Shown: positions 1 through 64,000 of the stretch, piece by piece
Layout of the letters: each line of letters starts with the position of its first letter
Numbering within the stretch: position 1 is the first letter of the stretch
DNA from: Candidatus Melainabacteria bacterium 17Bon1m
GTDB taxonomy: Bacteria; Cyanobacteriota; Vampirovibrionia; Obscuribacterales; Obscuribacteraceae
NCBI GenBank assembly: GCA_032128875.1
Contig: JAVLKG010000001.1
Coordinates: 192,001 to 256,000, forward strand
Reading direction: 5' to 3'
Length of the DNA stretch: 64,000 bases
Program-made: the position numbers and the translations under genes
Notes under the pieces: generated by a model
Database searches by the model: none
Seen by the model: the letters and a program-made list of their open reading frames with translations, nothing else
Told to the model about the DNA's origin: nothing

Positions 1-35
1 AATACTCCTCTATTAATACGAACGGACTTAGTAGA

Positions 36-219
36 TAGGACCGGTCTGTACTAACGATTGAATCATACCGGTCGGTCCTAATCAAGGCCCAAAATGGATA
101 CTATTAATGGATGGGAAAAACGGGTATTGGACGTGAAACTTTACACAGGCTGGCGGTTTCCGAGCACAACCTATTGATCCGTGGCACAATTAAGATATAC
201 TTAGGACAGAACGGTTCTA
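36..219. promoter_or_regulatory. Three imperfect 18-bp palindromic TetR/NemR-type operator boxes in a divergent promoter region
   Basis: TAGGACCGGTCTGTACTA (36-53), TCATACCGGTCGGTCCTA (63-80) and TAGGACAGAACGGTTCTA (202-219) lie directly upstream of a TetR gene. Positions 1-10 read GAGGAGTATT on the minus strand, a likely RBS of a divergent gene outside the window. Confidence 0.65.
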
Positions 220-228
220 GAGTTGGTT

Positions 229-828
229 ATGCCCACAACTACAGACGCCACAAGTGGAAGCCGCCAAAAGCTCATCGAAGCAACGATTGAGCTGATGTCT
301 TCGCGTGGGTTTGAAGCTATGGGCATTAACAGTATTCTTGAAGCCGCCGGTGTCAGCAAAAGTAATTTTTACTATCACTTCAAGTCAAAAGAAGATCTCT
401 GTCTTGCAGCGCTGGATGCGATGACAGAACATTTCTTTTCTATGTCTGATCCTGTTCTTTTGAACAAATCACTCAGTCCGCGCAAGAGACTGGAGAAGTT
501 CTTGAAAGGGATGGCAGAAATGATTGAGTCGGAATGCTGCAACAAGGGTTGCCCGTTCGTCAATTTAGCTACAGAGACAAGCGACTTTATCCCTGCATTC
601 CGCGAGCGAATTTCGCAGTATTTCGATCGCTATCAGCAGCAGTTGGCGGAAGTTATTCAAGATGGGGTTCAAGTCGGAGAGTTTAGATCCGATGTTTCTC
701 CAAAACTCGCAGCGCAAGTTTTGTTGGCGAGCATGAACGGCACTATCGTTTTGGCAAAAGTGCATAAACGCCCGCAAGTGATGAAGGAAAACATCAAATC
801 TTTCTTGTCGATGCTGGCGGGGCCCTAG
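229..828 (+). CDS. TetR/AcrR family transcriptional regulator (NemR-like)
   Basis: N-terminal HTH (GFEAMGINSILEAAGVSKSNFYYHFKSKEDL) and NemR-like GCPFVNLATE motif. The ATG at 229 is preferred over the TTG at 223. Confidence 0.9.
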   Translation: MPTTTDATSGSRQKLIEATIELMSSRGFEAMGINSILEAAGVSKSNFYYHFKSKEDLCLAALDAMTEHFFSMSDPVLLNKSLSPRKRLEKFLKGMAEMIESECCNKGCPFVNLATETSDFIPAFRERISQYFDRYQQQLAEVIQDGVQVGEFRSDVSPKLAAQVLLASMNGTIVLAKVHKRPQVMKENIKSFLSMLAGP

Positions 829-834
829 CAAAAG

Positions 835-1311
835 TCATCGAAGTCCTAAAGATTGAAAGAGCCTCAGTTCTTCGCTTTGGCTCCAATCCCTGCTTCGCTT
901 AATGGCTTCGTTTAGTTTGCTTGTAAAAAATTCAAAGTTGCTTTCTGTTTGCAACGCGCAAGCCACTTCGCCAATGTTACTTCGAACCTTTCTGCTTAGT
1001 TCAATCAAACCAAGTAGCTCAAAGCCGTACTCCATGTAATTCCAAATTTCCGAGGAGGGATTCACCGTTTGGTTATTTTGGAAAAGCAGCGTCACAACGT
1101 TTGCCAGAGTCGTCACGCCCATCATCAAATACTGCGGATTCATACCGAAGTGAGTGCGCGCGAGTACCTTACCGTCTTCGCATGTGAGTGCGTGCCTGGC
1201 CAATCCCATATTGACCTCGGAGAGCGTTTGATCCATATCGCGGAAAAACGAGAACATCAGTTTTTCCGGATGACGCACGGTTATTTTTTTCGTCATAGCT
1301 CTATCCTCCAA
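835..1311 (-). CDS. Hypothetical protein
   Basis: 158-aa ORF converging on the TetR gene; no recognisable motif. Confidence 0.55.
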   Translation of the reverse strand: MEDRAMTKKITVRHPEKLMFSFFRDMDQTLSEVNMGLARHALTCEDGKVLARTHFGMNPQYLMMGVTTLANVVTLLFQNNQTVNPSSEIWNYMEYGFELLGLIELSRKVRSNIGEVACALQTESNFEFFTSKLNEAIKRSRDWSQSEELRLFQSLGLR

Positions 1312-1506
1312 AAAGGGTTCTAAGAGCTAGTACGGAAGTTTCGAACAAAAAGTTCAAAGCGTTCAGATTAAATCGGAAAAGCGCCAAATGATGCATTCTT
1401 GACATGCCTGCGCGTTGTGGCGAATTGAAATGTGCGCATCTATCTTTTAAGATGCAGGTCGCAAGAACTCGGTCGAAGCATCTAACTTCGATAGGAATCC
1501 ATTTTC

Positions 1507-2745
1507 GTGACAGTTGCAGACAAGCATGTAGAGGCGAACGAGATCTTCTTTGAAGAAGGTTTTGCAAGACTGCGCGCGGGCGAAATGGAAGAAAGCACCG
1601 GCAAACTGCTCATGGATTTGATGGAAGTGAAGGCGGACAAAGCGCTTCTTCCATATGCGCGCAAGTGGATAAAGTTGTTTCCGCGAGTTGAGAGTGCGCC
1701 ACGGCTGGTCGGCAAATGGTTGCAGTTATTTGAGAGCAACGACGCAATGTATATGGCGACTTCCTATGTGAAAACATATCCCGACGTGAATGCGCTGATT
1801 TTGATTATTCGCGCAGTTGCGGTCATTCAAAAGGTGCCTGCGAAACTTTTAGATGCAATAGAAAAGCGCTTTGCCGCAGAGCCTAACAGTCATATTTGGA
1901 GCAAACTTCAAGGTCCGGTCAATCCAAAAGAAGAGTTTGACAGCCTTATTCTTCGATGGCTTGAAATCAATAGATATAATTCGCTCGATGCATTAGAAGT
2001 TGCATGGGTAGGATTATTCTCCAGATCTAGCGCGGTTCTCAACGAAGTCCTTCGTTGGATCGAGGTCAATCAAGACAAGACGCCAGATATTTGGATTGTT
2101 TTCGTCAACATGCTGAGAGGCTCATCAGAACTTCACCGGCAGCTAGCTCCACGAGTCGCGCTAACAGCAAGTCAGTGGGTGGAAAGAAATCCAGAATATC
2201 GGCATGCTGGCAGGATTTATTACGACGTGCTAGTCGAGATGCTAAGCAAGGATGAAGTTGAGAAGGCGAAAGAATGGTTTTTGAAACATACAGATTCCGA
2301 AAGCGCACACATGACGCTTGCCGGCATACTTCGAACAACTTTTTTACTCGGCGAAAAAATTGAACCTGATTTTGTTCGATGCGCTAAAGAAATTTTGGCA
2401 GCACAGACTCCAAAGGACAGAGCAAACGTCTTAGTCGGTTCGCTTTTAGAAATTTCCCCAGATGCAGAAACTATCAAGTTTGCAAAAGAGCAATTGAGTG
2501 ATCATTATCATCCGACGTGGCTTCATGCTGTCTTGCTGCGTGTTGCACCAGATAATGAGCTGATATCAAAGACACTCGAAATTTACTCAAAGCCTTACAG
2601 TGGATCACCTGAAGTCATCATTGAATTGCTGAAGATTGATGGACAGAGTGTGGTCGCCAGAAAAGCAGCACAAAAGTGGATTGATCAAAATCCAGAGACG
2701 GAGCAAGCGAAGCAATTGCAATCGTTGTTGAGTGTTAGCGCGTAG
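1507..2745 (+). CDS. Hypothetical alpha-helical repeat protein
   Basis: 412-aa ORF with recurring [AS]..W...NP-type helical units (ARKWIKLFP, ASQWVERNP, AKEWFLKHT, AQKWIDQNP). Confidence 0.7.
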   Translation: MTVADKHVEANEIFFEEGFARLRAGEMEESTGKLLMDLMEVKADKALLPYARKWIKLFPRVESAPRLVGKWLQLFESNDAMYMATSYVKTYPDVNALILIIRAVAVIQKVPAKLLDAIEKRFAAEPNSHIWSKLQGPVNPKEEFDSLILRWLEINRYNSLDALEVAWVGLFSRSSAVLNEVLRWIEVNQDKTPDIWIVFVNMLRGSSELHRQLAPRVALTASQWVERNPEYRHAGRIYYDVLVEMLSKDEVEKAKEWFLKHTDSESAHMTLAGILRTTFLLGEKIEPDFVRCAKEILAAQTPKDRANVLVGSLLEISPDAETIKFAKEQLSDHYHPTWLHAVLLRVAPDNELISKTLEIYSKPYSGSPEVIIELLKIDGQSVVARKAAQKWIDQNPETEQAKQLQSLLSVSA

Positions 2746-2870
2746 CCTTGGGCGATTTGTTCGTGTCTGTGAGTAGCTGCATTAAACCTCACCCGAGGGA
2801 CTGTGGCAGCAGCTCGCCAGGCATGAGAAAATAGCCCCTGCTTGCAATTCCCGTCGAAAAAGGGGTCCCA

Positions 2871-5012
2871 ATGAACAGAAGATCGTTCCTTAAGGGCAGT
2901 GCCGCTGTTGTCATGCTGAGTGGAGGATTCGCTATGAGTTTGACGAAGTCTTTAGCCGAAACAGTCACCCTGGGACCACTCCTCGATACCTGGACAGGCG
3001 ACCACAATGGTTTTCCGAAGTTTGACCTCGTCAAGATAACTGACTTTAAGCCTTCGATTCTGAAGGGCATGGATCTCAAGCGCGAACAGATTAAAGAGAT
3101 AACGAGCCAAAACGATGCGCCGACTTTCGACAATACGATTGTTGCTCTCGAAGATGCAGGACGTCCGCTTAGCAACTCTATTCGATTCTTCAGCATCTAC
3201 ACGTCGACGATGAACGACAAGCCCATGCAAGCAATCGAGACAGAAATGACTCCGCTGTTCGCGAAGTTCGATGACGAGATCATTCAGAATGACGCTCTCT
3301 TCAAGCGCATCAAAACCGTCTATGAAGCGCGTGAAAACGCTGGTTTGACCAACGAGCAAAAGCGGCTTGTTGAGGTGTACTACAAGATGTTTACCCGTCA
3401 GGGTGCGGGTCTAGATGCAGATAAGAAGAAGCGCTTGCGTGAAATAAACGAGAAGCTCGCGAGCATCTTCACAAGTTTCCGCCACAACCAATTGGCTGAC
3501 GAAGAGAAGTACACCCTTGTGCTCGAGAAAGAAGACGATCTCGCAGGGCTCTCGGATAGCCTGCGCGAGGCAGCCGCTGCGTCAGCCGAGTCTCACAAAT
3601 TGAAGGGCAAATGGGTAATTACAAATACGCGCTCTTCGATGGAACCATTCCTCACGTTCTCCACTCGACGCGATTTGCGCGAGAAGGGATGGCGCATGTG
3701 GACTCGCCGTGGTGACAATAATGATGCTAACGACAATAAAAAGAACATTGGCGAAATTTTGAAGCTGCGTACGGAGCGCGCTCGCATTCTCGGCTTCAAT
3801 ACACATGCTGATTGGAGTCTGGATGATTGCATGGCAAAAACGCCCGACAATGCGATGAAACTCATGATGCGCGTTTGGGCCGCAAGCACCAATCGCGTGA
3901 AAGAAGAAGTCGCAGATATGCAAAAGATTGCCGATGCTGAAGGTGCGAAGATTACGATCGAACCATGGGATTATCGCTTCTATGCAGAGAAGGTTCGCAA
4001 AGCGAAATACGATATTGATCAAAATGAAGTGAAACAGTATTTGCAGTTGGACAAAATCCGCGAAGGAATGTTCTGGGCTGCAAAGCAGGTTTATGGATTG
4101 GACATGGTGAAGGTTGATGGACTGCCGGTTGTGCATCCTGACGTCACTGTGTACGAAGTTCAACGCGATGGTAAGCAAATCGGTCTTTGGTACTTCGATC
4201 CTTATGCTCGTGATGGTAAAAACTCCGGAGCTTGGATGAGCGAATATCGCACCCAAGAGAAATTCAAAGACAACATCACGCCGATTGTTTCTAACAACTG
4301 CAACTACATGAAGGGCAAAGCCGGTGAGCCGACTCTCATTTCATGGGACGATGCCAACACGCTTTTCCACGAGTTCGGTCATGCATTGCATGGATTGCAG
4401 TCCAACGTGAACTACCCATCGTTAGCAGGCACCAGCGTTAAACGCGACTTTGTAGAATTCCCAAGTCAAGTCAATGAACGTTGGTTGTTGACGCGTGAAG
4501 TTCTTAGCAAATTCGCCTTGCATTGCAAGACTGGTAAACCGATTCCTGAAGAGTTAATTGCTAAGATTGAGAAGGCAAAAACCTTCAACCAAGGTTTTTC
4601 CACAACAGAGTATTTGGCTTCAGCGATTTACGACATGAAGATCCACCTGGCCGCTACGCCCGATAAAACTATCGAGCCTGATGAATTTGAAAAGGTCACC
4701 ATGACCGAGATTGGCTGTCCGAAAGAAATCGTCATGCGTCATCGCCCGACCGCTTTCGGTCACATCTTCTCCGATGACGGATACGCTTCCGGATATTACT
4801 CATATATCTGGGCTGACACAATGTCGGCAGATGCATCGGAAGCATTCATCGAAGCTGGCAGCTTCTACGACCGCAAGACGTGCGACCGATTCAGAGACAC
4901 CATATTTAGTGTCGGTAATTCGGTTGCTCCTGACGTTGCTTTCCGCAATTTCCGCGGACGTGATGTTGACACCAATGCTCTGATGAGAGACAGAGGATTT
5001 CCTGTTAGCTAA
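2871..5012 (+). CDS. dcp: M3 family metallopeptidase (peptidyl-dipeptidase Dcp-like) with Tat signal peptide
   Basis: HEFGH zinc motif, RDFVEFPSQ, GYYSYIWA, GKNSGAWM; N-terminal twin-arginine signal MNRRSFLK. Confidence 0.9.
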   Translation: MNRRSFLKGSAAVVMLSGGFAMSLTKSLAETVTLGPLLDTWTGDHNGFPKFDLVKITDFKPSILKGMDLKREQIKEITSQNDAPTFDNTIVALEDAGRPLSNSIRFFSIYTSTMNDKPMQAIETEMTPLFAKFDDEIIQNDALFKRIKTVYEARENAGLTNEQKRLVEVYYKMFTRQGAGLDADKKKRLREINEKLASIFTSFRHNQLADEEKYTLVLEKEDDLAGLSDSLREAAAASAESHKLKGKWVITNTRSSMEPFLTFSTRRDLREKGWRMWTRRGDNNDANDNKKNIGEILKLRTERARILGFNTHADWSLDDCMAKTPDNAMKLMMRVWAASTNRVKEEVADMQKIADAEGAKITIEPWDYRFYAEKVRKAKYDIDQNEVKQYLQLDKIREGMFWAAKQVYGLDMVKVDGLPVVHPDVTVYEVQRDGKQIGLWYFDPYARDGKNSGAWMSEYRTQEKFKDNITPIVSNNCNYMKGKAGEPTLISWDDANTLFHEFGHALHGLQSNVNYPSLAGTSVKRDFVEFPSQVNERWLLTREVLSKFALHCKTGKPIPEELIAKIEKAKTFNQGFSTTEYLASAIYDMKIHLAATPDKTIEPDEFEKVTMTEIGCPKEIVMRHRPTAFGHIFSDDGYASGYYSYIWADTMSADASEAFIEAGSFYDRKTCDRFRDTIFSVGNSVAPDVAFRNFRGRDVDTNALMRDRGFPVS

Positions 5013-5025
5013 TTGGGGCAACTAA

Positions 5026-7665
5026 TTGAAATTCATTGCATTCCTTGTCGCGGCCTTCTTCACCATAAGTGTTTCCGCTGGCTTTGCGTCGGATGAATTT
5101 TGCGATGTGTATGTAGGCAACGATAAAGTATTCGCTGTTTCCAACACTAAAATTCTTTCCGCTGTTGAGCGTGGGCAGTTAGTCATGGACACCATCCAGG
5201 GTGTCATTGACGACGGGCAAGCCAATCTAGACGACCTGAATGTGAAGGTCGGTATGGACGGCGTTCCTGTCATTTACTTGAAGGACAAAGTTCTTTGCAG
5301 TGTGACAAAAGCCGATGCCGATGAAGCCGGAATGTCGCAAACAAATCTTGCGATTGATTGGTGCGAAAAGCTGCGCAGATACATAACTCACGCGAAGAAA
5401 AAGGAGCAGGAGAAAGCGAATGCCGATCAAGTAAAGGGTGCACAAGCTGGATCATCAACAGCCTCCGCAACTGGTGCTGCATCTATGTCTGGTTCTAAGT
5501 CACAGCCGAACCAGACAGCAGAGAAAAAGCCACACAACAGCAATAGTCTGAGCGAACATGCGGTATTGCTGCTCTTCATCGAAATCACTCTTCTGCTCTT
5601 CACTTCGCTGGTTTGTGGAGAGCTTTTTGTTCGCCTGGGTCAGCCGTCGATCATTGGTCAGATTTTTGCTGGTTTGCTTCTTGGACCAACGTTCTTTGGT
5701 GCCCTTTTTCCAGACCTCTCATCGCAGTTGTTTCCGCGCGACGGTTCTCAATCCAAATTGATTGAAGTTATCTCCTGGATTGGTGTTTCCTTCTTGCTTA
5801 TGTTGACCGGGATGGAAACCGACATTGCAAAACTCAAGAGGCTTGGAAAACCACTGATGTGTTTTGGCAGCGTCGGCTTGCTTGGTCCTCTAATTGTTGG
5901 TGGTTTACTTTCTCTTTTGCTTTCCGATCAGTTATTGGGAGAAGCTCAAAACAAGCTAGCGTTCGCCGTTTTTCTCGGCACCGTTTTTGCAGCGTCTTCC
6001 GTTCCTGTTGTAGCTAAAGTCCTTATGGACATGAAGATGCTTAAGCTCAGCGTTGGACAATTGATCATAGCCACCTCTCTTGCTCACGATCTTCTCTGCT
6101 GCTTGTTGCTCGCTGTGATCGTAGTCTTGTCTGGCTCTGCTGGTGAAGCGGGTAATCCTGTTCTTGTTGCATTCTTTGGCACGATTGCTTTCCTTGCCAT
6201 CATGTATTTCGGCAGACCTGTGTTTTTTACTTTACTGCGATGGGTCAATGACCACGTTTCAAATAGCGACGGGTTGATTACCAGTATGGTCGTTTTGTTG
6301 TTGGCCTGTGCTGCCGCAACGCAGGCGCTAGGTGTGCACATTGTGCTGGGAGCCTTTGCTGCTGGAGTAATTCTGTCGCAAACTCCAGTGGTTAACCACA
6401 AAGTGGTGCGCCCTCTTGAAATTGTAACCATGGCATTTTTCGCGCCAGTCTTTTTTGCATCGAGCGGGCTAAACGTCAATTTGAGTTCATTGCTTGAACC
6501 AAAACTTTGCATGATCACAGCCTTTCTTTCTCTCTCAACTATCATTGTGAAATTGGGCTCTTGCGTGGGTGCCGGAAGGCTTGCAGGTTATGGACTCTGG
6601 GAATCACTTTCAGTTGGCGTGGGTGCCAATACCAAAGGTTCACTGGGATTGATTTTAGCGATGCTCGGATTATCGCTCGAGATAATCAGCCAAGACATGT
6701 ACGCCGTCATCATTTTCATTGCGCTTTTCTCGACAGGTGTATCGGCGCCGCTCATGAAATACACGATGAGCAAAGTAAAAATTACTGATGAAGAAGTTGA
6801 ACGGATGCATCGTGAAGAGCGCCGATCACGCACCATACTTAGTAGCATTCGACGAGTGTTGTGGCCGACATCAGGTCGCGGAAGGAATGCTTTTATCGCG
6901 AACTTGTTGAACAGCATGGGTCAGTCGCAAGTTGTAGAAACGACTGCGTTGTGGGTCAAAGGCTCTAGCGAATCCACGGAGAGGCCCTTCTCTGGTATTA
7001 AGTCGGCAGTAGATAGAAGATTTGTCAGTGTATTTGAGAGCACAGTTCATTCACATGAGCCTCTGAAAGTAATTTCAGAAGAAGGTAATCGCGGTTACGA
7101 CTTAATTGTGATGGCGACTGATGAACCACCGGGTGATGCCGAGTATGTTTTCGGTCATCTTGTTGACGGTGTAATCCTCAATACTTCAACACGCGTCTTG
7201 GTTGTTTACGAGCCGGATTCTTCGACTCCGCGAGACATAAAAGAAGTGCTTATTCCTGTAAGCGGTGACGAACAATCTATTGCTGCTGCCGAGTTTGGAA
7301 TTTCACTCGCGAAATCTCTCAATGCGAAAGTCTTTTGTCTGTGCATTCAAGAGTCGGAAGCGAGCGATCTTTATAGTGAAGCGACACAAAGCGGAAAGGA
7401 AATTGAGCGCAATGTTAGCAACGAGGTTACTTCGACGTTGCAGGAGTTAGCGGATGCTCTCGATGTGGAATTCAAGTCGATTGTCATTCAAACAAGCGCA
7501 CATCCTGCACAGGCTGCAATTGTTACCGCGCAGCAACACGACATTGATCTGATTGTGCTCGGAGCCACGCCGAAAATAGGCAAGGGCCTGTTTTTCGGAC
7601 ACACGATTAACTTCGTTTTGCGCCATGCGCCTTGTGCAGTGGCAGTTTTGAAGCTGCAAGGATGA
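5026..7665 (+). CDS. CPA2 cation:proton antiporter with N-terminal extracytoplasmic domain and C-terminal USP domains
   Basis: Multi-TM core (GQPSIIGQIFAGLLLGP, LMLTGMETD, LGAFAAG, FFAPVFFASSG); C-terminal USP motifs (DLIVLGA...FFGHTINFVLRHAPCAVAV); signal peptide. Confidence 0.88.
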   Translation: MKFIAFLVAAFFTISVSAGFASDEFCDVYVGNDKVFAVSNTKILSAVERGQLVMDTIQGVIDDGQANLDDLNVKVGMDGVPVIYLKDKVLCSVTKADADEAGMSQTNLAIDWCEKLRRYITHAKKKEQEKANADQVKGAQAGSSTASATGAASMSGSKSQPNQTAEKKPHNSNSLSEHAVLLLFIEITLLLFTSLVCGELFVRLGQPSIIGQIFAGLLLGPTFFGALFPDLSSQLFPRDGSQSKLIEVISWIGVSFLLMLTGMETDIAKLKRLGKPLMCFGSVGLLGPLIVGGLLSLLLSDQLLGEAQNKLAFAVFLGTVFAASSVPVVAKVLMDMKMLKLSVGQLIIATSLAHDLLCCLLLAVIVVLSGSAGEAGNPVLVAFFGTIAFLAIMYFGRPVFFTLLRWVNDHVSNSDGLITSMVVLLLACAAATQALGVHIVLGAFAAGVILSQTPVVNHKVVRPLEIVTMAFFAPVFFASSGLNVNLSSLLEPKLCMITAFLSLSTIIVKLGSCVGAGRLAGYGLWESLSVGVGANTKGSLGLILAMLGLSLEIISQDMYAVIIFIALFSTGVSAPLMKYTMSKVKITDEEVERMHREERRSRTILSSIRRVLWPTSGRGRNAFIANLLNSMGQSQVVETTALWVKGSSESTERPFSGIKSAVDRRFVSVFESTVHSHEPLKVISEEGNRGYDLIVMATDEPPGDAEYVFGHLVDGVILNTSTRVLVVYEPDSSTPRDIKEVLIPVSGDEQSIAAAEFGISLAKSLNAKVFCLCIQESEASDLYSEATQSGKEIERNVSNEVTSTLQELADALDVEFKSIVIQTSAHPAQAAIVTAQQHDIDLIVLGATPKIGKGLFFGHTINFVLRHAPCAVAVLKLQG

Positions 7666-7893
7666 GACGGAACATACCCCATATCCGTAGCGTCTCAGGT
7701 TCGTATGTGTTTCCCTTGTGAACCGCTAACTACGTCAGCAGTTGGGCGCAAGCAGAAACAACCTTGAATTATTCGATCACCCGAAATTAGTCTGAATTTG
7801 TTCTAAAATTAGGCACCGAGATTTTGATGTCAGTAGTGGCAACTATTGGCACGCTCATTCGTCATGCCAGAGGCAAAAAGGAGAAATCAATAT

Positions 7894-9327
7894 ATGTGGA
7901 AAAAGCTATTTGCATTGGCTGTGACGCTACCAATGACGATTACTATCGCCTCGGCCCAGGCTGCTCAAGATGCAGACATTGCCGCGTATTCTCAGGATTT
8001 GGCGCGGCGTATTGAGCTTGGTCGTCAGTCAGGTCAATTGACTCAAGCTAACTACAATTCTGTCCAATCTATCTATAACAATGTCGAGACGATTCGTCGA
8101 GGTCTAGGCAATCGACCTATGAATCCAATGATTCGCACGAACATGATGACGTCGCTTACCAATCTCGACAAACAGCTCACCGGCTTTTTGAAAGATGACG
8201 TCAACTCGCGTTATCAAATGTGGGATCCATCAAGAAGATCGTGGCGCAACAACTGGTGGCAAGGAAATAACTCTGGCGCCAATAATTTCAGTCAAGAAAT
8301 TGATGCATATCAAAACAGTTTGAAACAGCGCATTGATCAAGGTCGTACTTCCGGTCGCATCACTCGTTCTGAACTTGCACAGCTGACTACAGCCTACGAC
8401 AACATCGACAGGGCACAACAGCAATACCGAATTGGTGGCTTTAGTTCATACGAGCGCAATTCGCTTATGTCGATGCTCACTTCGCTTGATAAAAACATCA
8501 CAACGCAAATGCATGATGATGAAAATTCTCACTATCGTCACTGGAATCCGAACGGAAACAGTTGGAAAGATAGCTGGTGGAAGAGAACAGGAGCGGGAAA
8601 TCCAAGCACTCCTAATTTCCCAGGCAATCGTCCTGGCGATGGTCGTCCGGGTGATGGTCGTCCTGGCTGGGGTAACCGTGATGATCGTGATCAGGGCAAT
8701 TGGAATCGTGGCGATCAGAGCAAACCAGATTGGAATCGTGGCGATCAGAACAAGCCTGAATGGAATCGCAACAACAATGATCGCCCAGATTGGAATCGAG
8801 GCAGCAACGATCGTCCAGATTGGAATCGCGATGGTCGCAGAGACGATCACAAACCTGACTGGAATCGTGGAAATAACGATCGCCCAGATTGGAATCGCCA
8901 TGATGCGAATCGCCCGGGCACAAGCTCTACGCCCAGCACTACTCCTCCAGTAACCAGTCCTCCAGTAGTGAATACTCCTCCTCAGAACAATCAGCCAAGC
9001 ACGGGCGGCGCACGTCCAGGCGGCAATTCTCCTAGCAACGGAAGCGCTCAGTCGGGAGGTTCGTCGTCTGGTTCGGGCGGCACTACTCCTGGCACTGGCA
9101 ACAACCCCCCATCGAGCACTCCACCATCGAGCACACCACCATCGAACACACCGTCTGCAGGTGGAACACCGCCAGCGGGAGGTAGTTCACCAAGTACCGG
9201 TAGCGGTACGTCTGGCGGACGCGGAAGCTGGGGTGGTGGCGACAGAAGCGGCGGTTATAGACCCGGTGGCGATCGAGAAGGTGGTCGCAATTGGGGTGGT
9301 TCTGGCGGCACCCGCCCACAGAACTAA
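7894..9327 (+). CDS. Secreted repetitive/low-complexity protein
   Basis: RBS AAGGAG before ATG 7894 (MWKKLFALAV... signal peptide); two RI..GR.SG..T helical repeats, seven WNR repeats and a Pro/Ser/Thr/Gly tail. Confidence 0.8.
   Translation: MWKKLFALAVTLPMTITIASAQAAQDADIAAYSQDLARRIELGRQSGQLTQANYNSVQSIYNNVETIRRGLGNRPMNPMIRTNMMTSLTNLDKQLTGFLKDDVNSRYQMWDPSRRSWRNNWWQGNNSGANNFSQEIDAYQNSLKQRIDQGRTSGRITRSELAQLTTAYDNIDRAQQQYRIGGFSSYERNSLMSMLTSLDKNITTQMHDDENSHYRHWNPNGNSWKDSWWKRTGAGNPSTPNFPGNRPGDGRPGDGRPGWGNRDDRDQGNWNRGDQSKPDWNRGDQNKPEWNRNNNDRPDWNRGSNDRPDWNRDGRRDDHKPDWNRGNNDRPDWNRHDANRPGTSSTPSTTPPVTSPPVVNTPPQNNQPSTGGARPGGNSPSNGSAQSGGSSSGSGGTTPGTGNNPPSSTPPSSTPPSNTPSAGGTPPAGGSSPSTGSGTSGGRGSWGGGDRSGGYRPGGDREGGRNWGGSGGTRPQN
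8698..8910 (+). repeat. Coding tandem repeat of ~30 bp (PDWNRxxxxx x7)
   Basis: TGGAATCG recurs with ~30-bp periodicity, in frame within the CDS. Confidence 0.9.
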
Positions 9328-9360
9328 TCTATATATAAGAACAAGAATATAGGATACTTA

Positions 9361-9387
9361 GGGAGTCCGAGTTTCGGGCTCCCTTTT
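9361..9387 (+). terminator. Rho-independent terminator
   Basis: GGGAGTCCGA-GTT-TCGGGCTCCC hairpin followed by TTTT. Confidence 0.8.
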
Positions 9388-9426
9388 ACTTGCGCGGAAA
9401 ATCTTCAACAGCGGTGCGCTTTCAAA

Positions 9427-10152
9427 ATGCCCGACAATCACTACGAAAATCCAAAACTAGCTGCTATTTACGATTTCGACAGTGGCTGGTCTGTCGACCG
9501 AGATTTCTATCTCTCCCTGGCTACTGATGCGCCGCAGAAGATACTTGATTTAGGCTGTGGCACTGGGCTCCTCTGTGATGCGTATGCTGCTAAAGGAAAT
9601 GACGTGACTGGTGTCGATCCATCTGCCGCGATGCTTGATGTTGCGCGCCGTAAACCGCATGGTGGCAAGATTCAGTGGGTGCAATCGTTTTCTCAAACAT
9701 TTGAGTCGGATGAAACATTTGATCTGATCATAATGACCGGACACGCTTTTCAGGTGCTAATTGAGGATGAAGATATTCGAGCAACGTTTAATACGATCAA
9801 GAAACTCTTAAGTGCTGAAGGATCCTTTGTGTTCGAGTCAAGAAATCCGGCTATTAAGTGGGCGAGCCAGTGGGACTACGAAATGGATCTGAAATTAACT
9901 GGCCAGACAGTTAGAGAATCGAGAAAGTTTCTCGCGCAAAACGGGGAACGAATGTCGTTTGAATTGAAGTATGAGTTTCCCGATGAAACTTTGACTTCGA
10001 AAAGCGAACTTCGCTTTAGTAATCACAAAGTGATTGAGCAACTGTTAAGTGAAGCTGGTCTTCGTGTTGAGAAATTGCTTGGCGATTGGTCGGGTGGAGC
10101 GTTTAATGAAATGACTTCTGAGGAGATGATTTTCGTGGTCAAACGGGCTTAG
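9427..10152 (+). CDS. Class I SAM-dependent methyltransferase
   Basis: ILDLGCGTG motif I, VTGVDPSAAML, FDLIIM. Confidence 0.9.
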   Translation: MPDNHYENPKLAAIYDFDSGWSVDRDFYLSLATDAPQKILDLGCGTGLLCDAYAAKGNDVTGVDPSAAMLDVARRKPHGGKIQWVQSFSQTFESDETFDLIIMTGHAFQVLIEDEDIRATFNTIKKLLSAEGSFVFESRNPAIKWASQWDYEMDLKLTGQTVRESRKFLAQNGERMSFELKYEFPDETLTSKSELRFSNHKVIEQLLSEAGLRVEKLLGDWSGGAFNEMTSEEMIFVVKRA

Positions 10153-10505
10153 GACGCTGTCGTTGTTGCTGGCTTGTATCTCTTGTGTTATCGGGGTTGT
10201 GGGGCTTCTGCGTCTGATTAAAGGGGGGCTGCGCTTATAAGTTTGCGCGTTTACACATTCCCCCCGAAGCGGGCTAACCATATACTCTCAATTACCCACG
10301 AACGGCAACAAATTTGACCAGCATTGCCGCCAACTCAGAGGGCGTTTCCACCAACCAGCCCGGTGGAAATCCCCCTGAATGGATAGAGCAATCTGCAGTA
10401 GTTTCCACCCCAGCGAAACGACCAAAATCTTGTTGATGCCTCTTTCTTCCCGCACAACATTTGTTGTGCTTCACCATGTGCTGCCTGTGCACAAAGGAGT
10501 TAATT

Positions 10506-11177
10506 ATGAGTTACCACGGACATCGCGCAGAACAACTCTCGAAAGTCGGAGGACAAGGACAGCCACTTGAACAAAGTGATCCTAAAGGTGCTTTCGGCTC
10601 ACCTTCTGAAGCTTCGTTCAACGAGGTCTATCACGAACGCATGAAGAAAATTGGTGGTAGCACCGGTGGTGAATTGAAGCAATTTGGCTCTAACAGTGAG
10701 AGCGAAGCACAACTTGGAATTCCAGCAGGAGTGGAAGGACAAATGAAGCTGAAGCAGATGGAACTTGGACCCGGTGGTGGTGGCAAGCCTGCATTGAAAG
10801 ATCTTGGTGCAGAAGGCAATGAGGGGCATGCGATTGCGAACAAGATTGAATTTGGCAAGACGTTGGAAGACGCTGCCTATTCGAAAAAAATGGCAGAGAA
10901 ATTATGTGAACTGAAGCAGGGTGGTGGCGAAGCGTATGGAAAGAAAGCGTTAGAAAGCGAAAGTGGCTCATGGAGAGGTGTCGTTTCTGGTATCGAGGCG
11001 GGCCTCGGTTTGGCGCTCGGACCAGCAGGAATTCCTCTGATGCTTGACGCTCAAGCACGCATGTATCGCGACAGTATGAGTGCCTCGAAATCTGGCTACG
11101 GTGAATCGAACAGCATTCGACGTGACATGATTCAACGCGGCAAGATGCTTAAGAGCTGGAAGCCCAGCGACGAATAG
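10506..11177 (+). CDS. Hypothetical Gly/Glu/Lys-rich protein with a C-terminal Gly-rich hydrophobic segment
   Basis: AAAGGAG RBS before ATG 10506; GIEAGLGLALGPAGIPLML segment. Confidence 0.7.
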   Translation: MSYHGHRAEQLSKVGGQGQPLEQSDPKGAFGSPSEASFNEVYHERMKKIGGSTGGELKQFGSNSESEAQLGIPAGVEGQMKLKQMELGPGGGGKPALKDLGAEGNEGHAIANKIEFGKTLEDAAYSKKMAEKLCELKQGGGEAYGKKALESESGSWRGVVSGIEAGLGLALGPAGIPLMLDAQARMYRDSMSASKSGYGESNSIRRDMIQRGKMLKSWKPSDE

Positions 11178-11217
11178 GAGTCGACGATAACAGTTGGGAG
11201 TTTGGTTGAGAACGCAA

Positions 11218-11250
11218 AAGACCGTAGGCTTGTGGGAAGCCTGCGGTCTT
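11218..11250. terminator. Probable bidirectional terminator between convergent genes
   Basis: AAGACCGTAGGCTT-GTGGG-AAGCCTGCGGTCTT stem-loop. Confidence 0.7.
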
Positions 11251-11259
11251 GCCCTTTAT

Positions 11260-12108
11260 CTATTTCTCTTTTCCAGCCGCGTCTTTTGTTGCTGATTTCA
11301 TTTCTGTGCCTTGCTCGGCAGCTTTTAGATCTGGCTCGGACATAGCATTGAAATCGTATTCCACTTCGGCTGCTGCTGCTGACAATTTCGCTTGAGGGAG
11401 ATATTTCTTGACCAGTTTTTTTGTCTTGCTGTCAAACAAATAGATCTCCTTAGAATCTTTGCCTGCTGCTGCTTTTGATTGGTCAGTTGATTGGACTGTG
11501 AAGAAATAGTTCTCTCCATCGAAGTACCATTTGTCCACGACTGGAGGCACCTCTTTTCCCTTTTCGTTGGTTGCAAAAATGGTGGCACCTTTCTGCAAAT
11601 CAAAAACAAGCAAACCCGCGGGAGCATCACATTCGTGCGTGCTGAAGAGAAGTTTTTTATCCTTGCTTGTAAAGAAACTTCCCCCTGGCAAATTCCAGTA
11701 TTTGCCAGCGTTATTGACTAGCAGAAGTCGTCCGTCATAGTCACCGAGTTTGACTATTCCGCGATAATTATCAGATATCGGCTTCTTTGGAAAGTAGAGA
11801 CCGCAAGGACCGCCAAGTCCGTTGATATCGTTGAAGTACTCGCTGTTCACTTTCTTTCCATCGTTGGTAATGGTCACCCATGCTCGACAGTAACGTGGAT
11901 TTGAGTGCTTTTCATTCAGTCGCTTTACTTGCAATGCTTCCACAGACACTTTGCTATTTGGCACTGATATCGTGAATGTTTTTGCCGAACTTTCGGGATA
12001 GTCTGCTGGCTGAAATGGTTTTGCGAAAACTTCGATCGGCGGTACAGCAAACTGAAGGATAAATGAAGCAACTGCAATCGAAGACAATTTAGACAATTCG
12101 ATTTTCAT
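11260..12108 (-). CDS. Secreted hypothetical protein, beta-rich (propeller-like)
   Basis: Signal peptide; beta-strand-rich segments (LLVFDLQKG, IYLFDSKTK). Confidence 0.7.
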   Translation of the reverse strand: MKIELSKLSSIAVASFILQFAVPPIEVFAKPFQPADYPESSAKTFTISVPNSKVSVEALQVKRLNEKHSNPRYCRAWVTITNDGKKVNSEYFNDINGLGGPCGLYFPKKPISDNYRGIVKLGDYDGRLLLVNNAGKYWNLPGGSFFTSKDKKLLFSTHECDAPAGLLVFDLQKGATIFATNEKGKEVPPVVDKWYFDGENYFFTVQSTDQSKAAAGKDSKEIYLFDSKTKKLVKKYLPQAKLSAAAAEVEYDFNAMSEPDLKAAEQGTEMKSATKDAAGKEK

Positions 12109-12324
12109 TGCTTCTTTTCCGCCTGCAATCTTTCGATTTCCTTTTCGAGCTCAGCATATTCGCGCGAAAATTCATCTGGTAGTGGTTGGCCCGCTTGCGC
12201 ATGAGCCATTGCGGCATATTGCATTTCGTTTTGTTTCTTCAGCATTTCCTGAAGCGTTCTTGGTTTTGGTGTGGATTGCATCTCACTGACCTCAATGTGT
12301 TAAAGAATCGCGCTGACATGGCGC

Positions 12325-15300
12325 TTATCGTGCCGGCACCACTGGTTGATAATCGGGTGCGGCGTCTCCGGCAACGCGCTGTTCTTTTCTGAGTTCGGCA
12401 GCATACCTGTCTCTAATCTCTTGCGCCAGCTTGAACTCTCGAATCTGCTGTTCGTTAAGTCCGCGATATCGGTTTGCCGGAGCTTCATAGAATGCCTTTT
12501 CCTCCGCACTCCGTGCGCCGGCTGGTTTCATGTGGATATCCCACCACCTTTGTTCGTAGTCTGGATACTTGACGTTATCCGGTTGCACTACGACCCTTCC
12601 GTTCGGACCAATTAATGGTTTTCCTGCGGCATCTAGCTGTGGCTTACCCGTCCAGCCTGGTATCACTGGCAGTTCTTGATTGTCTGGAATGCCAAGTTTT
12701 TCTCGCAGCCATTTATCAACTCTCGCCTGTGCTTTGACCGCTGACTCTTCTGCATCAAAAGCAGCAGCGCGTGCGATTTTTAAACCATCGGGAGAAGCGA
12801 CGTTTGCAAAGTCGTTGAAGCTATCTCTCCATGACTGTTGAGAGGAATTGGGTGGGGCACCAGCAGCTCTTTCTGGATTTTCAAATCTGAAGTTGCCGTC
12901 CTTGAAAAATGGCCCGGTCTCTGGTCCGCGAATCTGAATGATTTTACTCAATCCACCAGGAGTCGCGTAATTGTCGATGCCGTCTCCGTCTATAAGCGCA
13001 CGCGACATTTTGTACCAAGGAGTGTTTTCGCTTGGCACAAACCAATTATCTGCACCAGTGCGTTTGAGCATTTCGCGCTCCGCATCCGACAACTGAAGTA
13101 CTTTTCCACCCCCCGGTCCATCGACTGTTGGTGACTTGAATGGGTCGGACATCTTCTTGAGCAGTGAGGTGAGAACCCCATTCTCCTCTTCAGTGAGTGC
13201 ACGTCCGAAGCTTCTTCTGATTGCTCCTCCGTAAATCATAGCCATAAATGCCGGTGGTGCAATCTGGTGTTCTCGAATTGCGTGCAAAATGCCGTCCAAT
13301 CTTTCTTGAGTGAACTCGCCGCCGAGCTTGTTTCTTAATATATGTTCTGCGGCCAATTCGCCGTCTACGTGGTGCGTTGTGAAGTTTGCTTTGGTTTTAA
13401 TCGAATCGGAGAACATCGAAGCAAGCAAAGCATCCTCAGTCTGCTGTGGCGTCAAACCAGCCGCCTTCGCCGAGTCTATAACACGACCGAGTTCGCCTTG
13501 CGTGTGGATCCAGTTGACGGGTTGATCTATATCTGTCGCGAAAGTGCGGGCATAGTGTTCGCGAACTTCGCCTAGCGAATCAATTACTCGCTGCTGTTGT
13601 TCTGGAGACAACCCTGATTTTTCCAGTTTGGAGAGAACACTTTCACCGCTCGATGCTTTCACTTGCGCCAATTCAGTGCGAACCTGAGCACGAACAGCCT
13701 CAACGTTTTGGGGCTCGACTCGCGGCCAGTCGTTTTCTAGAATGTTGCCTTTACTATCTAGGACTTGCCCTTTCTCGTTGACATTACGTTCGAAGCCTTC
13801 TCTTCGTGTATTCTCACGTGGAGTTCTTACTTCTGAGCCCACCGGAGCAGTTTCACGACCTTCAGGGGGCGCTGGTCTCTGTTGATCTGCGGGTTTCTGA
13901 GACTCACCTGGTTTCTGCGCAGCACCAGGTTTCTGTAGCTCTTCTGGTCTTGCACTGTCAGACTTACGTCGACGATCAACCTTCGGTGTTTCTTCTCCTG
14001 GTCTGGCTGTCGGACGAACTCCTCCATCACCTTGCGCCGCAGCCGTTCTTGCATTGGCAGTAAGTTCTCTGCCTGCTACTTCTTCTCCTTCGCGAGCACC
14101 GCGTACAAGATCTCTTGCTCGTCCTAGCCCGGTGGTTGCACTGCTCAGTCCGCCACCAATGATGGCGCCGCCTACTGCTAGCTCACCGCTGCGTTGGGCG
14201 ATGTGGGCGAGGTTTTCTGCAACTGTTTTGCGCGAATCCCACTCGGCAGCGCCTTCCCCTGCCCCAGTCAGTCCGCCACCGGCTGCGCCACCACTAGCGT
14301 TTAGTCCGATATGGGTTGCATGTCTGACTATGCCACTGGCTAATTGTTCAGACACATTTTTTTGAAGGCTATCAGCCAACTGCTTAACCGCTTGCTCGCG
14401 GGCTTCACCTGTCAGTTCTGATGAAACCACCCGATTGGCGAGTGCAGTGAAATCTGAAGGATTCAAAGCCTTGGCACCACTTGCAAGAGTGTTTTGAACA
14501 ATCTCGCGAGTGCCGGTTTCAATTACTTGTTTTCCACCTTGAACCAGAACCTGTTCGCCGGTCTCCGCCAGCGCAATTCCTGCGGCTCTTGTCGCCGCTG
14601 CTTTTCCGATGCCGAAGACCGCGGCTATTTGTCCTGGTCCAATTACCGATGTTGCTGCCGTCAATGAGCCGATGCTTGCGTCATAGCCAACTTGTCCCAA
14701 GCTCAAATCATAATTGTTGCCTTGGATCGCCGCATTGGTTCCGACCTTGATACCGGCACCAGCAAACGCTAATCCGATAACGAGTGGTGCGTCTGCGCCA
14801 CCAGTAATAATCATGCTTCCGATTGCCGCCGTAATGATGGCACCATCCGCGACATAGTTCGCTGCAGCCCTCTTTGATTCCACTGCATTCTCCGTTGCTG
14901 TATTTTGAAATCCAATAGCTTCCGATACTTGTGCCGCTAATCTTTGCTGCACTGCTTGAATCTGCTCTGGTGACATTCGATTAGCGATTTCACTGCCCGC
15001 TGCAATAGCCGCAGTTAATTGATTCTGCTCTGCAATCGCTCGGTTGGTTTGTTCCATTGCATCATCGGCTTGCTCGCCTGTGCCGCTGCGGAAGACGCTA
15101 TCTGATAGTGCGGCACCAATTCCACTGCGCGCGTTTTGCGTCTGTGTTCTTGCAATATTGGTTCTGTCTTCTACCGATAAGTTTTGCGCAAGGACGCGTT
15201 CTGCAATATCTTGATCTTGCCCACCCAATTTTTCCATGAGGTCGCCGGCGAGGCTGCTGCCATATTTTGCAGCGTAGTCAGATTTTACTCGCGCAAGATC

Positions 15301-17640
15301 TTCCGGCTTAATGCTGTTGAGTTCGGCGACTATGTCCGATGATCCTCCCCATCCGACAATTGCCGCGCGGATATTGTCTTCAGGCTGGAGCGATGTTTGA
15401 TTTAGGGTTGCCATCGCGATTTGCCTGCGATTGTCGTCCATCCAACCGAGCACCTTTTCTCTGTACGCGGGGTCGTCGCGCAACTTCTGCTTTTCTTCAG
15501 GACTTGCGTTTTGCAGGTCTTGAAATGCTTCCTTATATGCATTACTGAAGACACCCTGGTTAAGAGCAACCTTGCGCTCGAGAGGCAGATGCCCTGTTTC
15601 TACCAGCGGCTTTCCAAAATTGTCATAGTCTTCCATGAAAGCAAATCGTGCCGCTTGCTTGAAGTCCTCAGCAAACTTTCGGTCTTCAGCTGTTTTGGGA
15701 TTGACCAAACGTTCGCGCAAAGCCGGATCTCTGCTAAGTACACTATCAACACGCCGTGCGATTTCGCCGGTTTTTTCACCTTCCCAATTCGGGCTCATTT
15801 TGAGGAGAGCGATCACATCAGAATCTGGCGCTTTTCCGTCTTTCACTTGCCTCAACATACGTTGCGCCGTGTCTAATTGATTTGGATTTCTCAGGGAGTC
15901 TTTAACTGAGTCGTCTAATTGCTTTCTAAAATTCTCGTCGGTGCGATAGCGATTTTGATCCGTCGCTGACATGTTGGAAATGGAAGTGACCAACCGCTGC
16001 GAATCTGTTCCATACCAATGTTGGCTTGCCGCGATTTCTTCGGTAACGCTGACTTTGCCTGCTTCTTGTGCTTTCGTGAAGTCTTGTGCCGCCACCATTT
16101 TGTCGTAAACAGCGAGCACTTGTTTTCGCTCATTCTCGTCTTTATTCAGGCTCGTGAGCATTTGATCCAATGCGGCACGCTGTGCTGGATTGCGCTTCGC
16201 TTCTTCGAACTGCGCTTGCGTCATATTTCGTACATCATTGGTGATGTCTTCGACGCTGGAATTATATATGGTGCCACGATGTCGAGCTAGCGATGCCACC
16301 AGTGAGCCACCGCCCTTGTTGGCAATCATATCCTCGTACTGAACCATTTCTGTCGAGTTGGCTGTTTTATTCAGCGCCTCGTGTACGGTTGTGTAATAAT
16401 CGCGCGAGGCCCTCTGCCCTTGCTCATCCAGCCCAGCAACTGCCTTTCCTTCGGATAGGGCTTTACCATCGATATACATCTTTCTTTCGTGATCGGTCAT
16501 TCTGTTGATCGCAAGTTCTACGCCTTTCTCATTATCGAAGGCAATACCTGTGTTGTCTCTGATTTGTGTGGCGGCCGACAACTTACCTTCGCGCGCGTAG
16601 TCCATCGCGTGTGTGACATCGGAATTCGAGTACCAGTGACCAAATGCGTCTTTGACGCGTTGTTCACCACCACCGTCAAGAAAGGCTTTGCGTGCCGCTG
16701 GAGACGCATCGCGCATGGATTCGGCAAAGAGCTGCGTGTCTTCTTCCTTTAGCGCAATGTTGATTAACTTTGCAGTGTCCGCGTCGGTGCGTTTATCGTT
16801 GCCCTTCAGATAGACATCAACCATGTCTTTGGTTGCTTGGGAAAATTTATCGTCTTTCATAATCGCATCTCGAAGGGACACACCATATGTCTGGCGATAC
16901 TCCGCATCGACTTTTGAAATTTGGTCAGCATTGCGCGTGGAGAGTAGGTCGCGCACGTCTTTTTCGATTTCGCTCGAACTTCTTCCCTGAATCCAATTGC
17001 GATTTTCCACGAGGTCTTCGTGAATTCGTCGCGCTGCTGTGTTTTCCGCGTTGTTGTCCTTGCGATGAAGAATATTCAGAAACTTTTCCAGGTCTGCTCC
17101 GGTTTGAAATCCTCGCATCTCTGCTTCCAAACCTTTGCCAAACTTTTCCCTGTAGATTTTGTCGATTGCTGTTCTTTCAGATTCGGTCTTTCCTTCGAGA
17201 ATCTTGTTGATAGCGTCGCGGTCCGCCCATCTGGCGACCCAGTTGTCGTTTCCGGTTGCCTTTCTAATGGCTTCCGCGTCACGAAGCGCCTGAGCCCTGT
17301 CCACGGGTTTCTCCGCAGTGGGTCTCTCTGTTGGTCTTTCTCCCGCGGGGCCTCCTGTTCTTTCCGCGCCAGTACGCTCACCTGGGGGTCTTTCGGCTGT
17401 TCGTACGTTCGGAGTTGCCGCGGCGACCTGCTTTTCTCCATCTACAAGCTCGAATTTCGAGCCAGAGCCGGCTTTCACCCCTGCAAATGAAAAAGCCATC
17501 TCGCCTTTCGCCAGTCCACGGCGGATTGCCCTGAACCTTTCGGTTTGGTCCCCCTCCTTGGCGGTTTCGCTGACTTTGTTCTTCTCTGAAGGTTTTGAAA
17601 CTTCGCCTTTTTCGGGCTTCTTCGGGGTTTCGTCGGACAT
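12325..17640 (-). CDS. Giant (1771 aa) protein: annexin-like repeats, hydrophobic Gly/Ala-rich segment and C-terminal HD-like domain; putative effector
   Basis: Annexin-like units (DAEAIRKAT...INKILEGKTESERTAIDKIYREKFGKGLEAEM; EDNIRAAIVGWG...VKSDYAAKYGSSLAGDLMEKLGG); TM-like segment AIITAAIGSMIITGGADAPLVIGLAFAG; HD-like motifs NWIHT...SMFSDSIK...THH...IREHQ...DGDGIDN. Confidence 0.75.
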   Translation of the reverse strand: MSDETPKKPEKGEVSKPSEKNKVSETAKEGDQTERFRAIRRGLAKGEMAFSFAGVKAGSGSKFELVDGEKQVAAATPNVRTAERPPGERTGAERTGGPAGERPTERPTAEKPVDRAQALRDAEAIRKATGNDNWVARWADRDAINKILEGKTESERTAIDKIYREKFGKGLEAEMRGFQTGADLEKFLNILHRKDNNAENTAARRIHEDLVENRNWIQGRSSSEIEKDVRDLLSTRNADQISKVDAEYRQTYGVSLRDAIMKDDKFSQATKDMVDVYLKGNDKRTDADTAKLINIALKEEDTQLFAESMRDASPAARKAFLDGGGEQRVKDAFGHWYSNSDVTHAMDYAREGKLSAATQIRDNTGIAFDNEKGVELAINRMTDHERKMYIDGKALSEGKAVAGLDEQGQRASRDYYTTVHEALNKTANSTEMVQYEDMIANKGGGSLVASLARHRGTIYNSSVEDITNDVRNMTQAQFEEAKRNPAQRAALDQMLTSLNKDENERKQVLAVYDKMVAAQDFTKAQEAGKVSVTEEIAASQHWYGTDSQRLVTSISNMSATDQNRYRTDENFRKQLDDSVKDSLRNPNQLDTAQRMLRQVKDGKAPDSDVIALLKMSPNWEGEKTGEIARRVDSVLSRDPALRERLVNPKTAEDRKFAEDFKQAARFAFMEDYDNFGKPLVETGHLPLERKVALNQGVFSNAYKEAFQDLQNASPEEKQKLRDDPAYREKVLGWMDDNRRQIAMATLNQTSLQPEDNIRAAIVGWGGSSDIVAELNSIKPEDLARVKSDYAAKYGSSLAGDLMEKLGGQDQDIAERVLAQNLSVEDRTNIARTQTQNARSGIGAALSDSVFRSGTGEQADDAMEQTNRAIAEQNQLTAAIAAGSEIANRMSPEQIQAVQQRLAAQVSEAIGFQNTATENAVESKRAAANYVADGAIITAAIGSMIITGGADAPLVIGLAFAGAGIKVGTNAAIQGNNYDLSLGQVGYDASIGSLTAATSVIGPGQIAAVFGIGKAAATRAAGIALAETGEQVLVQGGKQVIETGTREIVQNTLASGAKALNPSDFTALANRVVSSELTGEAREQAVKQLADSLQKNVSEQLASGIVRHATHIGLNASGGAAGGGLTGAGEGAAEWDSRKTVAENLAHIAQRSGELAVGGAIIGGGLSSATTGLGRARDLVRGAREGEEVAGRELTANARTAAAQGDGGVRPTARPGEETPKVDRRRKSDSARPEELQKPGAAQKPGESQKPADQQRPAPPEGRETAPVGSEVRTPRENTRREGFERNVNEKGQVLDSKGNILENDWPRVEPQNVEAVRAQVRTELAQVKASSGESVLSKLEKSGLSPEQQQRVIDSLGEVREHYARTFATDIDQPVNWIHTQGELGRVIDSAKAAGLTPQQTEDALLASMFSDSIKTKANFTTHHVDGELAAEHILRNKLGGEFTQERLDGILHAIREHQIAPPAFMAMIYGGAIRRSFGRALTEEENGVLTSLLKKMSDPFKSPTVDGPGGGKVLQLSDAEREMLKRTGADNWFVPSENTPWYKMSRALIDGDGIDNYATPGGLSKIIQIRGPETGPFFKDGNFRFENPERAAGAPPNSSQQSWRDSFNDFANVASPDGLKIARAAAFDAEESAVKAQARVDKWLREKLGIPDNQELPVIPGWTGKPQLDAAGKPLIGPNGRVVVQPDNVKYPDYEQRWWDIHMKPAGARSAEEKAFYEAPANRYRGLNEQQIREFKLAQEIRDRYAAELRKEQRVAGDAAPDYQPVVPAR

Positions 17641-17800
17641 ATCAATTCCTCCAGGACCGTCAGGTCCCGTGAAAGCGCCATACCAGGTTTTATATACCCA
17701 TGGAGTTATATGGATTTTGTGTTAACTGGTAAGCGCCTAAATGTCAAGAGAATGTAAGACGATACCCAGTACAGCCCTTCGGGGTGGGTAGAATATTTTT

Positions 17801-19450
17801 GTGGACGAATCAAACAACATTAACACCCAAGCTGACTCGCTTGTCGGCACAAAACTCGACGACCGGTATGAAATCCTCTCTGTCATCGCCAGTGGTGGCA
17901 TGGGTGTTGTCTACCGTGGTCGTCATATCCTCATGGATAAAATCGTCGCGATCAAAATGTTGAATGCTGCTTTTTCTAATGAGCCTGATGCATACTCGCG
18001 ATTTCAGAATGAAGCCAAAATTGCTTGTCAATTAAGTCACCCCAACATTGTTACTGTGCACGACTTTGGCATCGCCGGTGAGAAGATGTACTTAGTCATG
18101 GATTTTGTCGAGGGGCGGACCATTGGCGATTTACTCGATGACGAGACGTTTTTGCCTGTGCGTCGCGTTACGGATATGGCGCTGCAGATCTGCGATGCTC
18201 TGCAATACGCGCATGAGCAAGGGCTTATACACCGCGATCTGAAGGCGGAAAACATCATGATTGTGGCCAATAAAGATGGACAGGATCAGATCAAGATTCT
18301 CGACTTCGGTTTGGCGAAGTTTTTCGGTGAAGGAAAACAGCAGCAGCTTTCCGCTTCCGGATTCATGATGGGGACTGCCTATTACATGAGTCCTGAACAG
18401 TGTCGAGGGAAGCGCGCCGATGTCCGCAGTGAAATCTACTCGCTTGCTTGTGTCCTTTACGAAGCTCTTTGTGGCGTACCTCCACTTGTTGGAGAAAACG
18501 TTCTTGAAACAGTGCAAAAGCACATTGATGAGGCACCAATACCGGTGTCACAGGTTCGACCAGAGCTTGAAATTTCGGGCGATGTGGAAGCTGTAATCAG
18601 CAAGGGACTTAGTAAAAATCCTAACGACCGCTTTCAGTCTGCTGCGGAGTTCAAAGCTGCAATCGAACGGCTGAAACTTGCTGGTTCTGCCGGAAGCACA
18701 CATGTTCCGATTGAGACTCCCGCCGCTGTTGAAACAGCAAAGCCGAATTTCTTGGTGCCGATTATCGTGGTGCTTGCTCTGGTGGGTGCAGCTGCTTTTG
18801 CGATGATGAATGCTCATCCCGTGAGGCAGTCTCCTGCAAGCAAAAGAGTTGTGAAAACGCCATCACGCGCAGCGAGCCCAACTTGGACGAAACACTATAA
18901 AGCCGCTGTAGTTGCATTTGATGATGAGAAATACGAGGAGGCTGAGAAAGCCCTTTCACTCGCGATATTGGAAGCGCGTCGTTCGGGCAATGATATTGAG
19001 TTGCTGCAGTCTCTGCGCAAGCAGCAAGATGTGCTGTATGTGCAACGCAAATTCAAAGATGCTGATGCTGTTGATTCCGAGATTATGCGTTTGACAGCAT
19101 CGACTTCAACGCAGGAATTGTCGCCTTCACCTGCAGATAAAGGGAAGCCTGCAGGAGCCAGTGCTGAAGCGGAAACGGGGAATATGAAATCGCAGGACGA
19201 GCGCATTGCAAAACTTGCAATGTTTTGCCACGAACGCGGTCAGTGCGGAACTGCTATTAAGCTATTGGAACATTCTGTCGAAGTGTCTAAACGAATGCAT
19301 GGTGTCAACAGTCTCAAGACGGCAGAGCGCATTCAAGAACTTGCATCACTGCATATCGCGCTCGATGAAAGCGATAAAGCACAGCCGCTGTTAGAACAAG
19401 TGATGGAAATCAAGGCTGCTGTCGCGAAGAAGTACAAAGGTGCGAAGTAG
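17801..19450 (+). CDS. Hanks-type Ser/Thr protein kinase with TM helix and TPR-like C-terminus
   Basis: IASGGMGVVY, VAIK, HRDLKAEN, DFG, GTAYYMSPE; TM segment LVPIIVVLALVGAAAFAMM; TPR-like helices. Confidence 0.95.
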   Translation: MDESNNINTQADSLVGTKLDDRYEILSVIASGGMGVVYRGRHILMDKIVAIKMLNAAFSNEPDAYSRFQNEAKIACQLSHPNIVTVHDFGIAGEKMYLVMDFVEGRTIGDLLDDETFLPVRRVTDMALQICDALQYAHEQGLIHRDLKAENIMIVANKDGQDQIKILDFGLAKFFGEGKQQQLSASGFMMGTAYYMSPEQCRGKRADVRSEIYSLACVLYEALCGVPPLVGENVLETVQKHIDEAPIPVSQVRPELEISGDVEAVISKGLSKNPNDRFQSAAEFKAAIERLKLAGSAGSTHVPIETPAAVETAKPNFLVPIIVVLALVGAAAFAMMNAHPVRQSPASKRVVKTPSRAASPTWTKHYKAAVVAFDDEKYEEAEKALSLAILEARRSGNDIELLQSLRKQQDVLYVQRKFKDADAVDSEIMRLTASTSTQELSPSPADKGKPAGASAEAETGNMKSQDERIAKLAMFCHERGQCGTAIKLLEHSVEVSKRMHGVNSLKTAERIQELASLHIALDESDKAQPLLEQVMEIKAAVAKKYKGAK

Positions 19451-19491
19451 AAGAACGCACGAAATAGACGGGGGCGCGAAGGGCTGTTTGC

Positions 19492-21477
19492 TTATCTGCG
19501 TCTTTTGTCTGGATCTCGTTTTTTCGGCACATGTGGTTCGCTCAAGTGTTCGAGCTTCCACTGGTATTCAGTCCGTTCAATATTACGTCGATTCGCTTCA
19601 TTGTTTTCAATAATTTTTCCGTCCAGACCGCGGATCATTTTGGGCTGACCATCTGGGCCGGGGGGATACTTCTTATCGATTTGAGCTTGGTCATACTTCT
19701 TGATCACTTCGTACATCTTCGGAGAATCAATCGCGAGTGTTCGACGATCTCCACCATTGCGCTCTTGCCCTGTTATTCCCATGCGGAAGCCTGCTAGCGA
19801 CTCGGCGTGCTGTTCTGTAGGATGGAAGAAGTAAGCATTCATGGAAGGAACCTTCGCACGATCGCGCATCTGTTCTGGATCTAGTCGGCGTTTTCCATCA
19901 GTTGGTTGTTTGCCACCAGCCCAGCGAAATTCACCTTTTTCCTGGTCGAAACGCCACAGCCCACCAGTCTTGTCCTGGAGAACGGGTGTCTTCAGGCGTT
20001 CACTCCATCGCCATCCCATGTCGGCGGCAAGCTTTCTGCTTTCTGGTGTTCCTTCCGGACCTACCATATCGCCAAGCATTTTGCCCATCTTTTGCTCGTG
20101 GTGCCCGAGTTCGTGGTAGAGCGTAGCTTCTAATCCTTGTGCACCATTCATCTCTTGCCGAGCGAGCGGAAGGACATACATATTTCCATTTTTTGCATCT
20201 GTGATTGCCTTTGGATTGTGGCATCCATTGCATTCATGTGATGTCGCAGGCTTGTCACCTTTTTCACCTTTGTAGGCGCCATAAAGATCGGCTTTATTTT
20301 CATCTGCACGAATGAACCACATTTTCATGCCACTATAATTTTCGTGGCTCGTGTTTTTCAAAACATTTTTCAAGACATTGAGTTCGGCCTCTGATGGAAC
20401 ACCAGCATAAATAGGATCTTCTTGCGGCTCGCCGGGCACTCTGCCTTCGTTTTTTACCTTCTCTCCCGGTTTTGCAAACTTAATGCCGTATTGCCTGGTA
20501 ATTTCTTCTTGCATCTTGTTGATGCGTTCTAGTTGAGGTGATTGCGCAACCACGGCGTCGCCTTTGTCAGGCTTGAATCGAAATTCACCGTGTTCTGCAA
20601 GAGCAACAGTCCCTGATTTTTTCTCTCCGGTTTTCGTGTTCGTCCAATTTTTTCCGTCGCCCGTCCACTCTCCACTGCTATCACTGAAGCCAGTGGGAAT
20701 GCCTTTCTTATCGCGGGTGACAGAGAATTGTTCACCAGACTGATTGGTAATTGCGCGCGTAACTTTTCCGTCAGGAGAGTAAGTCGAGCGCACACCATAA
20801 TCTTCATTGCTGACAGAGTAATTGCCATTGCTGTCGATGCCGACTTGACCGCGCCGGAAGCGCAGATTGGGTTCCTCTGTCTTCCACGTTCTGCCACCAT
20901 CTTGCGATTTCCATTCGCCCAAGTGGTCGCGAACGAAGTTTGGCTTGCCGTCCATGCCGTATCGAATTTCGACCTGTGTGTCGACGGGCGAGCCTGTACC
21001 ATAGATTCGCGTGCGTTCAATCTTGCTGACGTCTGGCGGCAGCTGCTCCGTGCCAGGTAATGTGCGTTCGACGGGCCTGGCAGCGCGATCTACTGTCGCA
21101 ACGGGACGATCACCGCGCGCTGAAGCGAGATCTGTCGGCGTTCCTGCGCGTTCACCTTGCAATTGGCGTGTTCTTGGATTGAGCAAACCGCTAAAGTCGT
21201 TTCCATTAAATGCGATATCAAACCTGCCAAAGGCCTCGGGGACGCCGCCCAAATTTGCATTGCGCGTGAGATCACCCAGGAATCTGAGCGTGTCTTGAGG
21301 AGAACCCGCCGTAAGACCAACTCTGGAGGCAAAATCCGTGCCGCCGTTTGAAGAGGTTTCTGGCTTTACTTCTGGTTTTACATCAGCTGTCGGCGTTTCG
21401 TTATTTTGGTCTGCGACCGTGTGTCGCTGTCGAGCCGGTTCAACCGGAGTATCTGCTATAGGCATGCTTAAACCCAA
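19492..21477 (-). CDS. Putative effector with beta-repeat region and C-terminal zincin metallopeptidase-like domain
   Basis: TLYHELGHHE (HExxH) plus downstream EQHAESLA; short W-containing beta repeats (GEWKSQDGGRTW, GEWTGDGKNW). Confidence 0.65.
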   Translation of the reverse strand: MGLSMPIADTPVEPARQRHTVADQNNETPTADVKPEVKPETSSNGGTDFASRVGLTAGSPQDTLRFLGDLTRNANLGGVPEAFGRFDIAFNGNDFSGLLNPRTRQLQGERAGTPTDLASARGDRPVATVDRAARPVERTLPGTEQLPPDVSKIERTRIYGTGSPVDTQVEIRYGMDGKPNFVRDHLGEWKSQDGGRTWKTEEPNLRFRRGQVGIDSNGNYSVSNEDYGVRSTYSPDGKVTRAITNQSGEQFSVTRDKKGIPTGFSDSSGEWTGDGKNWTNTKTGEKKSGTVALAEHGEFRFKPDKGDAVVAQSPQLERINKMQEEITRQYGIKFAKPGEKVKNEGRVPGEPQEDPIYAGVPSEAELNVLKNVLKNTSHENYSGMKMWFIRADENKADLYGAYKGEKGDKPATSHECNGCHNPKAITDAKNGNMYVLPLARQEMNGAQGLEATLYHELGHHEQKMGKMLGDMVGPEGTPESRKLAADMGWRWSERLKTPVLQDKTGGLWRFDQEKGEFRWAGGKQPTDGKRRLDPEQMRDRAKVPSMNAYFFHPTEQHAESLAGFRMGITGQERNGGDRRTLAIDSPKMYEVIKKYDQAQIDKKYPPGPDGQPKMIRGLDGKIIENNEANRRNIERTEYQWKLEHLSEPHVPKKRDPDKRRR

Positions 21478-21725
21478 TGGAGAGTGGACCGCTTTTGGCG
21501 GGTGAGGAGGTTTATCGCGGGGAAGGTCATAGTAATCGCGACCTTATTATATGGAAGGCAGTGTGAACAGGTCGTGAAGAAGCGGTCTATCCCTCTGCCG
21601 GAGGCGAAGCAGCCGTTTAATATTTCTCTGCGGGTCTTACGAACCGGCATGCGTGCCTACCCCATTGAAAGGTTGCTTGCAAAAGCGCAGACTGCGGACA
21701 ACCTCCCTTGCATCGCGGTCCTCGC

Positions 21726-23603
21726 ATGCCTGAACTTGCATCCGACTCCAAATCCAAAGCTTCTGACGCTCACAAATCTGATAGTGCGGTGAATTGGGCT
21801 GAGCAGAATATTCTGAATCCCGCTCTCAACGCGGGTCCGCTGGCTATGTACAACATTGTGGCGGACGCAGCGAACTTGCCTGAAGTACACCTTCAGGTAG
21901 AAGAGCAAAAGCCATATAGTCCTGGCTGGTTCGTGCAAGGTGTATCGGGCGGCGTTGGCGCTGTTCTTCCTTTCTATCTGGCTGGCAAAGGCGCGGGCAA
22001 GGCGATGTTGGCTGCCGATGGAGCGCTCGCCGGAACCAGGGTTGGTGAGGCATTAAGTCCGGTTTTAACGTCGAGCCGTGTCGCAAACATCACAGGCGCA
22101 GCAGCATTTGGGGGCTTGCAGAGGCCGGACGAAAACCACACTCGCCTGGGAAACGCTATTGGAACGGGCGTTGGCTTCCTTGTTTTTGATAGGGGTAACC
22201 TTCTGTCCAAGCAGCTGCCGCTTGCTGGCAGGCTTGCCGCCTATCCAATGACCGGTTTTGTCGGCGGCGCAGTCATGAGTGAAACGTCGCAACTGGCTTC
22301 GAATGGAAAGCTGGCGCCGGCAGAGGTTGTACTGCAGTCAGGAGTTCAAGGTATGGCATTGAACACCCTTCTGCCATTGGCGCACGAGGGCTTTACGAGG
22401 ATCTCGACCAAGTCGCTTCCCTCAGAGCCAGTTGGTAGACAAGGCTCCGGCGAACCTGGAAGCACTTCCGTTTTAGAAACCAAGATTGGCGCCGAAGAAG
22501 TCAGAACCAACGGAATCATCGCGCCCGAAGGGGGACTCGAAGGAGCGTTTAGTAAAGTTGCTCTGCAAAACAGCACCCAATTGCGCGCGCTATCTAAGTC
22601 TTATTCTGATTGGGTCAACGAAACCAAACCGAGCTATCCGGCTAGCGAAGAGTTTGCAAACCTATCTCCTAACGAGATTGTGCAGCGTGGTTTTTACCAC
22701 CCTGAGGCGACTAACCTCGACCTGCTCAAAACCTTCCAGGATGCAAAACCTCGCCCTCTACCTGACGCGAAAGTTGTTGCGTCCGAAGTAGGAAAGAGCA
22801 TGGAGTCCATGCCTATCGCGAAGCCTACCGGCGATCTGGTGCTGGGCGAATGGAACATGGAATTTCTTACCGGTGACAAAGCCCAGTATTTCAGCGATAC
22901 CTATAAGCACATCGTGCCACGCCACCACCTCATGTTTGTGGAAGAAACTAACGTCGATGGATTGGCTAGAGTTGCAAAAGACAATGGATACAACTATGAG
23001 GTATCGCGAGATAACAGCAGAGGGCAAGCGGTTGGATTTCTCGTTCACCCCCGCTTGAAAGTCCTGGGCACGCATACTTACGAAGAAGTCGCCAACGTGC
23101 ACAACATTCCAGACTTGCGACCGGCATTTCGTGTTGATTTGCTTGATACTGCATCTGGTGAAAAGTTTTCCGCAGTCACTGTTCACCTTAAGTCAATGAG
23201 AGGCGGGCCGGAAGCCACTGCTCCTGTTCGCACCGAGCAGGCTAGAATCCTTGCCGCATCTCTGGGCAAGGATTTCCGTGGTATCGTAGCTGGTGATTGG
23301 AATACTTTCCTTGATAAAACCCGCGAACTCGATCCGCTTTTGAATGCCGGCTTTAAAATTGCCAATCCTGGTGATACCACTTCCACACAGTCGATGGGCG
23401 GACGCTTGGATGGCTTCTTGTACAAAGGCATTCCGTGGCTGATGTCGAATCCGGAAGTGCGTCCTTTCTTCCAGAACCCACGCATCACTAGAGGTCTGTC
23501 TGATCACGGATTGCTTAGCACGACGTTGAGACCACAAAGAACGACCGTGCCAATTCTGCAATACATTCCGACGTGGGCGTCATTTGACCAGTCGAGAAAC
23601 TGA
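21726..23603 (+). CDS. Protein with Gly-rich hydrophobic N-terminal half and C-terminal EEP (DNase I-like endonuclease/exonuclease/phosphatase) domain
   Basis: EEP motifs EWNMEFL, FVEE, VHLKS, IVAGDWN, RLDGF, SDH; ATG at 21726. Confidence 0.8.
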   Translation: MPELASDSKSKASDAHKSDSAVNWAEQNILNPALNAGPLAMYNIVADAANLPEVHLQVEEQKPYSPGWFVQGVSGGVGAVLPFYLAGKGAGKAMLAADGALAGTRVGEALSPVLTSSRVANITGAAAFGGLQRPDENHTRLGNAIGTGVGFLVFDRGNLLSKQLPLAGRLAAYPMTGFVGGAVMSETSQLASNGKLAPAEVVLQSGVQGMALNTLLPLAHEGFTRISTKSLPSEPVGRQGSGEPGSTSVLETKIGAEEVRTNGIIAPEGGLEGAFSKVALQNSTQLRALSKSYSDWVNETKPSYPASEEFANLSPNEIVQRGFYHPEATNLDLLKTFQDAKPRPLPDAKVVASEVGKSMESMPIAKPTGDLVLGEWNMEFLTGDKAQYFSDTYKHIVPRHHLMFVEETNVDGLARVAKDNGYNYEVSRDNSRGQAVGFLVHPRLKVLGTHTYEEVANVHNIPDLRPAFRVDLLDTASGEKFSAVTVHLKSMRGGPEATAPVRTEQARILAASLGKDFRGIVAGDWNTFLDKTRELDPLLNAGFKIANPGDTTSTQSMGGRLDGFLYKGIPWLMSNPEVRPFFQNPRITRGLSDHGLLSTTLRPQRTTVPILQYIPTWASFDQSRN

Positions 23604-23645
23604 TTAACTTAATTGAGAGCCGCTTAGTTTGGTAGAGAAACTGAT

Positions 23646-24728
23646 TTATTTAGTCGCGACGTAGATGCAGTTTTGAATGTCGTGCGTGAGTTTTTGAATT
23701 TCAACCGACTTGAATCCCGCGCGCTCCAGGTAGTTTTTTGCAGTCTCCCGCCCCCACATGGTGCCGAGTCCTTCGCCGTTTTGCGAAAGAGAGACAGTCA
23801 TGCAATGCATACAAGAAACGGCGTACAAGAATGGACCGAGTGGATGATTGAGGTTGTTCTCTACCTTACTTGATGCGTCGATATCTTGCATCAAGAATGT
23901 GCCGGTTGATTTCAATGCCTTGCTTATATTGTTCAAAACAGTCTGAGGCTGCGCTTGATCGTGAATTGCATCAAAGGCGGTGATGAAGTCAAATTTCTCT
24001 ACGTCTCCAAGAGCGGAAACATCGCGAACTTCAAATGACAGATTGCTTAAACCTCTTGCCTTTGCCTCTTGTGTGGCGAAAGCAACGGTGTCATCGCAAA
24101 GGTCATATCCAACAAATTTACTCTTTGGAAACGCCTTCGCCATGCGCATTAACGCCAGCCCGCGCCCGCATCCAATGTCCATTACGTCGATGCCTTGTTC
24201 TAATTTCTCAACGAGTCCGTCAACCAATGGCAAGACAGTCTCGAGTAGTGCAGGAACAAGTGATTGGCCGCTGTCTTCTGCCATCACTTCATGGAAGCGC
24301 TTGAAGGATGAATACGGCACGCCGCCACCTTTGTGGAAGCATTCAATGATTTCATCCTCGACGCCTGCCATTACGCTGACATACTGCGCGAACACTGCAA
24401 GATTGTCTTTTCCGGATTGGCGGATGAGCAAGTACGCATGCTCTGGCGGCAAGGAGTATTGCTGGTGTTGAGCATCGAAATTGACGATCCCGCTGACAGT
24501 CATCGCGTTCAGCCATTCGCGAACATATCTTTCGTTGAGGGTCGCCGCTTTTGCGAGCTGTTCACTAGACGCCGCACCGATTTCCGCCATTTTGTCAAAG
24601 AGTTTTGTGCGATGACCGACGGCGATCATTAATGTTGTCGCGGCGCCGTTGTAAATATCGAGAAGCTTTTCGTCAAATCGCTTCTCTGTTTTCGTTTCCG
24701 CAGGTGCTGGCATTAAAAATTTCCTCAA
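23646..24728 (-). CDS. SAM-dependent methyltransferase with N-terminal winged helix (Rv2258c-like)
   Basis: LNERYVREWL winged helix, VMDIGCGRG, FDAIHD, LGTMWG. Confidence 0.9.
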   Translation of the reverse strand: MRKFLMPAPAETKTEKRFDEKLLDIYNGAATTLMIAVGHRTKLFDKMAEIGAASSEQLAKAATLNERYVREWLNAMTVSGIVNFDAQHQQYSLPPEHAYLLIRQSGKDNLAVFAQYVSVMAGVEDEIIECFHKGGGVPYSSFKRFHEVMAEDSGQSLVPALLETVLPLVDGLVEKLEQGIDVMDIGCGRGLALMRMAKAFPKSKFVGYDLCDDTVAFATQEAKARGLSNLSFEVRDVSALGDVEKFDFITAFDAIHDQAQPQTVLNNISKALKSTGTFLMQDIDASSKVENNLNHPLGPFLYAVSCMHCMTVSLSQNGEGLGTMWGRETAKNYLERAGFKSVEIQKLTHDIQNCIYVATK

Positions 24729-24860
24729 ACTGCAACAATCGGTCTAATTTGAAAGTGTATTAGAGTAGGTGGTTAAGTTGGCGCAGTTCAATGTTTTGTG
24801 AATGAATTCTGTCTGTAAGGTTGGTGCATTTTAGGCGCTATTGCGCTTCTAGGAGACGTA

Positions 24861-25553
24861 ATGTTTAAACCCGGTTCGATATTGGCATCTGTCCTTCTAT
24901 GTTCTTCGCTTGCCTCTGCGGCATTAGCTGCCGACATTATTGAAGTGACTGTTTATCATGATTCCGAGTTAAACACGAAATCCGGTTTGACATGGTTGGG
25001 CTTGTTTCCGACGAAAGCTGGACAGTTTGAGTTGCGACCGACGAAGGTTAATGTGCAAAGAGTTCGCGACGAAATCAACGACGAGGCTGCTGACCAAAAG
25101 ACTGGAAAGAAAGTCACCGCCTCTGATAAGGTCGAGCCCTTATTCTTGATCAACGGCGTGTCGGCGCTCAAAGCTGGAAAAGTCAGTACGAGCAAGACGT
25201 ATCAGAAAGAACGTCCGGACATTGGATTCAAAACGAAACTGAATCTCGGTACTAAGGAATCGACGCTCACTGTAAGCGGTACGAAGAAAGACAGCGAATA
25301 TCGCAAGAACTACAAGATTGTCCTCGGAACTGGTGGCGTGAAGCAAATAGTGTACGAGCGCAAAGAAGTAAGTGACTCGTCCTTTCCGTCGCTGCTTTGG
25401 GCCGGCGATCTCGATGGCGATGGGAAACTGGACTTGATCTTGGATACGACCGACAATTACAACGTTCGCGATGTGACGCTGTTTCTCTCTACCAAGGCAA
25501 AGCCCGGCAAGTTAGTTGAGAAGGTCGTCAGCCACGAATCGACCGGCTGCTAG
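24861..25553 (+). CDS. Secreted hypothetical protein with an FG-GAP/VCBS-like Ca-binding motif
   Basis: Signal peptide; WAGDLDGDGKLDLIL. Confidence 0.75.
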   Translation: MFKPGSILASVLLCSSLASAALAADIIEVTVYHDSELNTKSGLTWLGLFPTKAGQFELRPTKVNVQRVRDEINDEAADQKTGKKVTASDKVEPLFLINGVSALKAGKVSTSKTYQKERPDIGFKTKLNLGTKESTLTVSGTKKDSEYRKNYKIVLGTGGVKQIVYERKEVSDSSFPSLLWAGDLDGDGKLDLILDTTDNYNVRDVTLFLSTKAKPGKLVEKVVSHESTGC

Positions 25554-25582
25554 TGCGGCTTGCTGATTGTTGATTAAGAAGT

Positions 25583-25606
25583 GTAGGAGCGGGATTAATC
25601 CCGCCC
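25583..25606 (+). repeat. GTAG-family REP-like palindrome
   Basis: GTAGGAGCGGGATTAATCCCGCCC between convergent genes. Confidence 0.7.
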
Positions 25607-25625
25607 GCAGACATCACTTTCTGTA

Positions 25626-26651
25626 TCACTTCACCGAATAATTTCGATGCAGCCACTTACCTTCGTTCGATAAATCGCGTGTTTCGTAGAGCACGTTTTT
25701 CTGCGATTCTTGTTTGACGATTAATGCGTTGCCGTTAAACATCACCACAGTCGCACTCTGACTCGCGAGATCCTTCATGCTGTTCATTACCTGAACTAGA
25801 TTTGGAGGTGCGAAATTCTCTTGTTGTTTTTGCTCTGAAAAAGCTTCTACTGCAGCAGCCTTCAAAAGCTTGCCACTCATCTTTCTAAATAGAGATGTTG
25901 ATGAGTAGATGTCGATGCTGTTCATCTGCCCATTAATCGCGAATGCGCATCCAATTACATACGGCTTTTCTCCGAGCGCTTGATTGAGATTATCAACGTA
26001 GCGTGCTGTGCATTCTTGAATTTTTTTGTTTTCCAATGTCAGTTGCAAGCTTGTAGTCGACATTTGATCTTGAATGGCTGAGAGTGGAACACCCGCGTTC
26101 ATTGCGCTGCGGCATTGCAACTTCCCAACTTCAGTCCAGATTGCGCCTTGCGAGCCGCTTTTGGCAGCCATTCGCAACTTCGTGGACGATAAGTAAAAGT
26201 CAGATTGAGAGAAAGTATCATCACCTTCTTGCCCTCGTTTTTGCCAGCGTCCTTGTTCGACGCAGAATGAGTTGATTGACTCGAAATCTGATTTCGATTT
26301 GAGAATCATGTCGTGCTGCAACGTTCGATCTTGTTTGCCACCTTTTACGATGTCTCCAGATTGAATGAAAACAACTTCGTCGCCGGCATTTTTGATGCGC
26401 AGCGACTGCACCTGACTTGTTTCCTCTATTACTACTTTCTTCTTCGCAAGCGCTTCTTCCAGTGTGATGAAGTTGGTGGTGCTTACGTCTGTTCCGTGTA
26501 TTAAGTACATTGCCAGGTTGCCACTCGTGAATGGTCCCGACATTTCTGCTTCAGTGAAAACAAATGGTTCGACTTCCACTGACTCTTCTCGCCAGGAAGT
26601 ATCAGTGTTTTGACCACGAGTTCTATCTCTGAGCCAAGAGAATAAACTCAT
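25626..26651 (-). CDS. ARPP-1/DUF6569 family protein
   Basis: ITLEEAL...ETSQVQSLRIKN...FIQSGDIVKGGKQDR...FCVEQGRW...QGAIW pattern. Confidence 0.75.
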   Translation of the reverse strand: MSLFSWLRDRTRGQNTDTSWREESVEVEPFVFTEAEMSGPFTSGNLAMYLIHGTDVSTTNFITLEEALAKKKVVIEETSQVQSLRIKNAGDEVVFIQSGDIVKGGKQDRTLQHDMILKSKSDFESINSFCVEQGRWQKRGQEGDDTFSQSDFYLSSTKLRMAAKSGSQGAIWTEVGKLQCRSAMNAGVPLSAIQDQMSTTSLQLTLENKKIQECTARYVDNLNQALGEKPYVIGCAFAINGQMNSIDIYSSTSLFRKMSGKLLKAAAVEAFSEQKQQENFAPPNLVQVMNSMKDLASQSATVVMFNGNALIVKQESQKNVLYETRDLSNEGKWLHRNYSVK

Positions 26652-27139
26652 GCGCCCTCCTTCGCGAGCTGATGGGTAAGCTCACGATTTGTTTTTAGAA
26701 AATGCCAACGCTTCGCCAGAGCTGTGGCGCACAACTGCCACAACAAATACGCTAATAAATATGTGTGTCCCCAAACGCGTAACTCCATCCTACCAGGCAG
26801 CGCCAAATCGCGCGATGGCCTGGGCGTTTGCCTGTCGTAGGTCTGAAAACCCTTGTTGCAACTGTGTTGTGGGCTCGTTTTGTATCGCTGAAATCATTGC
26901 CCCTTGGCAACATTGAGGAATTCTAAGGAAAGCGCTGTTTTGGGGATTTTGACAGGATGTGAGCTGTGCCATAGTTGTCCCGTCGTCCCGCGGTATATAT
27001 TGGCGCCGCGAGGTGCCCAAATGGAGAGCGTCTTGGCGGATGAAGCTTTTCGGTTGTCTTTGCATGGAAGTTGTAAAACGGCAGTCCATGAGGACGGGGC
27101 GCCGTATAATGGGATAATGAGATAACGGGGGATTGGTGA

Positions 27140-28021
27140 GTGGAAAATTCGAACTTAGGTGGTTCAAATCGCGGCAAGACCTCTGACGATCTTTCGAAAA
27201 AAATTCTTGGCGGATTGCAGGGTAAATTCACCGGCGAAGAGACGGCTCACTGGATTGCCGACGTCAACAAAGAGCCTACTGCTGCAGTCACAAAGACGCA
27301 TAGCGAGCCAGTTCATCTTACAAGCGTTGCATTTTTGGATAGACTATTCGATGACTTTCAGCGTTATGCTTTTGAATTGGCGAACGCCGAAACCGTTGAC
27401 AATAACCATGTCGTAATTACTCGACCTACTGCTCCGGCAACGACAAACCAGCCCGCAGAGTCGCTGGTAATATTTCAAGGAACGCTAGTAACAGAGCCCT
27501 GGGCGTTGGTGATGCAAGCGCAGGCACAAAAGATACACGCATACATCGTGCCGATTGAAAATTTGAGTACCTTCGCTGGACGCGAGTCATTCTTTTCTAG
27601 CTATATGGATCTCGATGCCACCACTGAAGATGGCGAGACAGTTTGGAAGGTTGATGGTCAGGTTATCTTGGACTCGATGCTTTCATACTTATCAAAGAAA
27701 CTCTTTGGGATTTTGATTCGCGTTGCGAACGGCACTGCGTTGCCTGCAGATCGTTTTTCGATGGATGAGAATTCCAAGGAGGCGCTCAACCTTTCGGATT
27801 CTCTTGCACAGTCACGTCGTGGAACTTTGGCTGGCTATGAGAATTTCACCGCGCTTGTTGACTGTGAGGTAAACAACCTCAGTGCTATTGCGATGAAGGC
27901 GATTGCGGTTTTGGACAAAGACCATGCTCGGGAAGTCGTGTTGCGCACAAATCATTTAAAAATGTGGCGTGAAAAACTTTTGGCACTCGGCGACGAGTTG
28001 AAGCAGATCATGACTGAGTAA
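27140..28021 (+). CDS. Hypothetical protein
   Basis: 293-aa ORF; no recognised motif. Confidence 0.65.
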   Translation: MENSNLGGSNRGKTSDDLSKKILGGLQGKFTGEETAHWIADVNKEPTAAVTKTHSEPVHLTSVAFLDRLFDDFQRYAFELANAETVDNNHVVITRPTAPATTNQPAESLVIFQGTLVTEPWALVMQAQAQKIHAYIVPIENLSTFAGRESFFSSYMDLDATTEDGETVWKVDGQVILDSMLSYLSKKLFGILIRVANGTALPADRFSMDENSKEALNLSDSLAQSRRGTLAGYENFTALVDCEVNNLSAIAMKAIAVLDKDHAREVVLRTNHLKMWREKLLALGDELKQIMTE

Positions 28022-28080
28022 AACCAGGTAATTGCGCCTTGGGTATTTAATCCTAACTCTAGATACAATACCCAGTATTG

Positions 28081-29634
28081 CTAGGTAAGAACTGCGTATC
28101 CCCATGCGGGGAAGTCAATGAAGAAGCCATTCTCTGTAAGTTCGATGAACTTCATGTCTGCGCTGCTCGACATGCGTATGTCGAAGTCTTTCAAGCCTAG
28201 CGCAGGCTCCGTGCCAGCAGGAGAGACATTGACATAGCACTGTGCCTGGTGTGGTGAGTAATTCACAACCACATAAACAGGCTTGTCTCCTGGGGTATTT
28301 CCTGCCGAATCTGCTGTTAAAGAGTCAGCGTTGTTATCTTTTGTCCATGCAAATGCAATGAAACAATCCGACGTCCAGTTGTCTTCCCACGCGCGGGTGC
28401 ATTCGAGCAATTTCCATTCGCCCTCATGCACGACTGGCATTTTGAGACAGTCGAGAAGATTTCTGTAGAAACTTTGTATATCTGGATCGATTTCTTCTTT
28501 TGGTTTGCGTTGCACGTGCACTGATACGCGCTTGCGAAATCCTTCGAATTGACCTTGGTGCAGGAATCGCAAGCCTTGAGAAAAGAACGTCAGCAACGAC
28601 GCAGCCTTGTGTTGTTCTCTTCCAAAAACACCTGCAGCGCGCGGCTCGTCATGGTTTTCCAAAAATCTAGCAGAGTGCTGTTGATAGTCTGGCGCGGCCC
28701 AGAAGTGTTCGCGAACAGGGCGACTCTCATTCTGGCGAAGGCGATCGTAAAGTCGCTTATCGTAAGTAAAGTCGAACCCGAGCTGCTGAAGCTCCCACTC
28801 TCTGTCCCAATAAACTTCTGCCATGAAAACAAAACCGGGGTGTTTCTTTTTTACATTGGAAATTGCTTCGGGCCAAAATTGTTGGATATCCACTCCCCAG
28901 GTCCGGGAGAAAACATCAGGCAGAATAAGCATTGCCATATCGCAGCGCAGCCCATCACAGACCGTAGCGATCTTATTTACCTCGGCGAACATTGCCTCGC
29001 GGAAAGCTGGATTGCCGTAATTAAGCTGCAGCGTATCCGGCCAACCATCGAAATATGGATCGCGCCCGTGCGCGAATATTTTCTCGCCTATTCGAAGAAA
29101 ATTTTGTGGCGCATTGCTGATGCTACCTTCATCACCCTGAATATAAAACTCAGGATACGATTTCACCCAATGGTGATCGATTGCCGTGTGGTTTGGCACC
29201 AGATCTAGCATCAGTTTCAAACCACGCTCGTTGAGGCGTTGCTTCAGTCGAACCAGCGCTTCAGGCTTGCCGAAATTGCTGTGCAGCGCGTAGTCCGTAA
29301 TCGCAAAACCAGAGCCGCAAATGTCTTCATCCGTCAAGTCAGGAATGTCGGCTTTGAAGCCTTCCTTCCATCCAGGATGATTCATCGAGATTTTGCGTCC
29401 AGCCTCACCTGTTTGCCAAACACTGAGAAAGTAGATCCAGGTAAAACCCGTCTCTGCAAAATCATCGAAAACAGAATCGGGAATGTCGTCGAGAGTTGCA
29501 TGCCGTCCTAACTCCCTGGACAATTCTGTTAGCCAAACACGAGTGTTGACTTGATACAAAGTTGGATTCTTTTGAAGAACCTTTAGTCTGTCAAGCGTCT
29601 TTTGTGATGGCTGCGCTTTCTGCTTTGTATTCAT
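28081..29634 (-). CDS. GH13 alpha-amylase family glycosyl hydrolase
   Basis: Conserved regions MLDLVPNH, DGLRCDMA, FMAEVY, RFLENHDE. Confidence 0.9.
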   Translation of the reverse strand: MNTKQKAQPSQKTLDRLKVLQKNPTLYQVNTRVWLTELSRELGRHATLDDIPDSVFDDFAETGFTWIYFLSVWQTGEAGRKISMNHPGWKEGFKADIPDLTDEDICGSGFAITDYALHSNFGKPEALVRLKQRLNERGLKLMLDLVPNHTAIDHHWVKSYPEFYIQGDEGSISNAPQNFLRIGEKIFAHGRDPYFDGWPDTLQLNYGNPAFREAMFAEVNKIATVCDGLRCDMAMLILPDVFSRTWGVDIQQFWPEAISNVKKKHPGFVFMAEVYWDREWELQQLGFDFTYDKRLYDRLRQNESRPVREHFWAAPDYQQHSARFLENHDEPRAAGVFGREQHKAASLLTFFSQGLRFLHQGQFEGFRKRVSVHVQRKPKEEIDPDIQSFYRNLLDCLKMPVVHEGEWKLLECTRAWEDNWTSDCFIAFAWTKDNNADSLTADSAGNTPGDKPVYVVVNYSPHQAQCYVNVSPAGTEPALGLKDFDIRMSSSADMKFIELTENGFFIDFPAWGYAVLT

Positions 29635-29656
29635 CGAAAGCTTTCCTTGTTAGTCA

Positions 29657-32443
29657 CTATTTTTTCACGGCTGCCATATTGTGAGCGAGACGGTGCATTG
29701 GATGCGGATCCAACCAAACGTCTTCGTCCATCAGGGCTTGCATACCCATGAGGTTTGCCACCAGTCCTGTCCAACCGGTCTGGTGCGATGCACCAAGCCC
29801 GGCACCATTGTCCCCTTGGAAGTATTCGTAGAAGAGCGTGAGGTCTTTCCAGTAAGGATCGTCTTGAAACTTTTCTGTGCCACCGTAGACGGGGCGTTCG
29901 CCCTTCTCGTTTTTCAGAAAGATTCGACTGATTCTATCGATGATATCGTTGGCGCATTCGTAAAGCGTGCACATCTTGCCCGAGCCTGTCGGATACTCGA
30001 TCTTGAATTCCTTGCCGTAATAGCAATAGTAGGTCAGCAACGCGCGAACGAGCAGGAAGTTGACCGGCAACCAGATTGGTCCGCGCCAATTTGAGTTGCC
30101 CCCAAACATTCCTGTATCAGATTCACCTGGTACATAATCCACTCTGAATTCAACACCATCGTGATTGATGACAAACGGATTTTCCTGGTGATACTTGGAC
30201 AAACTGCGAATTCCGTAGTCGCTGAGAAATTCGTTTTCGTCGAACATGCGCTTGAGAATTTTCCGCAGCTTTTTCTCGTTGCACACAGCCAACATACGCC
30301 GGTTTGCAACACCGGTCTCGAGAGGCAAGTGTAAGTTGGCGCAAACCTCTTTCTGCCGCTTTAGAAAATGATGAGCTTTGTCAATGAAGCCCGGTACGTT
30401 TCTCCAGACCTCTTCTTCTGCCACCACTACTGATGCGAGTGGCAAGAGCCCCACGATCGAGCGAACTTTGAGACGCTTGGCTTGTCCGTCGGGCAAACGC
30501 AGCACGTCATAAAAGAATCCGTCGTCTTCATCCCATAATTCATCGCGGTGCACACCGGGTCTATCCATGGCGCTTGCGATCCAGACTGTGTGCTCGAAAA
30601 ACTTAAGCGCAAATCTTTCATACAACGGATTGTCTTGCGCGAGTTCGAGCGCAATGTTCAGCATCTGCTGGCTGAAGAAAACCATCCAAGCTGTTCCGTC
30701 TGCTTGTTCGAGACTTCCGCCGGTTGGCAGCGCGTGACTCCTGTCGAATACGCCGATGTTGTCCAAGCCGAGAAACCCACCTTCGAAAACGTTATGTCCA
30801 CGCGGATCTTTGCGGTTGATCCACCAGGTGAAATTGACGAGAAGTTTGGAGAATGCGTATTTGAGGAAATCGCGGTCGCCGATTCCTTGGTGCTGGAATT
30901 TATCAAAAAGGTACGCCCAGTATGTGGCGAATGCATGGACAGGTGGATTGACATCACTGAAGTTCCATTCGTATGCGGGGATTTGTCCGTTTGGATGGAG
31001 ATATGAGCTTTTGAGCATCATCTCTAATTGTGTTTTTGCGAAGTCTGGATCAAAAAGGTTGATCGACAAAACGTGAAATGCGAGATCCCAGGCTGCATAC
31101 CACGGATATTCCCATTTGTCCGGCATGGAAATGATGTCTTCGTTATACATGTGAAACCATGCGGAATTGCGCATCTGCTTGCCGCCTGGTCCGGACATTG
31201 GAAAGTGGTTGTGCTCGCGCAGCCACTGGTCAACGTCATAGTAGAAGAACTGTTTGTTCCACATCATCCCTGCCAGTGCGGATCTGAAAATTGGAAATCT
31301 CTCTTTGTCCTCTACCAATTTGGGTGGAGCAATTGATTTGAAGAATTCATCCGCCTCGCTCATGCGTAATGACATGATGGTGTCAAACTCTTCCATCGGC
31401 TTGCTCAGTTCTTCCTTACTGAAGCGCAGTTTGATGGTTTTCGACTTGCCGGCGCCGACTTTCAATTTGTAGTGCCCCGACATTTTTGTGCCGGTTTTTG
31501 CGGGATTTACCAAGTGTTTTTCGTTGTGCACAACATACATGTTGATGCCGTCTTTTACGAACTCGCTCGCATTCGGAGAGTTGAAGATAAGGTCATTGTT
31601 TGTTTCGTTTTCAGTGAACAACAACTCGGGATCGCCATCGAAATAGATGTGATACTCGCAAAAGTGTTCTGCCAGATTCGGATCTTGATGCTGCGCAATC
31701 GCCATCTCACGCCCGCCTTTATTCAAGCCGCGGATGAGTGGCTTTGCGCCGGTTTCTTGCGACCATGACCACGTATTGCGAAACCAGAACGTGGGCAACA
31801 AGTCGATGCTGTGCTCTTCTGGTCCGCGATTGTGCACGGTGATTTGAATGAGCATATCTTCCGGCGAACCCTTCGCATACTCGATGAAAACATCGAAATA
31901 GCGGTCATCATCAAAAACACCCGTATCTATAAGTTCGTACTCCAAGTCTAGTTTCCCGCGCTTGGCGTTGTTGGCGATAAGCTGCTCGTACGGAAATCCA
32001 TGCTGTGTGTACTTGTACAAGTACTTCATGTAAGAGTGCGTAGGTGTGCTGTCGAGATAGAAGTAATACTCTTTGACGTCTTCGCCGTGATTGGCTTCGG
32101 CATTTGTCAAACCAAATATGCGCTCTTTGATAATCGAATCCTTGCCATTCCACATGCCAAGCGCGAAGCAGAGCAGTTGCTTGTCGTCGCTGATGCCGCC
32201 GATGCCGTCTTCTCCCCAGCGGTAAGCCCGGGAGCGGGCGTGTTCGTGGGGAAAGTAGCTCCACGCGTTGCCGTCTTCGCTGTAGTCCTCGCGCACCGTT
32301 CCCCACTGGCGCTCACTCAAGTATGGACCCCACTTTTTCCATGGCGTGCCGTTTTCGCGCGCGTCCAGAAGCCGCCTCCTTTCCGCGCTATTGGATGTGG
32401 TTTGCGCACCGGCGCCGGGATTCCCAGAGTGTTTGTCAGCCAT
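29657..32443 (-). CDS. GH63-like (alpha/alpha)6 glucosidase (MGH1/YMR196W-like)
   Basis: WGPYLSERQWGTVREDYS, MPDKWEYPWYAAWDLAFH, GNSNWRGPIW, GASHQTGWT. Confidence 0.9.
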   Translation of the reverse strand: MADKHSGNPGAGAQTTSNSAERRRLLDARENGTPWKKWGPYLSERQWGTVREDYSEDGNAWSYFPHEHARSRAYRWGEDGIGGISDDKQLLCFALGMWNGKDSIIKERIFGLTNAEANHGEDVKEYYFYLDSTPTHSYMKYLYKYTQHGFPYEQLIANNAKRGKLDLEYELIDTGVFDDDRYFDVFIEYAKGSPEDMLIQITVHNRGPEEHSIDLLPTFWFRNTWSWSQETGAKPLIRGLNKGGREMAIAQHQDPNLAEHFCEYHIYFDGDPELLFTENETNNDLIFNSPNASEFVKDGINMYVVHNEKHLVNPAKTGTKMSGHYKLKVGAGKSKTIKLRFSKEELSKPMEEFDTIMSLRMSEADEFFKSIAPPKLVEDKERFPIFRSALAGMMWNKQFFYYDVDQWLREHNHFPMSGPGGKQMRNSAWFHMYNEDIISMPDKWEYPWYAAWDLAFHVLSINLFDPDFAKTQLEMMLKSSYLHPNGQIPAYEWNFSDVNPPVHAFATYWAYLFDKFQHQGIGDRDFLKYAFSKLLVNFTWWINRKDPRGHNVFEGGFLGLDNIGVFDRSHALPTGGSLEQADGTAWMVFFSQQMLNIALELAQDNPLYERFALKFFEHTVWIASAMDRPGVHRDELWDEDDGFFYDVLRLPDGQAKRLKVRSIVGLLPLASVVVAEEEVWRNVPGFIDKAHHFLKRQKEVCANLHLPLETGVANRRMLAVCNEKKLRKILKRMFDENEFLSDYGIRSLSKYHQENPFVINHDGVEFRVDYVPGESDTGMFGGNSNWRGPIWLPVNFLLVRALLTYYCYYGKEFKIEYPTGSGKMCTLYECANDIIDRISRIFLKNEKGERPVYGGTEKFQDDPYWKDLTLFYEYFQGDNGAGLGASHQTGWTGLVANLMGMQALMDEDVWLDPHPMHRLAHNMAAVKK

Positions 32444-32825
32444 CGCTTCCTCTACCTTTGCAGCGGGGGTGAAACAGCATATATAGGTTTATATGACTCC
32501 AGTAATGTGCCACACGCGGGATGTCAATCTAATCACCCTCCCACATTAATTGCAGAAATCTTCGCGATTGTTACCTGGGCAACGTTTTGGTTCTTATCCC
32601 TTTCAATTTGGCTTCTTATTCCCTTCGATTTTGCAGTCAAGTGGATACCGAATTACTTGAGAGGTAGGTACTCTCTAGAGCTGGATTAAATGCCGGTTTC
32701 GGCGAATTTAATCGGTAAATTCTGCAACAAAACGCCTATTTGCAAAGCAGTTAGTACAAATTAGTACTAAAATCCCTGAATTGCCGTTGGGCAAGATTAG
32801 CCCCCTCACCGAAGAACGGAAAAAG

Positions 32826-33683
32826 ATGAAACTCAAACAACTGCCTTTAGCCCTCGCACTTGGAGGTGCACTTATGGTTAGCACTGCTGCATTTGCAGAT
32901 ACTGCAAAAATTGAATTCCCTGCAGCCAGCCCGCTCTGCACTATGAAGCAGCGTGTTGGTTTGACTGATGTCGAAATCTCCTACTCCAGACCCGGAGTCA
33001 AAGGGCGCAAGATTTTCGGCGACATGATTCCTTATGGGAAGGTTTGGCGCACTGGCGCTAACGCCGCGACAAAGCTGGTCTTCAGCACGGACGTCAAGCT
33101 CAATGGGCATGATGTTCCTGCCGGTACTTACGCTCTGATGACCATCCCAGGCAAAGACGAGTGGACTGTCATCATCAACAAAGGCTCCGAGCAATGGGGC
33201 AGCTACAAGTATGACGAGAAGAACGATGTCGTCCGCTTCCAGGTCAAGCCAGTCGAGCTTGCTCATTCATTGGAAACGCTGACCTTCGATATCGAGAACA
33301 TCAAAGACGAGTCTGCTGACCTTGATTTGGTCTGGGCAACAACAAAGGTGCCGATCAAATTGGAAGTCAATTTTGTTGATAAGTTGACGAAGCAAATCGA
33401 AGCTGAAATGTCTTCGGACAAAAAAGAAAAGCCGTACTTCCAAGCTGCTAACTTCTGGTTCAACCACGACAAAGATTTGCAGCAAGCGAAGAAGTGGGTC
33501 GACGCGGCGGTTGCCGAGAAAGACGCTTTCTACATCGTGCACTTGCAAGCTAAGATTCTCGCCAAATTGGGCGACAAGGCTGGTGCATTGGCAGCGGCTA
33601 AGCACTCGACCGAACTCGCACAAAAAGCGAATGACACTGCATACGTGAAGCTCAATGAGACTCTCATCAACAGCTTGCAATAA
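32826..33683 (+). CDS. DUF2911 domain secreted protein with TPR-like C-terminus
   Basis: ASP...QRVGLTDVEISYSRPGVKGRKIFG...PYGKVWRTGAN; signal peptide from ATG 32826. Confidence 0.88.
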   Translation: MKLKQLPLALALGGALMVSTAAFADTAKIEFPAASPLCTMKQRVGLTDVEISYSRPGVKGRKIFGDMIPYGKVWRTGANAATKLVFSTDVKLNGHDVPAGTYALMTIPGKDEWTVIINKGSEQWGSYKYDEKNDVVRFQVKPVELAHSLETLTFDIENIKDESADLDLVWATTKVPIKLEVNFVDKLTKQIEAEMSSDKKEKPYFQAANFWFNHDKDLQQAKKWVDAAVAEKDAFYIVHLQAKILAKLGDKAGALAAAKHSTELAQKANDTAYVKLNETLINSLQ

Positions 33684-33689
33684 GGTGCG

Positions 33690-36314
33690 ATGAGGTTGTC
33701 CATTAGTTGGTCACTGAATTCGAAAGAGTGGCGTTGTGCATTCATCTCTTTGATGTGCGCGACGTCACTCTTTTCGAGTGTAGCGCAGAGCTATGCGGCG
33801 GTGCCCGAGGGAAGCTCGACCAACGCTGTTTCAAAAACTGTTTCTAAATCCAGCTCTGCTTTAGGAGTCAAGATGAAGAGTGATTCTCCCCAAGCGATTC
33901 TGCACGAACTGGAAAGTTTTCGGCAGATGGGCAGCGTGTTGTACATTGCCGCCCATCCCGACGATGAAAACACCGAGTTGCTTGCGTATCTAGCACGCGG
34001 GCGTAATTACCGAACCGCATACTTGTCTTTGACTCGTGGCGATGGTGGGCAGAATGTTTTGGGTGCAGATCTTGGTGCGAAACTCGGCGTCGCTCGCACG
34101 CAGGAGCTTTTGGCTGCAAGGCAGATTGATGGTGCGCAGCAATTTTTCTCGCGCGCCAAAGATTATGGATTTTCAAAAAACTATCTGGAAACGATGGAAG
34201 TCTGGGACAAGCAAGAAGTGCTGTCCGACATTGTTCGCGTGATTCGAACCTTTCGACCTGATGTGTTGATTACGCGCTTTTCGCCCAGCCCTGGTGGAAC
34301 TCACGGGCACCACACAACTTCCACAATTTTGGCGATGGAAGCATTCAAACTCGCCGGTGATGCAAATGCTTTTCCCGAGCAGAAGTTGGAGCCGTGGCAA
34401 CCGAAGCGAATCTTCTGGAATGCCTCTATCTGGCAGAAAGACAAAATAACTGACCAGACGGTTTGGAAGATTGATGCAACAGGCAATGATCCTGTTTCTG
34501 GTGAGAGCTTCCATTCAATCGCGAGCGAGAGCCGGGCGATGCACAAGACCCAAGGGTTTGATACTTTCAAGCTGCCTGGTGGTAATGGTGAAAAACGGCT
34601 TGAGTCCTTTCAGCTTTTAGATGGTGCCTCTATCGAGAAAGACATCATGGATGGTGTCGACACGAGTTGGCATCGTGTCAATGGTGGCGATGCAATTGAG
34701 AAATCAGCCAGCGAGATAATCGCGAAATTTGATATCAATGATCCAGCAAAGAGCGTTGGGGCTGTGTTGGAATTGCGCAAGCAACTGGCACAACTAATGC
34801 AGACGCCGGCTAATAGCAATGATGTTGTCTTAAAAGAGAAAGCCGAGCTTCTTGATCGTATTTTGCGGTCATGCATTGGATTGAGTTTTGAGACCACAAT
34901 TGCAAATGCGGAGATGGTTCCTGGCGAGTCAATGAAGATGCACTTGTCGGCATGGCTTAAGTCGAAATTACCTGACAAATTGCAAGTAAAATGGCTTGAT
35001 GTGCAGTTTCCCAAACTAGGCGCTAGCGACAGCACTCTTAAGGTGAATCAGACACTTGATCAACCGAGAAGCGTAGAAACTACAAAAATTCTCCCTGCAC
35101 AAACACCTCTAACTCAGCCATATTGGTTGACTTCCGAAGGGACGCCGGGAATGTTTCATGTTGATGTTCCTGCTTTGATCGGAACCGCCGAGAATTCTCC
35201 TGCGTTCCCCGTGTATGGAACCTTCCAAATTGCGGATCAAACATTGGTAGTTCATGATGAACCGCTGCAAGTGTCTACGGATTCGTTGGGTAACCGCATT
35301 CGACGTCGACTTGATGTGATACCGCCAGTCTCGTTGCATTTCCTCTCGGACGTTATAGTGATGAAGCCGGGAATGACGCGGTCTGTGGAAGTAGAGTTAC
35401 GTTCGTCGCGCGCTAATACAAAGGGCTCTCTGGAGCTGGAAGCACCTTCAGATTGGAAGATAGATCCGAAGAAGCAAACATTCAATCTAGCTGATGTGGG
35501 CGAAACCGCGAAGTTCACTTTCACTGTCACAGCGCCGAATAATGCAGCGACAACTAAGATAACGGCAAGTGCAGAAGTCGATGGCGAGCGCTATCACAAT
35601 CAAAGACAAATCGTGAGCTATGCACATTTGCCGCGCCAGCTCTTGCAACCACCCGCGGTGATGAATGCTGTCAGCTTTGATCTTGCTACTCGCGGACATA
35701 CTATTGGATACCTGCCTGGTGCCGGTGACAGTCTTGTGGAAAACCTGCAGCAGATGGGCTACGCAGTGAAAATCCTCGATGATGCCAATCTAACGGCTAA
35801 GGAGCTCGAGGGGGTCGATGCCGTAGTTATTGGTGTAAGAGCATTCAATGTGCGCAACAACATTGCTAAGGCTATGCCTGCGCTCTTCACTTATATTGAA
35901 AATGGTGGCACGGTAATTGCGCAATACAATCGGCACGACAAATTGAAGGTCGAGAAAATAGCGCCATACGAGTTGCACATTTCCAATGATCGTGTCACCG
36001 ATGAAAAGGCTCCCGTAACATTCCTTGCGCCGGACAATCCTATTTTGAATACGCCAAACAAAATCACGAATGCTGACTTTGAAGGCTGGGTTCAGGAGCG
36101 CGGATTATATTTCCCAAATCAATGGGATGAACACTTTACGCCAATCTTGGCCTTCAGCGACAAGGGCGAACTTCCGCATGCCGGCGGTCTTCTTGCCGCT
36201 CAGTACGGCAAGGGTTATTACATCTACACGGGGCTCGGATTCTTCCGACAGCTTCCAGCAGGCGTACCGGGTGCGTATCGCTTGTTTGCGAATATGGTTT
36301 CGCTAGGGAAGTAG
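33690..36314 (+). CDS. Large secreted PIG-L/LmbE family deacetylase with Ig-like (NEW3-type) and GATase-like C-terminal domains
   Basis: AHPDDE, TRGDGGQN, ARTQELLAAR, HGHH; C-terminal GWVQERGLY...FFRQLPAGVPGAYRLFAN. Confidence 0.88.
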   Translation: MRLSISWSLNSKEWRCAFISLMCATSLFSSVAQSYAAVPEGSSTNAVSKTVSKSSSALGVKMKSDSPQAILHELESFRQMGSVLYIAAHPDDENTELLAYLARGRNYRTAYLSLTRGDGGQNVLGADLGAKLGVARTQELLAARQIDGAQQFFSRAKDYGFSKNYLETMEVWDKQEVLSDIVRVIRTFRPDVLITRFSPSPGGTHGHHTTSTILAMEAFKLAGDANAFPEQKLEPWQPKRIFWNASIWQKDKITDQTVWKIDATGNDPVSGESFHSIASESRAMHKTQGFDTFKLPGGNGEKRLESFQLLDGASIEKDIMDGVDTSWHRVNGGDAIEKSASEIIAKFDINDPAKSVGAVLELRKQLAQLMQTPANSNDVVLKEKAELLDRILRSCIGLSFETTIANAEMVPGESMKMHLSAWLKSKLPDKLQVKWLDVQFPKLGASDSTLKVNQTLDQPRSVETTKILPAQTPLTQPYWLTSEGTPGMFHVDVPALIGTAENSPAFPVYGTFQIADQTLVVHDEPLQVSTDSLGNRIRRRLDVIPPVSLHFLSDVIVMKPGMTRSVEVELRSSRANTKGSLELEAPSDWKIDPKKQTFNLADVGETAKFTFTVTAPNNAATTKITASAEVDGERYHNQRQIVSYAHLPRQLLQPPAVMNAVSFDLATRGHTIGYLPGAGDSLVENLQQMGYAVKILDDANLTAKELEGVDAVVIGVRAFNVRNNIAKAMPALFTYIENGGTVIAQYNRHDKLKVEKIAPYELHISNDRVTDEKAPVTFLAPDNPILNTPNKITNADFEGWVQERGLYFPNQWDEHFTPILAFSDKGELPHAGGLLAAQYGKGYYIYTGLGFFRQLPAGVPGAYRLFANMVSLGK

Positions 36315-36315
36315 C

Positions 36316-38196
36316 ATGAACGGGCTGGACATATTCGTACTCATAGTGTCCATCTGCGCAATCGCATTGTATGGGGTCTGGCACACCAGAAATCGTCGCG
36401 ACCTCGATAGCTATCTCAAAGGAAGTGACCACACACCTTGGTGGGTAATCGGTATATCGGTAATGGCTACACAAGCCAGCGCGATCACCTTTTTGTCCAC
36501 CCCAGGGCAAGGATATCTTGGCGGATTGAGCTTCCTGCAAGTTTATTTTGGTGTTCCGATTGCGATGATAATCATCGCCGCCTGTTTTCTGCCGATCTTT
36601 CACAAACTACATGTCTATACAGCATACGAATATCTGGAGAAGCGTTTCGATCGCAAGACGCGTTTGTTCGGCGCAGGGCTGTTTCTCTTGCAGCGGGGCA
36701 TTGGAGCCGGTCTGACTATTTATGCTCCTGCGATTGTTTTGTCGACAGTATTCGGTTGGTCCTTGCCGCTGACCATCGTAGCGTGCGGACTTATCGCTAC
36801 TGCCTACACCGTATTTGGTGGTACCGATGCGGTTACTGTTACACAGAAGTATCAGATGGCTGTGATTTTTCTTGGTATGACGACTGCTGCAGGCATTTTG
36901 CTCTCGAAGCTTCCTGATGGTCTGACTTTCTTCGATGCGATGAATGTTGCCGGCGGATTTCAAAAGCTGAACGCTGTCAATTTGTCGCCAAGTTTGCACG
37001 AGCGGTATACGGTGTGGTCGGGATTGCTCGGCGGAACCTTCTTGATGCTGTCTTATTTTGGCGCAGATCAATCGCAGGTTCAGCGCTACCTTTCTGGGGA
37101 TTCTCTGCGTGAAAGCCGGCTTGGCTTGATGTTTAACGCGGTCTGCAAAATTCCCATGCAACTGTGTATCTTGATGCTTGGTGTGATGATGTTCGTGTTT
37201 TATCAATTCGAGCGACCGCCGCTGTTCTTTGACTCCGCTGCAAATAATTTTCTCGAGAGTCATCGAGGCGATGCTGTAGTTGCTAAGCAATTGGTTGGGT
37301 ATGAAGCCGAATTCAATAATCTGCACGATCAGGGCAAGCAGCACCTCATAAGTTGGTTGGCTGCGAAGCGCCGAGGAGATGAAAGCACTGCGACCGCTGA
37401 GTTTGTCAGTGCGGCAGTGACCCAGCAAGCAGGTGAGAAAGTGCGGTTGGCGGCGGCAAATGAGGTGACGCAGCTTCAAGCGCAAGGTGTTAGTGCTAAC
37501 ACTGCAATTGAGAAATCCACTGCAACTGAGAGATCCATTGCAACTGAGAGATCCATTGCAACGAAGGAGACTTCTGGCACGCCTTCTGAAAAGCCAGACT
37601 CCAAGAAAAGTAAATCTGTCTCTGCCACCAGTGCGGACTATGTTTTCATAACATTTATATTGCGTGAGCTCCCGCATGGTGCCATTGGTTTGTTGGTCGC
37701 GGCGTTCTTTGCCGCTGCTCTTTCGTCTAAGGCTGCGGAGTTGAATGCGTTAGGAACCTGTACCACCATAGACTTCTATCGATTGTTGATAAAACGCGAC
37801 GCCACCGATGCTGAGTCATTAGTGGCGTCGAAGCTTTTTACGGCTTTCTGGGGCGTTGTCGCTGTCTTCATTGCACTTTACGCACAGCTCTCTGAGAATC
37901 TCATTCAAGCGGTAAACATCCTTGGGTCAATTTTTTATGGTGTGCTGCTTGCGCTGTTCATCGTTGGTTTTTTCTTAAAGCGTGTTGGTGGCACCGCCCT
38001 ATTCTGGTCGGCGGTGATATCACAAACGCTGGTTTGCGTCTTGTACTTCAACCTGACGATTTCGTATCTCTGGTATCCGCTGATTGGTTGTGGCACCTGC
38101 GTGGTGATTAGTCTGCTTCTTCAGCTTGTTTTTGGTAACAACAATAAAAGCCGCAAGGATGCGGCCGTTCGTGGCGAGGTAGTGGAGGCGGCATGA
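36316..38196 (+). CDS. Sodium:solute symporter (SSS) family protein
   Basis: SVMATQASAITFLSTPG, TAYEYLEKRFD, GADQSQVQRYL; many TM helices. Confidence 0.92.
   Translation: MNGLDIFVLIVSICAIALYGVWHTRNRRDLDSYLKGSDHTPWWVIGISVMATQASAITFLSTPGQGYLGGLSFLQVYFGVPIAMIIIAACFLPIFHKLHVYTAYEYLEKRFDRKTRLFGAGLFLLQRGIGAGLTIYAPAIVLSTVFGWSLPLTIVACGLIATAYTVFGGTDAVTVTQKYQMAVIFLGMTTAAGILLSKLPDGLTFFDAMNVAGGFQKLNAVNLSPSLHERYTVWSGLLGGTFLMLSYFGADQSQVQRYLSGDSLRESRLGLMFNAVCKIPMQLCILMLGVMMFVFYQFERPPLFFDSAANNFLESHRGDAVVAKQLVGYEAEFNNLHDQGKQHLISWLAAKRRGDESTATAEFVSAAVTQQAGEKVRLAAANEVTQLQAQGVSANTAIEKSTATERSIATERSIATKETSGTPSEKPDSKKSKSVSATSADYVFITFILRELPHGAIGLLVAAFFAAALSSKAAELNALGTCTTIDFYRLLIKRDATDAESLVASKLFTAFWGVVAVFIALYAQLSENLIQAVNILGSIFYGVLLALFIVGFFLKRVGGTALFWSAVISQTLVCVLYFNLTISYLWYPLIGCGTCVVISLLLQLVFGNNNKSRKDAAVRGEVVEAA
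37501..37570 (+). repeat. In-frame 18-bp tandem repeat in the SSS loop
   Basis: TGCAACTGAGAGATCCAT-type units encoding TAIEKS-TATERS-IATERS-IATKET. Confidence 0.85.
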
Positions 38197-38996
38197 CTTC
38201 TCCTGTTATATGTTTTGGGCAACAACCGTGTGGATTTTATCCGAAGCGGTTTTTGGTATCGAAGATTTTTACTGCACGGAGATTGCAGAAAGAGATCGGC
38301 GGCAAGATAGTATTTTTCTATCATGACAGCGATCACGATCCACGTGAGACGCGCACCATTCTGCGCCACCGCACTACAAATGATCCTGCGCAGCTCAACT
38401 TCACTTTCGAGAACAAAACGCAGCGAAAGTTCTCACCACTTTATGCAAAACGAATTCCAGGCGGTTGGCAAGAAAAGACGATTTTGCAGTTACCAAATTA
38501 CATCGACCACCCATTGATCAATATTTTCAAAGCGACGCACGTAAGTAACGTTGCTGATTTCTGCTTAGAAATGTATCGAGGCATGGGGCTGCTTGAAGGT
38601 ATTGAAGTTGTCAGATCCGGTAGCCCTGAATTCCGTCGCAGCGCCTGTGATATTACTGATTTCTATGTGGATGTTAATTACGACAACGAGATCGTCCGCG
38701 CGCGTGTTGCCGGAAACGTTCTAAAGTTGCATGAAGGCGGCAATGCATTTATCGAGCTGCCTATGGTGCCGTTTTCGAAAGAACAAATCAATCCGACGCG
38801 CGATACTCGTTTGCGCTGGATGCAGTCTGTGATTCATTGCACGCATTATATTGCGGGGGCGGGAGAGCAGGCATATTTGCACAAGGACGAAGCGCCTGAA
38901 ATTGAATTCGTAACACGGGATGAAATAGATTTGTCCGATGAGGCTTACGTAGAACTGCCATCGTCTAGTAAGAAGGAGGAAACTATTGAACATTAG
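38193..38996 (+). CDS. Compact BshC-like protein (putative bacillithiol cysteine-adding enzyme)
   Basis: FGQQP, VFFYHDSDHD and NPT...YIAGAGEQAY parallel the BshC motifs TGQQ, VFW..EDHD and SPN...YVGGPGE.AY; immediately upstream of bshB1-bshA. Confidence 0.65.
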   Translation: MTSPVICFGQQPCGFYPKRFLVSKIFTARRLQKEIGGKIVFFYHDSDHDPRETRTILRHRTTNDPAQLNFTFENKTQRKFSPLYAKRIPGGWQEKTILQLPNYIDHPLINIFKATHVSNVADFCLEMYRGMGLLEGIEVVRSGSPEFRRSACDITDFYVDVNYDNEIVRARVAGNVLKLHEGGNAFIELPMVPFSKEQINPTRDTRLRWMQSVIHCTHYIAGAGEQAYLHKDEAPEIEFVTRDEIDLSDEAYVELPSSSKKEETIEH

Positions 38997-39052
38997 TGAT
39001 ACCATCTTCTCAAGCGTTGTGTCGGATTTTGAGATTTCAGAGGAGGAGAGAA

Positions 39053-39772
39053 TTGAACGAAATTAGTTCTGCTCCTGTGTTGGCTTTTGGTGCGCATCCC
39101 GATGACATTGAGTTCGGCTGTGGAGGCGTGCTTGCGGTCGAGTCGCGCAAGGGACGTAGTGTACATTGCGTAATTTGCTCATTGGGCGAAGCCGCTTCCA
39201 ATGGCACTCCGGAAGGACGCCGTGCGGAATCTATCGCGGCGACCGAATGCCTCGGTGCAACTGTAGAATTCGTTGCGCTGGATGGTGACGCGAAATTAGA
39301 AATTCGCGCAGAACACACCCTCAAACTGGCTGAAGTAATTCGTCGTGTCCGACCATCTACTGTATTAGCGACAACTTGCTTTGAAAATCAACATCCCGAT
39401 CACTGGCGACTGGGAAAGATTGTTCGCGATGCTGCTCGCGTTGCGAGATATGGTGGATTAAAGGATGTGCAAGGCGAACCCCACGCAATCGGGCAGTTGT
39501 TCTATTACGCCGTAACGCCAGAAGGCGAACCTAACAATATTCATCCGATTTTGATCGATGTTTCTTCCTCAGACGTTGTGAATTCGTGGACTGCCGCAAT
39601 GGGCGCGCATGCCTCACAAGGTGCGACGCGCAATTACATTGATTTGCAATTGAATCGGGCTAGGGTTTGGGGTGCGCGCGCCGGCGTCGAATATGCTATG
39701 GCGCTGTTCCCGAATGATCCGCTGATGTTTGAATCGCTCGCTCAGGCGGGTAAAGGAGCGCGAAATTTCTAG
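39053..39772 (+). CDS. bshB1: BshB1-like N-acetylglucosaminyl-malate deacetylase (PIG-L family)
   Basis: AFGAHPDDIEFGCGG, GEAASNGTPEGRRAE, HPDH. The likely start is TTG 39053 after AGGAGG (the ORF track starts at 38996). Confidence 0.8.
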   Translation: MNEISSAPVLAFGAHPDDIEFGCGGVLAVESRKGRSVHCVICSLGEAASNGTPEGRRAESIAATECLGATVEFVALDGDAKLEIRAEHTLKLAEVIRRVRPSTVLATTCFENQHPDHWRLGKIVRDAARVARYGGLKDVQGEPHAIGQLFYYAVTPEGEPNNIHPILIDVSSSDVVNSWTAAMGAHASQGATRNYIDLQLNRARVWGARAGVEYAMALFPNDPLMFESLAQAGKGARNF

Positions 39773-40963
39773 GTGTCAAAGAATAATTCCAAATCGGATG
39801 CATTGAGAATTGGTATCACGTGCTACCCCACGGTTGGTGGCAGCGGTGTGGTGGCGACTACGCTTGGAATTGAACTTGCTCAGCGCGGACACGAGGTTCA
39901 CTTCATCAGCTATGAACGCCCATTTCGCTTGCCCGAAAATTCCTCTCGAATACATTTCCACCAGGTCTGTGTCAACGACTATGGTTTGTTCAAATATCCC
40001 GACTACACCTTGCCACTTTCCGTAGCAATGGCTAGTGTCAGTTGCAAGCACAATCTCGACATCTTGCACGTACACTACGCGGTACCGCACGCGACCGCAG
40101 CTTTGCTTTCGCGCTGCATGTTGCCTCCCGACAAACAACCTCGCATCGTCACAACATTGCACGGCACCGACACGACATTGCTAGGCGCAGACCCAGGGTA
40201 TGGTCCGGCAATTCACCACGCATTAATTCAGTCCGATGCGGTGACTACAGTGTCCGATTGGTTGAAATCAGAAACCAAACGAGTGATTGGATTTGACGGG
40301 GCAATGGAAGTTATTCACAACTTTTACGAGCCTGGCAAACCGTCGCGTACACGCGAAGCTGTTCGTCAGGACCTGGGAGTTGGTGATGAAGTCTTGATAC
40401 TTCACTCGTCCAACTTGCGACCACTCAAACGCATTGATTTATTGCTTGAATCTGTGGCGAAGATTCGCGACAGAAATTCATTCAAATTGTTGATTTTGGC
40501 GGGTGGTGATTTCAAACAATTCAGTGCCGATGTAAAACGTCTTGGATTGGAAGATCGCATTGTAGTTCGTGAAAACGTTCTGGAGATAGAAGAATACTTA
40601 CAGGCTGCCGACCTCGCTTTGTACACATCGGAAAGCGAGAGCTTTTGCCTGAGTATTTTGGAAGCAATGTTCTTTGGTTGTCCCAGCGTTGCAACGAATG
40701 TCGGCGGAATTCCAGAAGTTATTGATGATGGAGAGACTGGAATACTGGTGCCTTTTGGAAACGCTGATGCAATTGCGGAAGCATTGGAAGACCTGATCTT
40801 GGATAAGGCAAAACGTCAGCGCTTCGGCGAGAATGCTCGCAAGGAAGCGCAGCGTCGATTCTCTGCGGATGCAATCATCCATCGTTACGAAGAGCTGTAT
40901 CGTCGATTGCTTTGCTCGCCGCCATCGGTTGCCGTTGGAGAAGTTGTTGAAGGATGTCGCTAG
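39773..40963 (+). CDS. bshA: N-acetyl-alpha-D-glucosaminyl L-malate synthase (GT4)
   Basis: IGITCYPTVGGSGVVAT.LG, LHVHYAVPHA, TTLHGTD, ESFCLSILEAM. Confidence 0.92.
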   Translation: MSKNNSKSDALRIGITCYPTVGGSGVVATTLGIELAQRGHEVHFISYERPFRLPENSSRIHFHQVCVNDYGLFKYPDYTLPLSVAMASVSCKHNLDILHVHYAVPHATAALLSRCMLPPDKQPRIVTTLHGTDTTLLGADPGYGPAIHHALIQSDAVTTVSDWLKSETKRVIGFDGAMEVIHNFYEPGKPSRTREAVRQDLGVGDEVLILHSSNLRPLKRIDLLLESVAKIRDRNSFKLLILAGGDFKQFSADVKRLGLEDRIVVRENVLEIEEYLQAADLALYTSESESFCLSILEAMFFGCPSVATNVGGIPEVIDDGETGILVPFGNADAIAEALEDLILDKAKRQRFGENARKEAQRRFSADAIIHRYEELYRRLLCSPPSVAVGEVVEGCR

Positions 40964-41055
40964 CAAGGCGCAACCGTCGCTAAAAAGCGAGAACTGGTTG
41001 AATGTGCGAACAGTTACAATTGGTTCCTAACTCAGTAGAGGACTTCTAGCAACTA

Positions 41056-41463
41056 ATGGATGACCCTACGGCAGTGAAGATAGATGTTATTGCTGCCGTG
41101 GTGCGTCGCGATGGGAAGTTTTTGGTATGCCAACGCCCGCCCGAGAAAAGGCACGGCAATCTCTGGGAATTCCCAGGTGGCAAGCTAGAACCTGGTGAGT
41201 CATTCCTTGCTGCGGCTCAACGCGAACTTAATGAAGAACTGACTCTAACCGTCACTTCGATTGGTGAAATTCGGTTCAAATCGCAAGATCCCGGCTCAAA
41301 TTTCGTCGTCAATTTTGTTGATGTTGTCGCTGACGGCATTCCACAAGCAATCGAGCACAGTCAAGTTGATTGGTTCACCGTGAGTGAATTGCTCACGCTG
41401 CAACTCGCTCCAAGCGATCGACAATTTGCCGAGTTTCTCGTCCGCGATAACCTTTACGGTTAA
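41056..41463 (+). CDS. NUDIX hydrolase (MutT-like)
   Basis: WEFPGGKLEPGESFLAAAQRELNEE Nudix box. Confidence 0.92.
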   Translation: MDDPTAVKIDVIAAVVRRDGKFLVCQRPPEKRHGNLWEFPGGKLEPGESFLAAAQRELNEELTLTVTSIGEIRFKSQDPGSNFVVNFVDVVADGIPQAIEHSQVDWFTVSELLTLQLAPSDRQFAEFLVRDNLYG

Positions 41464-41466
41464 AGC

Positions 41467-41525
41467 GTGGGGGCGCGTTGCACGCGCCCACTATTTGTGA
41501 GGGCGATGCATTGTATCGCCCCTAC
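41467..41525. repeat. Inverted pair of GTAG-family REP-like palindromes
   Basis: GTGGGGGCGCGTTGCACGCGCCC (41467-41489) and GGGCGATGCATTGTATCGCCCCTAC (41501-41525). Confidence 0.75.
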
Positions 41526-42484
41526 GGCTCAAGCGGACGCGCGAACACTACGCCAATTGTCTTCTGCGAACGCTGATTTGATTCCGCCACATATTGACTG
41601 ATTGATCCAGGCTCTAGTGTCACTTTCATGTTCTTCTTTTGCGACGATGCGTCCATAAAGTGTGGAATACCATCGTTGTCTTTGATGATTAGACCCGTAT
41701 GCGAAATATCCAGCCCGGGCACGTTCGTGCAAAGCCCAACGATGTCGCCAGTTTTTAAATGCGATTCTGCCGCCGCAATTTTCTCCGAGGGCACGTACAT
41801 CAATGGTCTCGCATTGATCTCCTCTTCGCGTTGTTTCATTTTTCCAACGAGCTCTGGGTGTGCAACAAGTTGTTTGTAAGCCGATGGATGCGTGGACATA
41901 AAATTGACTTTCTGTTGAAACTTCTCTGCGCCGGGCAACTTCGACAAAATCTCAATCGTGTGTTTGCTTTCATTGTCTGCGAGCCAATCGCTCGTGTAAT
42001 GAAGACGCGAGCTGTAGTCACCAACTTCGCCACCACGGTAACGCGTAAGTTGAATCTCCTTAAGCAAGTCATCGGAAGTTTCACGACCCTTCTTTATCAT
42101 GCGAGCAAGGCCGAGTGTCGTTTCAAAGAAAGTTACGCAATCCAGCCCCTCTAAATTTGCAGAGCAAAGTTCGACGTCTGGAGATATTTCAAGAGTGCTT
42201 GCGACGTATGGTGTTCCTTCTAGCTCTTCCGCAATTTTGCCCATCAATTCACCAATGGGTAGCGAGCGCCAATCGTTTTCCTTAGCCTTATTCACAATCT
42301 TGCAAAACTTTCCGTCACCTCGAAAAACAACTGGTTGTTCGATTGGTATCGGAGGAATTGTCTGTGCTGATTGAGCTTCTGCTTCTCGTTGGAATTCAAG
42401 GTTGCCCGCCACAAAAATTCCGACCAGCGTAATTCCCAAGGCAAAGCTTGAACGCAGTGGTGATCTGTTTTGCTGTTTTCGCAT
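41522..42484 (-). CDS. DUF1460 (NlpC/P60-like) N-acetylmuramoyl-L-alanine amidase-like protein
   Basis: GTPYVASTLE, LDCVTFFE, RLHYTSDW, GLDISHTG. Confidence 0.88.
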   Translation of the reverse strand: MRKQQNRSPLRSSFALGITLVGIFVAGNLEFQREAEAQSAQTIPPIPIEQPVVFRGDGKFCKIVNKAKENDWRSLPIGELMGKIAEELEGTPYVASTLEISPDVELCSANLEGLDCVTFFETTLGLARMIKKGRETSDDLLKEIQLTRYRGGEVGDYSSRLHYTSDWLADNESKHTIEILSKLPGAEKFQQKVNFMSTHPSAYKQLVAHPELVGKMKQREEEINARPLMYVPSEKIAAAESHLKTGDIVGLCTNVPGLDISHTGLIIKDNDGIPHFMDASSQKKNMKVTLEPGSISQYVAESNQRSQKTIGVVFARPLEP

Positions 42485-42601
42485 ATGTGTTGGTTATTCG
42501 CTAAGAGGTTAAGAATGAAAATCCTCACTTCACGCGTGAGTGAGGCATAATTGTGCTTGCTATTGCCAGTTTTTAGATACCAGTTACAGGATACACGTGC
42601 C

Positions 42602-42985
42602 ATGAAAAAGTTTGTCGCCGCATCACTTTCAGTTTTCGCTTTGTCCGCTGCTTCTGTGGTTCCGGCATTCGCTGGCGACGACAGTCCAGTGATGAAGGCA
42701 TTCATGTTACCCGTCAAAGTAGTGGCGTTCGGAACCACCGCTGTTGTAGGAACGCCGGTCGCCGTCGTTCGTATGACAGCGAAGAACTCCTGCGAATCGA
42801 CCAAGTCCATTGCTGGCGACAAGGGTAATCCGTTGATGACTGGAATGGCGGCGCTTGCGGGCGTTCCGTTCGGCATCTTTACCGGCACGCTCGAAGGTGG
42901 CTATTACGGCATGAAGAATGCCGCGATGAACACCGACAAGCCATTCTCCAAAGACGCTTTCAGCATGGGCGATTTGGGCGACTAG
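42602..42985 (+). CDS. Small secreted/membrane hypothetical protein
   Basis: Signal peptide MKKFVAASLSVFALSAASVVPAFA. Confidence 0.75.
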   Translation: MKKFVAASLSVFALSAASVVPAFAGDDSPVMKAFMLPVKVVAFGTTAVVGTPVAVVRMTAKNSCESTKSIAGDKGNPLMTGMAALAGVPFGIFTGTLEGGYYGMKNAAMNTDKPFSKDAFSMGDLGD

Positions 42986-43012
42986 TCCGCGAACTAAAGG
43001 TTAAAAACTCTT

Positions 43013-43040
43013 GGAAGGGGCGGCGACAACCGCCCTTTCC
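43013..43040 (+). terminator. Stem-loop, probable terminator
   Basis: GGAAGGGGCGG-CGACAA-CCGCCCTTTCC downstream of the CDS. Confidence 0.6.
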
Positions 43041-43339
43041 GCTTGCGTCTCATCGGTAAAACCCGAAGACGTCCCTCGAACGGGCGATTCCGGGGGATAG
43101 CCTCCGAACACGTACATATAGATCGCAAATACGCCGCGAACTGTCCCCCAAAGGGGTGAATCGCTCACCAGTTGACCCTCTCGGGGAAAAACACATAGGA
43201 ATGGACGTACTTCTATATAGGGCAGCGCCCATAAACCCGCGGTAGGGGGTTCTGGCGTGCGGGCAAGTTATTAGTACGAGCCTATTCAGATTCAATTTTT
43301 GCGGTCAGCCCAATTACGTGCATTGGGCGGGAGTTTCTT

Positions 43340-44560
43340 ATGCTAACTAAAAATCGAAATGAAGTCCTGTCGCTGCTGCTGACAGGCGCACGTTTGATCG
43401 ATATGCCGACCCTCGAACAAGGTTATGCTTCATCCGCCCGTTTGAGCACACCATTGCACAAAGTGCTTGTGATGCTGGGCTTCGTTAGTCAGTTCAAGAT
43501 GGACCGAGTGCTGCACGCAGAGACAATGATTCGCGTTCACGAGCTGTCGCCGGATCTGGCGGTGAAAGCACTGCGCATTGCGACAACGCAACAGCTCACA
43601 TTCGAGGAAGCGCTCGATGCGCTGGGCGACGAACACAAGAAAACGCAATTGATGCCAACTGCGTCCAACGAGATCACGAATCTTTTGGTCGAAGCAGGCT
43701 GCATCAACAACGAGCAAATAGGGCGAGCGCTCAAAACTTCGTTGGAGAACGGAATGCAAATGGGACGCGTACTTGTCTTTCATCGCGACGTCACCAGTCA
43801 GGTAATGAAGGCTGCGATTGCTTGCTGCATGTTGATGCAAGAAGAGAAGATTGGCTTGGCGTCAGCAGTTGAAGCGGTGAAGCATGTGCGCAAAACAAAT
43901 CAATCTGTAGAACAAGTGATGTTCCAACACAATATTTATCACGAAGAGCCAGGTCAGGGACCGAGGATTCATGAGCTTTTCGCAATGGCAGGTTTTGTGT
44001 CAGATACCGACTTGATGGAATGTCTCGAATTGCATGTATTGCGTGGACGGCAGATTGGTCAACTCTTTATTGAACAAGGTTTGATTAACAGTACCGTTTT
44101 GGAAAATGCGATTGTATTGCAAGGCATGGTCGCAAGTGGGGCCATCAAGGCGTATCATGCTGCAGAAGCCTTGAAGACGTCGTACAACAAAGAAGTTTCG
44201 ATCTATCAAGCTCTCGGCGAACTAAACCCCCCGGCATTTCCAGCAACGCCGAATCTCACTTTCGGTGAATTGCTTCTCTCTGCGAATTTGGTCAAGCGCG
44301 AAACGTACGACAGCTATTTCGAAGGACTCGAATTGTGTTCTCGGCAGATGGCGAAGAAACTTCTCGCCGCCGGAACGATCAACGACAAGACATGCGTCAC
44401 TGCATTGCGTGTGTTATCGCTGAACAACGAAGGATTTATCTCGAACAAAGATGCAGTCGAGATCCTTCGGCACGTGGTGTCATACGACGCGAACCTCGAC
44501 GAACAGCTTGCAGCCTGGGCTCACTTCGCACCAAATCGGATGCAATGGATCTGGCGGTAG
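43340..44560 (+). CDS. Tandem MshEN-like repeat protein, paralog A
   Basis: Repeats resembling RLGxxLxxxGxIxxxxLxxxLxxQ, e.g. RQIGQLFIEQGLINSTVLENAIVLQ and ITNLLVEAGCINNEQIGRAL. Confidence 0.75.
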   Translation: MLTKNRNEVLSLLLTGARLIDMPTLEQGYASSARLSTPLHKVLVMLGFVSQFKMDRVLHAETMIRVHELSPDLAVKALRIATTQQLTFEEALDALGDEHKKTQLMPTASNEITNLLVEAGCINNEQIGRALKTSLENGMQMGRVLVFHRDVTSQVMKAAIACCMLMQEEKIGLASAVEAVKHVRKTNQSVEQVMFQHNIYHEEPGQGPRIHELFAMAGFVSDTDLMECLELHVLRGRQIGQLFIEQGLINSTVLENAIVLQGMVASGAIKAYHAAEALKTSYNKEVSIYQALGELNPPAFPATPNLTFGELLLSANLVKRETYDSYFEGLELCSRQMAKKLLAAGTINDKTCVTALRVLSLNNEGFISNKDAVEILRHVVSYDANLDEQLAAWAHFAPNRMQWIWR

Positions 44561-45028
44561 AAACGATTTGCATGAGTGACAACTTCTATTTCAGATACAA
44601 ATAATAAATCCCCCCTGAAGTTTTTTGACTCATGCGGTGAGCAACGGTAGAAAGCGAGCTCGGCTATGCCTTTGAATTAAAAGCAGGCGAGTCCTTGGTG
44701 TCAGATTGAATTTCGCAAAAGGCGCTTGAAGTCAATTCGAACAAATTTGTAAGGTGATTTGTTGGCTGTCGATCTGGCGATCCCACTTTTGAGGGAACTG
44801 ACAACCCGTGGCGCGAGTTAAGTTCTGGAAGTCTAAGATCGGCTTGTGATTCGAGAGTTTTCTATATTTTCTTAGCAAGTTACCAGCGGGATAGTATTGT
44901 GGTTATAATTCTTGCCCTTGGGGTCTTTTGGCAGCAAATATATTTCCAGTGATTTTTTGCTGGCAGTTCATTTTCTTGTGTGGTTTTTTGCTCCACAAGC
45001 TCTCTTTGCGCACCCTCCATGTGCTCAG

Positions 45029-45046
45029 CATCATCATCATCATCAT
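45029..45046 (+). repeat. (CAT)6 microsatellite running into the flavoprotein start codon
   Basis: CATCATCATCATCATCAT followed by G; the ATG is at 45045. Confidence 0.9.
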
Positions 45047-45596
45047 GAACGAACAGAATGTGCAATCAGTTTTGCTGATAGGGAGCGGTTCAATCGCTGC
45101 TGGAAACATCGCTGGTTTGACCAGCAAGCTGTGTGAAAACTTTCGGGCTTCAGTGAGAGTTGTGTTGACGTCAGCCGCTACCAAGTTCACTTCGGTTGAA
45201 TTTATAAAATACGCTGGTGGCGCGCTGGAGGTTTTTACAGATCAAAGCACTCAGCAAATGTCGGACTTTCCGAATCACATAGCTCTCCCTGCTCAATCGG
45301 ACCTGACGATTGTCTATCCAGCAACCGCAGACTTCATCGGAAAAATGGCAAACGGTCTAGGAACTGATCTTGCCTCTACGATTATGCTTTATGCAGATCA
45401 AAACATAATTGTTGTGCCATCCATGAACGTGGAAATGTGGCGAAACAAGTTTGTTCAGAAAAATGTAAGAGCGCTCCAAGACGAGGGCATTCATATGATT
45501 GAGCCTAATGATGGTATGGCGCCATCAGTGGACGAGATAGTTGTGCAAGTGCAGAAGTATTTATCCCAAAAATTCAAAATTTACCAACAAATATAA
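45045..45596 (+). CDS. HFCD flavoprotein, LanD/EpiD-like peptidyl-cysteine decarboxylase
   Basis: GSGSIAA, catalytic His in NHI, PATADFIGKMANG (PASAN-type), PSMNVEMW (PxMNxxMW); no CoaB domain and no ACGD Cys clamp. Confidence 0.85.
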   Translation: MNEQNVQSVLLIGSGSIAAGNIAGLTSKLCENFRASVRVVLTSAATKFTSVEFIKYAGGALEVFTDQSTQQMSDFPNHIALPAQSDLTIVYPATADFIGKMANGLGTDLASTIMLYADQNIIVVPSMNVEMWRNKFVQKNVRALQDEGIHMIEPNDGMAPSVDEIVVQVQKYLSQKFKIYQQI

Positions 45597-45609
45597 AGGA
45601 GAATTTCAT

Positions 45610-46320
45610 ATGTCAGTGAAGGCAGACGAGAAACACACAATTACTTTGGAAGTTAGAGTGCCGATAGCCGTTGACGAAGGAAAGCGAGCGAAGTTTGAAG
45701 ATGCAATGACAAATTTTATACTCGGTCACGATCGAATTCGTCCTGAACTTCATGATGCGTTAGTTGAAAGAGGTGTCGATATTAAACGCTTAAATGAGCT
45801 GTCTACTCCTGAAAAGCTGGGAGTTTGCAGATCAAAGGATGCTATGGAGTTCATTCCAACGCCTGAGCTTGTGGGTATAGGTAATAGAGCGGGAATAGAT
45901 TTTCGAGCTGGTGGAAAGCTCAACATTGAATTTGACTATTCAAATTCAAATGCTAGCAGCACGGATGTATTGGAAATGAAATTGCAATTACCATCTTCAA
46001 TTGAGGGCGTTGCTTCTGGTCAGGTTGGAAATATAATGAGGTCACTTTTTGGTGATTGTCACCTCTCAGTCAGAGCTCAGGATTATCTGCTTGCTCACGG
46101 AATTGATATTGCGGATTTGGCGGCTCAGAACATTGCGTCTTTAGGAAATGGAAGTGTTCCTCCAACTGCCCGAGTTGATAAATCTGTAGCAGATACATTA
46201 GATCAATTCGGATTGAACACCGCACGGCTAGGAAAAATTCAAGTGAAAGCTATGGCTGGTGATGCGGCACCGCTCAATGCGAATCCACCGATTGCGTGGA
46301 GCAAAACAACCTGCTGTTAA
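45610..46320 (+). CDS. Candidate RiPP precursor: duplicated ~100-aa leader domain plus C-terminal tail ending WSKTTCC
   Basis: RBS AAGGAG, ATG 45610, 236 aa; terminal Cys-Cys; located between the HFCD and radical SAM genes. Confidence 0.7.
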   Translation: MSVKADEKHTITLEVRVPIAVDEGKRAKFEDAMTNFILGHDRIRPELHDALVERGVDIKRLNELSTPEKLGVCRSKDAMEFIPTPELVGIGNRAGIDFRAGGKLNIEFDYSNSNASSTDVLEMKLQLPSSIEGVASGQVGNIMRSLFGDCHLSVRAQDYLLAHGIDIADLAAQNIASLGNGSVPPTARVDKSVADTLDQFGLNTARLGKIQVKAMAGDAAPLNANPPIAWSKTTCC

Positions 46321-46328
46321 GGTGATTT

Positions 46329-47807
46329 ATGATATATCGTTCTATGGCGCCCCCGCAGTGGGGGCGCTTGCCAGGTCATATACAACTTGAGTTGGTACCG
46401 ACTCAGACACTCGTGGATGGTGAAGACACTATTCTCTTTCCGCTCCTAAAGCATTCTTGGCTCAGAGTATCAACCAAGGATCTAGAGAATGTGTTAATGC
46501 TTGATGGGCGTACTATCGACAGTATTCGCAATTCCCGCGAATCAATTAAGGACCTGATTCCGCTGTTGGATTCACTGTATTCCTCAGGTCTCTTATCCAT
46601 TGATGGACATAGTGGACTAGATGCAGAGCGTAAAGAAGAAACCTCTGGTCCGTCGACACTATTGATCAAGATGACTGGAGCTTGCAATATAGCCTGCAGC
46701 TATTGTTATGACTTTGATCAAAGTAGATGGAATGGACGTGGGAGTTCAACCCATGCGAAACATTTGATTGCTGATTCGTTTTCGGTCAATGATTCGATTA
46801 CTGTTATGTTTCACGGTGGTGAACCACTGCTGCATTTTTCTGAGATCAAAGAACTCGTATCGTTTGCAAACGAAATTGCCCATCGCGATGGAAAGAAAAT
46901 CACCTATTCCATTCAAACTAATGGATTGTTGCTGGATGAGGAGATCGTTCAATACCTTTTGAACGAGTCTTTTGACGTCGGCATTTCTTTGGATGGCCCC
47001 CTAGAAATTCATAATTTGTACCGTGTTGATCACAAAGGAAGGGGAACCTTCGAAGCATTAATAAAAAAATTCGATGAGTTTCCTGAATTTATGAGAACTC
47101 GAGTTGGATTTATGAGTGTAATTACTCAGAATTCGGTGTTTCATTTGGATCAAGTATGGCAATTCTTTCGAGATCTAGATGTTCAAACATGGAAACTGTC
47201 TCCAATGCTGCCGGAAGGTCGTGCATGTACAAATCAAGTGACTGCCAATTACATCGAGAGTTTTGTGGACTTTTTAGAAGAACGACTGCTGGAAATCATA
47301 AATGGAAGCTACCATCGCCCATACCTAATAAATCTGATTCAGGCAGTAGAACCATTTTTATCTCGTAATAGTAAGAATGTTTGTACTTCCTTTCCTTGTG
47401 GAGCTGGTCGTGATTTCGTGGTTTTAGATGCAAAAGGCGCACTGCGCTCGTGTGACTGCAGCTATCGTGATGACTTTTTTCTTGGCAATGCTGACTTTGA
47501 TTTGTTGAAGATGGTAAAGACTGAGTTTAAGAAAAGCGACCTGGCGAAGCGTGAACAGTGGCTTGTGGATTCTGAATGTGGACAATGTGTTTGGCTCCCA
47601 TTTTGCGGTGGAACTTGTCCCGCCGAAGCGCTCGCAAACACAGGAACTGTTCTAGCCGTTGACGAGCTGGAGTGCAACTTGCGAAAAAGGCTATTCCCAA
47701 GGATTGCAAAAGAAGTGTCTCAAGAAAGCTCGAACCTTCGCGAATATATTCAACAACGCCGAAGCGATAGGGCAAACTCTCTTACGAAGGTTAAGGAGGC
47801 CAGGTGA
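46329..47807 (+). CDS. Radical SAM/SPASM peptide-modifying enzyme with ~105-aa N-terminal extension (putative RRE)
   Basis: CNIACSYC, FHGGEPLL, IQTNG, GISLDG; SPASM cysteines VC...PCGAG...SCD...CGQCVWLPFCGGTCP...EC. Confidence 0.9.
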   Translation: MIYRSMAPPQWGRLPGHIQLELVPTQTLVDGEDTILFPLLKHSWLRVSTKDLENVLMLDGRTIDSIRNSRESIKDLIPLLDSLYSSGLLSIDGHSGLDAERKEETSGPSTLLIKMTGACNIACSYCYDFDQSRWNGRGSSTHAKHLIADSFSVNDSITVMFHGGEPLLHFSEIKELVSFANEIAHRDGKKITYSIQTNGLLLDEEIVQYLLNESFDVGISLDGPLEIHNLYRVDHKGRGTFEALIKKFDEFPEFMRTRVGFMSVITQNSVFHLDQVWQFFRDLDVQTWKLSPMLPEGRACTNQVTANYIESFVDFLEERLLEIINGSYHRPYLINLIQAVEPFLSRNSKNVCTSFPCGAGRDFVVLDAKGALRSCDCSYRDDFFLGNADFDLLKMVKTEFKKSDLAKREQWLVDSECGQCVWLPFCGGTCPAEALANTGTVLAVDELECNLRKRLFPRIAKEVSQESSNLREYIQQRRSDRANSLTKVKEAR

Positions 47808-48646
47808 GGATACAGGGCGATAATTGGGATCACATGATTTATGAGCGTTTAGGTAGCGATGGAAATCTCGATTCTTCTTTCTCTCACCTTGATATGGTGC
47901 ATTTGACGGTCGAGATGCTCGGAGAATCTCTTCCCACGTATTTGCGTGAGAATATTTCGAAAATCCAACGAGTCGTGTCTCAAAAAGATTATGCCGATTG
48001 CGATCTAACACATGTAATTATTGATTGGCTTGCTCGCTACTTTAAAGACATGCACGATTCAATGAAATATCCGTACCTAAGTAATCACGAAGAATGGCAA
48101 CATTTAACAGAGACAAATGCAAATATTCCAAATAGTGGCTGTGTATACGTAACATTCCAACTTGGTTTTCCACTTTTAGTGCCGATATTACTGGCGGATT
48201 TATTGAATTCTCCTGTCCGTGCACTTATTCATGATCAAAATCCAAAGGTCGCAAGCTTCTATCAATCGGTTCGGCATAATTTGGATTTTGCGTATGTGAA
48301 CTATTTAGATCCTTATGAGCAGATATCCTTTTTAAAGAGTGGTGGTCTTTTAGTTGCAAATATAGATACGGCTTATCCAGGCACAAGAGTAGAATCAATG
48401 CCGATTTTGAATTCCTGTATTCGTGTCCCATCTGGATTCATTCCACTGGCAAAACGAGCTAAAGCAGCTATATGTCCCGTTTCATTAGTTGCGAACGAAG
48501 GACGCCTTGAGCGTCACTTTGGCTTGCCTATTTGCAGCCAGAAGAACTCGATATTCGAAATACTTAAGTCGCTCTCTGGTTTCTTTGAAACAGTAATCAG
48601 AAAACATCCGGAGCAATGGCTAGCTTGGTCAAGTCTGGAGTTTTAG
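47804..48646 (+). CDS. LpxL/LPLAT-superfamily acyltransferase-like protein (divergent)
   Basis: LKSGGLLVANID, PSGFIPLAKRAKAAICPV, FETVIRKHPEQWLAW; GTGA overlap with the rSAM stop and an AAGGAGG RBS. Confidence 0.7.
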   Translation: MRIQGDNWDHMIYERLGSDGNLDSSFSHLDMVHLTVEMLGESLPTYLRENISKIQRVVSQKDYADCDLTHVIIDWLARYFKDMHDSMKYPYLSNHEEWQHLTETNANIPNSGCVYVTFQLGFPLLVPILLADLLNSPVRALIHDQNPKVASFYQSVRHNLDFAYVNYLDPYEQISFLKSGGLLVANIDTAYPGTRVESMPILNSCIRVPSGFIPLAKRAKAAICPVSLVANEGRLERHFGLPICSQKNSIFEILKSLSGFFETVIRKHPEQWLAWSSLEF

Positions 48647-48671
48647 CATTCAATTAAAAAACGCAAGTTGC

Positions 48672-49196
48672 ATGCAGCACGACAGAGCGATTAGAGAATT
48701 AGTGGTGTACTTTTATCCTGAATTATTTGTCAAACGAATTGGATTTGGCTGCGAGTCTGATGTTTTTCTTGGCACTGATATCTACAGCCACTTGAAGGTC
48801 AAGTATTTCAAATATGAGAGTGACTTTTGTCGTCATTATTTTGGAATACCACTTTTATTAGAAGCATTGAGCGACCTTGGCTATAGTGACTACGTTGACA
48901 TTCCTGGAATTGTCGCCGTTAACAAGGAACTCCTCGCAATCGTGTCACCGTACATATCCGAACAGCAGCGATTTGATTCTAAAGAGTTTGAGTCAAGTAA
49001 GTTGAGAGCGGTAACGGCATTGTTGTGTGCGGCGGGCAGAGTTGTGACATTAACACCTGAAAAGATTGCATTGAAGTTCAATACTCAAGCACACTCAATG
49101 AATGCCTTGGTTGAAGATTTTGTCTTTTCAGGAGTGGATTTCTCGGGCGACAATCTAATGTTTGACGGTGTTCGCTGGTGGGCCATTGATTTCTAG
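48672..49196 (+). CDS. Minimal protein-kinase-like (RIO/APH-like) protein
   Basis: P-loop IGFGCESDVF, KVKYFK, catalytic-loop DFSGDNL, terminal WWAIDF. Confidence 0.65.
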   Translation: MQHDRAIRELVVYFYPELFVKRIGFGCESDVFLGTDIYSHLKVKYFKYESDFCRHYFGIPLLLEALSDLGYSDYVDIPGIVAVNKELLAIVSPYISEQQRFDSKEFESSKLRAVTALLCAAGRVVTLTPEKIALKFNTQAHSMNALVEDFVFSGVDFSGDNLMFDGVRWWAIDF

Positions 49197-49244
49197 CATT
49201 TGTGTCTTCGTGAAATCGTATGATTGAGAGTGCATAGGTATTTG

Positions 49245-49604
49245 TTACCCGATTACAGTTGCCGCGAGCTTTGCACACAGGAACGCTATCGCGATCGCCT
49301 GCTGCTCACTTGTCTTCGTGCGTTTCGCTTCCTTCAGTATCCTCCTAATGCATGCAATTTCTTCACCACAAGGGAACCGAATACACAGCTCGTGTTCAGC
49401 TGCTGTCAGCACTTTGATATACCGCTTCTCGAAACGAGTCAACTTTGGTCGCGATTCAATTTCTTCTCTTATCGCACGGAGTTGTTGCAGTTCTCTCGTC
49501 GTGAGTCGGTTCGGCGGCTCGAGAGATTCCTGCAGGTATTCTTCATCTGTGACAGCGTACGAGCGACCATACGCGGTCGCATAGTTATGCGAAAAGATTT
49601 CCAT
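49245..49604 (-). CDS. Hypothetical protein
   Basis: 119-aa helical ORF converging on the operon. Confidence 0.5.
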   Translation of the reverse strand: MEIFSHNYATAYGRSYAVTDEEYLQESLEPPNRLTTRELQQLRAIREEIESRPKLTRFEKRYIKVLTAAEHELCIRFPCGEEIACIRRILKEAKRTKTSEQQAIAIAFLCAKLAATVIG

Positions 49605-49706
49605 GTCAGACAGTTCTACTTATTAGGGGAAGGCACGCCTGGTGCTGGACGTTAGCACCTTAGCGCGGCAATTTTCAAAAAATCTTGAAATTCCCCAAAG
49701 CGAGAA

Positions 49707-50063
49707 CTAGTTACATTTATCGCCCGTCAGATTAATCCTTGGACCGGCTTGTGCGTCTTCGACAATTTCCATTTTGCAAAGACCATTCGGATTTCGATTA
49801 TTCGCGGCATCGCGCATTGAACTCCAGAGTTGTCTTTCTTGATTGGCGAGTTCATTGAATATGCCTTGAGAGCGTTGGGTCGCGGCGGGGTCGCCGTTCA
49901 GAATTGCCTCGCCGTTTTGACGAAAGTCGTTGAAGTAGTTAGTTGCACCGGGCAGGCTGAGCGTACACTCGTTGATGAGCCGATTAGATGCGTCCCGATT
50001 GCCCGCATTCAATTGTGTTGCGATGGCGTCAATTTGTCCGGGCGAACAAGATCTGTCTGACAT
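49707..50063 (-). CDS. Hypothetical protein
   Basis: 118-aa ORF with an AGAGG RBS-like sequence upstream. Confidence 0.6.
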   Translation of the reverse strand: MSDRSCSPGQIDAIATQLNAGNRDASNRLINECTLSLPGATNYFNDFRQNGEAILNGDPAATQRSQGIFNELANQERQLWSSMRDAANNRNPNGLCKMEIVEDAQAGPRINLTGDKCN

Positions 50064-50196
50064 GAGAAACCTCTAGAAGCTGGCAAGAGTAGTCTTTGCC
50101 CCAACCTACCATGCGGGTATGACATTACCTTGACACGCGTGAATTGGACGTGAACGGCGCGTCGGCGGTGCAAAGGCGGTGAGTTTATGAGTGGAC

Positions 50197-50268
50197 GGGC
50201 GGCATTAAGCCGCCCCTACAAGACCGTTGTGGATAAGCGAGACGGGCGATGCATGGCATCGCCCCTAC
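50197..50268 (-). repeat. Two tandem GTAG-family REP-like palindromes
   Basis: Minus strand reads GTAGGGGCGGCTTAATGCCGCCC (50197-50219) and GTAGGGGCGATGCCATGCATCGCCC (50244-50268). Confidence 0.8.
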
Positions 50269-50324
50269 GGTTTTAAGGAGAGCCCAGAAGACTGCTATGC
50301 TTGCTCAGGAAGTCCCCTTCTTCT

Positions 50325-50363
50325 CTTCTTCTTCTTCTTCTTCTTCTTCTTCTTCTTCTTCTT
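50325..50363 (+). repeat. (CTT)13 microsatellite
   Basis: Thirteen perfect CTT units counted directly. Confidence 0.95.
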
Positions 50364-50384
50364 GCTTTGGAAACCGGAAAACTG

Positions 50385-51524
50385 ATGCCTCGCAATTCCA
50401 TCCTTGCTCTCTTACTAGCGCTGTTCACCGCGCAGTTTCTCTCCTCCTGCTCAATTATGCCGCCGCCACCTGATGATACGAAGGGTGTCGAAGAGTGGCT
50501 TGTGATGCCTATTTTTTTTGCAACCAATCGAGCCTTTGCCGGTAAGAACGGAAGTGTTGACTATTCCGAGGACGAGAGTCCGAACGGTCTTTTGTTTGGC
50601 GTCAAGAACGTGGTAGTGCCCTTTCCCGTTCGTACGCCACTCGAAAAGACGACTGAAGAGCGTATGCAATGGCAGCGTTTCAATATGGACCATGACTCGA
50701 AGAAGCTGAAAGTCATTCCTCCTCCCCCTGCGCTCTGCAAAGTCACAGATTCGACGTTTTCCAAAGAAGAAATGGTTGCGGCGCTGGATGCGTACCGAAA
50801 GAGAGCAGGAAGTCTTGAATCAGTAGTGTTCGTCCACGGATGCTGTGCAACTTTTGAAACATCGGCTCTGAGAGCGGCTAAGCTTGCGACACACATGCAG
50901 GTTCCGGTGCTTTTATATGATTGGGTTTCACCAAAGGGGTTCAAAAACTACCTGAAGAACGAGACTTTGGCAGAGCAGTCTGTCGATGGTTTTCTTTCCG
51001 CTCTGAATGCTTCTGAGAAAATCCTGGGTGCCAAAAATATGACCTTGGTTGGACACAGCATGGGTGCGTTCATTCTTGACCATGCTCTCTTGCGCAGGAA
51101 GGCACAGGGCGACGCCGCAGCTCCGGAAAAATTCAGCGAGTTGATAATGTCTAATGCCGATACCGATGGAAAGACCTTTCTGAATCATGCGCGCGATTTT
51201 GCCTCGAATGCGAAAATCACGCGAGTCTATTTTTCCAGATCCGATGACCGGCTGAAATATTCTGCGTACTCTCATGGGGATTTTAAGCGGCTTGGTCTGC
51301 CAGGAACGCTTGCTCAAGCGTTGGCTAAAGTTCCTGGGATACAAATGATTGACGTAACCGCAAGCAAAACGAATCACGAGCTCCCATTTTGGCTCGTATC
51401 TAACATGCACCGCTTCGGGAATGTCGGACCAGTCAACGATTTTGTTCTGAATAAGAACGCTAATGGACTTTTTGAATTGGAGCGAACAGTGTCACCACTT
51501 ATGGAGCCTTCCGGCTTAGAGTGA
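50385..51524 (+). CDS. DUF900-type alpha/beta hydrolase lipoprotein
   Basis: Lipobox LSSC, IFFATNR, VVFVHG, GHSMG. ATG 50385 is preferred; the ORF track starts at 50301. Confidence 0.85.
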   Translation: MPRNSILALLLALFTAQFLSSCSIMPPPPDDTKGVEEWLVMPIFFATNRAFAGKNGSVDYSEDESPNGLLFGVKNVVVPFPVRTPLEKTTEERMQWQRFNMDHDSKKLKVIPPPPALCKVTDSTFSKEEMVAALDAYRKRAGSLESVVFVHGCCATFETSALRAAKLATHMQVPVLLYDWVSPKGFKNYLKNETLAEQSVDGFLSALNASEKILGAKNMTLVGHSMGAFILDHALLRRKAQGDAAAPEKFSELIMSNADTDGKTFLNHARDFASNAKITRVYFSRSDDRLKYSAYSHGDFKRLGLPGTLAQALAKVPGIQMIDVTASKTNHELPFWLVSNMHRFGNVGPVNDFVLNKNANGLFELERTVSPLMEPSGLE

Positions 51525-51582
51525 CTTGAGCTAGGAGCGCAGTCGCTACGGACCAGATTTGGATGCGATGGAGAAAGCTGCT

Positions 51583-52359
51583 CTACCTGCTGCCGTCGCC
51601 GCCGATATAGTGCAAAATCATTTCGTGCCAATACGGCCAATCGTGCGCGAACCCATCCCAGATGCGATAGGCGTGCGGTATGTTTCGCTCGTTCAAAGCA
51701 GCGTCAAACAATTGGTTGCCATAAAACAGCGGGTCTGTTTCACCAATCGCAAAAATGATGTCGAGCTTCTTCAGCATTTCAACGTGCTTGTCGGAAGCAG
51801 CCTTCACTAATTCGGTCGGATCGCATTCTCGAATAATGTCATCGTAATAATCGTGTATCCATGAAAACACATTGTATGGATCCGCCATTTGATGCATGTC
51901 GTACGGACCGCTCAATCCAATTGTTCGATTGAAACTTTGTGGAAAACGCATGGCGATATCAATTGCATGGTACCCGCCCATGCTCGCGCCCAGTGCAATT
52001 ACATAGTCATTGGAGTTCTTCTTCTTCGTAAAGGGAAGTACCTCCTCGATAATGTATTTGTGATACGCAAGGTGTCTCAGTGCACGATCTTTTGGAGGCG
52101 CATCGAAGTTCCACCAGCTTTCAAAATCAACGCTATCAACACAATAGACTTGAATCCAGCCTTGCTCAATGTGATGACCGAAAGTTTCGATCATCCCACG
52201 ATTTTCCCAATCGAAAAATCGACCGCATGACGTGGGGAAAACAATCACTCGCGCTCCGGCATGTCCGAAGCTAAGCAGCTCCATCTCTCGGTTGAGACTG
52301 TCGCTGTGCCATTTATGATATTCGCGGTTCAGTTCCACTTTGGTTGTTGCAGTTTGCAT
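51583..52359 (-). CDS. Putative esterase (alpha/beta hydrolase)
   Basis: GASMGGYHA nucleophile elbow, FGHAG..VIVFPTS, HDWPYW. Confidence 0.88.
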   Translation of the reverse strand: MQTATTKVELNREYHKWHSDSLNREMELLSFGHAGARVIVFPTSCGRFFDWENRGMIETFGHHIEQGWIQVYCVDSVDFESWWNFDAPPKDRALRHLAYHKYIIEEVLPFTKKKNSNDYVIALGASMGGYHAIDIAMRFPQSFNRTIGLSGPYDMHQMADPYNVFSWIHDYYDDIIRECDPTELVKAASDKHVEMLKKLDIIFAIGETDPLFYGNQLFDAALNERNIPHAYRIWDGFAHDWPYWHEMILHYIGGDGSR

Positions 52360-52422
52360 TGCTATGGTCTTTCTAGTTGCGATGTCTCAAGTTGCATTGC
52401 TCAAATAGCTGTGTCGCTGTGA

Positions 52423-53406
52423 CTACTTACGACGTTCTATTTGATTACGTCTTTCTTGCCGATTTCGTCTTTCAATTTGCTTGGTGTAAAAGCTCAATTC
52501 TGTTTCGAGGCTGCCGATTTTGTCTGGTACTACCAGCGATGCCTCAGCGTTTTCCGCTTCAGGCGATGCGCCTGGTGTCGGTGCCGGTGCCAGCAAGTTG
52601 TAGCCGCAAAGTCGGCAGAATGTCGAGTCGCGTTCGTGCGATGTTTCTCCGCATTTCTTGCACACTGGTCCTGGGTTGTTGACCTGATTCAACTGCACGG
52701 AGACGATACCGGTGGGCACCGCGATGATTGCATAACCGAGCATCATTACGATGCAAGACAAGAATTGTCCGAGCGGAGTCTTAGGCGACATGTCGCCGTA
52801 ACCTACCGTGGTCAGTGTGACAATCGCCCAGTAAATGCTGATTGGAATGTTGGAGAATCCGTGCTCTTCTCCTTCCACCACGTACATCAATGCGCCAACG
52901 ATTACTACTATCGCGACAATCGCTGCGGCGAACACTGTAATTTTCGGCAGGCTCATTTGCAGCGCGCGCTTAAGCGCTTCTGCCTCATGCAAGAAGCGTG
53001 CTAATTTCAAAATGCGGAAGATGCGCATGAGACGCAAAATGCGCACAATCATCAGATAGTGCGCATCGTGAGAAAACAGTGCAATGTAAGTGGGCAACAC
53101 TGACAGTAAATCGACGATGCCGAAAAAGCTCTTTGCGTATCCCCATCTATTCGGTGCGCAAATGAGCCGTAGCGCATACTCAACTGTGAATATTGCAGTT
53201 ATTCCAATTTCTAAACCGAAGAAAAGATCGCCATATCGTTCGCGCAGAGAATGGACGCTGTTCAGCATCACTGTTGCAACGGACGTCACGATGACGGCGA
53301 TTAACACAAGGTCGAACGCTCGACCCATGCGTGTGTTTGATTCGAAAACTGTTTGGTAGAGTGCTCGACGCCAGCCTTGGGTGGGCGGAGCTAATTTTGG
53401 TGCCAC
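52423..53406 (-). CDS. 6-TM voltage-gated potassium channel (ion transporter) with C-terminal zinc ribbon
   Basis: S4 segment RILRLMRIFRILK, filter TTVGYGD, CKKC...CRLC. Confidence 0.93.
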   Translation of the reverse strand: MAPKLAPPTQGWRRALYQTVFESNTRMGRAFDLVLIAVIVTSVATVMLNSVHSLRERYGDLFFGLEIGITAIFTVEYALRLICAPNRWGYAKSFFGIVDLLSVLPTYIALFSHDAHYLMIVRILRLMRIFRILKLARFLHEAEALKRALQMSLPKITVFAAAIVAIVVIVGALMYVVEGEEHGFSNIPISIYWAIVTLTTVGYGDMSPKTPLGQFLSCIVMMLGYAIIAVPTGIVSVQLNQVNNPGPVCKKCGETSHERDSTFCRLCGYNLLAPAPTPGASPEAENAEASLVVPDKIGSLETELSFYTKQIERRNRQERRNQIERRK

Positions 53407-53694
53407 GGTACTTATATATGTAGGGATTCCGCTTACGACCGCCTATTGTAAGGCCGCACTGCGGTAAGTTAATGACATCGTAAGGTTTATGAATTGGGTT
53501 TCAACCAGTCCCCCCTCGCAAATGGGCGGTCCTCGCGGCAATCCCACCTACTTTGTCAGCCTGTTTTGGTTATTAGAAGTGAATCTACTGTCTCTGATTG
53601 GTAAGTAGCGCTCTGTTTCCGCCTACCGCTCTGCACAATTGCACATTCAATTTAATCGGCTGTTTTGTTCAAATAAGTGCTGAATGAACACTCC

Positions 53695-53732
53695 TTGCAG
53701 CGATTTTGGTGTTGTTATACAATGTGTTATAC
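53695..53732 (+). promoter_or_regulatory. Sigma70 promoter with overlapping direct-repeat operator for the TA operon
   Basis: TTGCAG (53695-53700), 17-bp spacer, TACAAT (53718-53723); TGTTATAC repeated at 53713 and 53725. Confidence 0.65.
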
Positions 53733-53745
53733 GGGAGCCGCGTAA

Positions 53746-54021
53746 TTGGTAGAAGGCTATCGAATCATCGGAAGTGCCTTTAAGCATGGCATTACGGAGT
53801 TTGAGATTGACTACGTCCTGAGCGACAAAAACCCGACTCGTCGCTCTTATGAAATGCATGATGACGAGGATGGTAACGCTCAGGATATGTACGTTGCGCA
53901 TACCGGCACTCGACCGTGGCCGATTGAGGTAGCTGTTTCCTACGGTACAAGCGAGAACATAGTGTTTCACGCCTCCAAAGTATCTTCTAAGTTCGAGGAG
54001 TTGTATAAATCGGAACCATGA
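53746..54021 (+). CDS. Putative type II toxin (BrnT/RelE-like fold)
   Basis: 91 aa; SAFKHGI...IEV...VFHA pattern; ATGA overlap with the next gene. Confidence 0.65.
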   Translation: MVEGYRIIGSAFKHGITEFEIDYVLSDKNPTRRSYEMHDDEDGNAQDMYVAHTGTRPWPIEVAVSYGTSENIVFHASKVSSKFEELYKSEP

Positions 54022-54491
54022 CGAAGGAAAAGAGAACTAGCCGTATGTCCCCAGAAGAGCGTGCGCAGCGCCGTTCTGCCGTAGGTAGCATGGCGTCGGA
54101 GAAACTTGCGAAGAGTGAACAATTGAACTTTCGACTTGATGAGCAGTCAATTTTGGACCTGAACCAATTGGCCTTTGAGAAGAATATGCCCGTTGGCACA
54201 ATGGTCAGAGAATGGGTGCTGCAACGTCTTTCACAGGAAAAGCTTGGAGCTCCTGAATTGACTGGTGTTGCTATGCAGACGTTGAATGAGATACATGTCA
54301 AGCTCAGCAATCTCTTTGGAAAACCGCTGCCATTGCCTGACGAGAAGCGCGTTTCAGAGTGCGCACCTGTAGTCGATTATTTACCAATGGATCCTTCCGT
54401 AAACCTTCAGGCTTGGGAATACCTATTGAGCAAACAGCTGGATTTTGTTCGAGATCAACTTCAGAAGGTCGAACGCAAAAAGCGGCAATGA
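54018..54491 (+). CDS. Putative antitoxin with ribbon-helix-helix (CopG-like) domain
   Basis: EQLNFRLDEQSILDLNQLAFEKNMPVGTMVREWV RHH pattern. Confidence 0.7.
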   Translation: MTKEKRTSRMSPEERAQRRSAVGSMASEKLAKSEQLNFRLDEQSILDLNQLAFEKNMPVGTMVREWVLQRLSQEKLGAPELTGVAMQTLNEIHVKLSNLFGKPLPLPDEKRVSECAPVVDYLPMDPSVNLQAWEYLLSKQLDFVRDQLQKVERKKRQ

Positions 54492-54696
54492 ACTGATTTC
54501 GTCCCCTGGGGGCTCATCGCATATCCAAGGGATTGCCATTTCGGAGGGTTTTTCGAGAATTTATAGGCTCCGGCGTAAATCAATATGGGTTACCCCTACT
54601 GTTTCTGGGTGGAAAGGCCCGTACACTGGGCATCTTAGGAGAAATAACCTAAATCTCATTTGAATCCAATGGCGTAGCGTTGGACGGGAGTTTTAC

Positions 54697-55920
54697 ATGC
54701 TTACAAAAAATCGCGATAACGATGTCCTGTCGTTGCTTTTGACAGGCGCGCGGATTATCGAGCTCAGCACGCTTGAGGAGGGATATGCATCCTCTGCTCG
54801 CCTCAGCACGCCTTTGCACAAGGTTTTGGTCATGCTCAGGCATGTCAGTCAGTACACGATGGACAAGGCTTTGGCGGCAGAGACCATGGTACGGGAGAAT
54901 CAGATTTCGACGGACATTGCCGTTAAAGCTCTTCGTATTGCGACCACGCAACAGCTCTCTTTCGAGGATGCTCTGGCATCGTTGGGCGATGAGCACAAGA
55001 AAACCAACAATATGCCGAGCGCGTCCAACGAAATTTGTGACCTGCTCGTTGAAGCTGGAATCATCAATAACGAGCAGATTGGTCGCGCCTTGAGCACGTC
55101 ACTCGAAACCGGCATGCAGATGGGACGCATTCTGGTGTTCAATCGTGATGTCACGACCAACGTTATGAAAGCAGCGCTTACGTGCTGCATGATGTTGCAG
55201 GATGAAAAGCTCGGATACGCATCAGCTGTCGAGGCGGTGCAGTCTGTTCGTAAGACAAATAAGACTGTGGAAGAAACATTCTTCAGGCTCAATATCCATC
55301 ACGAAGAGCCCGGTCAAGGTCCAAAATTATACGAATTGTTCGCAATGGCTGGTTTTGTGTCGGACACTGACATGATGGAGTGTCTCGAGATTCACGTTTT
55401 GCGTGGAAGGCAACTAGGTCACATTTTCATTGAACAAGGTTTTGTGAAACATGAGGCTGTTGAAAACGCCATTACTTTGCAGGGCATGATCACTAGTGGT
55501 GCAATCAAGGCATATCAGGCTGCGGAAGCGCTTAAGAACGCTAACTTGAAGCAGATATCGATCTATCATGCGCTTGGCGAATTGGACCCACCGGCGGTGC
55601 CACCCACACCCACGTTGACGTTCGGACAGCTTTTGATTTCTTCCGGGATTGTTCATCCCGAGATGATGGAAGGTTTGATGGGCGGCATGGAACTCAATGC
55701 CCGTCAGCTTGCGAAGAAGGCATTGTCTGCGGGATATCTCACAGACAAGTCGTGTGTTACAGCGTTGCGTTGTTACTCGCTAAACAGTGAAGGATTCATC
55801 TCGAACAAGCAATGCGCTGAAATTCTCAAACAATGTGCGACACATGATTTGAACCTTGACGAACAGCTCGCTAAGGGCGGGCATTTTGTGCCGAATCGAA
55901 TGCACTGGATTTGGCGTTAG
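54697..55920 (+). CDS. Tandem MshEN-like repeat protein, paralog B
   Basis: Collinear with 43340-44560 over the full length (e.g. RQLGHIFIEQGFVKHEAVENAITLQ). Confidence 0.78.
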   Translation: MLTKNRDNDVLSLLLTGARIIELSTLEEGYASSARLSTPLHKVLVMLRHVSQYTMDKALAAETMVRENQISTDIAVKALRIATTQQLSFEDALASLGDEHKKTNNMPSASNEICDLLVEAGIINNEQIGRALSTSLETGMQMGRILVFNRDVTTNVMKAALTCCMMLQDEKLGYASAVEAVQSVRKTNKTVEETFFRLNIHHEEPGQGPKLYELFAMAGFVSDTDMMECLEIHVLRGRQLGHIFIEQGFVKHEAVENAITLQGMITSGAIKAYQAAEALKNANLKQISIYHALGELDPPAVPPTPTLTFGQLLISSGIVHPEMMEGLMGGMELNARQLAKKALSAGYLTDKSCVTALRCYSLNSEGFISNKQCAEILKQCATHDLNLDEQLAKGGHFVPNRMHWIWR

Positions 55921-55974
55921 ATAGGGGCGCCGCATGCGGCTCCCTGACCTGGGAAGCACATGAGCCTCCCTTAC
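55921..55974. repeat. Degenerate inverted REP-like pair
   Basis: ATAGGGGCGCCGCATGCGGCTCCC ... GGGAAGCACATGAGCCTCCCTTAC. Confidence 0.55.
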
Positions 55975-56016
55975 AGAAGACGAAGTGCACACAGCTATAA
56001 AGTTTCGCCACGAACG

Positions 56017-56046
56017 AAGAGGAGACCGGTTACCCAGTCTCCTCTT
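56017..56046. terminator. Probable bidirectional terminator
   Basis: AAGAGGAGAC-CGGTTACCCA-GTCTCCTCTT between convergent genes. Confidence 0.65.
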
Positions 56047-56077
56047 TGTCGCCGTTACAGCTTTATTTGTATGTTTC

Positions 56078-56284
56078 CTATTTAGCAGCGCTCGGTGGTG
56101 CTGCTTGTTCTTTCTCTTGAGGTTGAATCTCAATCTTCTTTGACTCAGCAGGCTGCGGTGCCGGTGCTGGGTGCAATTCGCCAATGGTCGGTGGTGCTAC
56201 CGGCTTAGGCGCATCGCTGTTCTGAGCCATAGCTGCAGAACCAATGAATGCAGTTACTACTGCTAAAGAAAGAATTGTTTTCAT
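56078..56284 (-). CDS. Small secreted Pro/Ala-rich protein
   Basis: Signal peptide MKTILSLAVVTAFIGSAAMA; GGAG RBS upstream. Confidence 0.7.
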   Translation of the reverse strand: MKTILSLAVVTAFIGSAAMAQNSDAPKPVAPPTIGELHPAPAPQPAESKKIEIQPQEKEQAAPPSAAK

Positions 56285-56680
56285 ATGCGGTTTGTCTCCG
56301 TTCGTTGGAATGCACGCATTGTGCCTCGCTGATTTGCGGTGGTCAACTTTGCGAACGTAAACGCGAGACGAACTGAATTTCATCTGGGAACATTTTGGAA
56401 AAACGTGTCGTCCTTGGCGCGGCCTGTGCCGCTCGTCTGGGAAATTTTTCCATCAAATTCTCTGTATCGCCCAACCGGAGATGCTGATCGTAGGCGTCTC
56501 TTGTCTCGGCTAGTTGGCGGTGATCAATGCGTCACTTTATTGTGTTTTTCTAAGGTTGCACGCGAAAACACCAGGTGAGCGATTGACACTTATTTGCGGA
56601 GCAAAGAATATCACTAATATGAGTTACCTCCACGCTTGATTAGTAGAAGTGAAACAGTGCGTCGGTGAGCTGCCGACGCC

Positions 56681-56704
56681 GGGCGGCATTTTTGCCGCTC
56701 CTAC
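56681..56704 (-). repeat. GTAG-family REP-like palindrome
   Basis: Minus strand reads GTAGGAGCGGCAAAAATGCCGCCC. Confidence 0.7.
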
Positions 56705-56788
56705 AGAAAACAGAGCATTCGATGTGTGGCGCAGGTTGTGCTGCGCATACATTGAGCGGCGCATGCAATGCACCACCATTATTCCGTT

Positions 56789-58579
56789 CTATTGCGATTT
56801 CAGCTTGGTCAATCGGTCTTTCGCTTGACCAGCGCGGGGGTCAGAATCGCCTGCCAACTTCAGGAAGGTTTCTAATTCAGAAATCGCCTGTTCTTTCTCG
56901 CCGCTCTTTTCCAGAGAGTTGCTGAGCAAAAAGTGTGCATTCGGATCATTAGGCGCGAGCTTCACCGCTTCCTTATATGAGTTGCACGCTGGTACAACAT
57001 AACCTTGCACCATCAATGCGGAGCCAAGTGTTGTGCGTGCAGATGCTGACTTCGGGTCTAAGCGAACAGCTTCCTTTGCCTGCGCTGCGGATTGATCGAC
57101 TTCGCCGCTCTTCATGAGCCCATAGCTAAGACGCTCTCTCAAGTCTGCACGGGCAGGATACAGGTCGACTGCTTCTTCAAGGAAGCGAACCGACTCTTTC
57201 AACTGACCTGATGACATTGCCTTCTTCGAAAGTGCCATAAGCACTGTAGTGTCTTTAGGATTGATTGTGTAAGCCTGGTTGAGCTCCCGTAAGCTGTTTT
57301 CTGCATCGCCAAGTTTTTCTAAAATGCGAGCGTAGTTGAGGTGATAAAGTGCATCGTTCGGATTCGCTGCGATCGCGCGTTTTTGCAAATCGGCTGCGCC
57401 CTTCCAGTCACCTTTCAAAGCCAACGCTGTTCCATAGTCAGCGAGAGCATCAGCGTACTTTGGATCGGCAACGATAGCGAGTTTGTACTGCGCGAGCGCA
57501 TCTTCAATTTTTCCTTCCGCCATCGCCTTGCTGGCTTTCAGATAGGCGCCTTCAGCAGAGAGGAAAGAGGTTACAGAAGCCGGCAAATTCGCCACGCGCT
57601 CCGCAGGTGGTGTGCCCACTACGAGCTCTGTTCCTGTCCATGCGGATTTCATGAGTGGAACTTGCTTCTTGCGTGCATCTGCTGCGCCAGTTTCTTTTGA
57701 TGTTTTTTCTCTTGCGATTGCAAACGCTTTGTTCAATCCAATCAGTCCGTCTTCTTGCTTGAGCGCAGCGATGAGGTTGCGCGAGAACGCGCTGCTATGA
57801 GTAATTTCATTGGCTTGGCTGGAAGAGAGGATAATGAAGCCGTTGCCGAGCACCACCTTTTCCATGTCGACGTTGAATTGCTTTTTGACCGGCTCTAATG
57901 ATTTTGCGCCTTCATTCAAATTAGCTGCACCGCTATAACCTGCTTGCAATACGAGCAAGATTCTGTCGGAGTGAACGTTTTCCTTGAGCGAACTCATCAG
58001 TGACTGCATAGAAATGCAGGTGCCGTAGATGTTGTCGAGGGCGCAGTCGTAGGAGCATAGATAGGTGTTGCCGTCGGTTGTGGGAAAACTGCTAGTCGCG
58101 ATGTAGACAACAACGAGATCGTCTTTGCCAGCGGCATTACCGAGGAAGCTCGGACCAAGCGCCGTCGTGATGTTCTGCTTTTGTGCATCAGCATCAAGCA
58201 GCAGTCGTACGTGATTTGCATCGAAGCGACCACCGTGAGGATCTATTAGATATTGATAGAACTCTTTGGCAGACTGCGCCATGTCGTCTTCTTTGCCTGG
58301 ACTGAGGCGTCCTTCTTTGAACTTCGATGTTCCAATTACAACAGCCCACTTTTGTTTAATTGGTCTGTTGGTACCGCTTTTCGTAGGATTGAGATCTTGA
58401 ATCTGCGTAAATTCAACACCCTTCAACTTTGCTGTCGCGTTCGCGTCAGTTTTTGAAGTTAGGTCAGTAGTCGCTTGGCACCATGCGGGTAAGCAGCTTG
58501 TATTACCAAATGAATTTACGAGCATCAAAAGACTTGAGAAGCTCAGCAGTGCGGCGCGCTCAAAACGAAGTTTCAACAT
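56789..58579 (-). CDS. Secreted caspase-like (C14) domain plus TPR protein, catalytic dyad absent
   Basis: KWAVVIG, DDLVVVYIATSS (His site replaced), LLVLQAGYSG (DAC site replaced); multiple TPRs. Confidence 0.8.
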   Translation of the reverse strand: MLKLRFERAALLSFSSLLMLVNSFGNTSCLPAWCQATTDLTSKTDANATAKLKGVEFTQIQDLNPTKSGTNRPIKQKWAVVIGTSKFKEGRLSPGKEDDMAQSAKEFYQYLIDPHGGRFDANHVRLLLDADAQKQNITTALGPSFLGNAAGKDDLVVVYIATSSFPTTDGNTYLCSYDCALDNIYGTCISMQSLMSSLKENVHSDRILLVLQAGYSGAANLNEGAKSLEPVKKQFNVDMEKVVLGNGFIILSSSQANEITHSSAFSRNLIAALKQEDGLIGLNKAFAIAREKTSKETGAADARKKQVPLMKSAWTGTELVVGTPPAERVANLPASVTSFLSAEGAYLKASKAMAEGKIEDALAQYKLAIVADPKYADALADYGTALALKGDWKGAADLQKRAIAANPNDALYHLNYARILEKLGDAENSLRELNQAYTINPKDTTVLMALSKKAMSSGQLKESVRFLEEAVDLYPARADLRERLSYGLMKSGEVDQSAAQAKEAVRLDPKSASARTTLGSALMVQGYVVPACNSYKEAVKLAPNDPNAHFLLSNSLEKSGEKEQAISELETFLKLAGDSDPRAGQAKDRLTKLKSQ

Positions 58580-58599
58580 TTCTAGACCTATTTATTTGT

Positions 58600-60456
58600 T
58601 TATTTACCGTGGAACAACTGGATGCTTGCTGACACCATCTCACCGCTGTTCGAAGTCAGTCTTACGAGGCTGCTTCCTGCGGATGAGCTTGTCACCTGCG
58701 ATACAGGCGAGAAATCATCGGGGATCATTACTGGATTTGGGTCGTCCCAAGAGAGTTTCATGCGCGTTGAGCACACTTCTTTCTTGCCTTCTTCCTTCGG
58801 ACCTTTCGCGACTGCGTTGAAGCAGCTCAAATTTCCGCTACGGATCATTTCTGGCGTAATCGAGAACTTCTCTTGCCCAAACATCAGCCCCAAGCTTTCT
58901 GTGCCTGGGTTGCCGTCAAATTGCATCCAGCCTTCCGCCGGAATGGAGTAGTCCTTGCCGGGTTTCAAATAATTCTCTGTGCCATAGACCTGATTCGGGA
59001 AAAGCAAATCACTCTTACCGGTCGTGCTGGCTTTCATAACGAGATACGCATAACCTTCGCTTTCTGGAATCAGGTGAAAACGAATTGCATCCCCAGTTTT
59101 GAACTCCATTTTGTTATTGCAACGGAAGATCTTGCCGTTGCGATTGAGTTCAATCCAATAGCTGATTTTCGGTCGCGTATTTGTCGCGATACGATTCTTG
59201 AATTCGCCAGAACCTAGCGCGGGAAGCGCTGCCGGAGCGGGTGTTGCTGTCGGAGCATCCTTGTCATTGCCCTTGCCGGAGCCGTTTGCCGACCCGCTTC
59301 CGGTTGAAGTTGCGAGACCACTGCCGTTACCTGCTGACGAACCTGCACCAGAGTACTCTTCCTTTGATGCCACCACCGGTAGTTTGTCCTTAATACCAGT
59401 GATAGCAGGATCGAGCGATCCGATGTTTCTATCCATCCACGTCAGTACAAACTTGATGTCTTCCGGGTTGAACTGACCTTCTTCAAAGATCAAGTGCTCC
59501 GAGTTTTTGCTCAAAACCATTTGACGATTCGAAGTTGAAAGTCTTTCGAAGAGCTTCCATGTTCCTGCCGGACGAATGAGTTTGTCATTGCTCCCTTGAA
59601 TGAAGAGCACCGGTGTATTTGTCACCATCTCTGCGGCGTCAAGGTTGCGAGACATGAAAGAGTCGAGCTGGACAAATTCTTTCGGTGAAAAGTTGTTGCG
59701 CATCAACGGGTCGGTTTTCCACGTCTTGCGCAGCTCTTCTTTCTCAGAAATTTTGCTAACAACAGATGCGGCGGCGTCCGTCATTTGCTTGTTGAAACCG
59801 CCAAGCATTGTCTGAAAGCCGGCTTTCATGCCGACCTTACCGCCTTCGTCTCCGAGGCTAAAGCGATCTTTCGCTGGTACTGATGAAATCAAACCTGCAA
59901 CCAGCTCTGGGTAGAGCGCGGTGGTTCTCAATGCGATTGCTCCACCCATAGATTCACCGAGGACAATCACCGGCAGATCAGGATGATTCTTGTGAATCTT
60001 TTCGAGCGAAGCCTTGATGTCGGCGAGGCTGCCGTCAAAGTCCAGCTCAGTTTTGCCGTCAATTTCCTTACGCTCGCCGAATCCACGCATGTCGATCGCG
60101 TAAGTGGCAATGCCGTTTTTCGCCATCTCTTTACCGAAGGCGTCGTAGCATCCTTTGTGCATGCTGAAGCCATGAATGCACAACATCGCGATGCGCGGTT
60201 TTACTCCGGCGGGCGGCAGCCACGAAGCCATCGGCGCGGCTAGCGGCGCTGTGGTCGGAGTTTTAATTCTTTTGAAGGTGGCGTCACTTTCTTCCATCGG
60301 TGCAAATGACTTGCTGCCGTCGCCTGCATTAGCAGCCGGTAAGAAAGCGAATTGGCTGAGTGCCAAAACGCCGGACAAAGCCATGGTTAGAGTGCTTTTG
60401 CGATTACGCATTGTGCGTCTCCTGCGATTCATTTGAATTAGGCTTATTCGCCTCAA
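58600..60456 (-). CDS. Lysophospholipase-like alpha/beta hydrolase plus DUF4384-like domain, paralog 2
   Basis: CIHGFS, DMRGFG, GESMGG, QGSNDKL, EHLIFEE; FKTGDAIRF...GYAYL...LFP. The exact start is uncertain. Confidence 0.85.
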   Translation of the reverse strand: MRRISLIQMNRRRRTMRNRKSTLTMALSGVLALSQFAFLPAANAGDGSKSFAPMEESDATFKRIKTPTTAPLAAPMASWLPPAGVKPRIAMLCIHGFSMHKGCYDAFGKEMAKNGIATYAIDMRGFGERKEIDGKTELDFDGSLADIKASLEKIHKNHPDLPVIVLGESMGGAIALRTTALYPELVAGLISSVPAKDRFSLGDEGGKVGMKAGFQTMLGGFNKQMTDAAASVVSKISEKEELRKTWKTDPLMRNNFSPKEFVQLDSFMSRNLDAAEMVTNTPVLFIQGSNDKLIRPAGTWKLFERLSTSNRQMVLSKNSEHLIFEEGQFNPEDIKFVLTWMDRNIGSLDPAITGIKDKLPVVASKEEYSGAGSSAGNGSGLATSTGSGSANGSGKGNDKDAPTATPAPAALPALGSGEFKNRIATNTRPKISYWIELNRNGKIFRCNNKMEFKTGDAIRFHLIPESEGYAYLVMKASTTGKSDLLFPNQVYGTENYLKPGKDYSIPAEGWMQFDGNPGTESLGLMFGQEKFSITPEMIRSGNLSCFNAVAKGPKEEGKKEVCSTRMKLSWDDPNPVMIPDDFSPVSQVTSSSAGSSLVRLTSNSGEMVSASIQLFHGK

Positions 60457-60591
60457 TTCGTCCCAGTTGGTTCAATGGGTATCAATACGTCTTAGCTCGT
60501 GAAATTAGCAGAGCTGCGACCTCTTGAAAGCCGGTCTTGATGCTGTCCGAGACCAGCTTAGAAGGCTTGCCAGCATAACATATTGGCTGCT

Positions 60592-62424
60592 TTACTTCCC
60601 GTGCAAAAGCTGAATGTTTGCGGCTATCATTCCGCCGGATGTGGAAGTCAGACGGACCAAACTGCTTTCGCTCGCGCGCGCCACCTGGGTCATGGGTTTG
60701 AAGTCTTCGGGCAGCATCACCGGCATCGGATCGTCCCAGGTCAGTTTGAGCCGCGTTGGGCAGAGGTCTTTCGAGCCATCGTCGGTGGATGAAACCCACG
60801 CCGTCATTTGCCCGTTTTTAAGTGTCTCGGGGGTGACTGCCATAGCTTCCTTGCCGAAGACTAGCCCCAATTGCTCGGTCCCGGGGTTTGAGTCAAACGC
60901 CATCCAGCCTTGCGATGGAATCGGGTAATCCTGACCCTTGGTCAGGAAATTCTTCGAGCCGTACGTTTTGTTGGGAAACAGCACATCGCTCTTACCTGTC
61001 GAACTCGCTTTCATAACGAGATATGCGTAGCCATCGCTTTCCGGAATTAAGTGAAAGCGAATTGCGTCGCCGTTTTTGAATTCCATTTTGTTGTTGCAGC
61101 GAAAAACTTTTCCGCCTCTGTAAAGTTCGATCCAATAGCTAATCTTTGGACGTTCGTTTGTTTGGAGTTTGTTCTTGAATTGAAACTCTTCTTTTGGCTT
61201 TGGCAATTCTGCAGGAGCTAGCGATGCGATGCGGTTTTCGGAAGAACCATTTGCAAATGCGGAGCGATCGGTCGAGCCACCGTTCAAAACAGCAGCCATC
61301 ATTTCAACTTGTTCATTTGGATCTGTTGCACCAGAAGAATACTCAGCTTTCGATGCCACCACAGGTAGTTTCTCTTGCGAGTCGGCCATCACATCCAAAT
61401 GCGATATGTTGTTGTTTATCCACGACAAGACAAACTTCAAATCATCCTGCCTGTACTGCCCTTCTTCGAAGATCAAGTGTTCGGAGTTTTTACTCAAAAC
61501 CAATTGTCGATTCGGCGTGCCAAGGCGCTCAAAAAGTTTCCACGTACCGGCCGGGCGAATCAATTTGTCATTCGTACCTTGAATGAAAAGTACTGGCTTG
61601 TCCTTCACCATTGCTGCCGCTTCCAAATTCTTCGACATAAATCCGTCGAGCTGCACGAATTCTTTTGGCGAGAAATTTGTGCGCATCAAGGGGTCGTTAG
61701 TCCACTGTGCACGCACTTCTTCCTTGTCGGAAATCTTCTTTACCGCAGCCAACGCGGCATTATGCATGGTGCGACTGTATCCGCCGAAGATGGTCTGAAT
61801 TCCTGCCTTTTCGGCGAATTCTCGCTCTTCTTCACTCATGCCAAAGCGGTCGCGCGCCGGGACTGACGCAATGAGACCCGATACAAGATCAGGATAGAGC
61901 GCTGCCGCTCTCAATGCGATTGCGCCACCCATCGATTCGCCCAAAACAATCACCGGCAAACCGGGGTGCGTCTTGTGAATTTGCTGCAGCACAGCCTTGA
62001 TGTCCGCCATACTGCCTTCAAAATCTAGCTCCGTGTGAATGGCTTTGCTCTTCGACTCGCCGAAGCCGCGCAGGTCGAGGGCATAAACTGCGACGCCGTC
62101 CTTCGCCATAACTTTGCCGAAAGCATTGAAACAGCCCTTGTGCAAGCTGAAGCCGTGGATGCAGAGCATCGCAACCTGAGGTTTAACACCCGCTGGCGGT
62201 AACCAGGAAATCTGCGGCGCGCTTTTTGCCTCAGCTGTTGGAACGCGCAGGGTTTTCGACCCGTCGTCGGCGTTCGCTGCCCAGGCTGGGGCTGCCGTGC
62301 CCAGACCCAACAAACCATTCGTCCCTGCCAGGCTTAGCGCCGCAAACGCCGCAAGCGCGGGCTTTGTAAGTTTTTTACTAATGCTCACAACGATACCTTC
62401 TGGCGACAGGTCTCCGAAAGCCAC
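60592..62424 (-). CDS. Lysophospholipase-like alpha/beta hydrolase plus DUF4384-like domain, paralog 1
   Basis: Same motifs as the adjacent paralog (GESMGG, EHLIFEE, FKNGDAIRF). The exact start is uncertain. Confidence 0.85.
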   Translation of the reverse strand: MAFGDLSPEGIVVSISKKLTKPALAAFAALSLAGTNGLLGLGTAAPAWAANADDGSKTLRVPTAEAKSAPQISWLPPAGVKPQVAMLCIHGFSLHKGCFNAFGKVMAKDGVAVYALDLRGFGESKSKAIHTELDFEGSMADIKAVLQQIHKTHPGLPVIVLGESMGGAIALRAAALYPDLVSGLIASVPARDRFGMSEEEREFAEKAGIQTIFGGYSRTMHNAALAAVKKISDKEEVRAQWTNDPLMRTNFSPKEFVQLDGFMSKNLEAAAMVKDKPVLFIQGTNDKLIRPAGTWKLFERLGTPNRQLVLSKNSEHLIFEEGQYRQDDLKFVLSWINNNISHLDVMADSQEKLPVVASKAEYSSGATDPNEQVEMMAAVLNGGSTDRSAFANGSSENRIASLAPAELPKPKEEFQFKNKLQTNERPKISYWIELYRGGKVFRCNNKMEFKNGDAIRFHLIPESDGYAYLVMKASSTGKSDVLFPNKTYGSKNFLTKGQDYPIPSQGWMAFDSNPGTEQLGLVFGKEAMAVTPETLKNGQMTAWVSSTDDGSKDLCPTRLKLTWDDPMPVMLPEDFKPMTQVARASESSLVRLTSTSGGMIAANIQLLHGK

Positions 62425-62633
62425 AAAGTTGGCAAGACTTGATCTTATTACACATACTGCTAAAAGCCAATTTATTAGGGGCGTCTAGCCATTATTTTGG
62501 CCCTGTACCATGCGCTTGTGATTTCGGATGGACACATGAACAAAAGCGGCGAAGCTGTCTCCATAAAATAGAGAAACAACTTCGCCGCCGCCATTTAGCA
62601 ATTGATTGCTATTGTCTGAGTTCGGATTTCAGT

Positions 62634-63524
62634 CTAGGGAGATTGATACTGAAATTTCGTAATCGTCACGCGTTGTTCAGAACGCGGCTGTCCTTTCCCT
62701 TTCCTTCCATTTGGAACATAAAAATTGATATGCATTCGCTCATTTTTAGGGTCCGGAACTTTTGAACTTGAAATATCCTGCCAGCTAGCAAAAGCCTTTT
62801 TGACAGGGTAATCATTTTTCATTTCTTCAAAAGTAGGTTCGCCTGTGTAGATTCTGAAAAGGACATTGTTTTTGCTCCAGCTCATAAACGTGGTGAGTTT
62901 GTTCGTTCCATTTGGAATTTTGAATCTCTCGCCGCTTATGAGTTTTCCTCCATCAACTCTGGCGGGCTGCAGAGCAAATTGAGCGTTGTTTGGATCGTTT
63001 GTTTGCTGATAGCCTGCGATTGTCTCTAACAAATCAATTTCGCGGTGCACATTGTCTACGTTAGGATTACCTGCGGAAGCACCAAACTGATAGGTGAAGA
63101 TTCCCAGAATTACATTGTGGTCAAGATTCCCCAAGTCACTTCCTGTGACAGTCACTGCGTAATATCCAAATCCGAATCTTTCTTCCATAACTAATTCTGC
63201 AGTCAGTGGAGCGTCAGATGGTTGCGGGATGACCTTCAAGATCGGTCCATTTCCTGTTTGCTCAACAGTTTTTGTCGGGTCAAAAATTGAGTCAAATTGC
63301 GCATTATCACCCCAGACGTAATAGCCCTTCGTTCCGCGCTTGCCGTACTGATCAGGATCTTGTCCGAACCAATAGTCACCCCACCATTTCGTGTATCTAC
63401 CTTGCCCGTTGATTACTGAGGGTACTGTGTAGAAGTTGTGTTTGCCTTGATTGTATTGATTGTCGAGCCACCAATCTTCATCAAGGCCGACGTTTTCCAG
63501 GACTGATTCTTGTTGCGTAGACAT
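62634..63524 (-). CDS. GH16-like (ConA-fold) glycoside hydrolase
   Basis: REIDLLE matches the GH16 ExDxxE motif; FGFGYY, ILGIFTY; AGGAG RBS before ATG 63524; no signal peptide. Confidence 0.6.
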   Translation of the reverse strand: MSTQQESVLENVGLDEDWWLDNQYNQGKHNFYTVPSVINGQGRYTKWWGDYWFGQDPDQYGKRGTKGYYVWGDNAQFDSIFDPTKTVEQTGNGPILKVIPQPSDAPLTAELVMEERFGFGYYAVTVTGSDLGNLDHNVILGIFTYQFGASAGNPNVDNVHREIDLLETIAGYQQTNDPNNAQFALQPARVDGGKLISGERFKIPNGTNKLTTFMSWSKNNVLFRIYTGEPTFEEMKNDYPVKKAFASWQDISSSKVPDPKNERMHINFYVPNGRKGKGQPRSEQRVTITKFQYQSP

Positions 63525-64000
63525 TCTTTTTTCTCCTGTTAGGCAGCCCAAGTAGCACGAAGCTAGAACTCCGTGAGGGCGAAATTTATTTGCTGCGATT
63601 TGCTAGCGGTTACCGGGTGGAAAGTATAGTCGTAGGCATGCATAATAGTGCGCGCTGATTACGTGAATTAATCTGACCACCTTCCGCTGAAATCAGCTCA
63701 GAATGCCTATTCAGCAAGGATTTTGTGGAATATGGATGGTTGTCATTTACGCTAATCGGGTGATCGAAACGAATCTAGAGTGGGCAAACCATTTGGATGC
63801 TGCTAGCGGTTTTGGTAAGTTTCTACACCCAGATACGCGAACACCATTGGCGGCAGAGGACGGCGAACGCGAGTCTGGTGGAAACTTAATTAGCGAAGCG
63901 CTGGGAGCGCTGGGAGCGCCGGCGGCTCGCCGGCATTATTGTGATATCGATTTGTGCCAGCGGATAGTGGAGTTTTTTACGTTGGGCGCAAGTTCGTGCG

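What the first reader, a model, noticed from the sequence alone, without database searches (positions are those of the whole stretch)
38193..40963. Bacillithiol-type operon with a half-size BshC-like protein
Seen: a 267-aa ORF directly upstream of bshB1-bshA retains three BshC-like motifs (GQQ, DHD, Y(I/V)xGxGExAY). Established: canonical BshC is roughly twice this length and includes a long coiled coil. Inference: a minimal BshC that would be annotated as hypothetical. It could be useful for studying the poorly understood cysteine-ligation step, and it implies BSH-like thiol production in this lineage.
Basis: partly seen in the sequence, partly recalled or inferred. Interest (0 to 1): 0.7.

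Follow-up and report, generated by a model that had tools for sequence, protein, structure and literature searches.

The report
Half-size BshC-like ligase in bacillithiol-type operon
A small, unannotated protein next to two bacillithiol-synthesis genes is a stripped-down relative of the pathway's third, poorly understood enzyme, and it stands in for that enzyme in soil and water bacteria that had no predicted protective thiol.

Summary
The 267-aa ORF (38193..38996, +) lies directly upstream of a BshB1-like deacetylase and a BshA that scores over its curated cut-off.

- **No family match:** It matches no Pfam, NCBIfam or PDB sequence.
- **Fold:** The nearest solved structure is B. subtilis BshC (4wbd, Z 16.7). 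Class I LysRS follows at 12.8, and all others score 8.0 or less.
- **Profile comparison:** Alignment to a BshC family gives 92% probability (E 4-5e-7), with GQQ, DHD..E, R and GxGExxY in register.
- **What is missing:** It lacks BshC's N-terminal ~87 residues and the whole C-terminal coiled-coil half.
- **Phyletic pattern:** All 42 genomes with BshA among 107 of the window's own order carry it. In 301 Verrucomicrobiota, the 22 genomes with BshA hold either this protein (20) or canonical BshC (2), never both.
- **Larger module:** The unit has six genes: secreted DUF2911, secreted 874-aa PIG-L protein, Na+/solute symporter, mini-BshC, BshB-like, BshA.
- **Against plain bacillithiol:** Genomes with this protein lack Bdr (0 of 10) and BrxC (0 of 3). 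Both canonical-BshC genomes have them.

Verdict: a real, undescribed minimal BshC family. It probably performs the cysteine-adding step, but the product is unproven.

The parts
32781..33683 (+). DUF2911 protein, 300-aa ORF. The likely start is the Met at residue 16, followed by a signal-peptide-like N-terminus. It is the first gene of the conserved module.
   Evidence: PF11138 at E 9e-57. A homolog lies upstream of the PIG-L gene in 66 of 80 related loci.
33690..36314 (+). 874-aa exported PIG-L family protein ('PIGL874'): signal peptide, PIG-L deacetylase/amidase domain (residues 84-218), NPCBM_assoc domain (561-629) and an unassigned C-terminal region.
   Evidence: Pfam and NCBIfam. Nearest PDB sequences are MshB, E 5e-6. 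Present in 73 of 80 loci, in 43 of 107 genomes of the order (the genomes with the mini-BshC, minus one), and in 21 of 22 BshA-positive and 0 of 279 BshA-negative Verrucomicrobiota. Hydrophobic N-termini.
36316..38196 (+). Na+/solute symporter (SSS/SLC5 family), 626 aa. Its stop overlaps the start of the mini-BshC gene by 4 nt.
   Evidence: PF00474 and TIGR00813 at 226 bits. Nearest solved relatives are SMVT, the sialic-acid symporter 5nv9 and SMCT1. Present in 78 of 80 loci.
38193..38996 (+). Mini-BshC ('X'), 267 aa. A stand-alone class-I-aaRS-like Rossmann core homologous to BshC residues ~88-360, with motifs GQQ (9-11), DHD..E (47-52), R206 and GAGEQAY (222-228).
38996..39772 (+). BshB1-like PIG-L deacetylase, 258-aa ORF. 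Relatives align from residue ~15-28, so the true start may lie downstream.
   Evidence: PF02585 at E 2e-20. TIGR04001 at 132.6 bits, below the 182.5 cut-off. Present in 73 of 80 loci.
39773..40963 (+). BshA (N-acetyl-alpha-D-glucosaminyl L-malate synthase type GT4), 396 aa.
   Evidence: TIGR03999 at 404.4 bits, above the 273.7 cut-off. Full-length matches to solved BshA of B. anthracis, B. subtilis and S. aureus, E 1e-84 to 1e-88.
41056..41463 (+). NUDIX hydrolase, same strand, 92 nt downstream. It is not part of the conserved module.
   Evidence: PF00293. A homolog is found in only 3 of 80 loci.
41471..41489 (+). G+C-rich hairpin after the NUDIX gene, possibly the end of the transcription unit. 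It is also a dispersed repeat.
   Evidence: 8 pairs, 7 G-C, weak T tail. The same 24-28 nt recur at other places in contigs of the same sample (table 8).

Best explanation
The 267-aa protein ('X') belongs to a large, unannotated family of minimal BshC homologs. It keeps only the class-I-aminoacyl-tRNA-synthetase-like Rossmann core of BshC with its signature residues. It has lost, or never had, the N-terminal ~87 residues, about 45 residues of the middle insertion, and the C-terminal coiled-coil dimerisation half.

It takes the place of BshC in a bshA-bshB-type pathway:
- BshA makes GlcNAc-malate from UDP-GlcNAc and L-malate.
- The BshB-like deacetylase exposes the amine.
- X then joins an amino acid, most likely L-cysteine, to GlcN-malate. 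By analogy with MshC and class I synthetases this would go through an acyl-adenylate. The result would be bacillithiol or a close variant.

Shown here: homology, fold, motif conservation, operon structure, and the phyletic pattern of co-occurrence and complementarity.

Inferred: the substrate, the adenylate chemistry and the identity of the product.

The three upstream genes (secreted DUF2911, secreted 874-aa PIG-L protein, Na+/solute symporter) travel with the pathway. They probably form an extracytoplasmic processing and uptake arm for the same or a related GlcN(Ac)-malate compound. That part is conjecture.
For: **Fold**
- The AF2 model has pLDDT 74.5 and pTM 0.76.
- Foldseek's top PDB hit is 4wbd BshC, E 7.2e-9, prob 1.0.
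- VIA-align gives 4wbd Z 16.7, rmsd 3.2, 236 aligned residues, model 1-256 against chain 82-521.
- In an independent scan of 48,161 representative chains, 4wbd again ranks first at Z 16.7. Class I LysRS is next at 12.8, and everything else is at or below 8.0.

**Sequence**
- hhalign of A3 against A2 gives 92.4-92.7%, E 4-5e-7.
- Of 45 BshC columns conserved at 90% or more, 32 fall in the aligned part. Of these, 14 are the same residue and at least 90% conserved in the X family: G92, Q93, Q94, G96, K107, A115, D136, H137, D138, E141, R336, G352, E355, Y358.

**Selection**
- The family has 6,912 clusters at 90% identity, nearly all about 256 aa.
- 72 columns are at least 90% conserved.
- At least 554 species genomes carry it.

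**Context**
- X lies with BshB and/or BshA in 79 of 80 loci.
- The genes overlap or abut in the window.

**Phyletic pattern**
- In the window's order, BshA is over its cut-off in 42 of 107 genomes, and all 42 have X. The 2 further genomes with X have contig-edge breaks. None of the 63 genomes without X has BshA over the cut-off.
- In 301 Verrucomicrobiota, BshA is over the cut-off in 22 genomes: 20 with X and 2 with canonical BshC.
- Canonical BshC was found in 0 of 36 X genomes tested.

**No competing thiol pathway**
- No glutathione synthetase scores over its cut-off in 5 X genomes.
Against: - BshC's own cysteine-ligase activity has never been shown in vitro (PMC4360819, passages read). 'Works like BshC' therefore rests on genetics done in other organisms.
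- X matches no BshC model (TIGR03998, PF10079), even at E 10.
- X lacks 13 of the 45 conserved BshC positions, including the C-terminal P..QER..N block.
- Bdr/YpdA is over its cut-off in 0 of 10 X genomes, against 2 of 2 canonical-BshC genomes of the same phylum.
- BrxC/YtxJ is found in 0 of 3 X genomes, against 2 of 2 canonical ones. BrxA/B is found in 0 of 5.
- The cluster's BshB is below its family cut-off: 132.6 bits here and 110.9 in G416, against 207-212 bits in canonical clusters.
- BshA scores 381-423 bits in X genomes, against 451-461 in canonical ones.
- Some clusters lack a BshB gene altogether. In G419 the best BshB1-like hit is 61 bits.
- These differences allow a product other than bacillithiol.
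- Most of the genomes are MAGs, and related genomes are not independent observations.
Confidence: 0.65

Rival explanations
1. X has the same ancestry and chemistry as BshC but gives a different product. It would ligate another amino acid, or act on another GlcN-hydroxy-acid, and make a compound that is not bacillithiol and may not be a redox-buffer thiol. The secreted PIG-L protein, DUF2911 and the symporter would handle that compound outside the cell.
For: - Bdr is absent in 0 of 10 and BrxC in 0 of 3 X genomes, while both canonical-BshC genomes of the same phylum have them.
- BshB is below its cut-off and BshA scores lower than in canonical clusters.
- A secreted and transport arm is tightly linked, which canonical bsh operons do not show.
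- Only 14 of the 32 aligned conserved BshC positions are kept.
Against: - BshA passes the equivalog cut-off for GlcNAc-malate synthase and aligns full-length to solved BshA enzymes.
- X and BshC are exactly complementary among BshA-positive genomes: 22 of 22, and 42 of 42.
- The PIG-L-plus-symporter pair also occurs in a canonical-BshC genome, G667, so it is not specific to X.
- Thermus and Deinococcus are cited as making bacillithiol (PMC6282198, passages read), yet they do not ring for PF06491 (BrxA/B), which rang only in B. subtilis among the 14 controls.
Confidence: 0.22
2. X is a class-I-synthetase-like or nucleotidyltransferase-fold enzyme with no part in the bsh pathway. Its place beside bshB and bshA would be a coincidence or reflect a shared regulon.
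For: - The second-best structural match is class I LysRS at Z 12.8-13.0.
- No BshC sequence model recognises X.
Against: - BshC stands about 4 Z units above LysRS and more than 8 above all other chains.
- The BshC-specific motifs align in register.
- Gene order is kept across two phyla in 79 of 80 loci.
- X is gained and lost together with BshA.
Confidence: 0.05
3. X is a decayed, non-catalytic remnant of BshC, either a pseudoenzyme or a regulatory subunit. The ligation would be done by an unrecognised enzyme.
For: - X lacks half of BshC, including the conserved C-terminal positions.
- BshC itself is inactive in vitro in published attempts (PMC4360819).
Against: - Conservation is very strong: 64-88% identity between two phyla, and 72 columns at least 90% conserved.
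- The retained residues are exactly the invariant BshC motifs.
- There are no frame breaks in 62 of 64 genome matches.
- Nothing else in the module has a ligase fold.
Confidence: 0.04

Closest known systems
BshC (YllA), bacillithiol biosynthesis cysteine-adding enzyme; TIGR03998, Pfam PF10079 + PF24850; structure 4wbd
   Same: - The Rossmann core with class-I-synthetase-like topology is the best structural match in the PDB (Z 16.7, 236 residues).
- The motifs GQQxG...K, DHD..E, R and GxGExxY are kept in register.
- X is encoded with bshA and bshB, and is found only in genomes that have BshA.
   Different: - X is half the length, about 256-267 aa against mostly 500-580 aa.
- It has no N-terminal ~87 residues, a shorter middle insertion, and no coiled-coil domain with its conserved P..QER..N block.
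- Identity to 4wbd is about 14%.
- BshC HMMs do not recognise it.
- Its genomes lack Bdr and BrxC.
- It sits in an operon with a symporter and secreted proteins.
MshC (mycothiol cysteine ligase, 3c8z) and cysteinyl-tRNA synthetase
   Same: - The catalytic fold is the same class I Rossmann fold.
- The presumed chemistry is analogous: an ATP-dependent amide bond between cysteine and a glucosamine amine. This chemistry for MshC is recalled, not tested here.
   Different: - Structural similarity is much weaker: MshC Z 6.3 and CysRS Z 7.3.
- No sequence match to the PDB was found.
Class I lysyl-tRNA synthetase catalytic domain (1irx)
   Same: It is the second-best structural neighbour: Z 12.8-13.0, 204 aligned residues.
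   Different: - Sequence identity is only 12-13%.
- X has no anticodon-binding domain.
- The genomic context points to small-molecule synthesis, not translation.
Canonical bsh clusters in Verrucomicrobiota (G490, G667): methyltransferase - bshC - bshB1 - bshA
   Same: They hold bshB and bshA next to the ligase gene, in the same phylum as most X carriers.
   Different: - They have full-length BshC at 347-354 bits, BshB1 over its cut-off, a SAM methyltransferase upstream, and Bdr and BrxC elsewhere in the genome.
- In G667 the PIG-L and symporter pair lies on another contig. In G490 it was not found.

Membership tests
BshC (TIGR03998 / PF10079+PF24850) | Scores over the curated cut-off of the family's sequence models | tested here: not met
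   No Pfam or NCBIfam match was found, in Pfam even at E 10. A TIGR03998 six-frame search of the window's genome at E 10 hits only coiled-coil noise at other loci.
BshC (TIGR03998 / PF10079+PF24850) | Rossmann core of BshC type (class-I-synthetase-like fold with connecting peptides) | tested here: met
   4wbd is the top hit by Foldseek (E 7.2e-9) and by VIA-align (Z 16.7, rmsd 3.2, 236 aligned). The model has pLDDT 74.5 and is weaker at residues 50-110.
BshC (TIGR03998 / PF10079+PF24850) | Invariant core motifs GQQxG..K, (E)DHD..E, R, GPGE..Y | tested here: met
   hhalign gives 92.4-92.7%. 14 of the 32 aligned columns that are at least 90% conserved in BshC are identical and at least 90% conserved in the X family.
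BshC (TIGR03998 / PF10079+PF24850) | C-terminal alpha-helical coiled-coil dimerisation domain (PF24850) with conserved R379 and P498..Q503-E504-R505..N508 (P0343 numbering) | tested here: not met
   The alignment ends at BshC 360 and X 230, and X ends at 267. The 9 conserved C-terminal BshC positions have no counterpart. Only 7 longer relatives exist, all singletons fused to neighbouring genes, none with a BshC C-terminus.
BshC (TIGR03998 / PF10079+PF24850) | N-terminal region of ~87 residues (conserved R54, L61) | tested here: not met
   X residue 5 aligns to BshC residue 88.
BshC (TIGR03998 / PF10079+PF24850) | Occurs with bshA and bshB and is required for bacillithiol | tested here: inconclusive
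   Co-occurrence and synteny are met. A requirement for the thiol cannot be tested with these tools.
BshA (TIGR03999) | Equivalog cut-off and full-length similarity to solved BshA enzymes | tested here: met
   404.4 bits against a 273.7 cut-off. Matches 3mbo, 2jjm, 5d00 and 6d9t at E 1e-84 to 1e-88 over residues 9-380.
BshB1 (TIGR04001) | Equivalog cut-off | tested here: not met
   132.6 bits against a 182.5 cut-off. BshB1 is the best-scoring family and the PIG-L domain is present. Canonical clusters in Verrucomicrobiota score 207-212 bits.
Bacillithiol system as a whole (synthesis plus Bdr/Brx redox partners) | Presence of Bdr (TIGR04018) and a bacilliredoxin (TIGR04019 or PF06491) | tested here: not met
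   Bdr is over its cut-off in 0 of 10 X genomes. BrxC is found in 0 of 3 and BrxA/B in 0 of 5. Both canonical-BshC Verrucomicrobiota genomes have Bdr and BrxC.

The most novel reading that the evidence does not exclude
The six-gene module is a self-contained system for a low-molecular-weight thiol, unlike the Firmicute paradigm. A minimal BshC makes bacillithiol or a new Cys-GlcN-hydroxy-acid thiol without the coiled-coil domain. A periplasmic arm (DUF2911, an 874-aa PIG-L amidase/deacetylase and a Na+ symporter) cleaves and re-imports the compound or its conjugates, much as gamma-glutamyl transpeptidase does for glutathione. Redox recycling would use enzymes other than Bdr and Brx. The module would have spread between Verrucomicrobiota and non-photosynthetic Cyanobacteria. 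This would give Verrucomicrobia their first predicted thiol and identify a bacillithiol-linked extracytoplasmic pathway that also exists in canonical producers.
Probability: 0.3. Interest if true: 0.85.

Novelty: new variant of a known kind. Interest (0 to 1): 0.72.

Why it matters
- **BshC mechanism:** BshC is the one step of bacillithiol synthesis whose chemistry has never been reconstituted (PMC4360819, passages read). A natural 256-aa version that keeps only the motif-bearing core marks the N-terminal and coiled-coil parts as dispensable for whatever the core does. It also offers a smaller, monodomain protein for assays and structures.
- **Missing thiols:** Hiras et al. 2018 (PMC6282198, passages read) state that Verrucomicrobia have no documented or predicted low-molecular-weight thiol, and they call for study of genomes with partial pathways. 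This family completes such a partial pathway in at least 554 species genomes.
- **New bsh-linked genes:** The secreted PIG-L protein and symporter co-occur strictly with bshA. This points to an unrecognised extracytoplasmic branch of bacillithiol-type metabolism.
- **Annotation:** More than 6,900 protein clusters are now labelled 'hypothetical'.

Tried and rejected
- **Sequence searches of X:** Pfam, NCBIfam and PDB sequences, as a single sequence and as a profile, gave nothing meaningful. The best were a designed repeat protein at E 0.1 and a formylmethanofuran dehydrogenase subunit at E 0.9.
- **Representative-library search:** A profile search of 1.84 billion representatives gave 253 hits, mostly fragments. 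None of the 150 listed is of BshC length. The other 103 were not shown.
- **Wider phylum:** A sample of 301 genomes from the window's phylum found X only in the window's genome. The family is confined there to one family of one order.
- **Fusions:** The search for longer or fused forms found 7 singletons joined to the symporter or the glycosyltransferase. I read these as gene-call or frameshift artefacts, not as Rosetta-stone evidence.
- **Expression:** Three libraries recorded as RNA hold the region, but as 22-39 kb contigs at flat depth from the same sample as a DNA run. This does not show transcription.
- **Promoter and terminator scan:** Counts were at or below those of shuffled sequence. 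Only the hairpin after the NUDIX gene is notable.
- **BshC structure paper:** VanDuinen et al. 2015 is not held. Residue-level comparison with its ADP and citrate sites was therefore not possible. What I say of that structure comes from the review PMC4360819.
- **Possible metal site:** The family's invariant C7, C124 and H218 and near-invariant C216 might form a Zn site like that of CysRS and MshC. This could not be tested without model coordinates, so it is dropped as unsupported.
- **Tree of X:** The careful search did not finish and only the quick tree was used. The split between the two phyla is short and weakly supported (0.02, SH-aLRT 81). No direction of transfer is claimed.
- **Earlier notes of this scan:** None matched.
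- **Literature:** Searches for a short or truncated BshC, for bacillithiol with Verrucomicrobia, and for bacillithiol with Melainabacteria terms found no description of this family. Only listings were seen, apart from PMC4360819 and PMC6282198, where I read passages. Data Set S1 of PMC6282198, which lists pathway-positive genomes, was not opened.
- **Not run:** No complex-prediction job was sent, because the report claims no binding.

Full report

Yes. One search lists three abutting ORFs on the + strand:
- 38193..38996 (267 aa, called X below)
- 38996..39772 (258 aa)
- 39773..40963 (396 aa)

X's translation carries GQQ at residues 9-11, DHD at 47-49 and YIAGAGEQAY at 219-228.

The 396-aa product is BshA at equivalog level (TIGR03999, 404.4 bits, cut-off 273.7). 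It aligns end to end with the solved BshA enzymes of B. anthracis, B. subtilis and S. aureus (E 1e-84 to 1e-88).

The 258-aa product has a PIG-L domain, and BshB1 is its best family. It stays below that family's cut-off, however (132.6 against 182.5 bits).

X itself matches nothing by sequence:
- No Pfam family, even at E 10.
- No NCBIfam family.
- No meaningful PDB sequence, either alone or as a profile.

**2. What is X?**

X belongs to a large, tight family.
- There are 6,912 clusters at 90% identity, almost all about 256 aa. All are unnamed or labelled 'hypothetical'.
- At 50% identity there are only 253 representatives, mostly fragments.

An AlphaFold2 model built on 30 family members has pLDDT 74.5 and pTM 0.76.
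- Foldseek against the PDB puts B. subtilis BshC (4wbd) first, at E 7.2e-9 and probability 1.0. Class I lysyl-tRNA synthetase comes next at 6e-4.
- VIA-align gives 4wbd Z 16.7 (rmsd 3.2, 236 residues, model 1-256 against chain 82-521) and LysRS Z 13.0. Everything else scores 8.2 or below.
- A search that does not depend on Foldseek, over 48,161 representative chains, gives the same order: 16.7, then 12.8, then 8.0 or below. CysRS scores 7.3 and MshC 6.3.

To test the motifs I needed canonical BshC sequences. I found two in Verrucomicrobiota genomes and collected their relatives. I then aligned 26 of them (A2) against 26 diverse X members (A3).
- hhalign gives 92.4-92.7% probability, E 4-5e-7, over 222-224 columns. 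X residues 5-230 align to BshC residues 88-360, in the numbering of the Thermincola potens protein P0343.
- GQQ aligns with GQQ, HDSDHDPRE with EDHDxxE, R206 with R336, and GAGEQAY with GPGEIAY.
- Of 45 BshC columns at least 90% conserved, 32 lie in the aligned part. Fourteen of those are the same residue and at least 90% conserved in X.
- The other 13 lie in parts that X does not have: 2 in the N-terminus, 2 in gaps, and 9 in the C-terminal half, including P498..Q503-E504-R505..N508.

X is therefore a homolog of the BshC core only. It lacks the first ~87 residues, about 45 residues of the middle insertion, and the coiled-coil domain (PF24850).

Longer forms are essentially absent. Seven singletons are joined to a neighbouring gene, and I read them as artefacts.

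**3. Does a full-length BshC exist elsewhere?**

None was found.
- No TIGR03998 match in the window's genome, which is 93% complete.
- None over the cut-off in 41 relatives, of which 11 carry X.
- None in 5 further genomes with X, including a closed chromosome.
- None in the 20 Verrucomicrobiota with X from the phylum sample.

The control genomes (B. subtilis, Thermus, Deinococcus) did give matches in these searches.

**4. Distribution and co-occurrence**

A scan of one genome per species found at least 554 genomes encoding X. The best 80 are Obscuribacterales/Melainabacteria and, in the majority, Verrucomicrobiota, at 64-88% identity. A few have odd taxon labels.

In the window's own order:
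- X is in 44 of 107 genomes, all in one family.
- BshA is over its cut-off in 42 of 107, and all 42 carry X.
- The two remaining X genomes have X at the end of a 2.9-kb contig (G008) or a BshA fragment at a contig start (G373).
- None of the 63 genomes without X has BshA over its cut-off.

In a sample of 301 Verrucomicrobiota:
- X is in 20 genomes.
- Canonical BshC is in 2, G490 and G667.
- BshA is over its cut-off in exactly those 22.

Every BshA-positive genome thus has one ligase type, and never both. This is the strongest argument that X fills the BshC step. Related genomes are not independent, and most are MAGs. Even so, the patchy distribution within genera (for example 4 of 15, 3 of 8 and 1 of 6) implies repeated joint gain or loss.

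**5. The unit is larger than the finding**

tblastn of the window's proteins against the 80 loci shows a conserved order:

| Gene | Loci with a homolog (of 80) |
|---|---|
| DUF2911 protein | 66 |
| 874-aa PIG-L protein | 73 |
| Na+/solute symporter | 78 |
| X | 80 |
| BshB-like | 73 |
| BshA | 73 |

Many of the misses are at contig ends. The NUDIX gene downstream is in only 3 of 80 loci.

In the window the genes abut or overlap by 1-4 nt from 33690 to 40963.

The first two proteins appear to be exported.
- The DUF2911 protein (PF11138, E 9e-57) has a signal-peptide-like N-terminus.
- The PIG-L protein has one too. Hydrophobic N-termini are seen in both phyla.

The symporter's nearest solved relatives carry carboxylate substrates: SMVT, a sialic-acid symporter and SMCT1.

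The PIG-L protein follows the same phyletic pattern as X.
- It is in 43 of 107 genomes of the order, which is the set with X minus one 65%-complete genome.
- It is in 21 of 301 Verrucomicrobiota: the 20 with X plus G667, which has canonical BshC.
- In G667 it sits next to a symporter homolog on another contig than bshC.

The pair is therefore tied to bshA-type pathways in general, not to X alone. Similar 811-857-aa PIG-L proteins are commonest in Acidobacteriota and Bacteroidota (a lead only). Those phyla are predicted bacillithiol producers according to PMC6282198.

**6. What argues against plain bacillithiol**

| Feature | Canonical-BshC genomes (G490, G667) | Genomes with X |
|---|---|---|
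| Ligase | BshC, 347-354 bits | X |
| Upstream gene | SAM methyltransferase | symporter |
| BshB1 (cut-off 182.5) | 207-212 bits | 132.6 and 110.9 bits |
| BshA | 451-461 bits | 381-423 bits |
| Bdr/YpdA | 2 of 2, at 423-428 bits | 0 of 10 over cut-off |
| BrxC/YtxJ | 2 of 2, at 110-113 bits | 0 of 3 |
| BrxA/B | not searched | 0 of 5 |

Some clusters with X have no BshB gene between X and BshA (L036, L040, L043, L044, L048, L073). In one such genome the best BshB1-like hit anywhere is 61 bits.

Glutathione synthetase is also missing from genomes with X (0 of 5 over its cut-off). They therefore have no other recognised thiol pathway among those tested.

**7. Mechanism**

Most likely (0.65), X catalyses the third step of the pathway: amide formation between an amino acid, probably L-cysteine, and the amine of GlcN-malate.
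- An adenylate intermediate is inferred from the class I synthetase fold and from MshC. That chemistry is recalled, not tested here.
- Homology, motif retention, operon membership and complementarity with BshC are shown.
- Substrates and product are inferred.
- The secreted arm may process and re-import the compound or its conjugates. That is conjecture.

The main rival (0.22) keeps the chemistry but changes the product. Minor rivals are an unrelated enzyme (0.05) and an inactive remnant (0.04). Both fit poorly with the conservation and the phyletic pattern.

**8. Comparison and membership**

X works like BshC, as far as anyone knows how BshC works. It is not a member of TIGR03998/PF10079 as those families are defined: it fails their models and lacks two of the three structural parts. 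It is best described as a distinct, shorter sister family within the BshC superfamily.

**9. Novelty**

No family model covers X (Pfam copy of 2025; NCBIfam release 20). My literature searches found no description of it.

Hiras et al. 2018 state that Verrucomicrobia have no documented or predicted thiol (passages read).

I rate X a new variant of a known kind, with interest 0.72.

**10. Limits**
- The structure is a prediction of middling confidence between residues 50 and 110.
- Genome samples are partial, and the genomes are mostly MAGs.
- The tree of X is a quick one.
- Transcription was not shown.
- The BshC structure paper could not be read.

Noticed in passing
window 32781-38196: Three genes upstream of the finding belong to the same conserved module: a secreted DUF2911 protein, a secreted 874-aa PIG-L protein and a Na+/solute symporter. 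The PIG-L protein occurs only in BshA-positive genomes: 21 of 22 positive against 0 of 279 negative Verrucomicrobiota, and 43 of 107 in the window's order. It also occurs in one genome with canonical BshC.
   Followed up: partly
window 41462-41489: The G+C-rich hairpin after the NUDIX gene recurs at several other places in contigs of the same sample (table 8). It looks like a dispersed REP-like repeat that may double as a terminator.
   Followed up: no
L036, L040, L043, L044, L048, L073 (related loci): In these clusters BshA follows X directly, with no BshB gene between. The genome of L036 (G419) has only a 61-bit BshB1-like hit elsewhere. Which enzyme deacetylates there is open.
   Followed up: partly
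L034, L045, L049, L050, L056, L065, L074, L078: MAGs labelled Acidiferrales, Bifidobacteriaceae, Baltobacteraceae, Binatia, Acidoferrum or Dongiaceae carry the module. Their X proteins nest among Verrucomicrobiota rows. This suggests mislabelled or mis-binned contigs, or transfer.
   Followed up: no
X family tree (L020-L099 plus window): X proteins of the two phyla differ little: 64-72% identity, with a separating branch of 0.02 at SH-aLRT 81. One Obscuribacterales-labelled row (L033) sits on the Verrucomicrobiota side. This fits transfer of the whole module between phyla, but the direction is unresolved.
   Followed up: partly
L100 672-1469; L101 723-1481: In the two canonical Verrucomicrobiota clusters a SAM-dependent methyltransferase lies just upstream of bshC and overlaps it. 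It is a candidate N-methyl-bacillithiol synthase. No such gene is in the X module.
   Followed up: no
window 36316-38196 (protein residues ~300-470): The symporter carries a low-complexity insert of about 130 aa between its two halves, including a tandem ATERSI repeat. Pfam and PDB matches cover the first ~300 residues best.
   Followed up: no
window 43340-44560: A 406-aa protein has an MshE-related cyclic-di-GMP-binding motif (NF053729, 66.6 bits, cut-off 38).
   Followed up: no
window 32700-41500 in runs X2-X4: Libraries recorded as RNA-Seq hold 22-39 kb contigs across the region at flat depth, identical to the DNA run of the same sample. Carried-over DNA is likely, so they say nothing about expression.
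   Followed up: yes
X protein residues 7, 124, 216, 218: C7, C124 and H218 are invariant and C216 nearly so across the diverse family alignment. None is conserved in canonical BshC. A metal site or a structural role is possible, but this was not tested.
   Followed up: no

What the first reader, a model, noticed from the sequence alone, without database searches (positions are those of the whole stretch)
45045..49196. Candidate novel RiPP system: LanD-type decarboxylase, large CC-ending precursor, rSAM/SPASM, acyltransferase-like protein and minimal kinase
Seen: five co-directional, tightly coupled genes (gaps of 13, 8, -4 and 25 bp) in a more AT-rich block (spot check 48001-48060 = 23/60 GC). 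The second gene ends in ...NANPPIAWSKTTCC-stop. Established: stand-alone HFCD/LanD flavoproteins oxidatively decarboxylate a C-terminal Cys to an enethiol, and RRE-bearing rSAM/SPASM enzymes install thioether or C-C crosslinks in peptides. As I recall, LanD plus rSAM coupling onto an Asn C-beta in a C-terminal N-x(n)-C motif has precedent. Inference: this operon makes an aminovinyl-Cys-type macrocyclic peptide without any LanB/LanM/LanKC dehydratase, possibly also acylated and/or phosphorylated. I do not recognise this enzyme combination or precursor architecture from a described class.
Basis: partly seen in the sequence, partly recalled or inferred. Interest (0 to 1): 0.95.

Follow-up and report, generated by a model that had tools for sequence, protein, structure and literature searches.

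The report
Rare cassette modifying a protein's Cys-Cys tail
A small, horizontally acquired gene set pairs a cysteine-decarboxylating flavoprotein and a radical SAM enzyme with an unusually large 236-residue substrate protein whose last residues are always Thr-Cys-Cys, pointing to an undescribed kind of peptide or protein modification.

Summary
Five co-directional genes lie at the stated coordinates with the stated gaps. They form the most AT-rich 4-kb stretch of the window, inside a segment (44565-49416) missing from a same-genus genome.

- The first four genes are syntenic in Virgisporangium, two Streptacidiphilus species and a metagenome contig: HFCD flavoprotein, 236-aa protein, rSAM/SPASM, LpxL-like protein.
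- The 236-aa protein belongs to a very rare family with no Pfam or NCBIfam match. It is an internally duplicated folded domain with a flexible tail.
- In 15 of 25 database relatives, and in all five loci, the tail ends W-x-[K/R]-x-T-C-C. No Asn is conserved there.
- The flavoprotein keeps the HFCD catalytic motifs and lacks the CoaC clamp. A true CoaBC lies elsewhere in the genome.
- The LpxL-like protein lacks the canonical H-x4-E dyad.
- Gene 5 has a kinase-like fold cut off after the DFG-type Asp. It is missing from Streptacidiphilus and fused to gene 4 in one metagenome protein.

Best reading: a new variant of the LanD-plus-rSAM route (syc/AviCamCys), acting on a protein-sized scaffold. 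The chemistry is unresolved. No description was found in the papers searched.

The parts
44565..49416 (.). Variable segment (island) carrying the cassette. It is absent from the closest same-genus genome examined.
   Evidence: blastn against the syntenic region of G011 shows homology ending at window 44564 and resuming at 49417, with about 10 kb of other genes in between in G011. GC of 45045-49196 is 0.428 against 0.492 elsewhere. The precursor family was found in 0 of 60 relatives.
45045..45596 (+). Gene 1: stand-alone HFCD flavoprotein (LanD-type peptidyl-Cys decarboxylase candidate), 183 aa.
   Evidence: PF02441 at 1.9e-21. CoaBC model scores 116 bits against a cut-off of 219.7. It keeps His78, P-S-M-N-x-x-M-W and Asn140. 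It lacks the 11-residue insert that contains A-C-G-D in the genome's own CoaBC. A true CoaBC lies at G000:C6:14902-16074, 429 bits. Best PDB matches are 7cfu, EpiD, 6jls and MrsD, ahead of CoaBC and AtHAL3a.
45610..46320 (+). Gene 2: 236-aa scaffold/precursor protein. It is an internally duplicated folded domain (about residues 8-222) plus a flexible C-terminal tail.
   Evidence: No Pfam or NCBIfam hit. Good Shine-Dalgarno sequence. AF2 mean pLDDT 75.6, pTM 0.72, tail residues 233-236 below 50. The two halves align at hhalign probability 92%, E 5e-7. Only 22 representatives were found among 1.84 billion.
46297..46317 (+). Codons for the conserved tail W230-S-K-T-T-C-C236 (family motif W-x-[K/R]-x-T-C-C at the very C-terminus).
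   Evidence: W230, T234, C235 and C236 are invariant, and K232 is K or R, in alignments A1 and A2. 15 of 25 database relatives and all four fetched loci end with the motif.
46329..47807 (+). Gene 3: radical SAM/SPASM enzyme, 492 aa, with an N-terminal extension of about 108 aa.
   Evidence: PF04055 at 2.7e-13. C119-x3-C123-x2-C126 is invariant, as are Cys 352, 357, 375, 417, 420, 426, 430 and 449. Best NCBIfam models are PapB, anSME, QhpD and DynA, all far below their cut-offs. Best PDB matches are anSME 4k36, ChlB and CteB.
47804..48646 (+). Gene 4: LpxL-like (lipid A acyltransferase fold) protein, 280 aa, without the canonical catalytic dyad. It overlaps gene 3 by 4 bp.
   Evidence: PF03279 at 23.2 bits against a cut-off of 22.3. 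28 of 30 Atlas feature hits are LpxL-family clusters. Q119 is invariant, and no H, D or E occurs in 113-131, where E. coli LpxL has H132-x4-E137. H143, N146, N186 and D188 are also invariant. It is a discrete family of 23 clusters.
48672..49196 (+). Gene 5: truncated protein-kinase-like fold protein, 174 aa, ending right after the DFG-equivalent Asp173. It is an accessory member of the cassette.
   Evidence: AF2 pLDDT 76. All listed Foldseek matches are kinase-like: RIOK3 at 1.8e-4, PsiK, APH(2''), Bud32 and LicA. G24-x-G26-C-E, K44 and D173 are invariant, but D156/N161 occur only in the window copy among 5 sequences. It is present in L002 and L005, absent from L003, L004 and both Streptacidiphilus genomes. 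It is fused to gene 4 in P0105.

Best explanation
This is a horizontally acquired cassette with a four-gene core and one accessory gene. It post-translationally modifies the C-terminal tail W-x-[K/R]-x-T-C-C of its own 236-aa scaffold protein.

Step 1 (inferred from family and active-site features): the stand-alone HFCD flavoprotein oxidatively decarboxylates the terminal Cys236 to a C-terminal enethiol, as LanD enzymes do.

Step 2 (inferred by analogy with SycC/SycD and from the nearest rSAM subfamilies): the rSAM/SPASM enzyme abstracts a hydrogen from a side-chain carbon of one of the invariant tail residues (K/R at -5, T at -3 or C at -2). It then joins that carbon to sulfur of the Cys-Cys end. 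The result is an unsaturated thioether (AviCys-like) ring made without any Ser/Thr dehydratase.

Step 3 (weakly inferred): the LpxL-like protein and the truncated kinase-like protein work as one bipartite accessory unit. Its role would be tailoring or substrate handling by a non-canonical mechanism, not standard acyl transfer.

Shown here: the genes, their conservation and synteny, the invariant tail, the catalytic motifs and the island context. Not shown: any of the chemistry, or expression.
For: - Synteny: HFCD, precursor, rSAM and LpxL-like genes recur in the same order in 4 of 4 fetched loci from other lineages.
- Tail: T-C-C, W and K/R are invariant at the extreme C-terminus while the preceding residues vary. 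The tail is modelled as disordered.
- HFCD: it keeps His78, PSMNxxMW and Asn140 and lacks the CoaC Cys-containing clamp. A housekeeping CoaBC is present elsewhere. The top-ranked PDB rows include EpiD and MrsD, ahead of CoaBC and AtHAL3a.
- rSAM: it has a complete CX3CX2C and SPASM cysteine set. Its nearest models form thioethers or act on Cys C-beta: PapB, QhpD, SCIFF and anSME.
- Precedent: a LanD plus rSAM/SPASM pair makes a C-terminal unsaturated thioether (review PMC10989515, section 14).
- Gene 4/gene 5 link: they are adjacent in 3 loci and fused in P0105.
- Gene 4 constraint: 17 invariant columns over 21 sequences, which suggests a constrained function.
Against: - No biochemical or expression data exist. 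The RNA-labelled runs that hold the stretch give 22-39 kb contigs at flat depth, so they do not show transcription.
- The acceptor residue of the precedent (Asn) is not conserved.
- The rSAM scores far below every curated subfamily cut-off, so its reaction type is open.
- No protease or transporter is conserved beside the cassette.
- At least six family members lack the tail altogether, so the domain has a role independent of the tail.
- The scaffold carries two further invariant Cys (C73, C150) that this model does not use.
- A recognition (RRE) domain in the rSAM was not detected.
Confidence: 0.55

Rival explanations
1. Mycofactocin-like carbon-carbon chemistry on the Cys-Cys end. After HFCD decarboxylation of Cys236, the rSAM makes a C-beta radical on Cys235. 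That radical adds to the enamide carbon of the decarboxylated residue, closing a five-membered lactam that carries two sulfurs. The product would be an ene-dithiol or dithiolopyrrolone-like heterocycle. It would either stay on the scaffold as a protein-derived metal-binding or redox group, or be released after the conserved K/R.
For: - Both terminal Cys are invariant and adjacent.
- HFCD enzymes serve the Cys-Cys derived holomycin pathway as well as RiPPs (passages of PMC11350588).
- MftC, an rSAM/SPASM enzyme, couples decarboxylation of a C-terminal residue with C-C bond formation to the neighbouring residue (passages of PMC11350588).
- anSME, which attacks Cys C-beta, is among the best matches of the rSAM.
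- The lack of transporter and protease, the folded scaffold and the absence of an obvious signal sequence by eye fit a cofactor-like or scaffold-built product.
Against: - It rests on chemical analogy only.
- MftC is not among the 25 best NCBIfam models shown for the rSAM.
- It does not explain the invariant W, K/R and T.
- No dithiol oxidase or releasing peptidase is in the cassette.
- Searches for a ribosomal dithiolopyrrolone found no precedent.
Confidence: 0.12
2. Canonical AviMeCys formation plus a separate rSAM crosslink. The kinase-like protein, with the LpxL-like protein, phosphorylates the invariant Thr234 and eliminates the phosphate to give dehydrobutyrine. The enethiol or Cys235 thiol adds to it. 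The rSAM instead makes a three-residue W-x-K/R cyclophane of the darobactin or triceptide type.
For: - Thr at -3 is invariant.
- Gene 5 has a kinase-like fold with Gly-rich loop, beta3 Lys and DFG-type Asp.
- Gene 4 and gene 5 are fused in one homologue, like two-part dehydratases.
- Cyclophane-forming maturases (YhhB, GrrM/OscB, DynA, DarE, FxsB, AmcB) are among the rSAM's matches.
- That W-x-K matches the darobactin crosslink motif is recalled, not tested.
Against: - Gene 5 was not found in either Streptacidiphilus genome, although both keep the same tail.
- Its D-x4-N catalytic loop is present in only 2 of 6 sequences.
- No known lyase fold is present, and an LpxL fold has no known elimination activity.
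- A T(-3) to C(-1) ring would hold 3 residues, whereas known Avi(Me)Cys rings hold 4-6 (PMC10989515).
Confidence: 0.12
3. The 236-aa protein is not the substrate. The flavoprotein and rSAM act on a small molecule or on an unlinked peptide, and gene 2 is an enzyme or regulator that happens to end in Cys-Cys (for example a metal-binding or lipidated end).
For: - The scaffold is a conserved folded domain with tail-less paralogues and two further invariant Cys.
- The HFCD scores higher on the CoaBC model than on the CypD model.
- No leader-like region or RRE was detected.
Against: - The tail is invariant exactly where HFCD enzymes act, at a free C-terminal Cys.
- Gene 2 sits between the two enzymes with 13- and 8-bp gaps, in every locus.
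- The HFCD lacks the CoaC clamp, and a true CoaBC exists elsewhere.
- No small ORF ending in Cys is conserved in the short flanks.
Confidence: 0.08

Closest known systems
syc cluster of S. ureilyticus YC419: SycA precursor, SycB MFS transporter, SycC rSAM/SPASM, SycD LanD-like. Product residue is AviCamCys.
   Same: A stand-alone LanD-type flavoprotein sits next to an rSAM/SPASM enzyme and a substrate ending in Cys. No Ser/Thr dehydratase is present. The enethiol from the terminal Cys is proposed to be captured by rSAM radical chemistry (PMC10989515, section 14 read). The primary paper, Cheng et al., Angew. Chem. 2023, is not held.
   Different: - SycA is 22 aa with Asn19...Cys22. Here the substrate is 236 aa with a duplicated folded domain and a W-x-[K/R]-x-T-C-C end without conserved Asn.
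- There is no MFS transporter.
- Two extra conserved proteins are present, LpxL-like and kinase-like.
- Sequence relatedness of gene 3 to SycC could not be tested, because no SycC sequence was available.
Avi(Me)Cys RiPPs: epidermin/mersacidin (EpiD, MrsD), cypemycin (CypD), thioviridamide-type
   Same: An HFCD flavoprotein acts on a C-terminal Cys. EpiD and MrsD are among the best solved relatives of gene 1.
   Different: Those pathways supply a dehydro-amino acid through LanB/LanM/LanKC, kinase-lyase pairs or Cys dethiolation. None of these enzymes is in the window's cassette. The CypD model scores only 25 bits.
Quinohemoprotein amine dehydrogenase maturation (QhpD acting on the gamma subunit QhpC)
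   Same: The QhpD model is the best NCBIfam match of the actinomycete orthologues and the 4th best for the window copy. That it is an rSAM/SPASM enzyme making thioether crosslinks on a protein subunit rather than a short peptide is recalled knowledge.
   Different: Scores of 118-136 bits are far below the 453-bit cut-off. No QhpA/B/C/G genes are present. An HFCD is present here, and the modification site is a C-terminal tail.
Mycofactocin maturation (MftC on MftA)
   Same: The last two residues of a ribosomal product are processed by C-terminal oxidative decarboxylation followed by rSAM/SPASM crosslinking (passages of PMC11350588).
   Different: In mycofactocin one rSAM does both steps on Val-Tyr of a short peptide with a separate RRE protein. 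Here a flavoprotein would do the decarboxylation on Cys-Cys of a 236-aa protein. MftC is not among the 25 best models shown.
Holomycin (dithiolopyrrolone) pathway HFCD
   Same: An HFCD-family decarboxylase acts on a Cys-Cys derived intermediate to give a thioenol used for heterocycle formation (passages of PMC11350588).
   Different: Holomycin is non-ribosomal (NRPS-bound). No NRPS is present here, and no ribosomal counterpart is reported in the papers searched.

Membership tests
HFCD / LanD-type peptidyl-Cys decarboxylase | Flavoprotein (PF02441) fold above the Pfam cut-off | tested here: met
   76.8 bits against a cut-off of 22.7.
HFCD / LanD-type peptidyl-Cys decarboxylase | Conserved active-site His and P-x-M-N-x-x-M-W motif (motif identity recalled from EpiD/Dfp literature) | tested here: met
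   His78 and Asn140 are invariant. P-S-M-N-V-E-M-W is in the window copy, with N replaced by H in the three actinomycete-type copies.
HFCD / LanD-type peptidyl-Cys decarboxylase | Not the housekeeping CoaC: lacks the substrate clamp with the reducing Cys, and a separate CoaBC is present | tested here: met
   The 11-residue insert that contains A-C-G-D in the genome's own CoaBC is deleted in all 4 cassette HFCDs. CoaBC lies at G000:C6, 429 bits, over the cut-off. The cassette copy scores 116 bits, below the 219.7 cut-off.
HFCD / LanD-type peptidyl-Cys decarboxylase | Oxidative decarboxylation of a peptidyl C-terminal Cys | not testable with these tools
   Needs co-expression and mass spectrometry.
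Radical SAM / SPASM peptide maturase | CX3CX2C cluster motif and the seven-to-eight Cys SPASM motif | tested here: met
   C119, C123 and C126, plus C352, 357, 375, 417, 420, 426, 430 and 449, are invariant in 4 of 4 orthologues.
Radical SAM / SPASM peptide maturase | Membership of a curated subfamily (PapB, anSME, QhpD, SCIFF, DynA, DarE, YhhB and others) | tested here: not met
   Best scores are 156.8 (PapB, cut-off 340), 156.6 (anSME, 349) and 135 (QhpD, 453). The orthologues behave likewise.
Radical SAM / SPASM peptide maturase | N-terminal RiPP recognition element (PqqD-like) | tested here: inconclusive
   No PqqD match for residues 1-108 of 4 orthologues at E up to 10. The CteB alignment starts at query residue 71. 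The N-terminal domain was not folded on its own.
syc-type AviCamCys RiPP system | LanD-like flavoprotein and rSAM/SPASM enzyme adjacent to a substrate ending in Cys | tested here: met
   System definition from PMC10989515.
syc-type AviCamCys RiPP system | Short precursor with an Asn three residues before the terminal Cys | tested here: not met
   The precursor is 236 aa. Asn occurs within the last 12 residues in 2 of 15 tail-bearing relatives and never at -3.
syc-type AviCamCys RiPP system | Clustered MFS transporter | tested here: not met
   No transporter among the five genes or the flanking genes scanned, nor in the flanks of L002, L003 and L005 that were scanned.
syc-type AviCamCys RiPP system | rSAM orthologous to SycC | not tested
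   No SycC sequence or model was available in the tools, and the primary paper is not held.
LpxL / lipid A acyltransferase (PF03279) | Pfam match above the cut-off | tested here: inconclusive
   The window copy scores 23.2 against 22.3. Of three orthologues, L003 scores 11.9 bits and the other two give no match. 28 of 30 Atlas feature hits are LpxL-family clusters.
LpxL / lipid A acyltransferase (PF03279) | Catalytic H-x4-D/E dyad (H132...E137 in E. coli LpxL; its catalytic role is recalled) | tested here: not met
   By offset from the Pfam-aligned N-P motif, the dyad would fall at about 119-125. Residues 113-131 hold no H, D or E, and Q119 is invariant in 21 of 21 sequences. The placement is approximate, because a direct profile alignment failed.
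Protein-kinase-like superfamily | Bilobal kinase fold | tested here: inconclusive
   All listed Foldseek matches are kinase-like (best E 1.8e-4, query TM about 0.5). However, the chain ends just after the DFG-type Asp, so most of the C-lobe is missing.
Protein-kinase-like superfamily | Gly-rich loop, beta3 Lys and metal-binding Asp | tested here: met
   G24-x-G26-C-E, K44 and D173 are invariant in 5 of 5 sequences.
Protein-kinase-like superfamily | Catalytic loop D-x4-N | tested here: inconclusive
   Present in the window copy (D156...N161) and in the fused homologue P0105, absent in the 4 other sequences.
Lanthipeptides (classes I-V) | Ser/Thr dehydratase (LanB, LanM, LanKC/L or kinase-lyase pair) in the cluster | tested here: not met
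   None among the five genes or the window flanks. One related locus (L005) has a divergent LanB upstream, but L002 and L003 showed none among the flanking ORFs scanned.
Tautomerase (4-OT/MIF) superfamily, for the scaffold domain | Beta-alpha-beta repeat fold | tested here: inconclusive
   The top rows in Foldseek (E at best 0.09) and VIA-align (Z at most 4.5, 80-95 residues aligned, rmsd about 4 A) are tautomerase-type, but below the level that separates relatives from chance. The chain does not start with Pro after the initiator Met. The catalytic role of Pro1 is recalled.

The most novel reading that the evidence does not exclude
The cassette makes a ribosomal counterpart of the dithiolopyrrolone or ene-dithiol chemotype. 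The flavoprotein decarboxylates the last Cys. The rSAM then joins C-beta of the penultimate Cys to the enamide carbon, in the manner of MftC. This gives a sulfur-rich five-membered lactam built on, and perhaps functioning on, a 236-aa scaffold protein as a protein-derived metal-binding or redox group. The LpxL-like and kinase-like pair would be a new ATP-dependent tailoring enzyme.
Probability: 0.1. Interest if true: 0.95.

Novelty: new variant of a known kind. Interest (0 to 1): 0.8.

Why it matters
Only one LanD-plus-rSAM pathway is described in the papers I could search, and it acts on a 22-residue peptide at an Asn. This cassette would extend that logic in three ways:
- to a protein-sized, internally duplicated scaffold;
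- to a different invariant motif ending in Cys-Cys;
- to two accessory protein families that have no annotation, one an acyltransferase fold without its catalytic dyad and one a kinase fold without most of its C-lobe.

It occurs in cultivable actinomycetes (Virgisporangium, Streptacidiphilus, and by protein names also Streptomyces, Kitasatospora and Micromonospora). It also occurs in a relative of Candidatus Melainabacteria, so it can be tested directly by heterologous expression.

The outcome would be either a new crosslink type for enethiol chemistry or a new protein-derived sulfur heterocycle. It would also give a function to three orphan families.

Tried and rejected
- Complex prediction of gene 2 with gene 4 gave no verdict (score 0.01, mark 0.32). 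It is not used either way.
- Expression: four runs labelled RNA, all from one sample and one study, hold the whole stretch. Their contigs are 22-39 kb across both strands at flat depth, and the longest records run to 156 kb. That looks like DNA and shows no transcription.
- Profile searches of the gene 4 and gene 5 families against PDB sequences found nothing meaningful.
- hhalign of the gene 4 family against E. coli LpxL gave no usable alignment.
- A Pfam scan of the rSAM N-terminus for PqqD/RRE found nothing.
- An Atlas search with the scaffold gave no hit at 0.9 or above.
- A planctomycete marker test (PF07596) rang nowhere, controls included, so it says nothing.
- Promoter and terminator scans did not exceed shuffles usefully (7 promoter-like sites against 8.5 expected).
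- The repeat search showed no flanking direct repeats or mobile-element signs.
- Earlier findings of this scan held nothing by place, sequence or words.
- Asn as thioether acceptor is rejected as not conserved.
- The flavoprotein as housekeeping CoaC is rejected.
- A hidden short precursor is rejected. The intergenic gaps are 13, 8, -4 and 25 bp, and the small flank ORFs with a Cys near their end have no support.
- Motif strings searched in papers returned only primer sequences.

Full report
**Observation**

All are on the + strand, with gaps of 13, 8, -4 and 25 bp. The second product ends ...NANPPIAWSKTTCC, and the 48001-48060 spot check is 23/60 GC. Genes 2, 3 and 4 have clear Shine-Dalgarno sequences.

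The block has 0.428 GC against 0.492 for the rest of the window. It ranks 2nd lowest of 300 sliding windows of its size.

**Is the cassette real, and is it an island?**

A search with the 236-aa protein found 7 relatives in a 5.8-billion-protein collection. A profile search that read all 1.84 billion representatives found only 22. The family is therefore very rare.

Scans of genome and metagenome contigs returned four loci: Virgisporangium ochraceum (L002), Streptacidiphilus anmyonensis and S. melanogenes (L003, L004), and one metagenome contig (L005). In all four, tblastn finds the HFCD, the scaffold, the rSAM and the LpxL-like gene in the same order, at 26-42% identity.

Gene 5 is present in L002 and L005. 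It was not found in L003 or L004, nor anywhere in the two Streptacidiphilus genomes. The core is therefore four genes plus one accessory gene.

Other distribution and context results:
- The scaffold family was found in 0 of 60 relatives of the window's genome: 12 same genus, 24 same family, 3 same order and 21 same class.
- It was found in 2 of 201 genomes sampled from the family of Streptacidiphilus, both already known.
- Proteins at least 90% identical to the window's flanking genes are named Candidatus Melainabacteria or Obscuribacterales by their sources. One scaffold cluster is from Streptomyces arboris and S. cyaneofuscatus, annotated hypothetical.
- In the nearest same-genus genome checked (flank protein 97% identical), DNA homology ends at window 44564 and resumes at 49417. 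About 10 kb of unrelated genes lie between those points there.
- The flanks in the window are unrelated genes: a c-di-GMP-motif protein, an amidase-like protein, NUDIX, a glycosyltransferase, DUF900 and esterase hydrolases, and an ion channel.

The cassette is thus a horizontally spread island of patchy distribution.

**The scaffold protein (gene 2)**

It has no Pfam, NCBIfam or Atlas family.

AlphaFold2 with a 10-row alignment gives pLDDT 75.6 and pTM 0.72. The model has a beta-alpha-helices-beta unit occurring twice. The last four residues are below pLDDT 50.

The two halves align with each other at hhalign probability 92%, E 5e-7, over 94 columns. This indicates an ancient internal duplication.

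Fold searches give only weak matches, though they consistently point to tautomerase-type folds: Foldseek E at best 0.09, VIA-align Z at most 4.5. I treat the fold as unassigned.

In the alignments, W230, T234, C235 and C236 are invariant, and position 232 is K or R. Two further Cys in the domain (C73, C150) are also invariant.

Of 25 database relatives inspected:
- 15 end in W-x-[K/R]-x-T-C-C, as do the four loci.
- 6 (P0015, P0016, P0017, P0020, P0022, P0023) stop right after the last strand and have no tail.
- 4 are fragments or diverge at the end.

Asn occurs in the last 12 residues of only 2 of the 15.

**The enzymes**

*Gene 1* is an HFCD flavoprotein (PF02441, 1.9e-21).
- It keeps His78, P-S-M-N-x-x-M-W and Asn140.
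- Like its three cassette orthologues, it lacks the 11-residue insert that contains A-C-G-D in the genome's own CoaBC.
- That CoaBC lies on another contig at 429 bits.
- Among solved structures, the rows ranked above CoaBC and plant PPC decarboxylase include EpiD and MrsD.

This fits a peptidyl-Cys decarboxylase that releases an enethiol. The role of the clamp Cys is recalled knowledge.

*Gene 3* has the rSAM motif and a full SPASM cysteine set, invariant in 4 of 4 orthologues.
- Its best curated models are PapB, anSME, nif11-type and QhpD for the window copy.
- For the actinomycete copies they are QhpD, PapB, anSME and DynA.
- All are at roughly a third to a half of the cut-offs.
- It is therefore a separate subfamily whose nearest neighbours mostly make thioethers or attack Cys C-beta.
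- Its 108-residue N-terminal extension gave no PqqD match.

*Gene 4* passes PF03279 marginally in the window copy only. The Atlas feature search agrees with the LpxL assignment, with 28 of 30 hits.
- Where E. coli LpxL has H132-x4-E137, gene 4 has T-F-Q-L-G-F-P-L-L with no H, D or E.
- Q119 is invariant in 21 of 21 aligned family members, as are H143, N146, N186 and D188.
- For that alignment I left out two fragments (P0101, P0104) and the window's own database entry from the 23 found.
- The family has no members outside this kind of cassette at E below 1e-3, and all named members are 'hypothetical protein' from Streptomyces, Kitasatospora, Micromonospora and Virgisporangium.
- The genome has no other PF03279 protein.

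*Gene 5* has five database clusters, including its own.
- Its model (pLDDT 76) matches only kinase-like folds among the listed Foldseek rows: RIOK3, PsiK, homoserine kinase, APH(2''), Bud32 and LicA.
- The Gly-rich loop, beta3 Lys and terminal Asp173 are invariant.
- The D-x4-N catalytic loop is present only in the window copy and in P0105.
- P0105 is a 403-aa metagenome protein. Residues 2-240 match gene 4 (E 2e-37) and residues 251-403 match gene 5 (E 5e-24).
- This natural fusion ties the two accessory proteins together functionally.

**How it most likely works**

- Shown: conservation, synteny, motifs and island context.
- Inferred, step 1: the flavoprotein decarboxylates Cys236 to an enethiol.
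- Inferred, step 2: the rSAM then captures the reactive end by radical chemistry.

The direct precedent is the syc system. There SycD makes the enethiol of a 22-aa peptide, and SycC, an rSAM/SPASM enzyme, makes an Asn19 C-beta radical that bonds to the sulfur, giving AviCamCys. I read section 14 of review PMC10989515 and a passage of PMC11162475. The primary paper is not held.

Here the acceptor cannot be Asn. The candidates are K/R at -5, T at -3 or C at -2.

Two rivals use the invariant residues differently. Neither can be excluded:
- an MftC-like C-C closure between the two cysteines, giving a dithiolopyrrolone-like lactam (MftC and holomycin HFCD passages of PMC11350588);
- Thr dehydration by the gene 4/5 pair together with a W-x-K/R cyclophane.

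**Comparison and novelty**

The cassette works like the LanD-plus-rSAM route. It fails three of that system's descriptive features: the short precursor, the Asn motif and the transporter. It also adds two orphan families.

Eight full-text searches found no description of this gene set or motif. Subscription papers and supplements were not visible.

I file it as a new variant of a known kind. There is a real chance, about one in ten for the specific lactam reading, that the chemistry is of a new kind.

**What remains open**
- Expression is untested.
- The role of the tail-less paralogues and of C73 and C150 is unknown.
- Whether the product is released is unknown.
- The activity of genes 4 and 5 is unknown.

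Noticed in passing
P0015, P0016, P0017, P0020, P0022, P0023 (database relatives of window 45610-46320): At least six members of the scaffold family end right after the last beta-strand and have no W-x-K/R-x-T-C-C tail. They still keep the two internal invariant Cys. Their gene neighbourhoods could not be seen.
   Followed up: partly
P0105 (metagenome protein; relatives of window 47804-49196): A natural fusion of the LpxL-like and kinase-like proteins in one 403-aa chain. Its longest contig has the same length (13899) as that of scaffold relative P0007, which suggests they share a contig.
   Followed up: yes
L005:1921-6135 (minus strand): In the metagenome locus, a full LanB dehydratase (1091 aa) and a cupin/JmjC-like protein lie divergently upstream of the cassette. 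Nothing similar was seen among the flanking ORFs scanned in L002 or L003, or in the window.
   Followed up: partly
window 43340-44560: A 406-aa protein with two MshE-type c-di-GMP-binding motifs lies directly upstream of the island. The same-genus genomes carry 9-11 paralogues of it each.
   Followed up: partly
window 45020-45044 and 50330-50385: Simple-sequence runs. An (ATC)n tract lies immediately before the start codon of gene 1. A long CTT/TCT-type tract encodes a poly-Leu stretch at the start of the DUF900 hydrolase ORF. RNA-labelled contigs break at 50312-50372.
   Followed up: no
window 49417-50157 versus L013: Two small unannotated minus-strand ORFs (49245-49604 and 49707-50063) are conserved at 86% DNA identity in the same-genus genome, although they lie between variable segments. 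Neither has a Pfam or NCBIfam match.
   Followed up: partly
P0099, P0100 (Streptomyces relatives of window 47804-48646): Some Streptomyces copies of the LpxL-like protein carry a 90-100 residue low-complexity, Gly/Glu/Arg-rich C-terminal extension in place of a kinase-like partner.
   Followed up: no

Follow-up and report, generated by a model that had tools for sequence, protein, structure and literature searches.

A conserved Trp-x-Lys/Arg-x-Thr-Cys-Cys tail as candidate core of a protein-sized precursor encoded beside HFCD and radical SAM genes

A 236-residue protein (P0001) encoded in Candidatus Melainabacteria bacterium 17Bon1m ends in a heptapeptide that is conserved in every tailed member of its family. 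We consider it probable (about 0.6) that this heptapeptide is the core of a protein-sized RiPP-type precursor, tailored by the HFCD flavoprotein and the radical SAM (rSAM)/SPASM enzyme whose genes lie on either side. The window, the 64,000-nucleotide DNA analyzed here (GCA_032128875.1, contig JAVLKG010000001.1, positions 192,001 to 256,000), carries a same-strand run of five genes for the HFCD, P0001, the rSAM/SPASM enzyme, an LPLAT-like protein, and a kinase-like 174-aa ORF. The features are located as follows.

44557..49415 (no strand): inserted low-GC segment with the cassette; flanks conserved in congeners
45045..45596 (+): stand-alone HFCD flavoprotein, 183 aa, LanD/EpiD-like (PF02441, E 3.5e-21)
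45610..46320 (+): 236-aa precursor-like protein P0001; predicted folded body of two ~100-aa repeats, then linker and putative core
46261..46296 (+): part of the variable linker, D218-A229, including N223 and N225; unconserved
46297..46320 (+): conserved candidate core heptapeptide W230-S-K-T-T-C-C236 and stop; 23/23 tailed sequences, synonymous codons in six loci
46329..47807 (+): rSAM/SPASM enzyme, 492 aa; below the cut-off of every NCBIfam family given below
47804..48646 (+): LPLAT-like (lipid A/PatA acyltransferase-like) protein, 280 aa (PF03279, E 4.5e-5, just over the cut-off)
48672..49196 (+): minimal kinase-like protein, 174 aa, ending at a DF motif (Atlas features 0.95 and 0.92 to kinase-like clusters)

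The conserved tail and its predicted folded carrier

Translation of 46261-46320 (+) gave DAAPLNANPPIAWSKTTCC*, the end of the ORF that runs from the ATG at 45610 to 46320, and agreed with the residue numbering of the initial annotation (N223, N225, W230, K232, T233, T234, C235, and C236). A family of 34 sequences including P0001 was assembled from protein searches, contig scans, and a genome search. A CC terminus was present in 23/34, and all 23 of these ended in W-x-[K/R]-x-T-C-C*. W230 and T234 were each found in 23/23, and position 232 was Lys in 20 and Arg in 3. Since the selection fixed only the two terminal cysteines, the invariance of W, K/R, and T is not circular. S231 was kept in 15/23 and T233 in 14/23, position −4 (T233) being T in 14, A in 5, R in 2, S in 1, and G in 1, and never Asn. 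The fixed W230, K/R232, T234, and C236 hence alternate with the free S231 and T233. Dropping the near copies P0002 and L004 from 22 aligned sequences left 20 non-redundant tailed sequences with pairwise identities of 35-70%, in which the most common residue of a column had an average frequency of 0.89 for the tail, compared with 0.57 for the body and 0.29 for the linker. Between G208 and the Trp, the linker varied in sequence and in length (15-28 residues), and no conserved cleavage motif was found in it among the aligned tailed sequences.

The whole end of the ORF from D218 had been proposed as a core with several modification sites, and this comparison divides it: W230, K/R232, T234, C235, and C236 are kept, whereas N223, N225, S231, and T233 vary. 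Judged by conservation, the core is the last seven residues only, W-x-[K/R]-x-T-C-C. The asparagines suggested as an rSAM site (N-x(n)-C) belong to the variable linker, N223 occurring in 3/22 sequences and N225 in 4/22, and Asn was absent from positions −4 and −5 in all 20 non-redundant sequences. The W-S-K match, for which chance had been allowed, is not due to chance as W-x-K/R, with its W in 23/23 and its K/R in 23/23, and K/R exchange is described for daropeptides (PMC9055067) and WxR/K precursors (PMC11851443). Among 6034 six-frame ORFs of at least 150 aa of the genome, a W.[KR].TCC end occurred once, and W.[KR] within the last 19 residues was present in 194/6034 six-frame ORFs. The tripeptide alone is therefore a weak signal, and the case is carried by sequence conservation. 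Across the six loci described below, the tail codons varied synonymously (Ser AGC/TCG, Lys AAA/AAG, and Cys TGT/TGC, with TAA, TGA, and TAG stops), which indicates selection on the peptide. A DNA-level constraint was ruled out by this synonymous variation together with the unlike downstream spacers.

P0001 gave no match in Pfam or NCBIfam. Its AlphaFold2 model, made with 23 sequences, had a mean pLDDT of 85.4 and a pTM of 0.80, and included a strand at residues 228-233 (tail strand pLDDT about 70-77). The predicted body consists of two beta-alpha-insert-beta repeats at about residues 8-107 and 118-213. Alignment of its two halves with hhalign gave a probability of 94.5% (E 7.6e-8), compared with 3.2% or less for 31 controls (one reversed and 30 shuffled); the repeat was missed by pairwise BLAST and detected with profiles. 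By profile comparison, the body is a tandem duplication. C150 was present in 28/28 rows of the precursor alignment (A2) and C73 in 26/26 rows covering it, and R44 and R188 were further conserved body residues. Fold searches gave no clear match (best Foldseek E 0.12; best structural Z 4.8, VIA). Comparison with the beta-alpha-beta fold of the tautomerase superfamily gave a best Z of 4.8 with an rmsd of 4.2 over 89 aligned residues and a Foldseek E of 0.12, and an Atlas search gave leads below 0.9 only; matches this weak show neither a new fold nor kinship. The 229 residues ahead of the core are modeled as mostly a folded domain, which could be an oversized leader or carrier.

The remaining 11/34 family members lack the CC end. 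Six of them stop soon after the body (P0015, P0016, P0017, P0021, P0024, and P0029), P0023 and P0026 have odd ends, and P0019, P0022, and P0025 diverge earlier and look frameshifted. In a body-only tree, made without P0002, P0019, P0021, P0022, P0023, and P0025, the four tail-less homologues P0015, P0016, P0017, and P0029 formed a supported branch (98/99). Since these homologues form a supported clade, the body persists without the tail, where it either has its own function or chaperones a separate peptide. Thirteen related rSAMs (P0048-P0060, one of them from Mesorhizobium) form a second tier and may be partners of the tail-less homologues.

The folded protein may itself be the product, its tailored tail serving as a tethered cofactor, metal ligand, or lipid anchor that works with C73, C150, R44, and R188; this could be combined with any of the chemistries considered below. 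A conserved body that is confidently predicted to fold, the tail-less homologues, and the predicted tail strand would agree with such a role, as would the linker and loci, in which no conserved cleavage motif, protease, or exporter was seen. A linker that varies over 15-28 residues would, however, suit a core that is released or held by a flexible tether, and darobactin is described as being released by host proteases without a cluster protease (PMC9055067). We regard this alternative as somewhat unlikely.

Distribution and setting of the cassette

The order HFCD-precursor-rSAM-LPLAT-like was found in 6/6 loci, namely the window, L002 (Virgisporangium ochraceum), L003 and L004 (Streptacidiphilus), L005 (a metagenome contig), and L016 (genome G647), which span the window genome, four actinomycete genomes, and one metagenome contig. 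Three more precursor/rSAM pairs on equal-sized contigs (12124, 13899, and 4722) suggest co-location. The kinase-like gene was present in 3/6 loci (window, L002, and L005), and searching both Streptacidiphilus genomes in full turned up no convincing copy. The precursor end is WTKATCC at the three loci lacking the kinase and WSKTTCC at the three carrying it; because the kinase-less loci are one clade, this covariation of S231/T233 with the kinase counts as one event.

No protease, transporter, or oxidase was shared in a Pfam scan of 28 selected cassette and flank ORFs of L002-L005 with the L016 flanks inspected by eye, and no conserved resistance gene was seen in the flanks examined. No dehydratase (LanB, LanM, LanKC, or LanK+LanY) was found within the cassette at the six loci. 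Single loci carried further genes in their neighborhood. L005 has a LanB dehydratase and a cupin gene at 1921-6135 (−), on the strand opposite to the cassette and about 1-2 kb upstream of it. L016 has, by eye, a separate upstream cluster at 19-5273 (a large ORF, a P450-like ORF, and an MFS-like transporter) and a P450-like ORF at 10449-12089 directly downstream of the cassette. None of these was found at any other locus.

The cassette is rare and mobile, and in the window genome it is an insertion. Its GC content is 42.8%, compared with 49.9% for the genome, a value equally low in only 1/278 tiles of contig C1, and its flanks, 4.86 kb apart here, are separated by 198 bp in congener G008. The slot at 44557-49415 differs among congeners in its cargo and in the distance between these flanks (G008, about 0.2 kb; G011, about 10 kb; G007, about 14 kb), and therefore looks like an insertion hot spot. 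The precursor was found in 0/100 relatives of the window genome and 0/300 genomes of the phylum, and in 2/151, 1/151, 3/401, and 1/351 genomes of actinomycete samples, centres included. Neither a precursor search of plasmids and viral contigs nor an rSAM search of plasmids at 1e-30 gave a match, and no meaningful terminal repeats were found around the segment. Promoter and terminator counts were about at shuffle level (7 vs 8.6, and 8 vs 4.6 with an sd of 2.6, respectively). In an RNA library, the whole stretch and its flanks appeared in one 39-kb contig of flat depth, which is no demonstration of transcription.

Elsewhere in the window, paralogous 406/407-aa proteins with repeated helical units are encoded at 43340-44560 (−) and 54697-55920 (+); the former had Pfam matches below cut-off only, and such paralogues are multi-copy in congeners. 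A short repeat of ~30 bp at 50243-50278 has many copies across the window genome and congeners. An operon at 33690-40963 was taken by eye to encode a PIG-L deacetylase, a sodium:solute symporter, and BshC-like, BshB-like, and BshA-like proteins, presumably of bacillithiol type.

Enzymes encoded beside the precursor

In a PDB search with the HFCD, EpiD/MrsD chains outranked CoaBC and HAL3, and the two NCBIfam matches, CoaBC (116/220 bits/cut-off) above CypD (25/215), were both below cut-off. The LACGDFGTGKM segment of CoaBC, whose ACGD part presumably holds the reducing Cys, was missing from the HFCD in 6/6 loci, and the genome has a separate housekeeping coaBC on contig C6; these two observations ruled out a housekeeping CoaC. 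LanD-type HFCDs are marked by an active-site His and PxMN..MW motifs. The window HFCD has PSMN, those of the other five of the six loci have PSMH, and control HFCDs have PxMN. At the clamp-loop region, only a short xDGMAP/xNGMAP link was found in 6/6 loci, compared with longer loops in the CoaBC of the genome and in a lanthipeptide-cluster flavoprotein. We took the loop without a counterpart here to be the substrate clamp, and its position is likewise assumed. A substrate clamp of HFCDs is named in PMC8549060, in which His67 of EpiD is described as essential. The aligned residue, His78, was present in 5/5 aligned copies. Going by these motifs, activity of a clampless HFCD with PSMH in 5/6 loci is not guaranteed.

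HFCDs are described as acting on C-terminal Cys (PMC11350588). The terminal Cys had been named as a candidate HFCD site, a proposal that gains support from the sequences: C236 is exactly C-terminal in 23/23, and the HFCD gene lies directly upstream in 6/6 loci. It might still be that the tail is an unmodified structural strand or metal site and that the enzymes act elsewhere, which would suit the predicted strand, the alternating conservation, and the departures of the HFCD and the LPLAT-like protein from canonical active sites. The position of the Cys and of the HFCD gene, together with the known site of HFCD action, speaks against it, and we hold this possibility to be highly improbable.

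The rSAM was below the cut-off of every NCBIfam model among the matches listed, the best being PapB (156.8/340) and anSME (157/349) at 157 bits each, followed by SCIFF (128.3/425), YhhB (113.5/445), GrrM (98.9/310), DarE (NF038005; 95.2/650), and AmcB (83.6/425). Among 31 rSAMs at 1e-20, the DarE model matched 7 and the mycofactocin rSAM model 2, and the FxsB model reached a best E of 7.5e-29 among rSAM members, also below cut-off. The models for ranthipeptide rSAMs (PapB and SCIFF) and triceptide maturases (YhhB, GrrM, AmcB, and FxsB) are thus all below cut-off, although an aromatic-X-X core is present as W-x-[KR] in 23/23. Membership of the darobactin or triceptide families, to which the initial annotation had likened the tail, is not supported by these scores, nor by the sequence ahead of the motif, where W-N-W is absent (Trp two residues before W230 in 0/22 sequences).

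Eight SPASM cysteines (352, 357, 375, 417, 420, 426, 430, and 449) were invariant in 31/31 rSAMs (alignment A9). They match the fully ligated anSME/SuiB pattern, as against seven cysteines in CteB/PapB. The former type is described as fully ligated and the latter as having an open AuxI site (PMC6231123, PMC10177961), and SkfB illustrates that a Cys count can mispredict ligation, as extra Cys need not ligate (PMC6231123). An N-terminal extension of ~105 residues aligned partially with the N-terminal region of CteB and would be RRE-like. The rSAM-precursor complex prediction scored 0.00, which is no answer and carries no weight either way. Thirty more distantly related rSAM/SPASM proteins (P0061-P0090, 30-38% identity) make up a third tier, and many of them share the C-x4-CGA...CDC layout.

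HxxxxD/E is the catalytic motif of LPLAT acyltransferases. In a MAFFT alignment with two PatA-like proteins, the HxGNWD column was occupied by QLG(F/Y)xL in 5/5 LPLAT-like copies, so that Gln stands at the position of the catalytic His; hhalign aligned the C-terminal part only (P 19.9%), and the placement of this column rests on MAFFT. H28, H84, H143, and D188 were invariant, of which H84 and H143 may be alternatives to the missing His. The LPLAT-like model was of low confidence (pLDDT 42) and its fold search uninformative, and PDB sequence searches with the LPLAT-like and kinase-like alignments gave nothing meaningful. Acylation of Lys or Ser/Thr, raised in the initial annotation, is doubtful with the HxxxxD dyad absent from the five aligned copies and Arg replacing K232 in 3/23.

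The kinase-like proteins are 172-185 aa long across loci. The window copy has a Gly loop, a Lys, D-x4-N, and a terminal DF, all typical motifs of kinases; the catalytic-loop D and N are lost from the copies of L002 and L005. Phosphorylation of Ser/Thr as a core step, also proposed earlier, is disfavored by this loss of the catalytic Asp/Asn in two of three copies, by the missing gene in 3/6 loci, and by the variable S231 and T233. LanD partners with a kinase fold lacking catalytic residues are described (RosX and TvaE; PMC12291118). The pairing of an HFCD with a kinase-fold partner resembles class Va lanthipeptides and thioamitides (LanK/LanY/LanD/LanX; RosX, TvaE; PMC12291118), whereas here no lyase or second kinase for Dha/Dhb accompanies a kinase-like gene that is itself missing from 3/6 loci.

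Candidate chemistry and relation to known systems

From the conservation, gene linkage, and enzyme-family motifs observed above, we infer all of the following chemistry. The folded two-repeat body would act as an oversized leader or carrier, joined to the core by a linker of free length. The adjacent HFCD very probably decarboxylates C236, by analogy with EpiD and SycD; this first, oxidative step would give an enethiol. The rSAM/SPASM enzyme would then take a hydrogen within the heptapeptide and close a ring. Tailoring of a C-terminal Cys by an HFCD with an rSAM has precedent in SycC/D (PMC10989515). With no dehydratase to supply Dha or Dhb as acceptor, the enethiol must be trapped in another way. 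In a speculative third step, the invariant C235 would probably hold it in a vicinal disulfide or a metal-binding dithiol, or the LPLAT-like protein, which lacks the His, would cap it. An accessory role would fall to the kinase-like protein, and the core could be released by a host protease or stay on the protein. Against the heptapeptide as tailored core stand the absence of a conserved protease or transporter from the flanks examined, the clampless HFCD, and the role that the body would have without a tail.

The single most likely ring among the options is a Trp230-Lys/Arg232 C-C cyclophane, which we propose tentatively, at a little less than an even chance, and which would have been reached independently of DarE, WgkB, and WprB. 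It was ranked first because of the invariance of the residues, the K/R exchange known from DarA cluster III, the repeated origin of such links (DarE, WgkB, WprB), and the eight-Cys SPASM domain. W-x-K/R cross-links are described as having arisen in several rSAM families, with K/R exchange tolerated in DarA (PMC9055067, PMC11851443). Against it, the best models for the rSAM are PapB and anSME and not cyclophane synthases, and the alternating conservation with the predicted strand at 228-233 is also what a bound beta-strand would show on one face, in which case W and K may serve recognition only. The likeness to daropeptides (DarA/DarE), WgkB, and WprB lies in the W-x-[K/R] motif with K/R exchange and a SPASM rSAM. 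The daropeptide core is given as WNWx(K/R)xF or a W-x-aromatic ether motif (PMC9055067). Here, by contrast, there is no W-N-W ether motif, no DarBCD, and a low DarE score, and an HFCD, a Cys-Cys end, and a protein-sized precursor are present.

The missing dehydratase, which leaves the enethiol needing a trap, favors a role for C235 or the thioether and lactam alternatives. The syc cluster (SycA/SycC/SycD, AviCamCys), which was reportedly described by Cheng et al. 2023, resembles the 6/6 loci in its LanD-like HFCD with a SPASM rSAM, its C-terminal Cys, and the lack of a dehydratase. A SycC-like rSAM could bond a sulfur, from either the enethiol of C236 or the thiol of C235, to a carbon in K/R232 or in T234; the resulting thioether, unsaturated or saturated, would be new, and W230 would be used for recognition. 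The only published rSAM-LanD pair makes such a link (PMC10989515), K232-x-x-C235 has the NxxC spacing, and the best NCBIfam model for the rSAM is the thioether-former PapB; Tte1186 is described as joining Cys to Thr (PMC10177961), and the thioether would trap the reactive enethiol. The Syc acceptor position (−4) is, however, variable here and never Asn, the eight invariant SPASM cysteines leave no obvious open site, and the invariant Trp is left unexplained; such a thioether is unlikely on balance. SycA is given as 22 aa long with Asn19...Cys22 (NxxC) and an MFS transporter (PMC10989515). Here, in contrast, the precursor is 236 aa long, has a body predicted to fold, and terminates in W-x-K/R-x-T-C-C without Asn (position −4 is T, A, R, S, or G in 23/23, and the NxxC motif is absent), and an LPLAT-like and sometimes a kinase-like gene are added. 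Its motifs place the cassette outside both the daropeptides and the Syc group.

Two points go beyond the initial annotation: most of the upstream 229 residues are predicted to be folded, and the invariant Cys-Cys beside an HFCD recalls holomycin- and MftC-type chemistry. The rSAM could take the beta-hydrogen of C235 and bond this carbon to the alpha carbon of the C236 enethiol, closing a five-membered lactam with two adjacent sulfurs, which is the holothin skeleton; the acyltransferase-like protein would N-acylate or release it, and W-x-K-x-T would be a docking strand. Holomycin is described as arising from two Cys with the HFCD-type decarboxylase HlmF and the N-acyltransferase HlmA (PMC3826145, PMC11350588), and MftC as closing the same ring between C-beta of the penultimate residue and C-alpha of the decarboxylated terminal one (PMC11350588). 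By analogy, the lactam would best explain why two adjacent Cys are kept together with an HFCD and, in 6/6 loci, an acyltransferase-like gene, and it would also account for the eight-Cys SPASM domain. A full holothin would, however, take four two-electron oxidations by our count and a cut behind T234. The flanks examined showed no conserved additional oxidase, protease, or resistance gene, and the mycofactocin rSAM model matched only 2/31 rSAMs at 1e-20. This route is decidedly unlikely. The same long odds hold for the wider idea of a ribosomal route to a dithiolopyrrolone (holothin) skeleton or a protein-tethered ene-dithiol, in which the Cys235 C-beta to Cys236 C-alpha lactam would form with or without the Trp-Lys/Arg cyclophane above it, and the two-repeat body would be the carrier and may replace the clamp missing from the decarboxylase.

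The likeness to holomycin (HlmE, HlmF, HlmA) and other dithiolopyrrolones, in its two Cys, HFCD-type decarboxylase, and acyltransferase, is one of chemical logic only. Holomycin is NRPS-made with further flavoenzymes, whereas the Cys-Cys here is ribosomal and accompanied by an rSAM and an LPLAT-type acyltransferase-like protein; a Cys-activating NRPS (HlmE) and the HlmB/HlmD oxidases were absent from all cassettes and scanned flank ORFs. Mycofactocin (MftA/MftC) shares a SPASM rSAM on the last two residues and possibly the C-beta to C-alpha lactam, whereas MftC decarboxylates Tyr itself, MftA ends in Val-Tyr, and the cassette rSAM lies outside the MftC family. No published account of the family or its tail motifs was found in the mostly open-access main texts searched; a listing in a genome-mining table (e.g., Cheng et al. 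2023, PMC11162475) may exist.

The only HFCD and rSAM pathway found in print is described as acting on an NxxC peptide (PMC10989515). The present family pairs this enzyme duo with a different candidate substrate, which has no Asn, an invariant Trp-x-Lys/Arg, a Cys-Cys end, and a 210-residue leader predicted to be folded, and its enzymes include a clampless decarboxylase and an acyltransferase-like protein without the catalytic His. We place the cassette as a new variant in C-terminal tailoring by HFCD and rSAM, with a minority chance of categorically new chemistry. If any of the main chemistries is true, the cross-link or scaffold would be one that we did not find described, the candidate products being an enethiol-ended cyclophane, a vinyl thioether at Lys/Thr, and a ribosomal dithiolopyrrolone. 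The cassette is compact, with four or five genes in about 4 kb, and versions of it are present in named actinomycete genomes.
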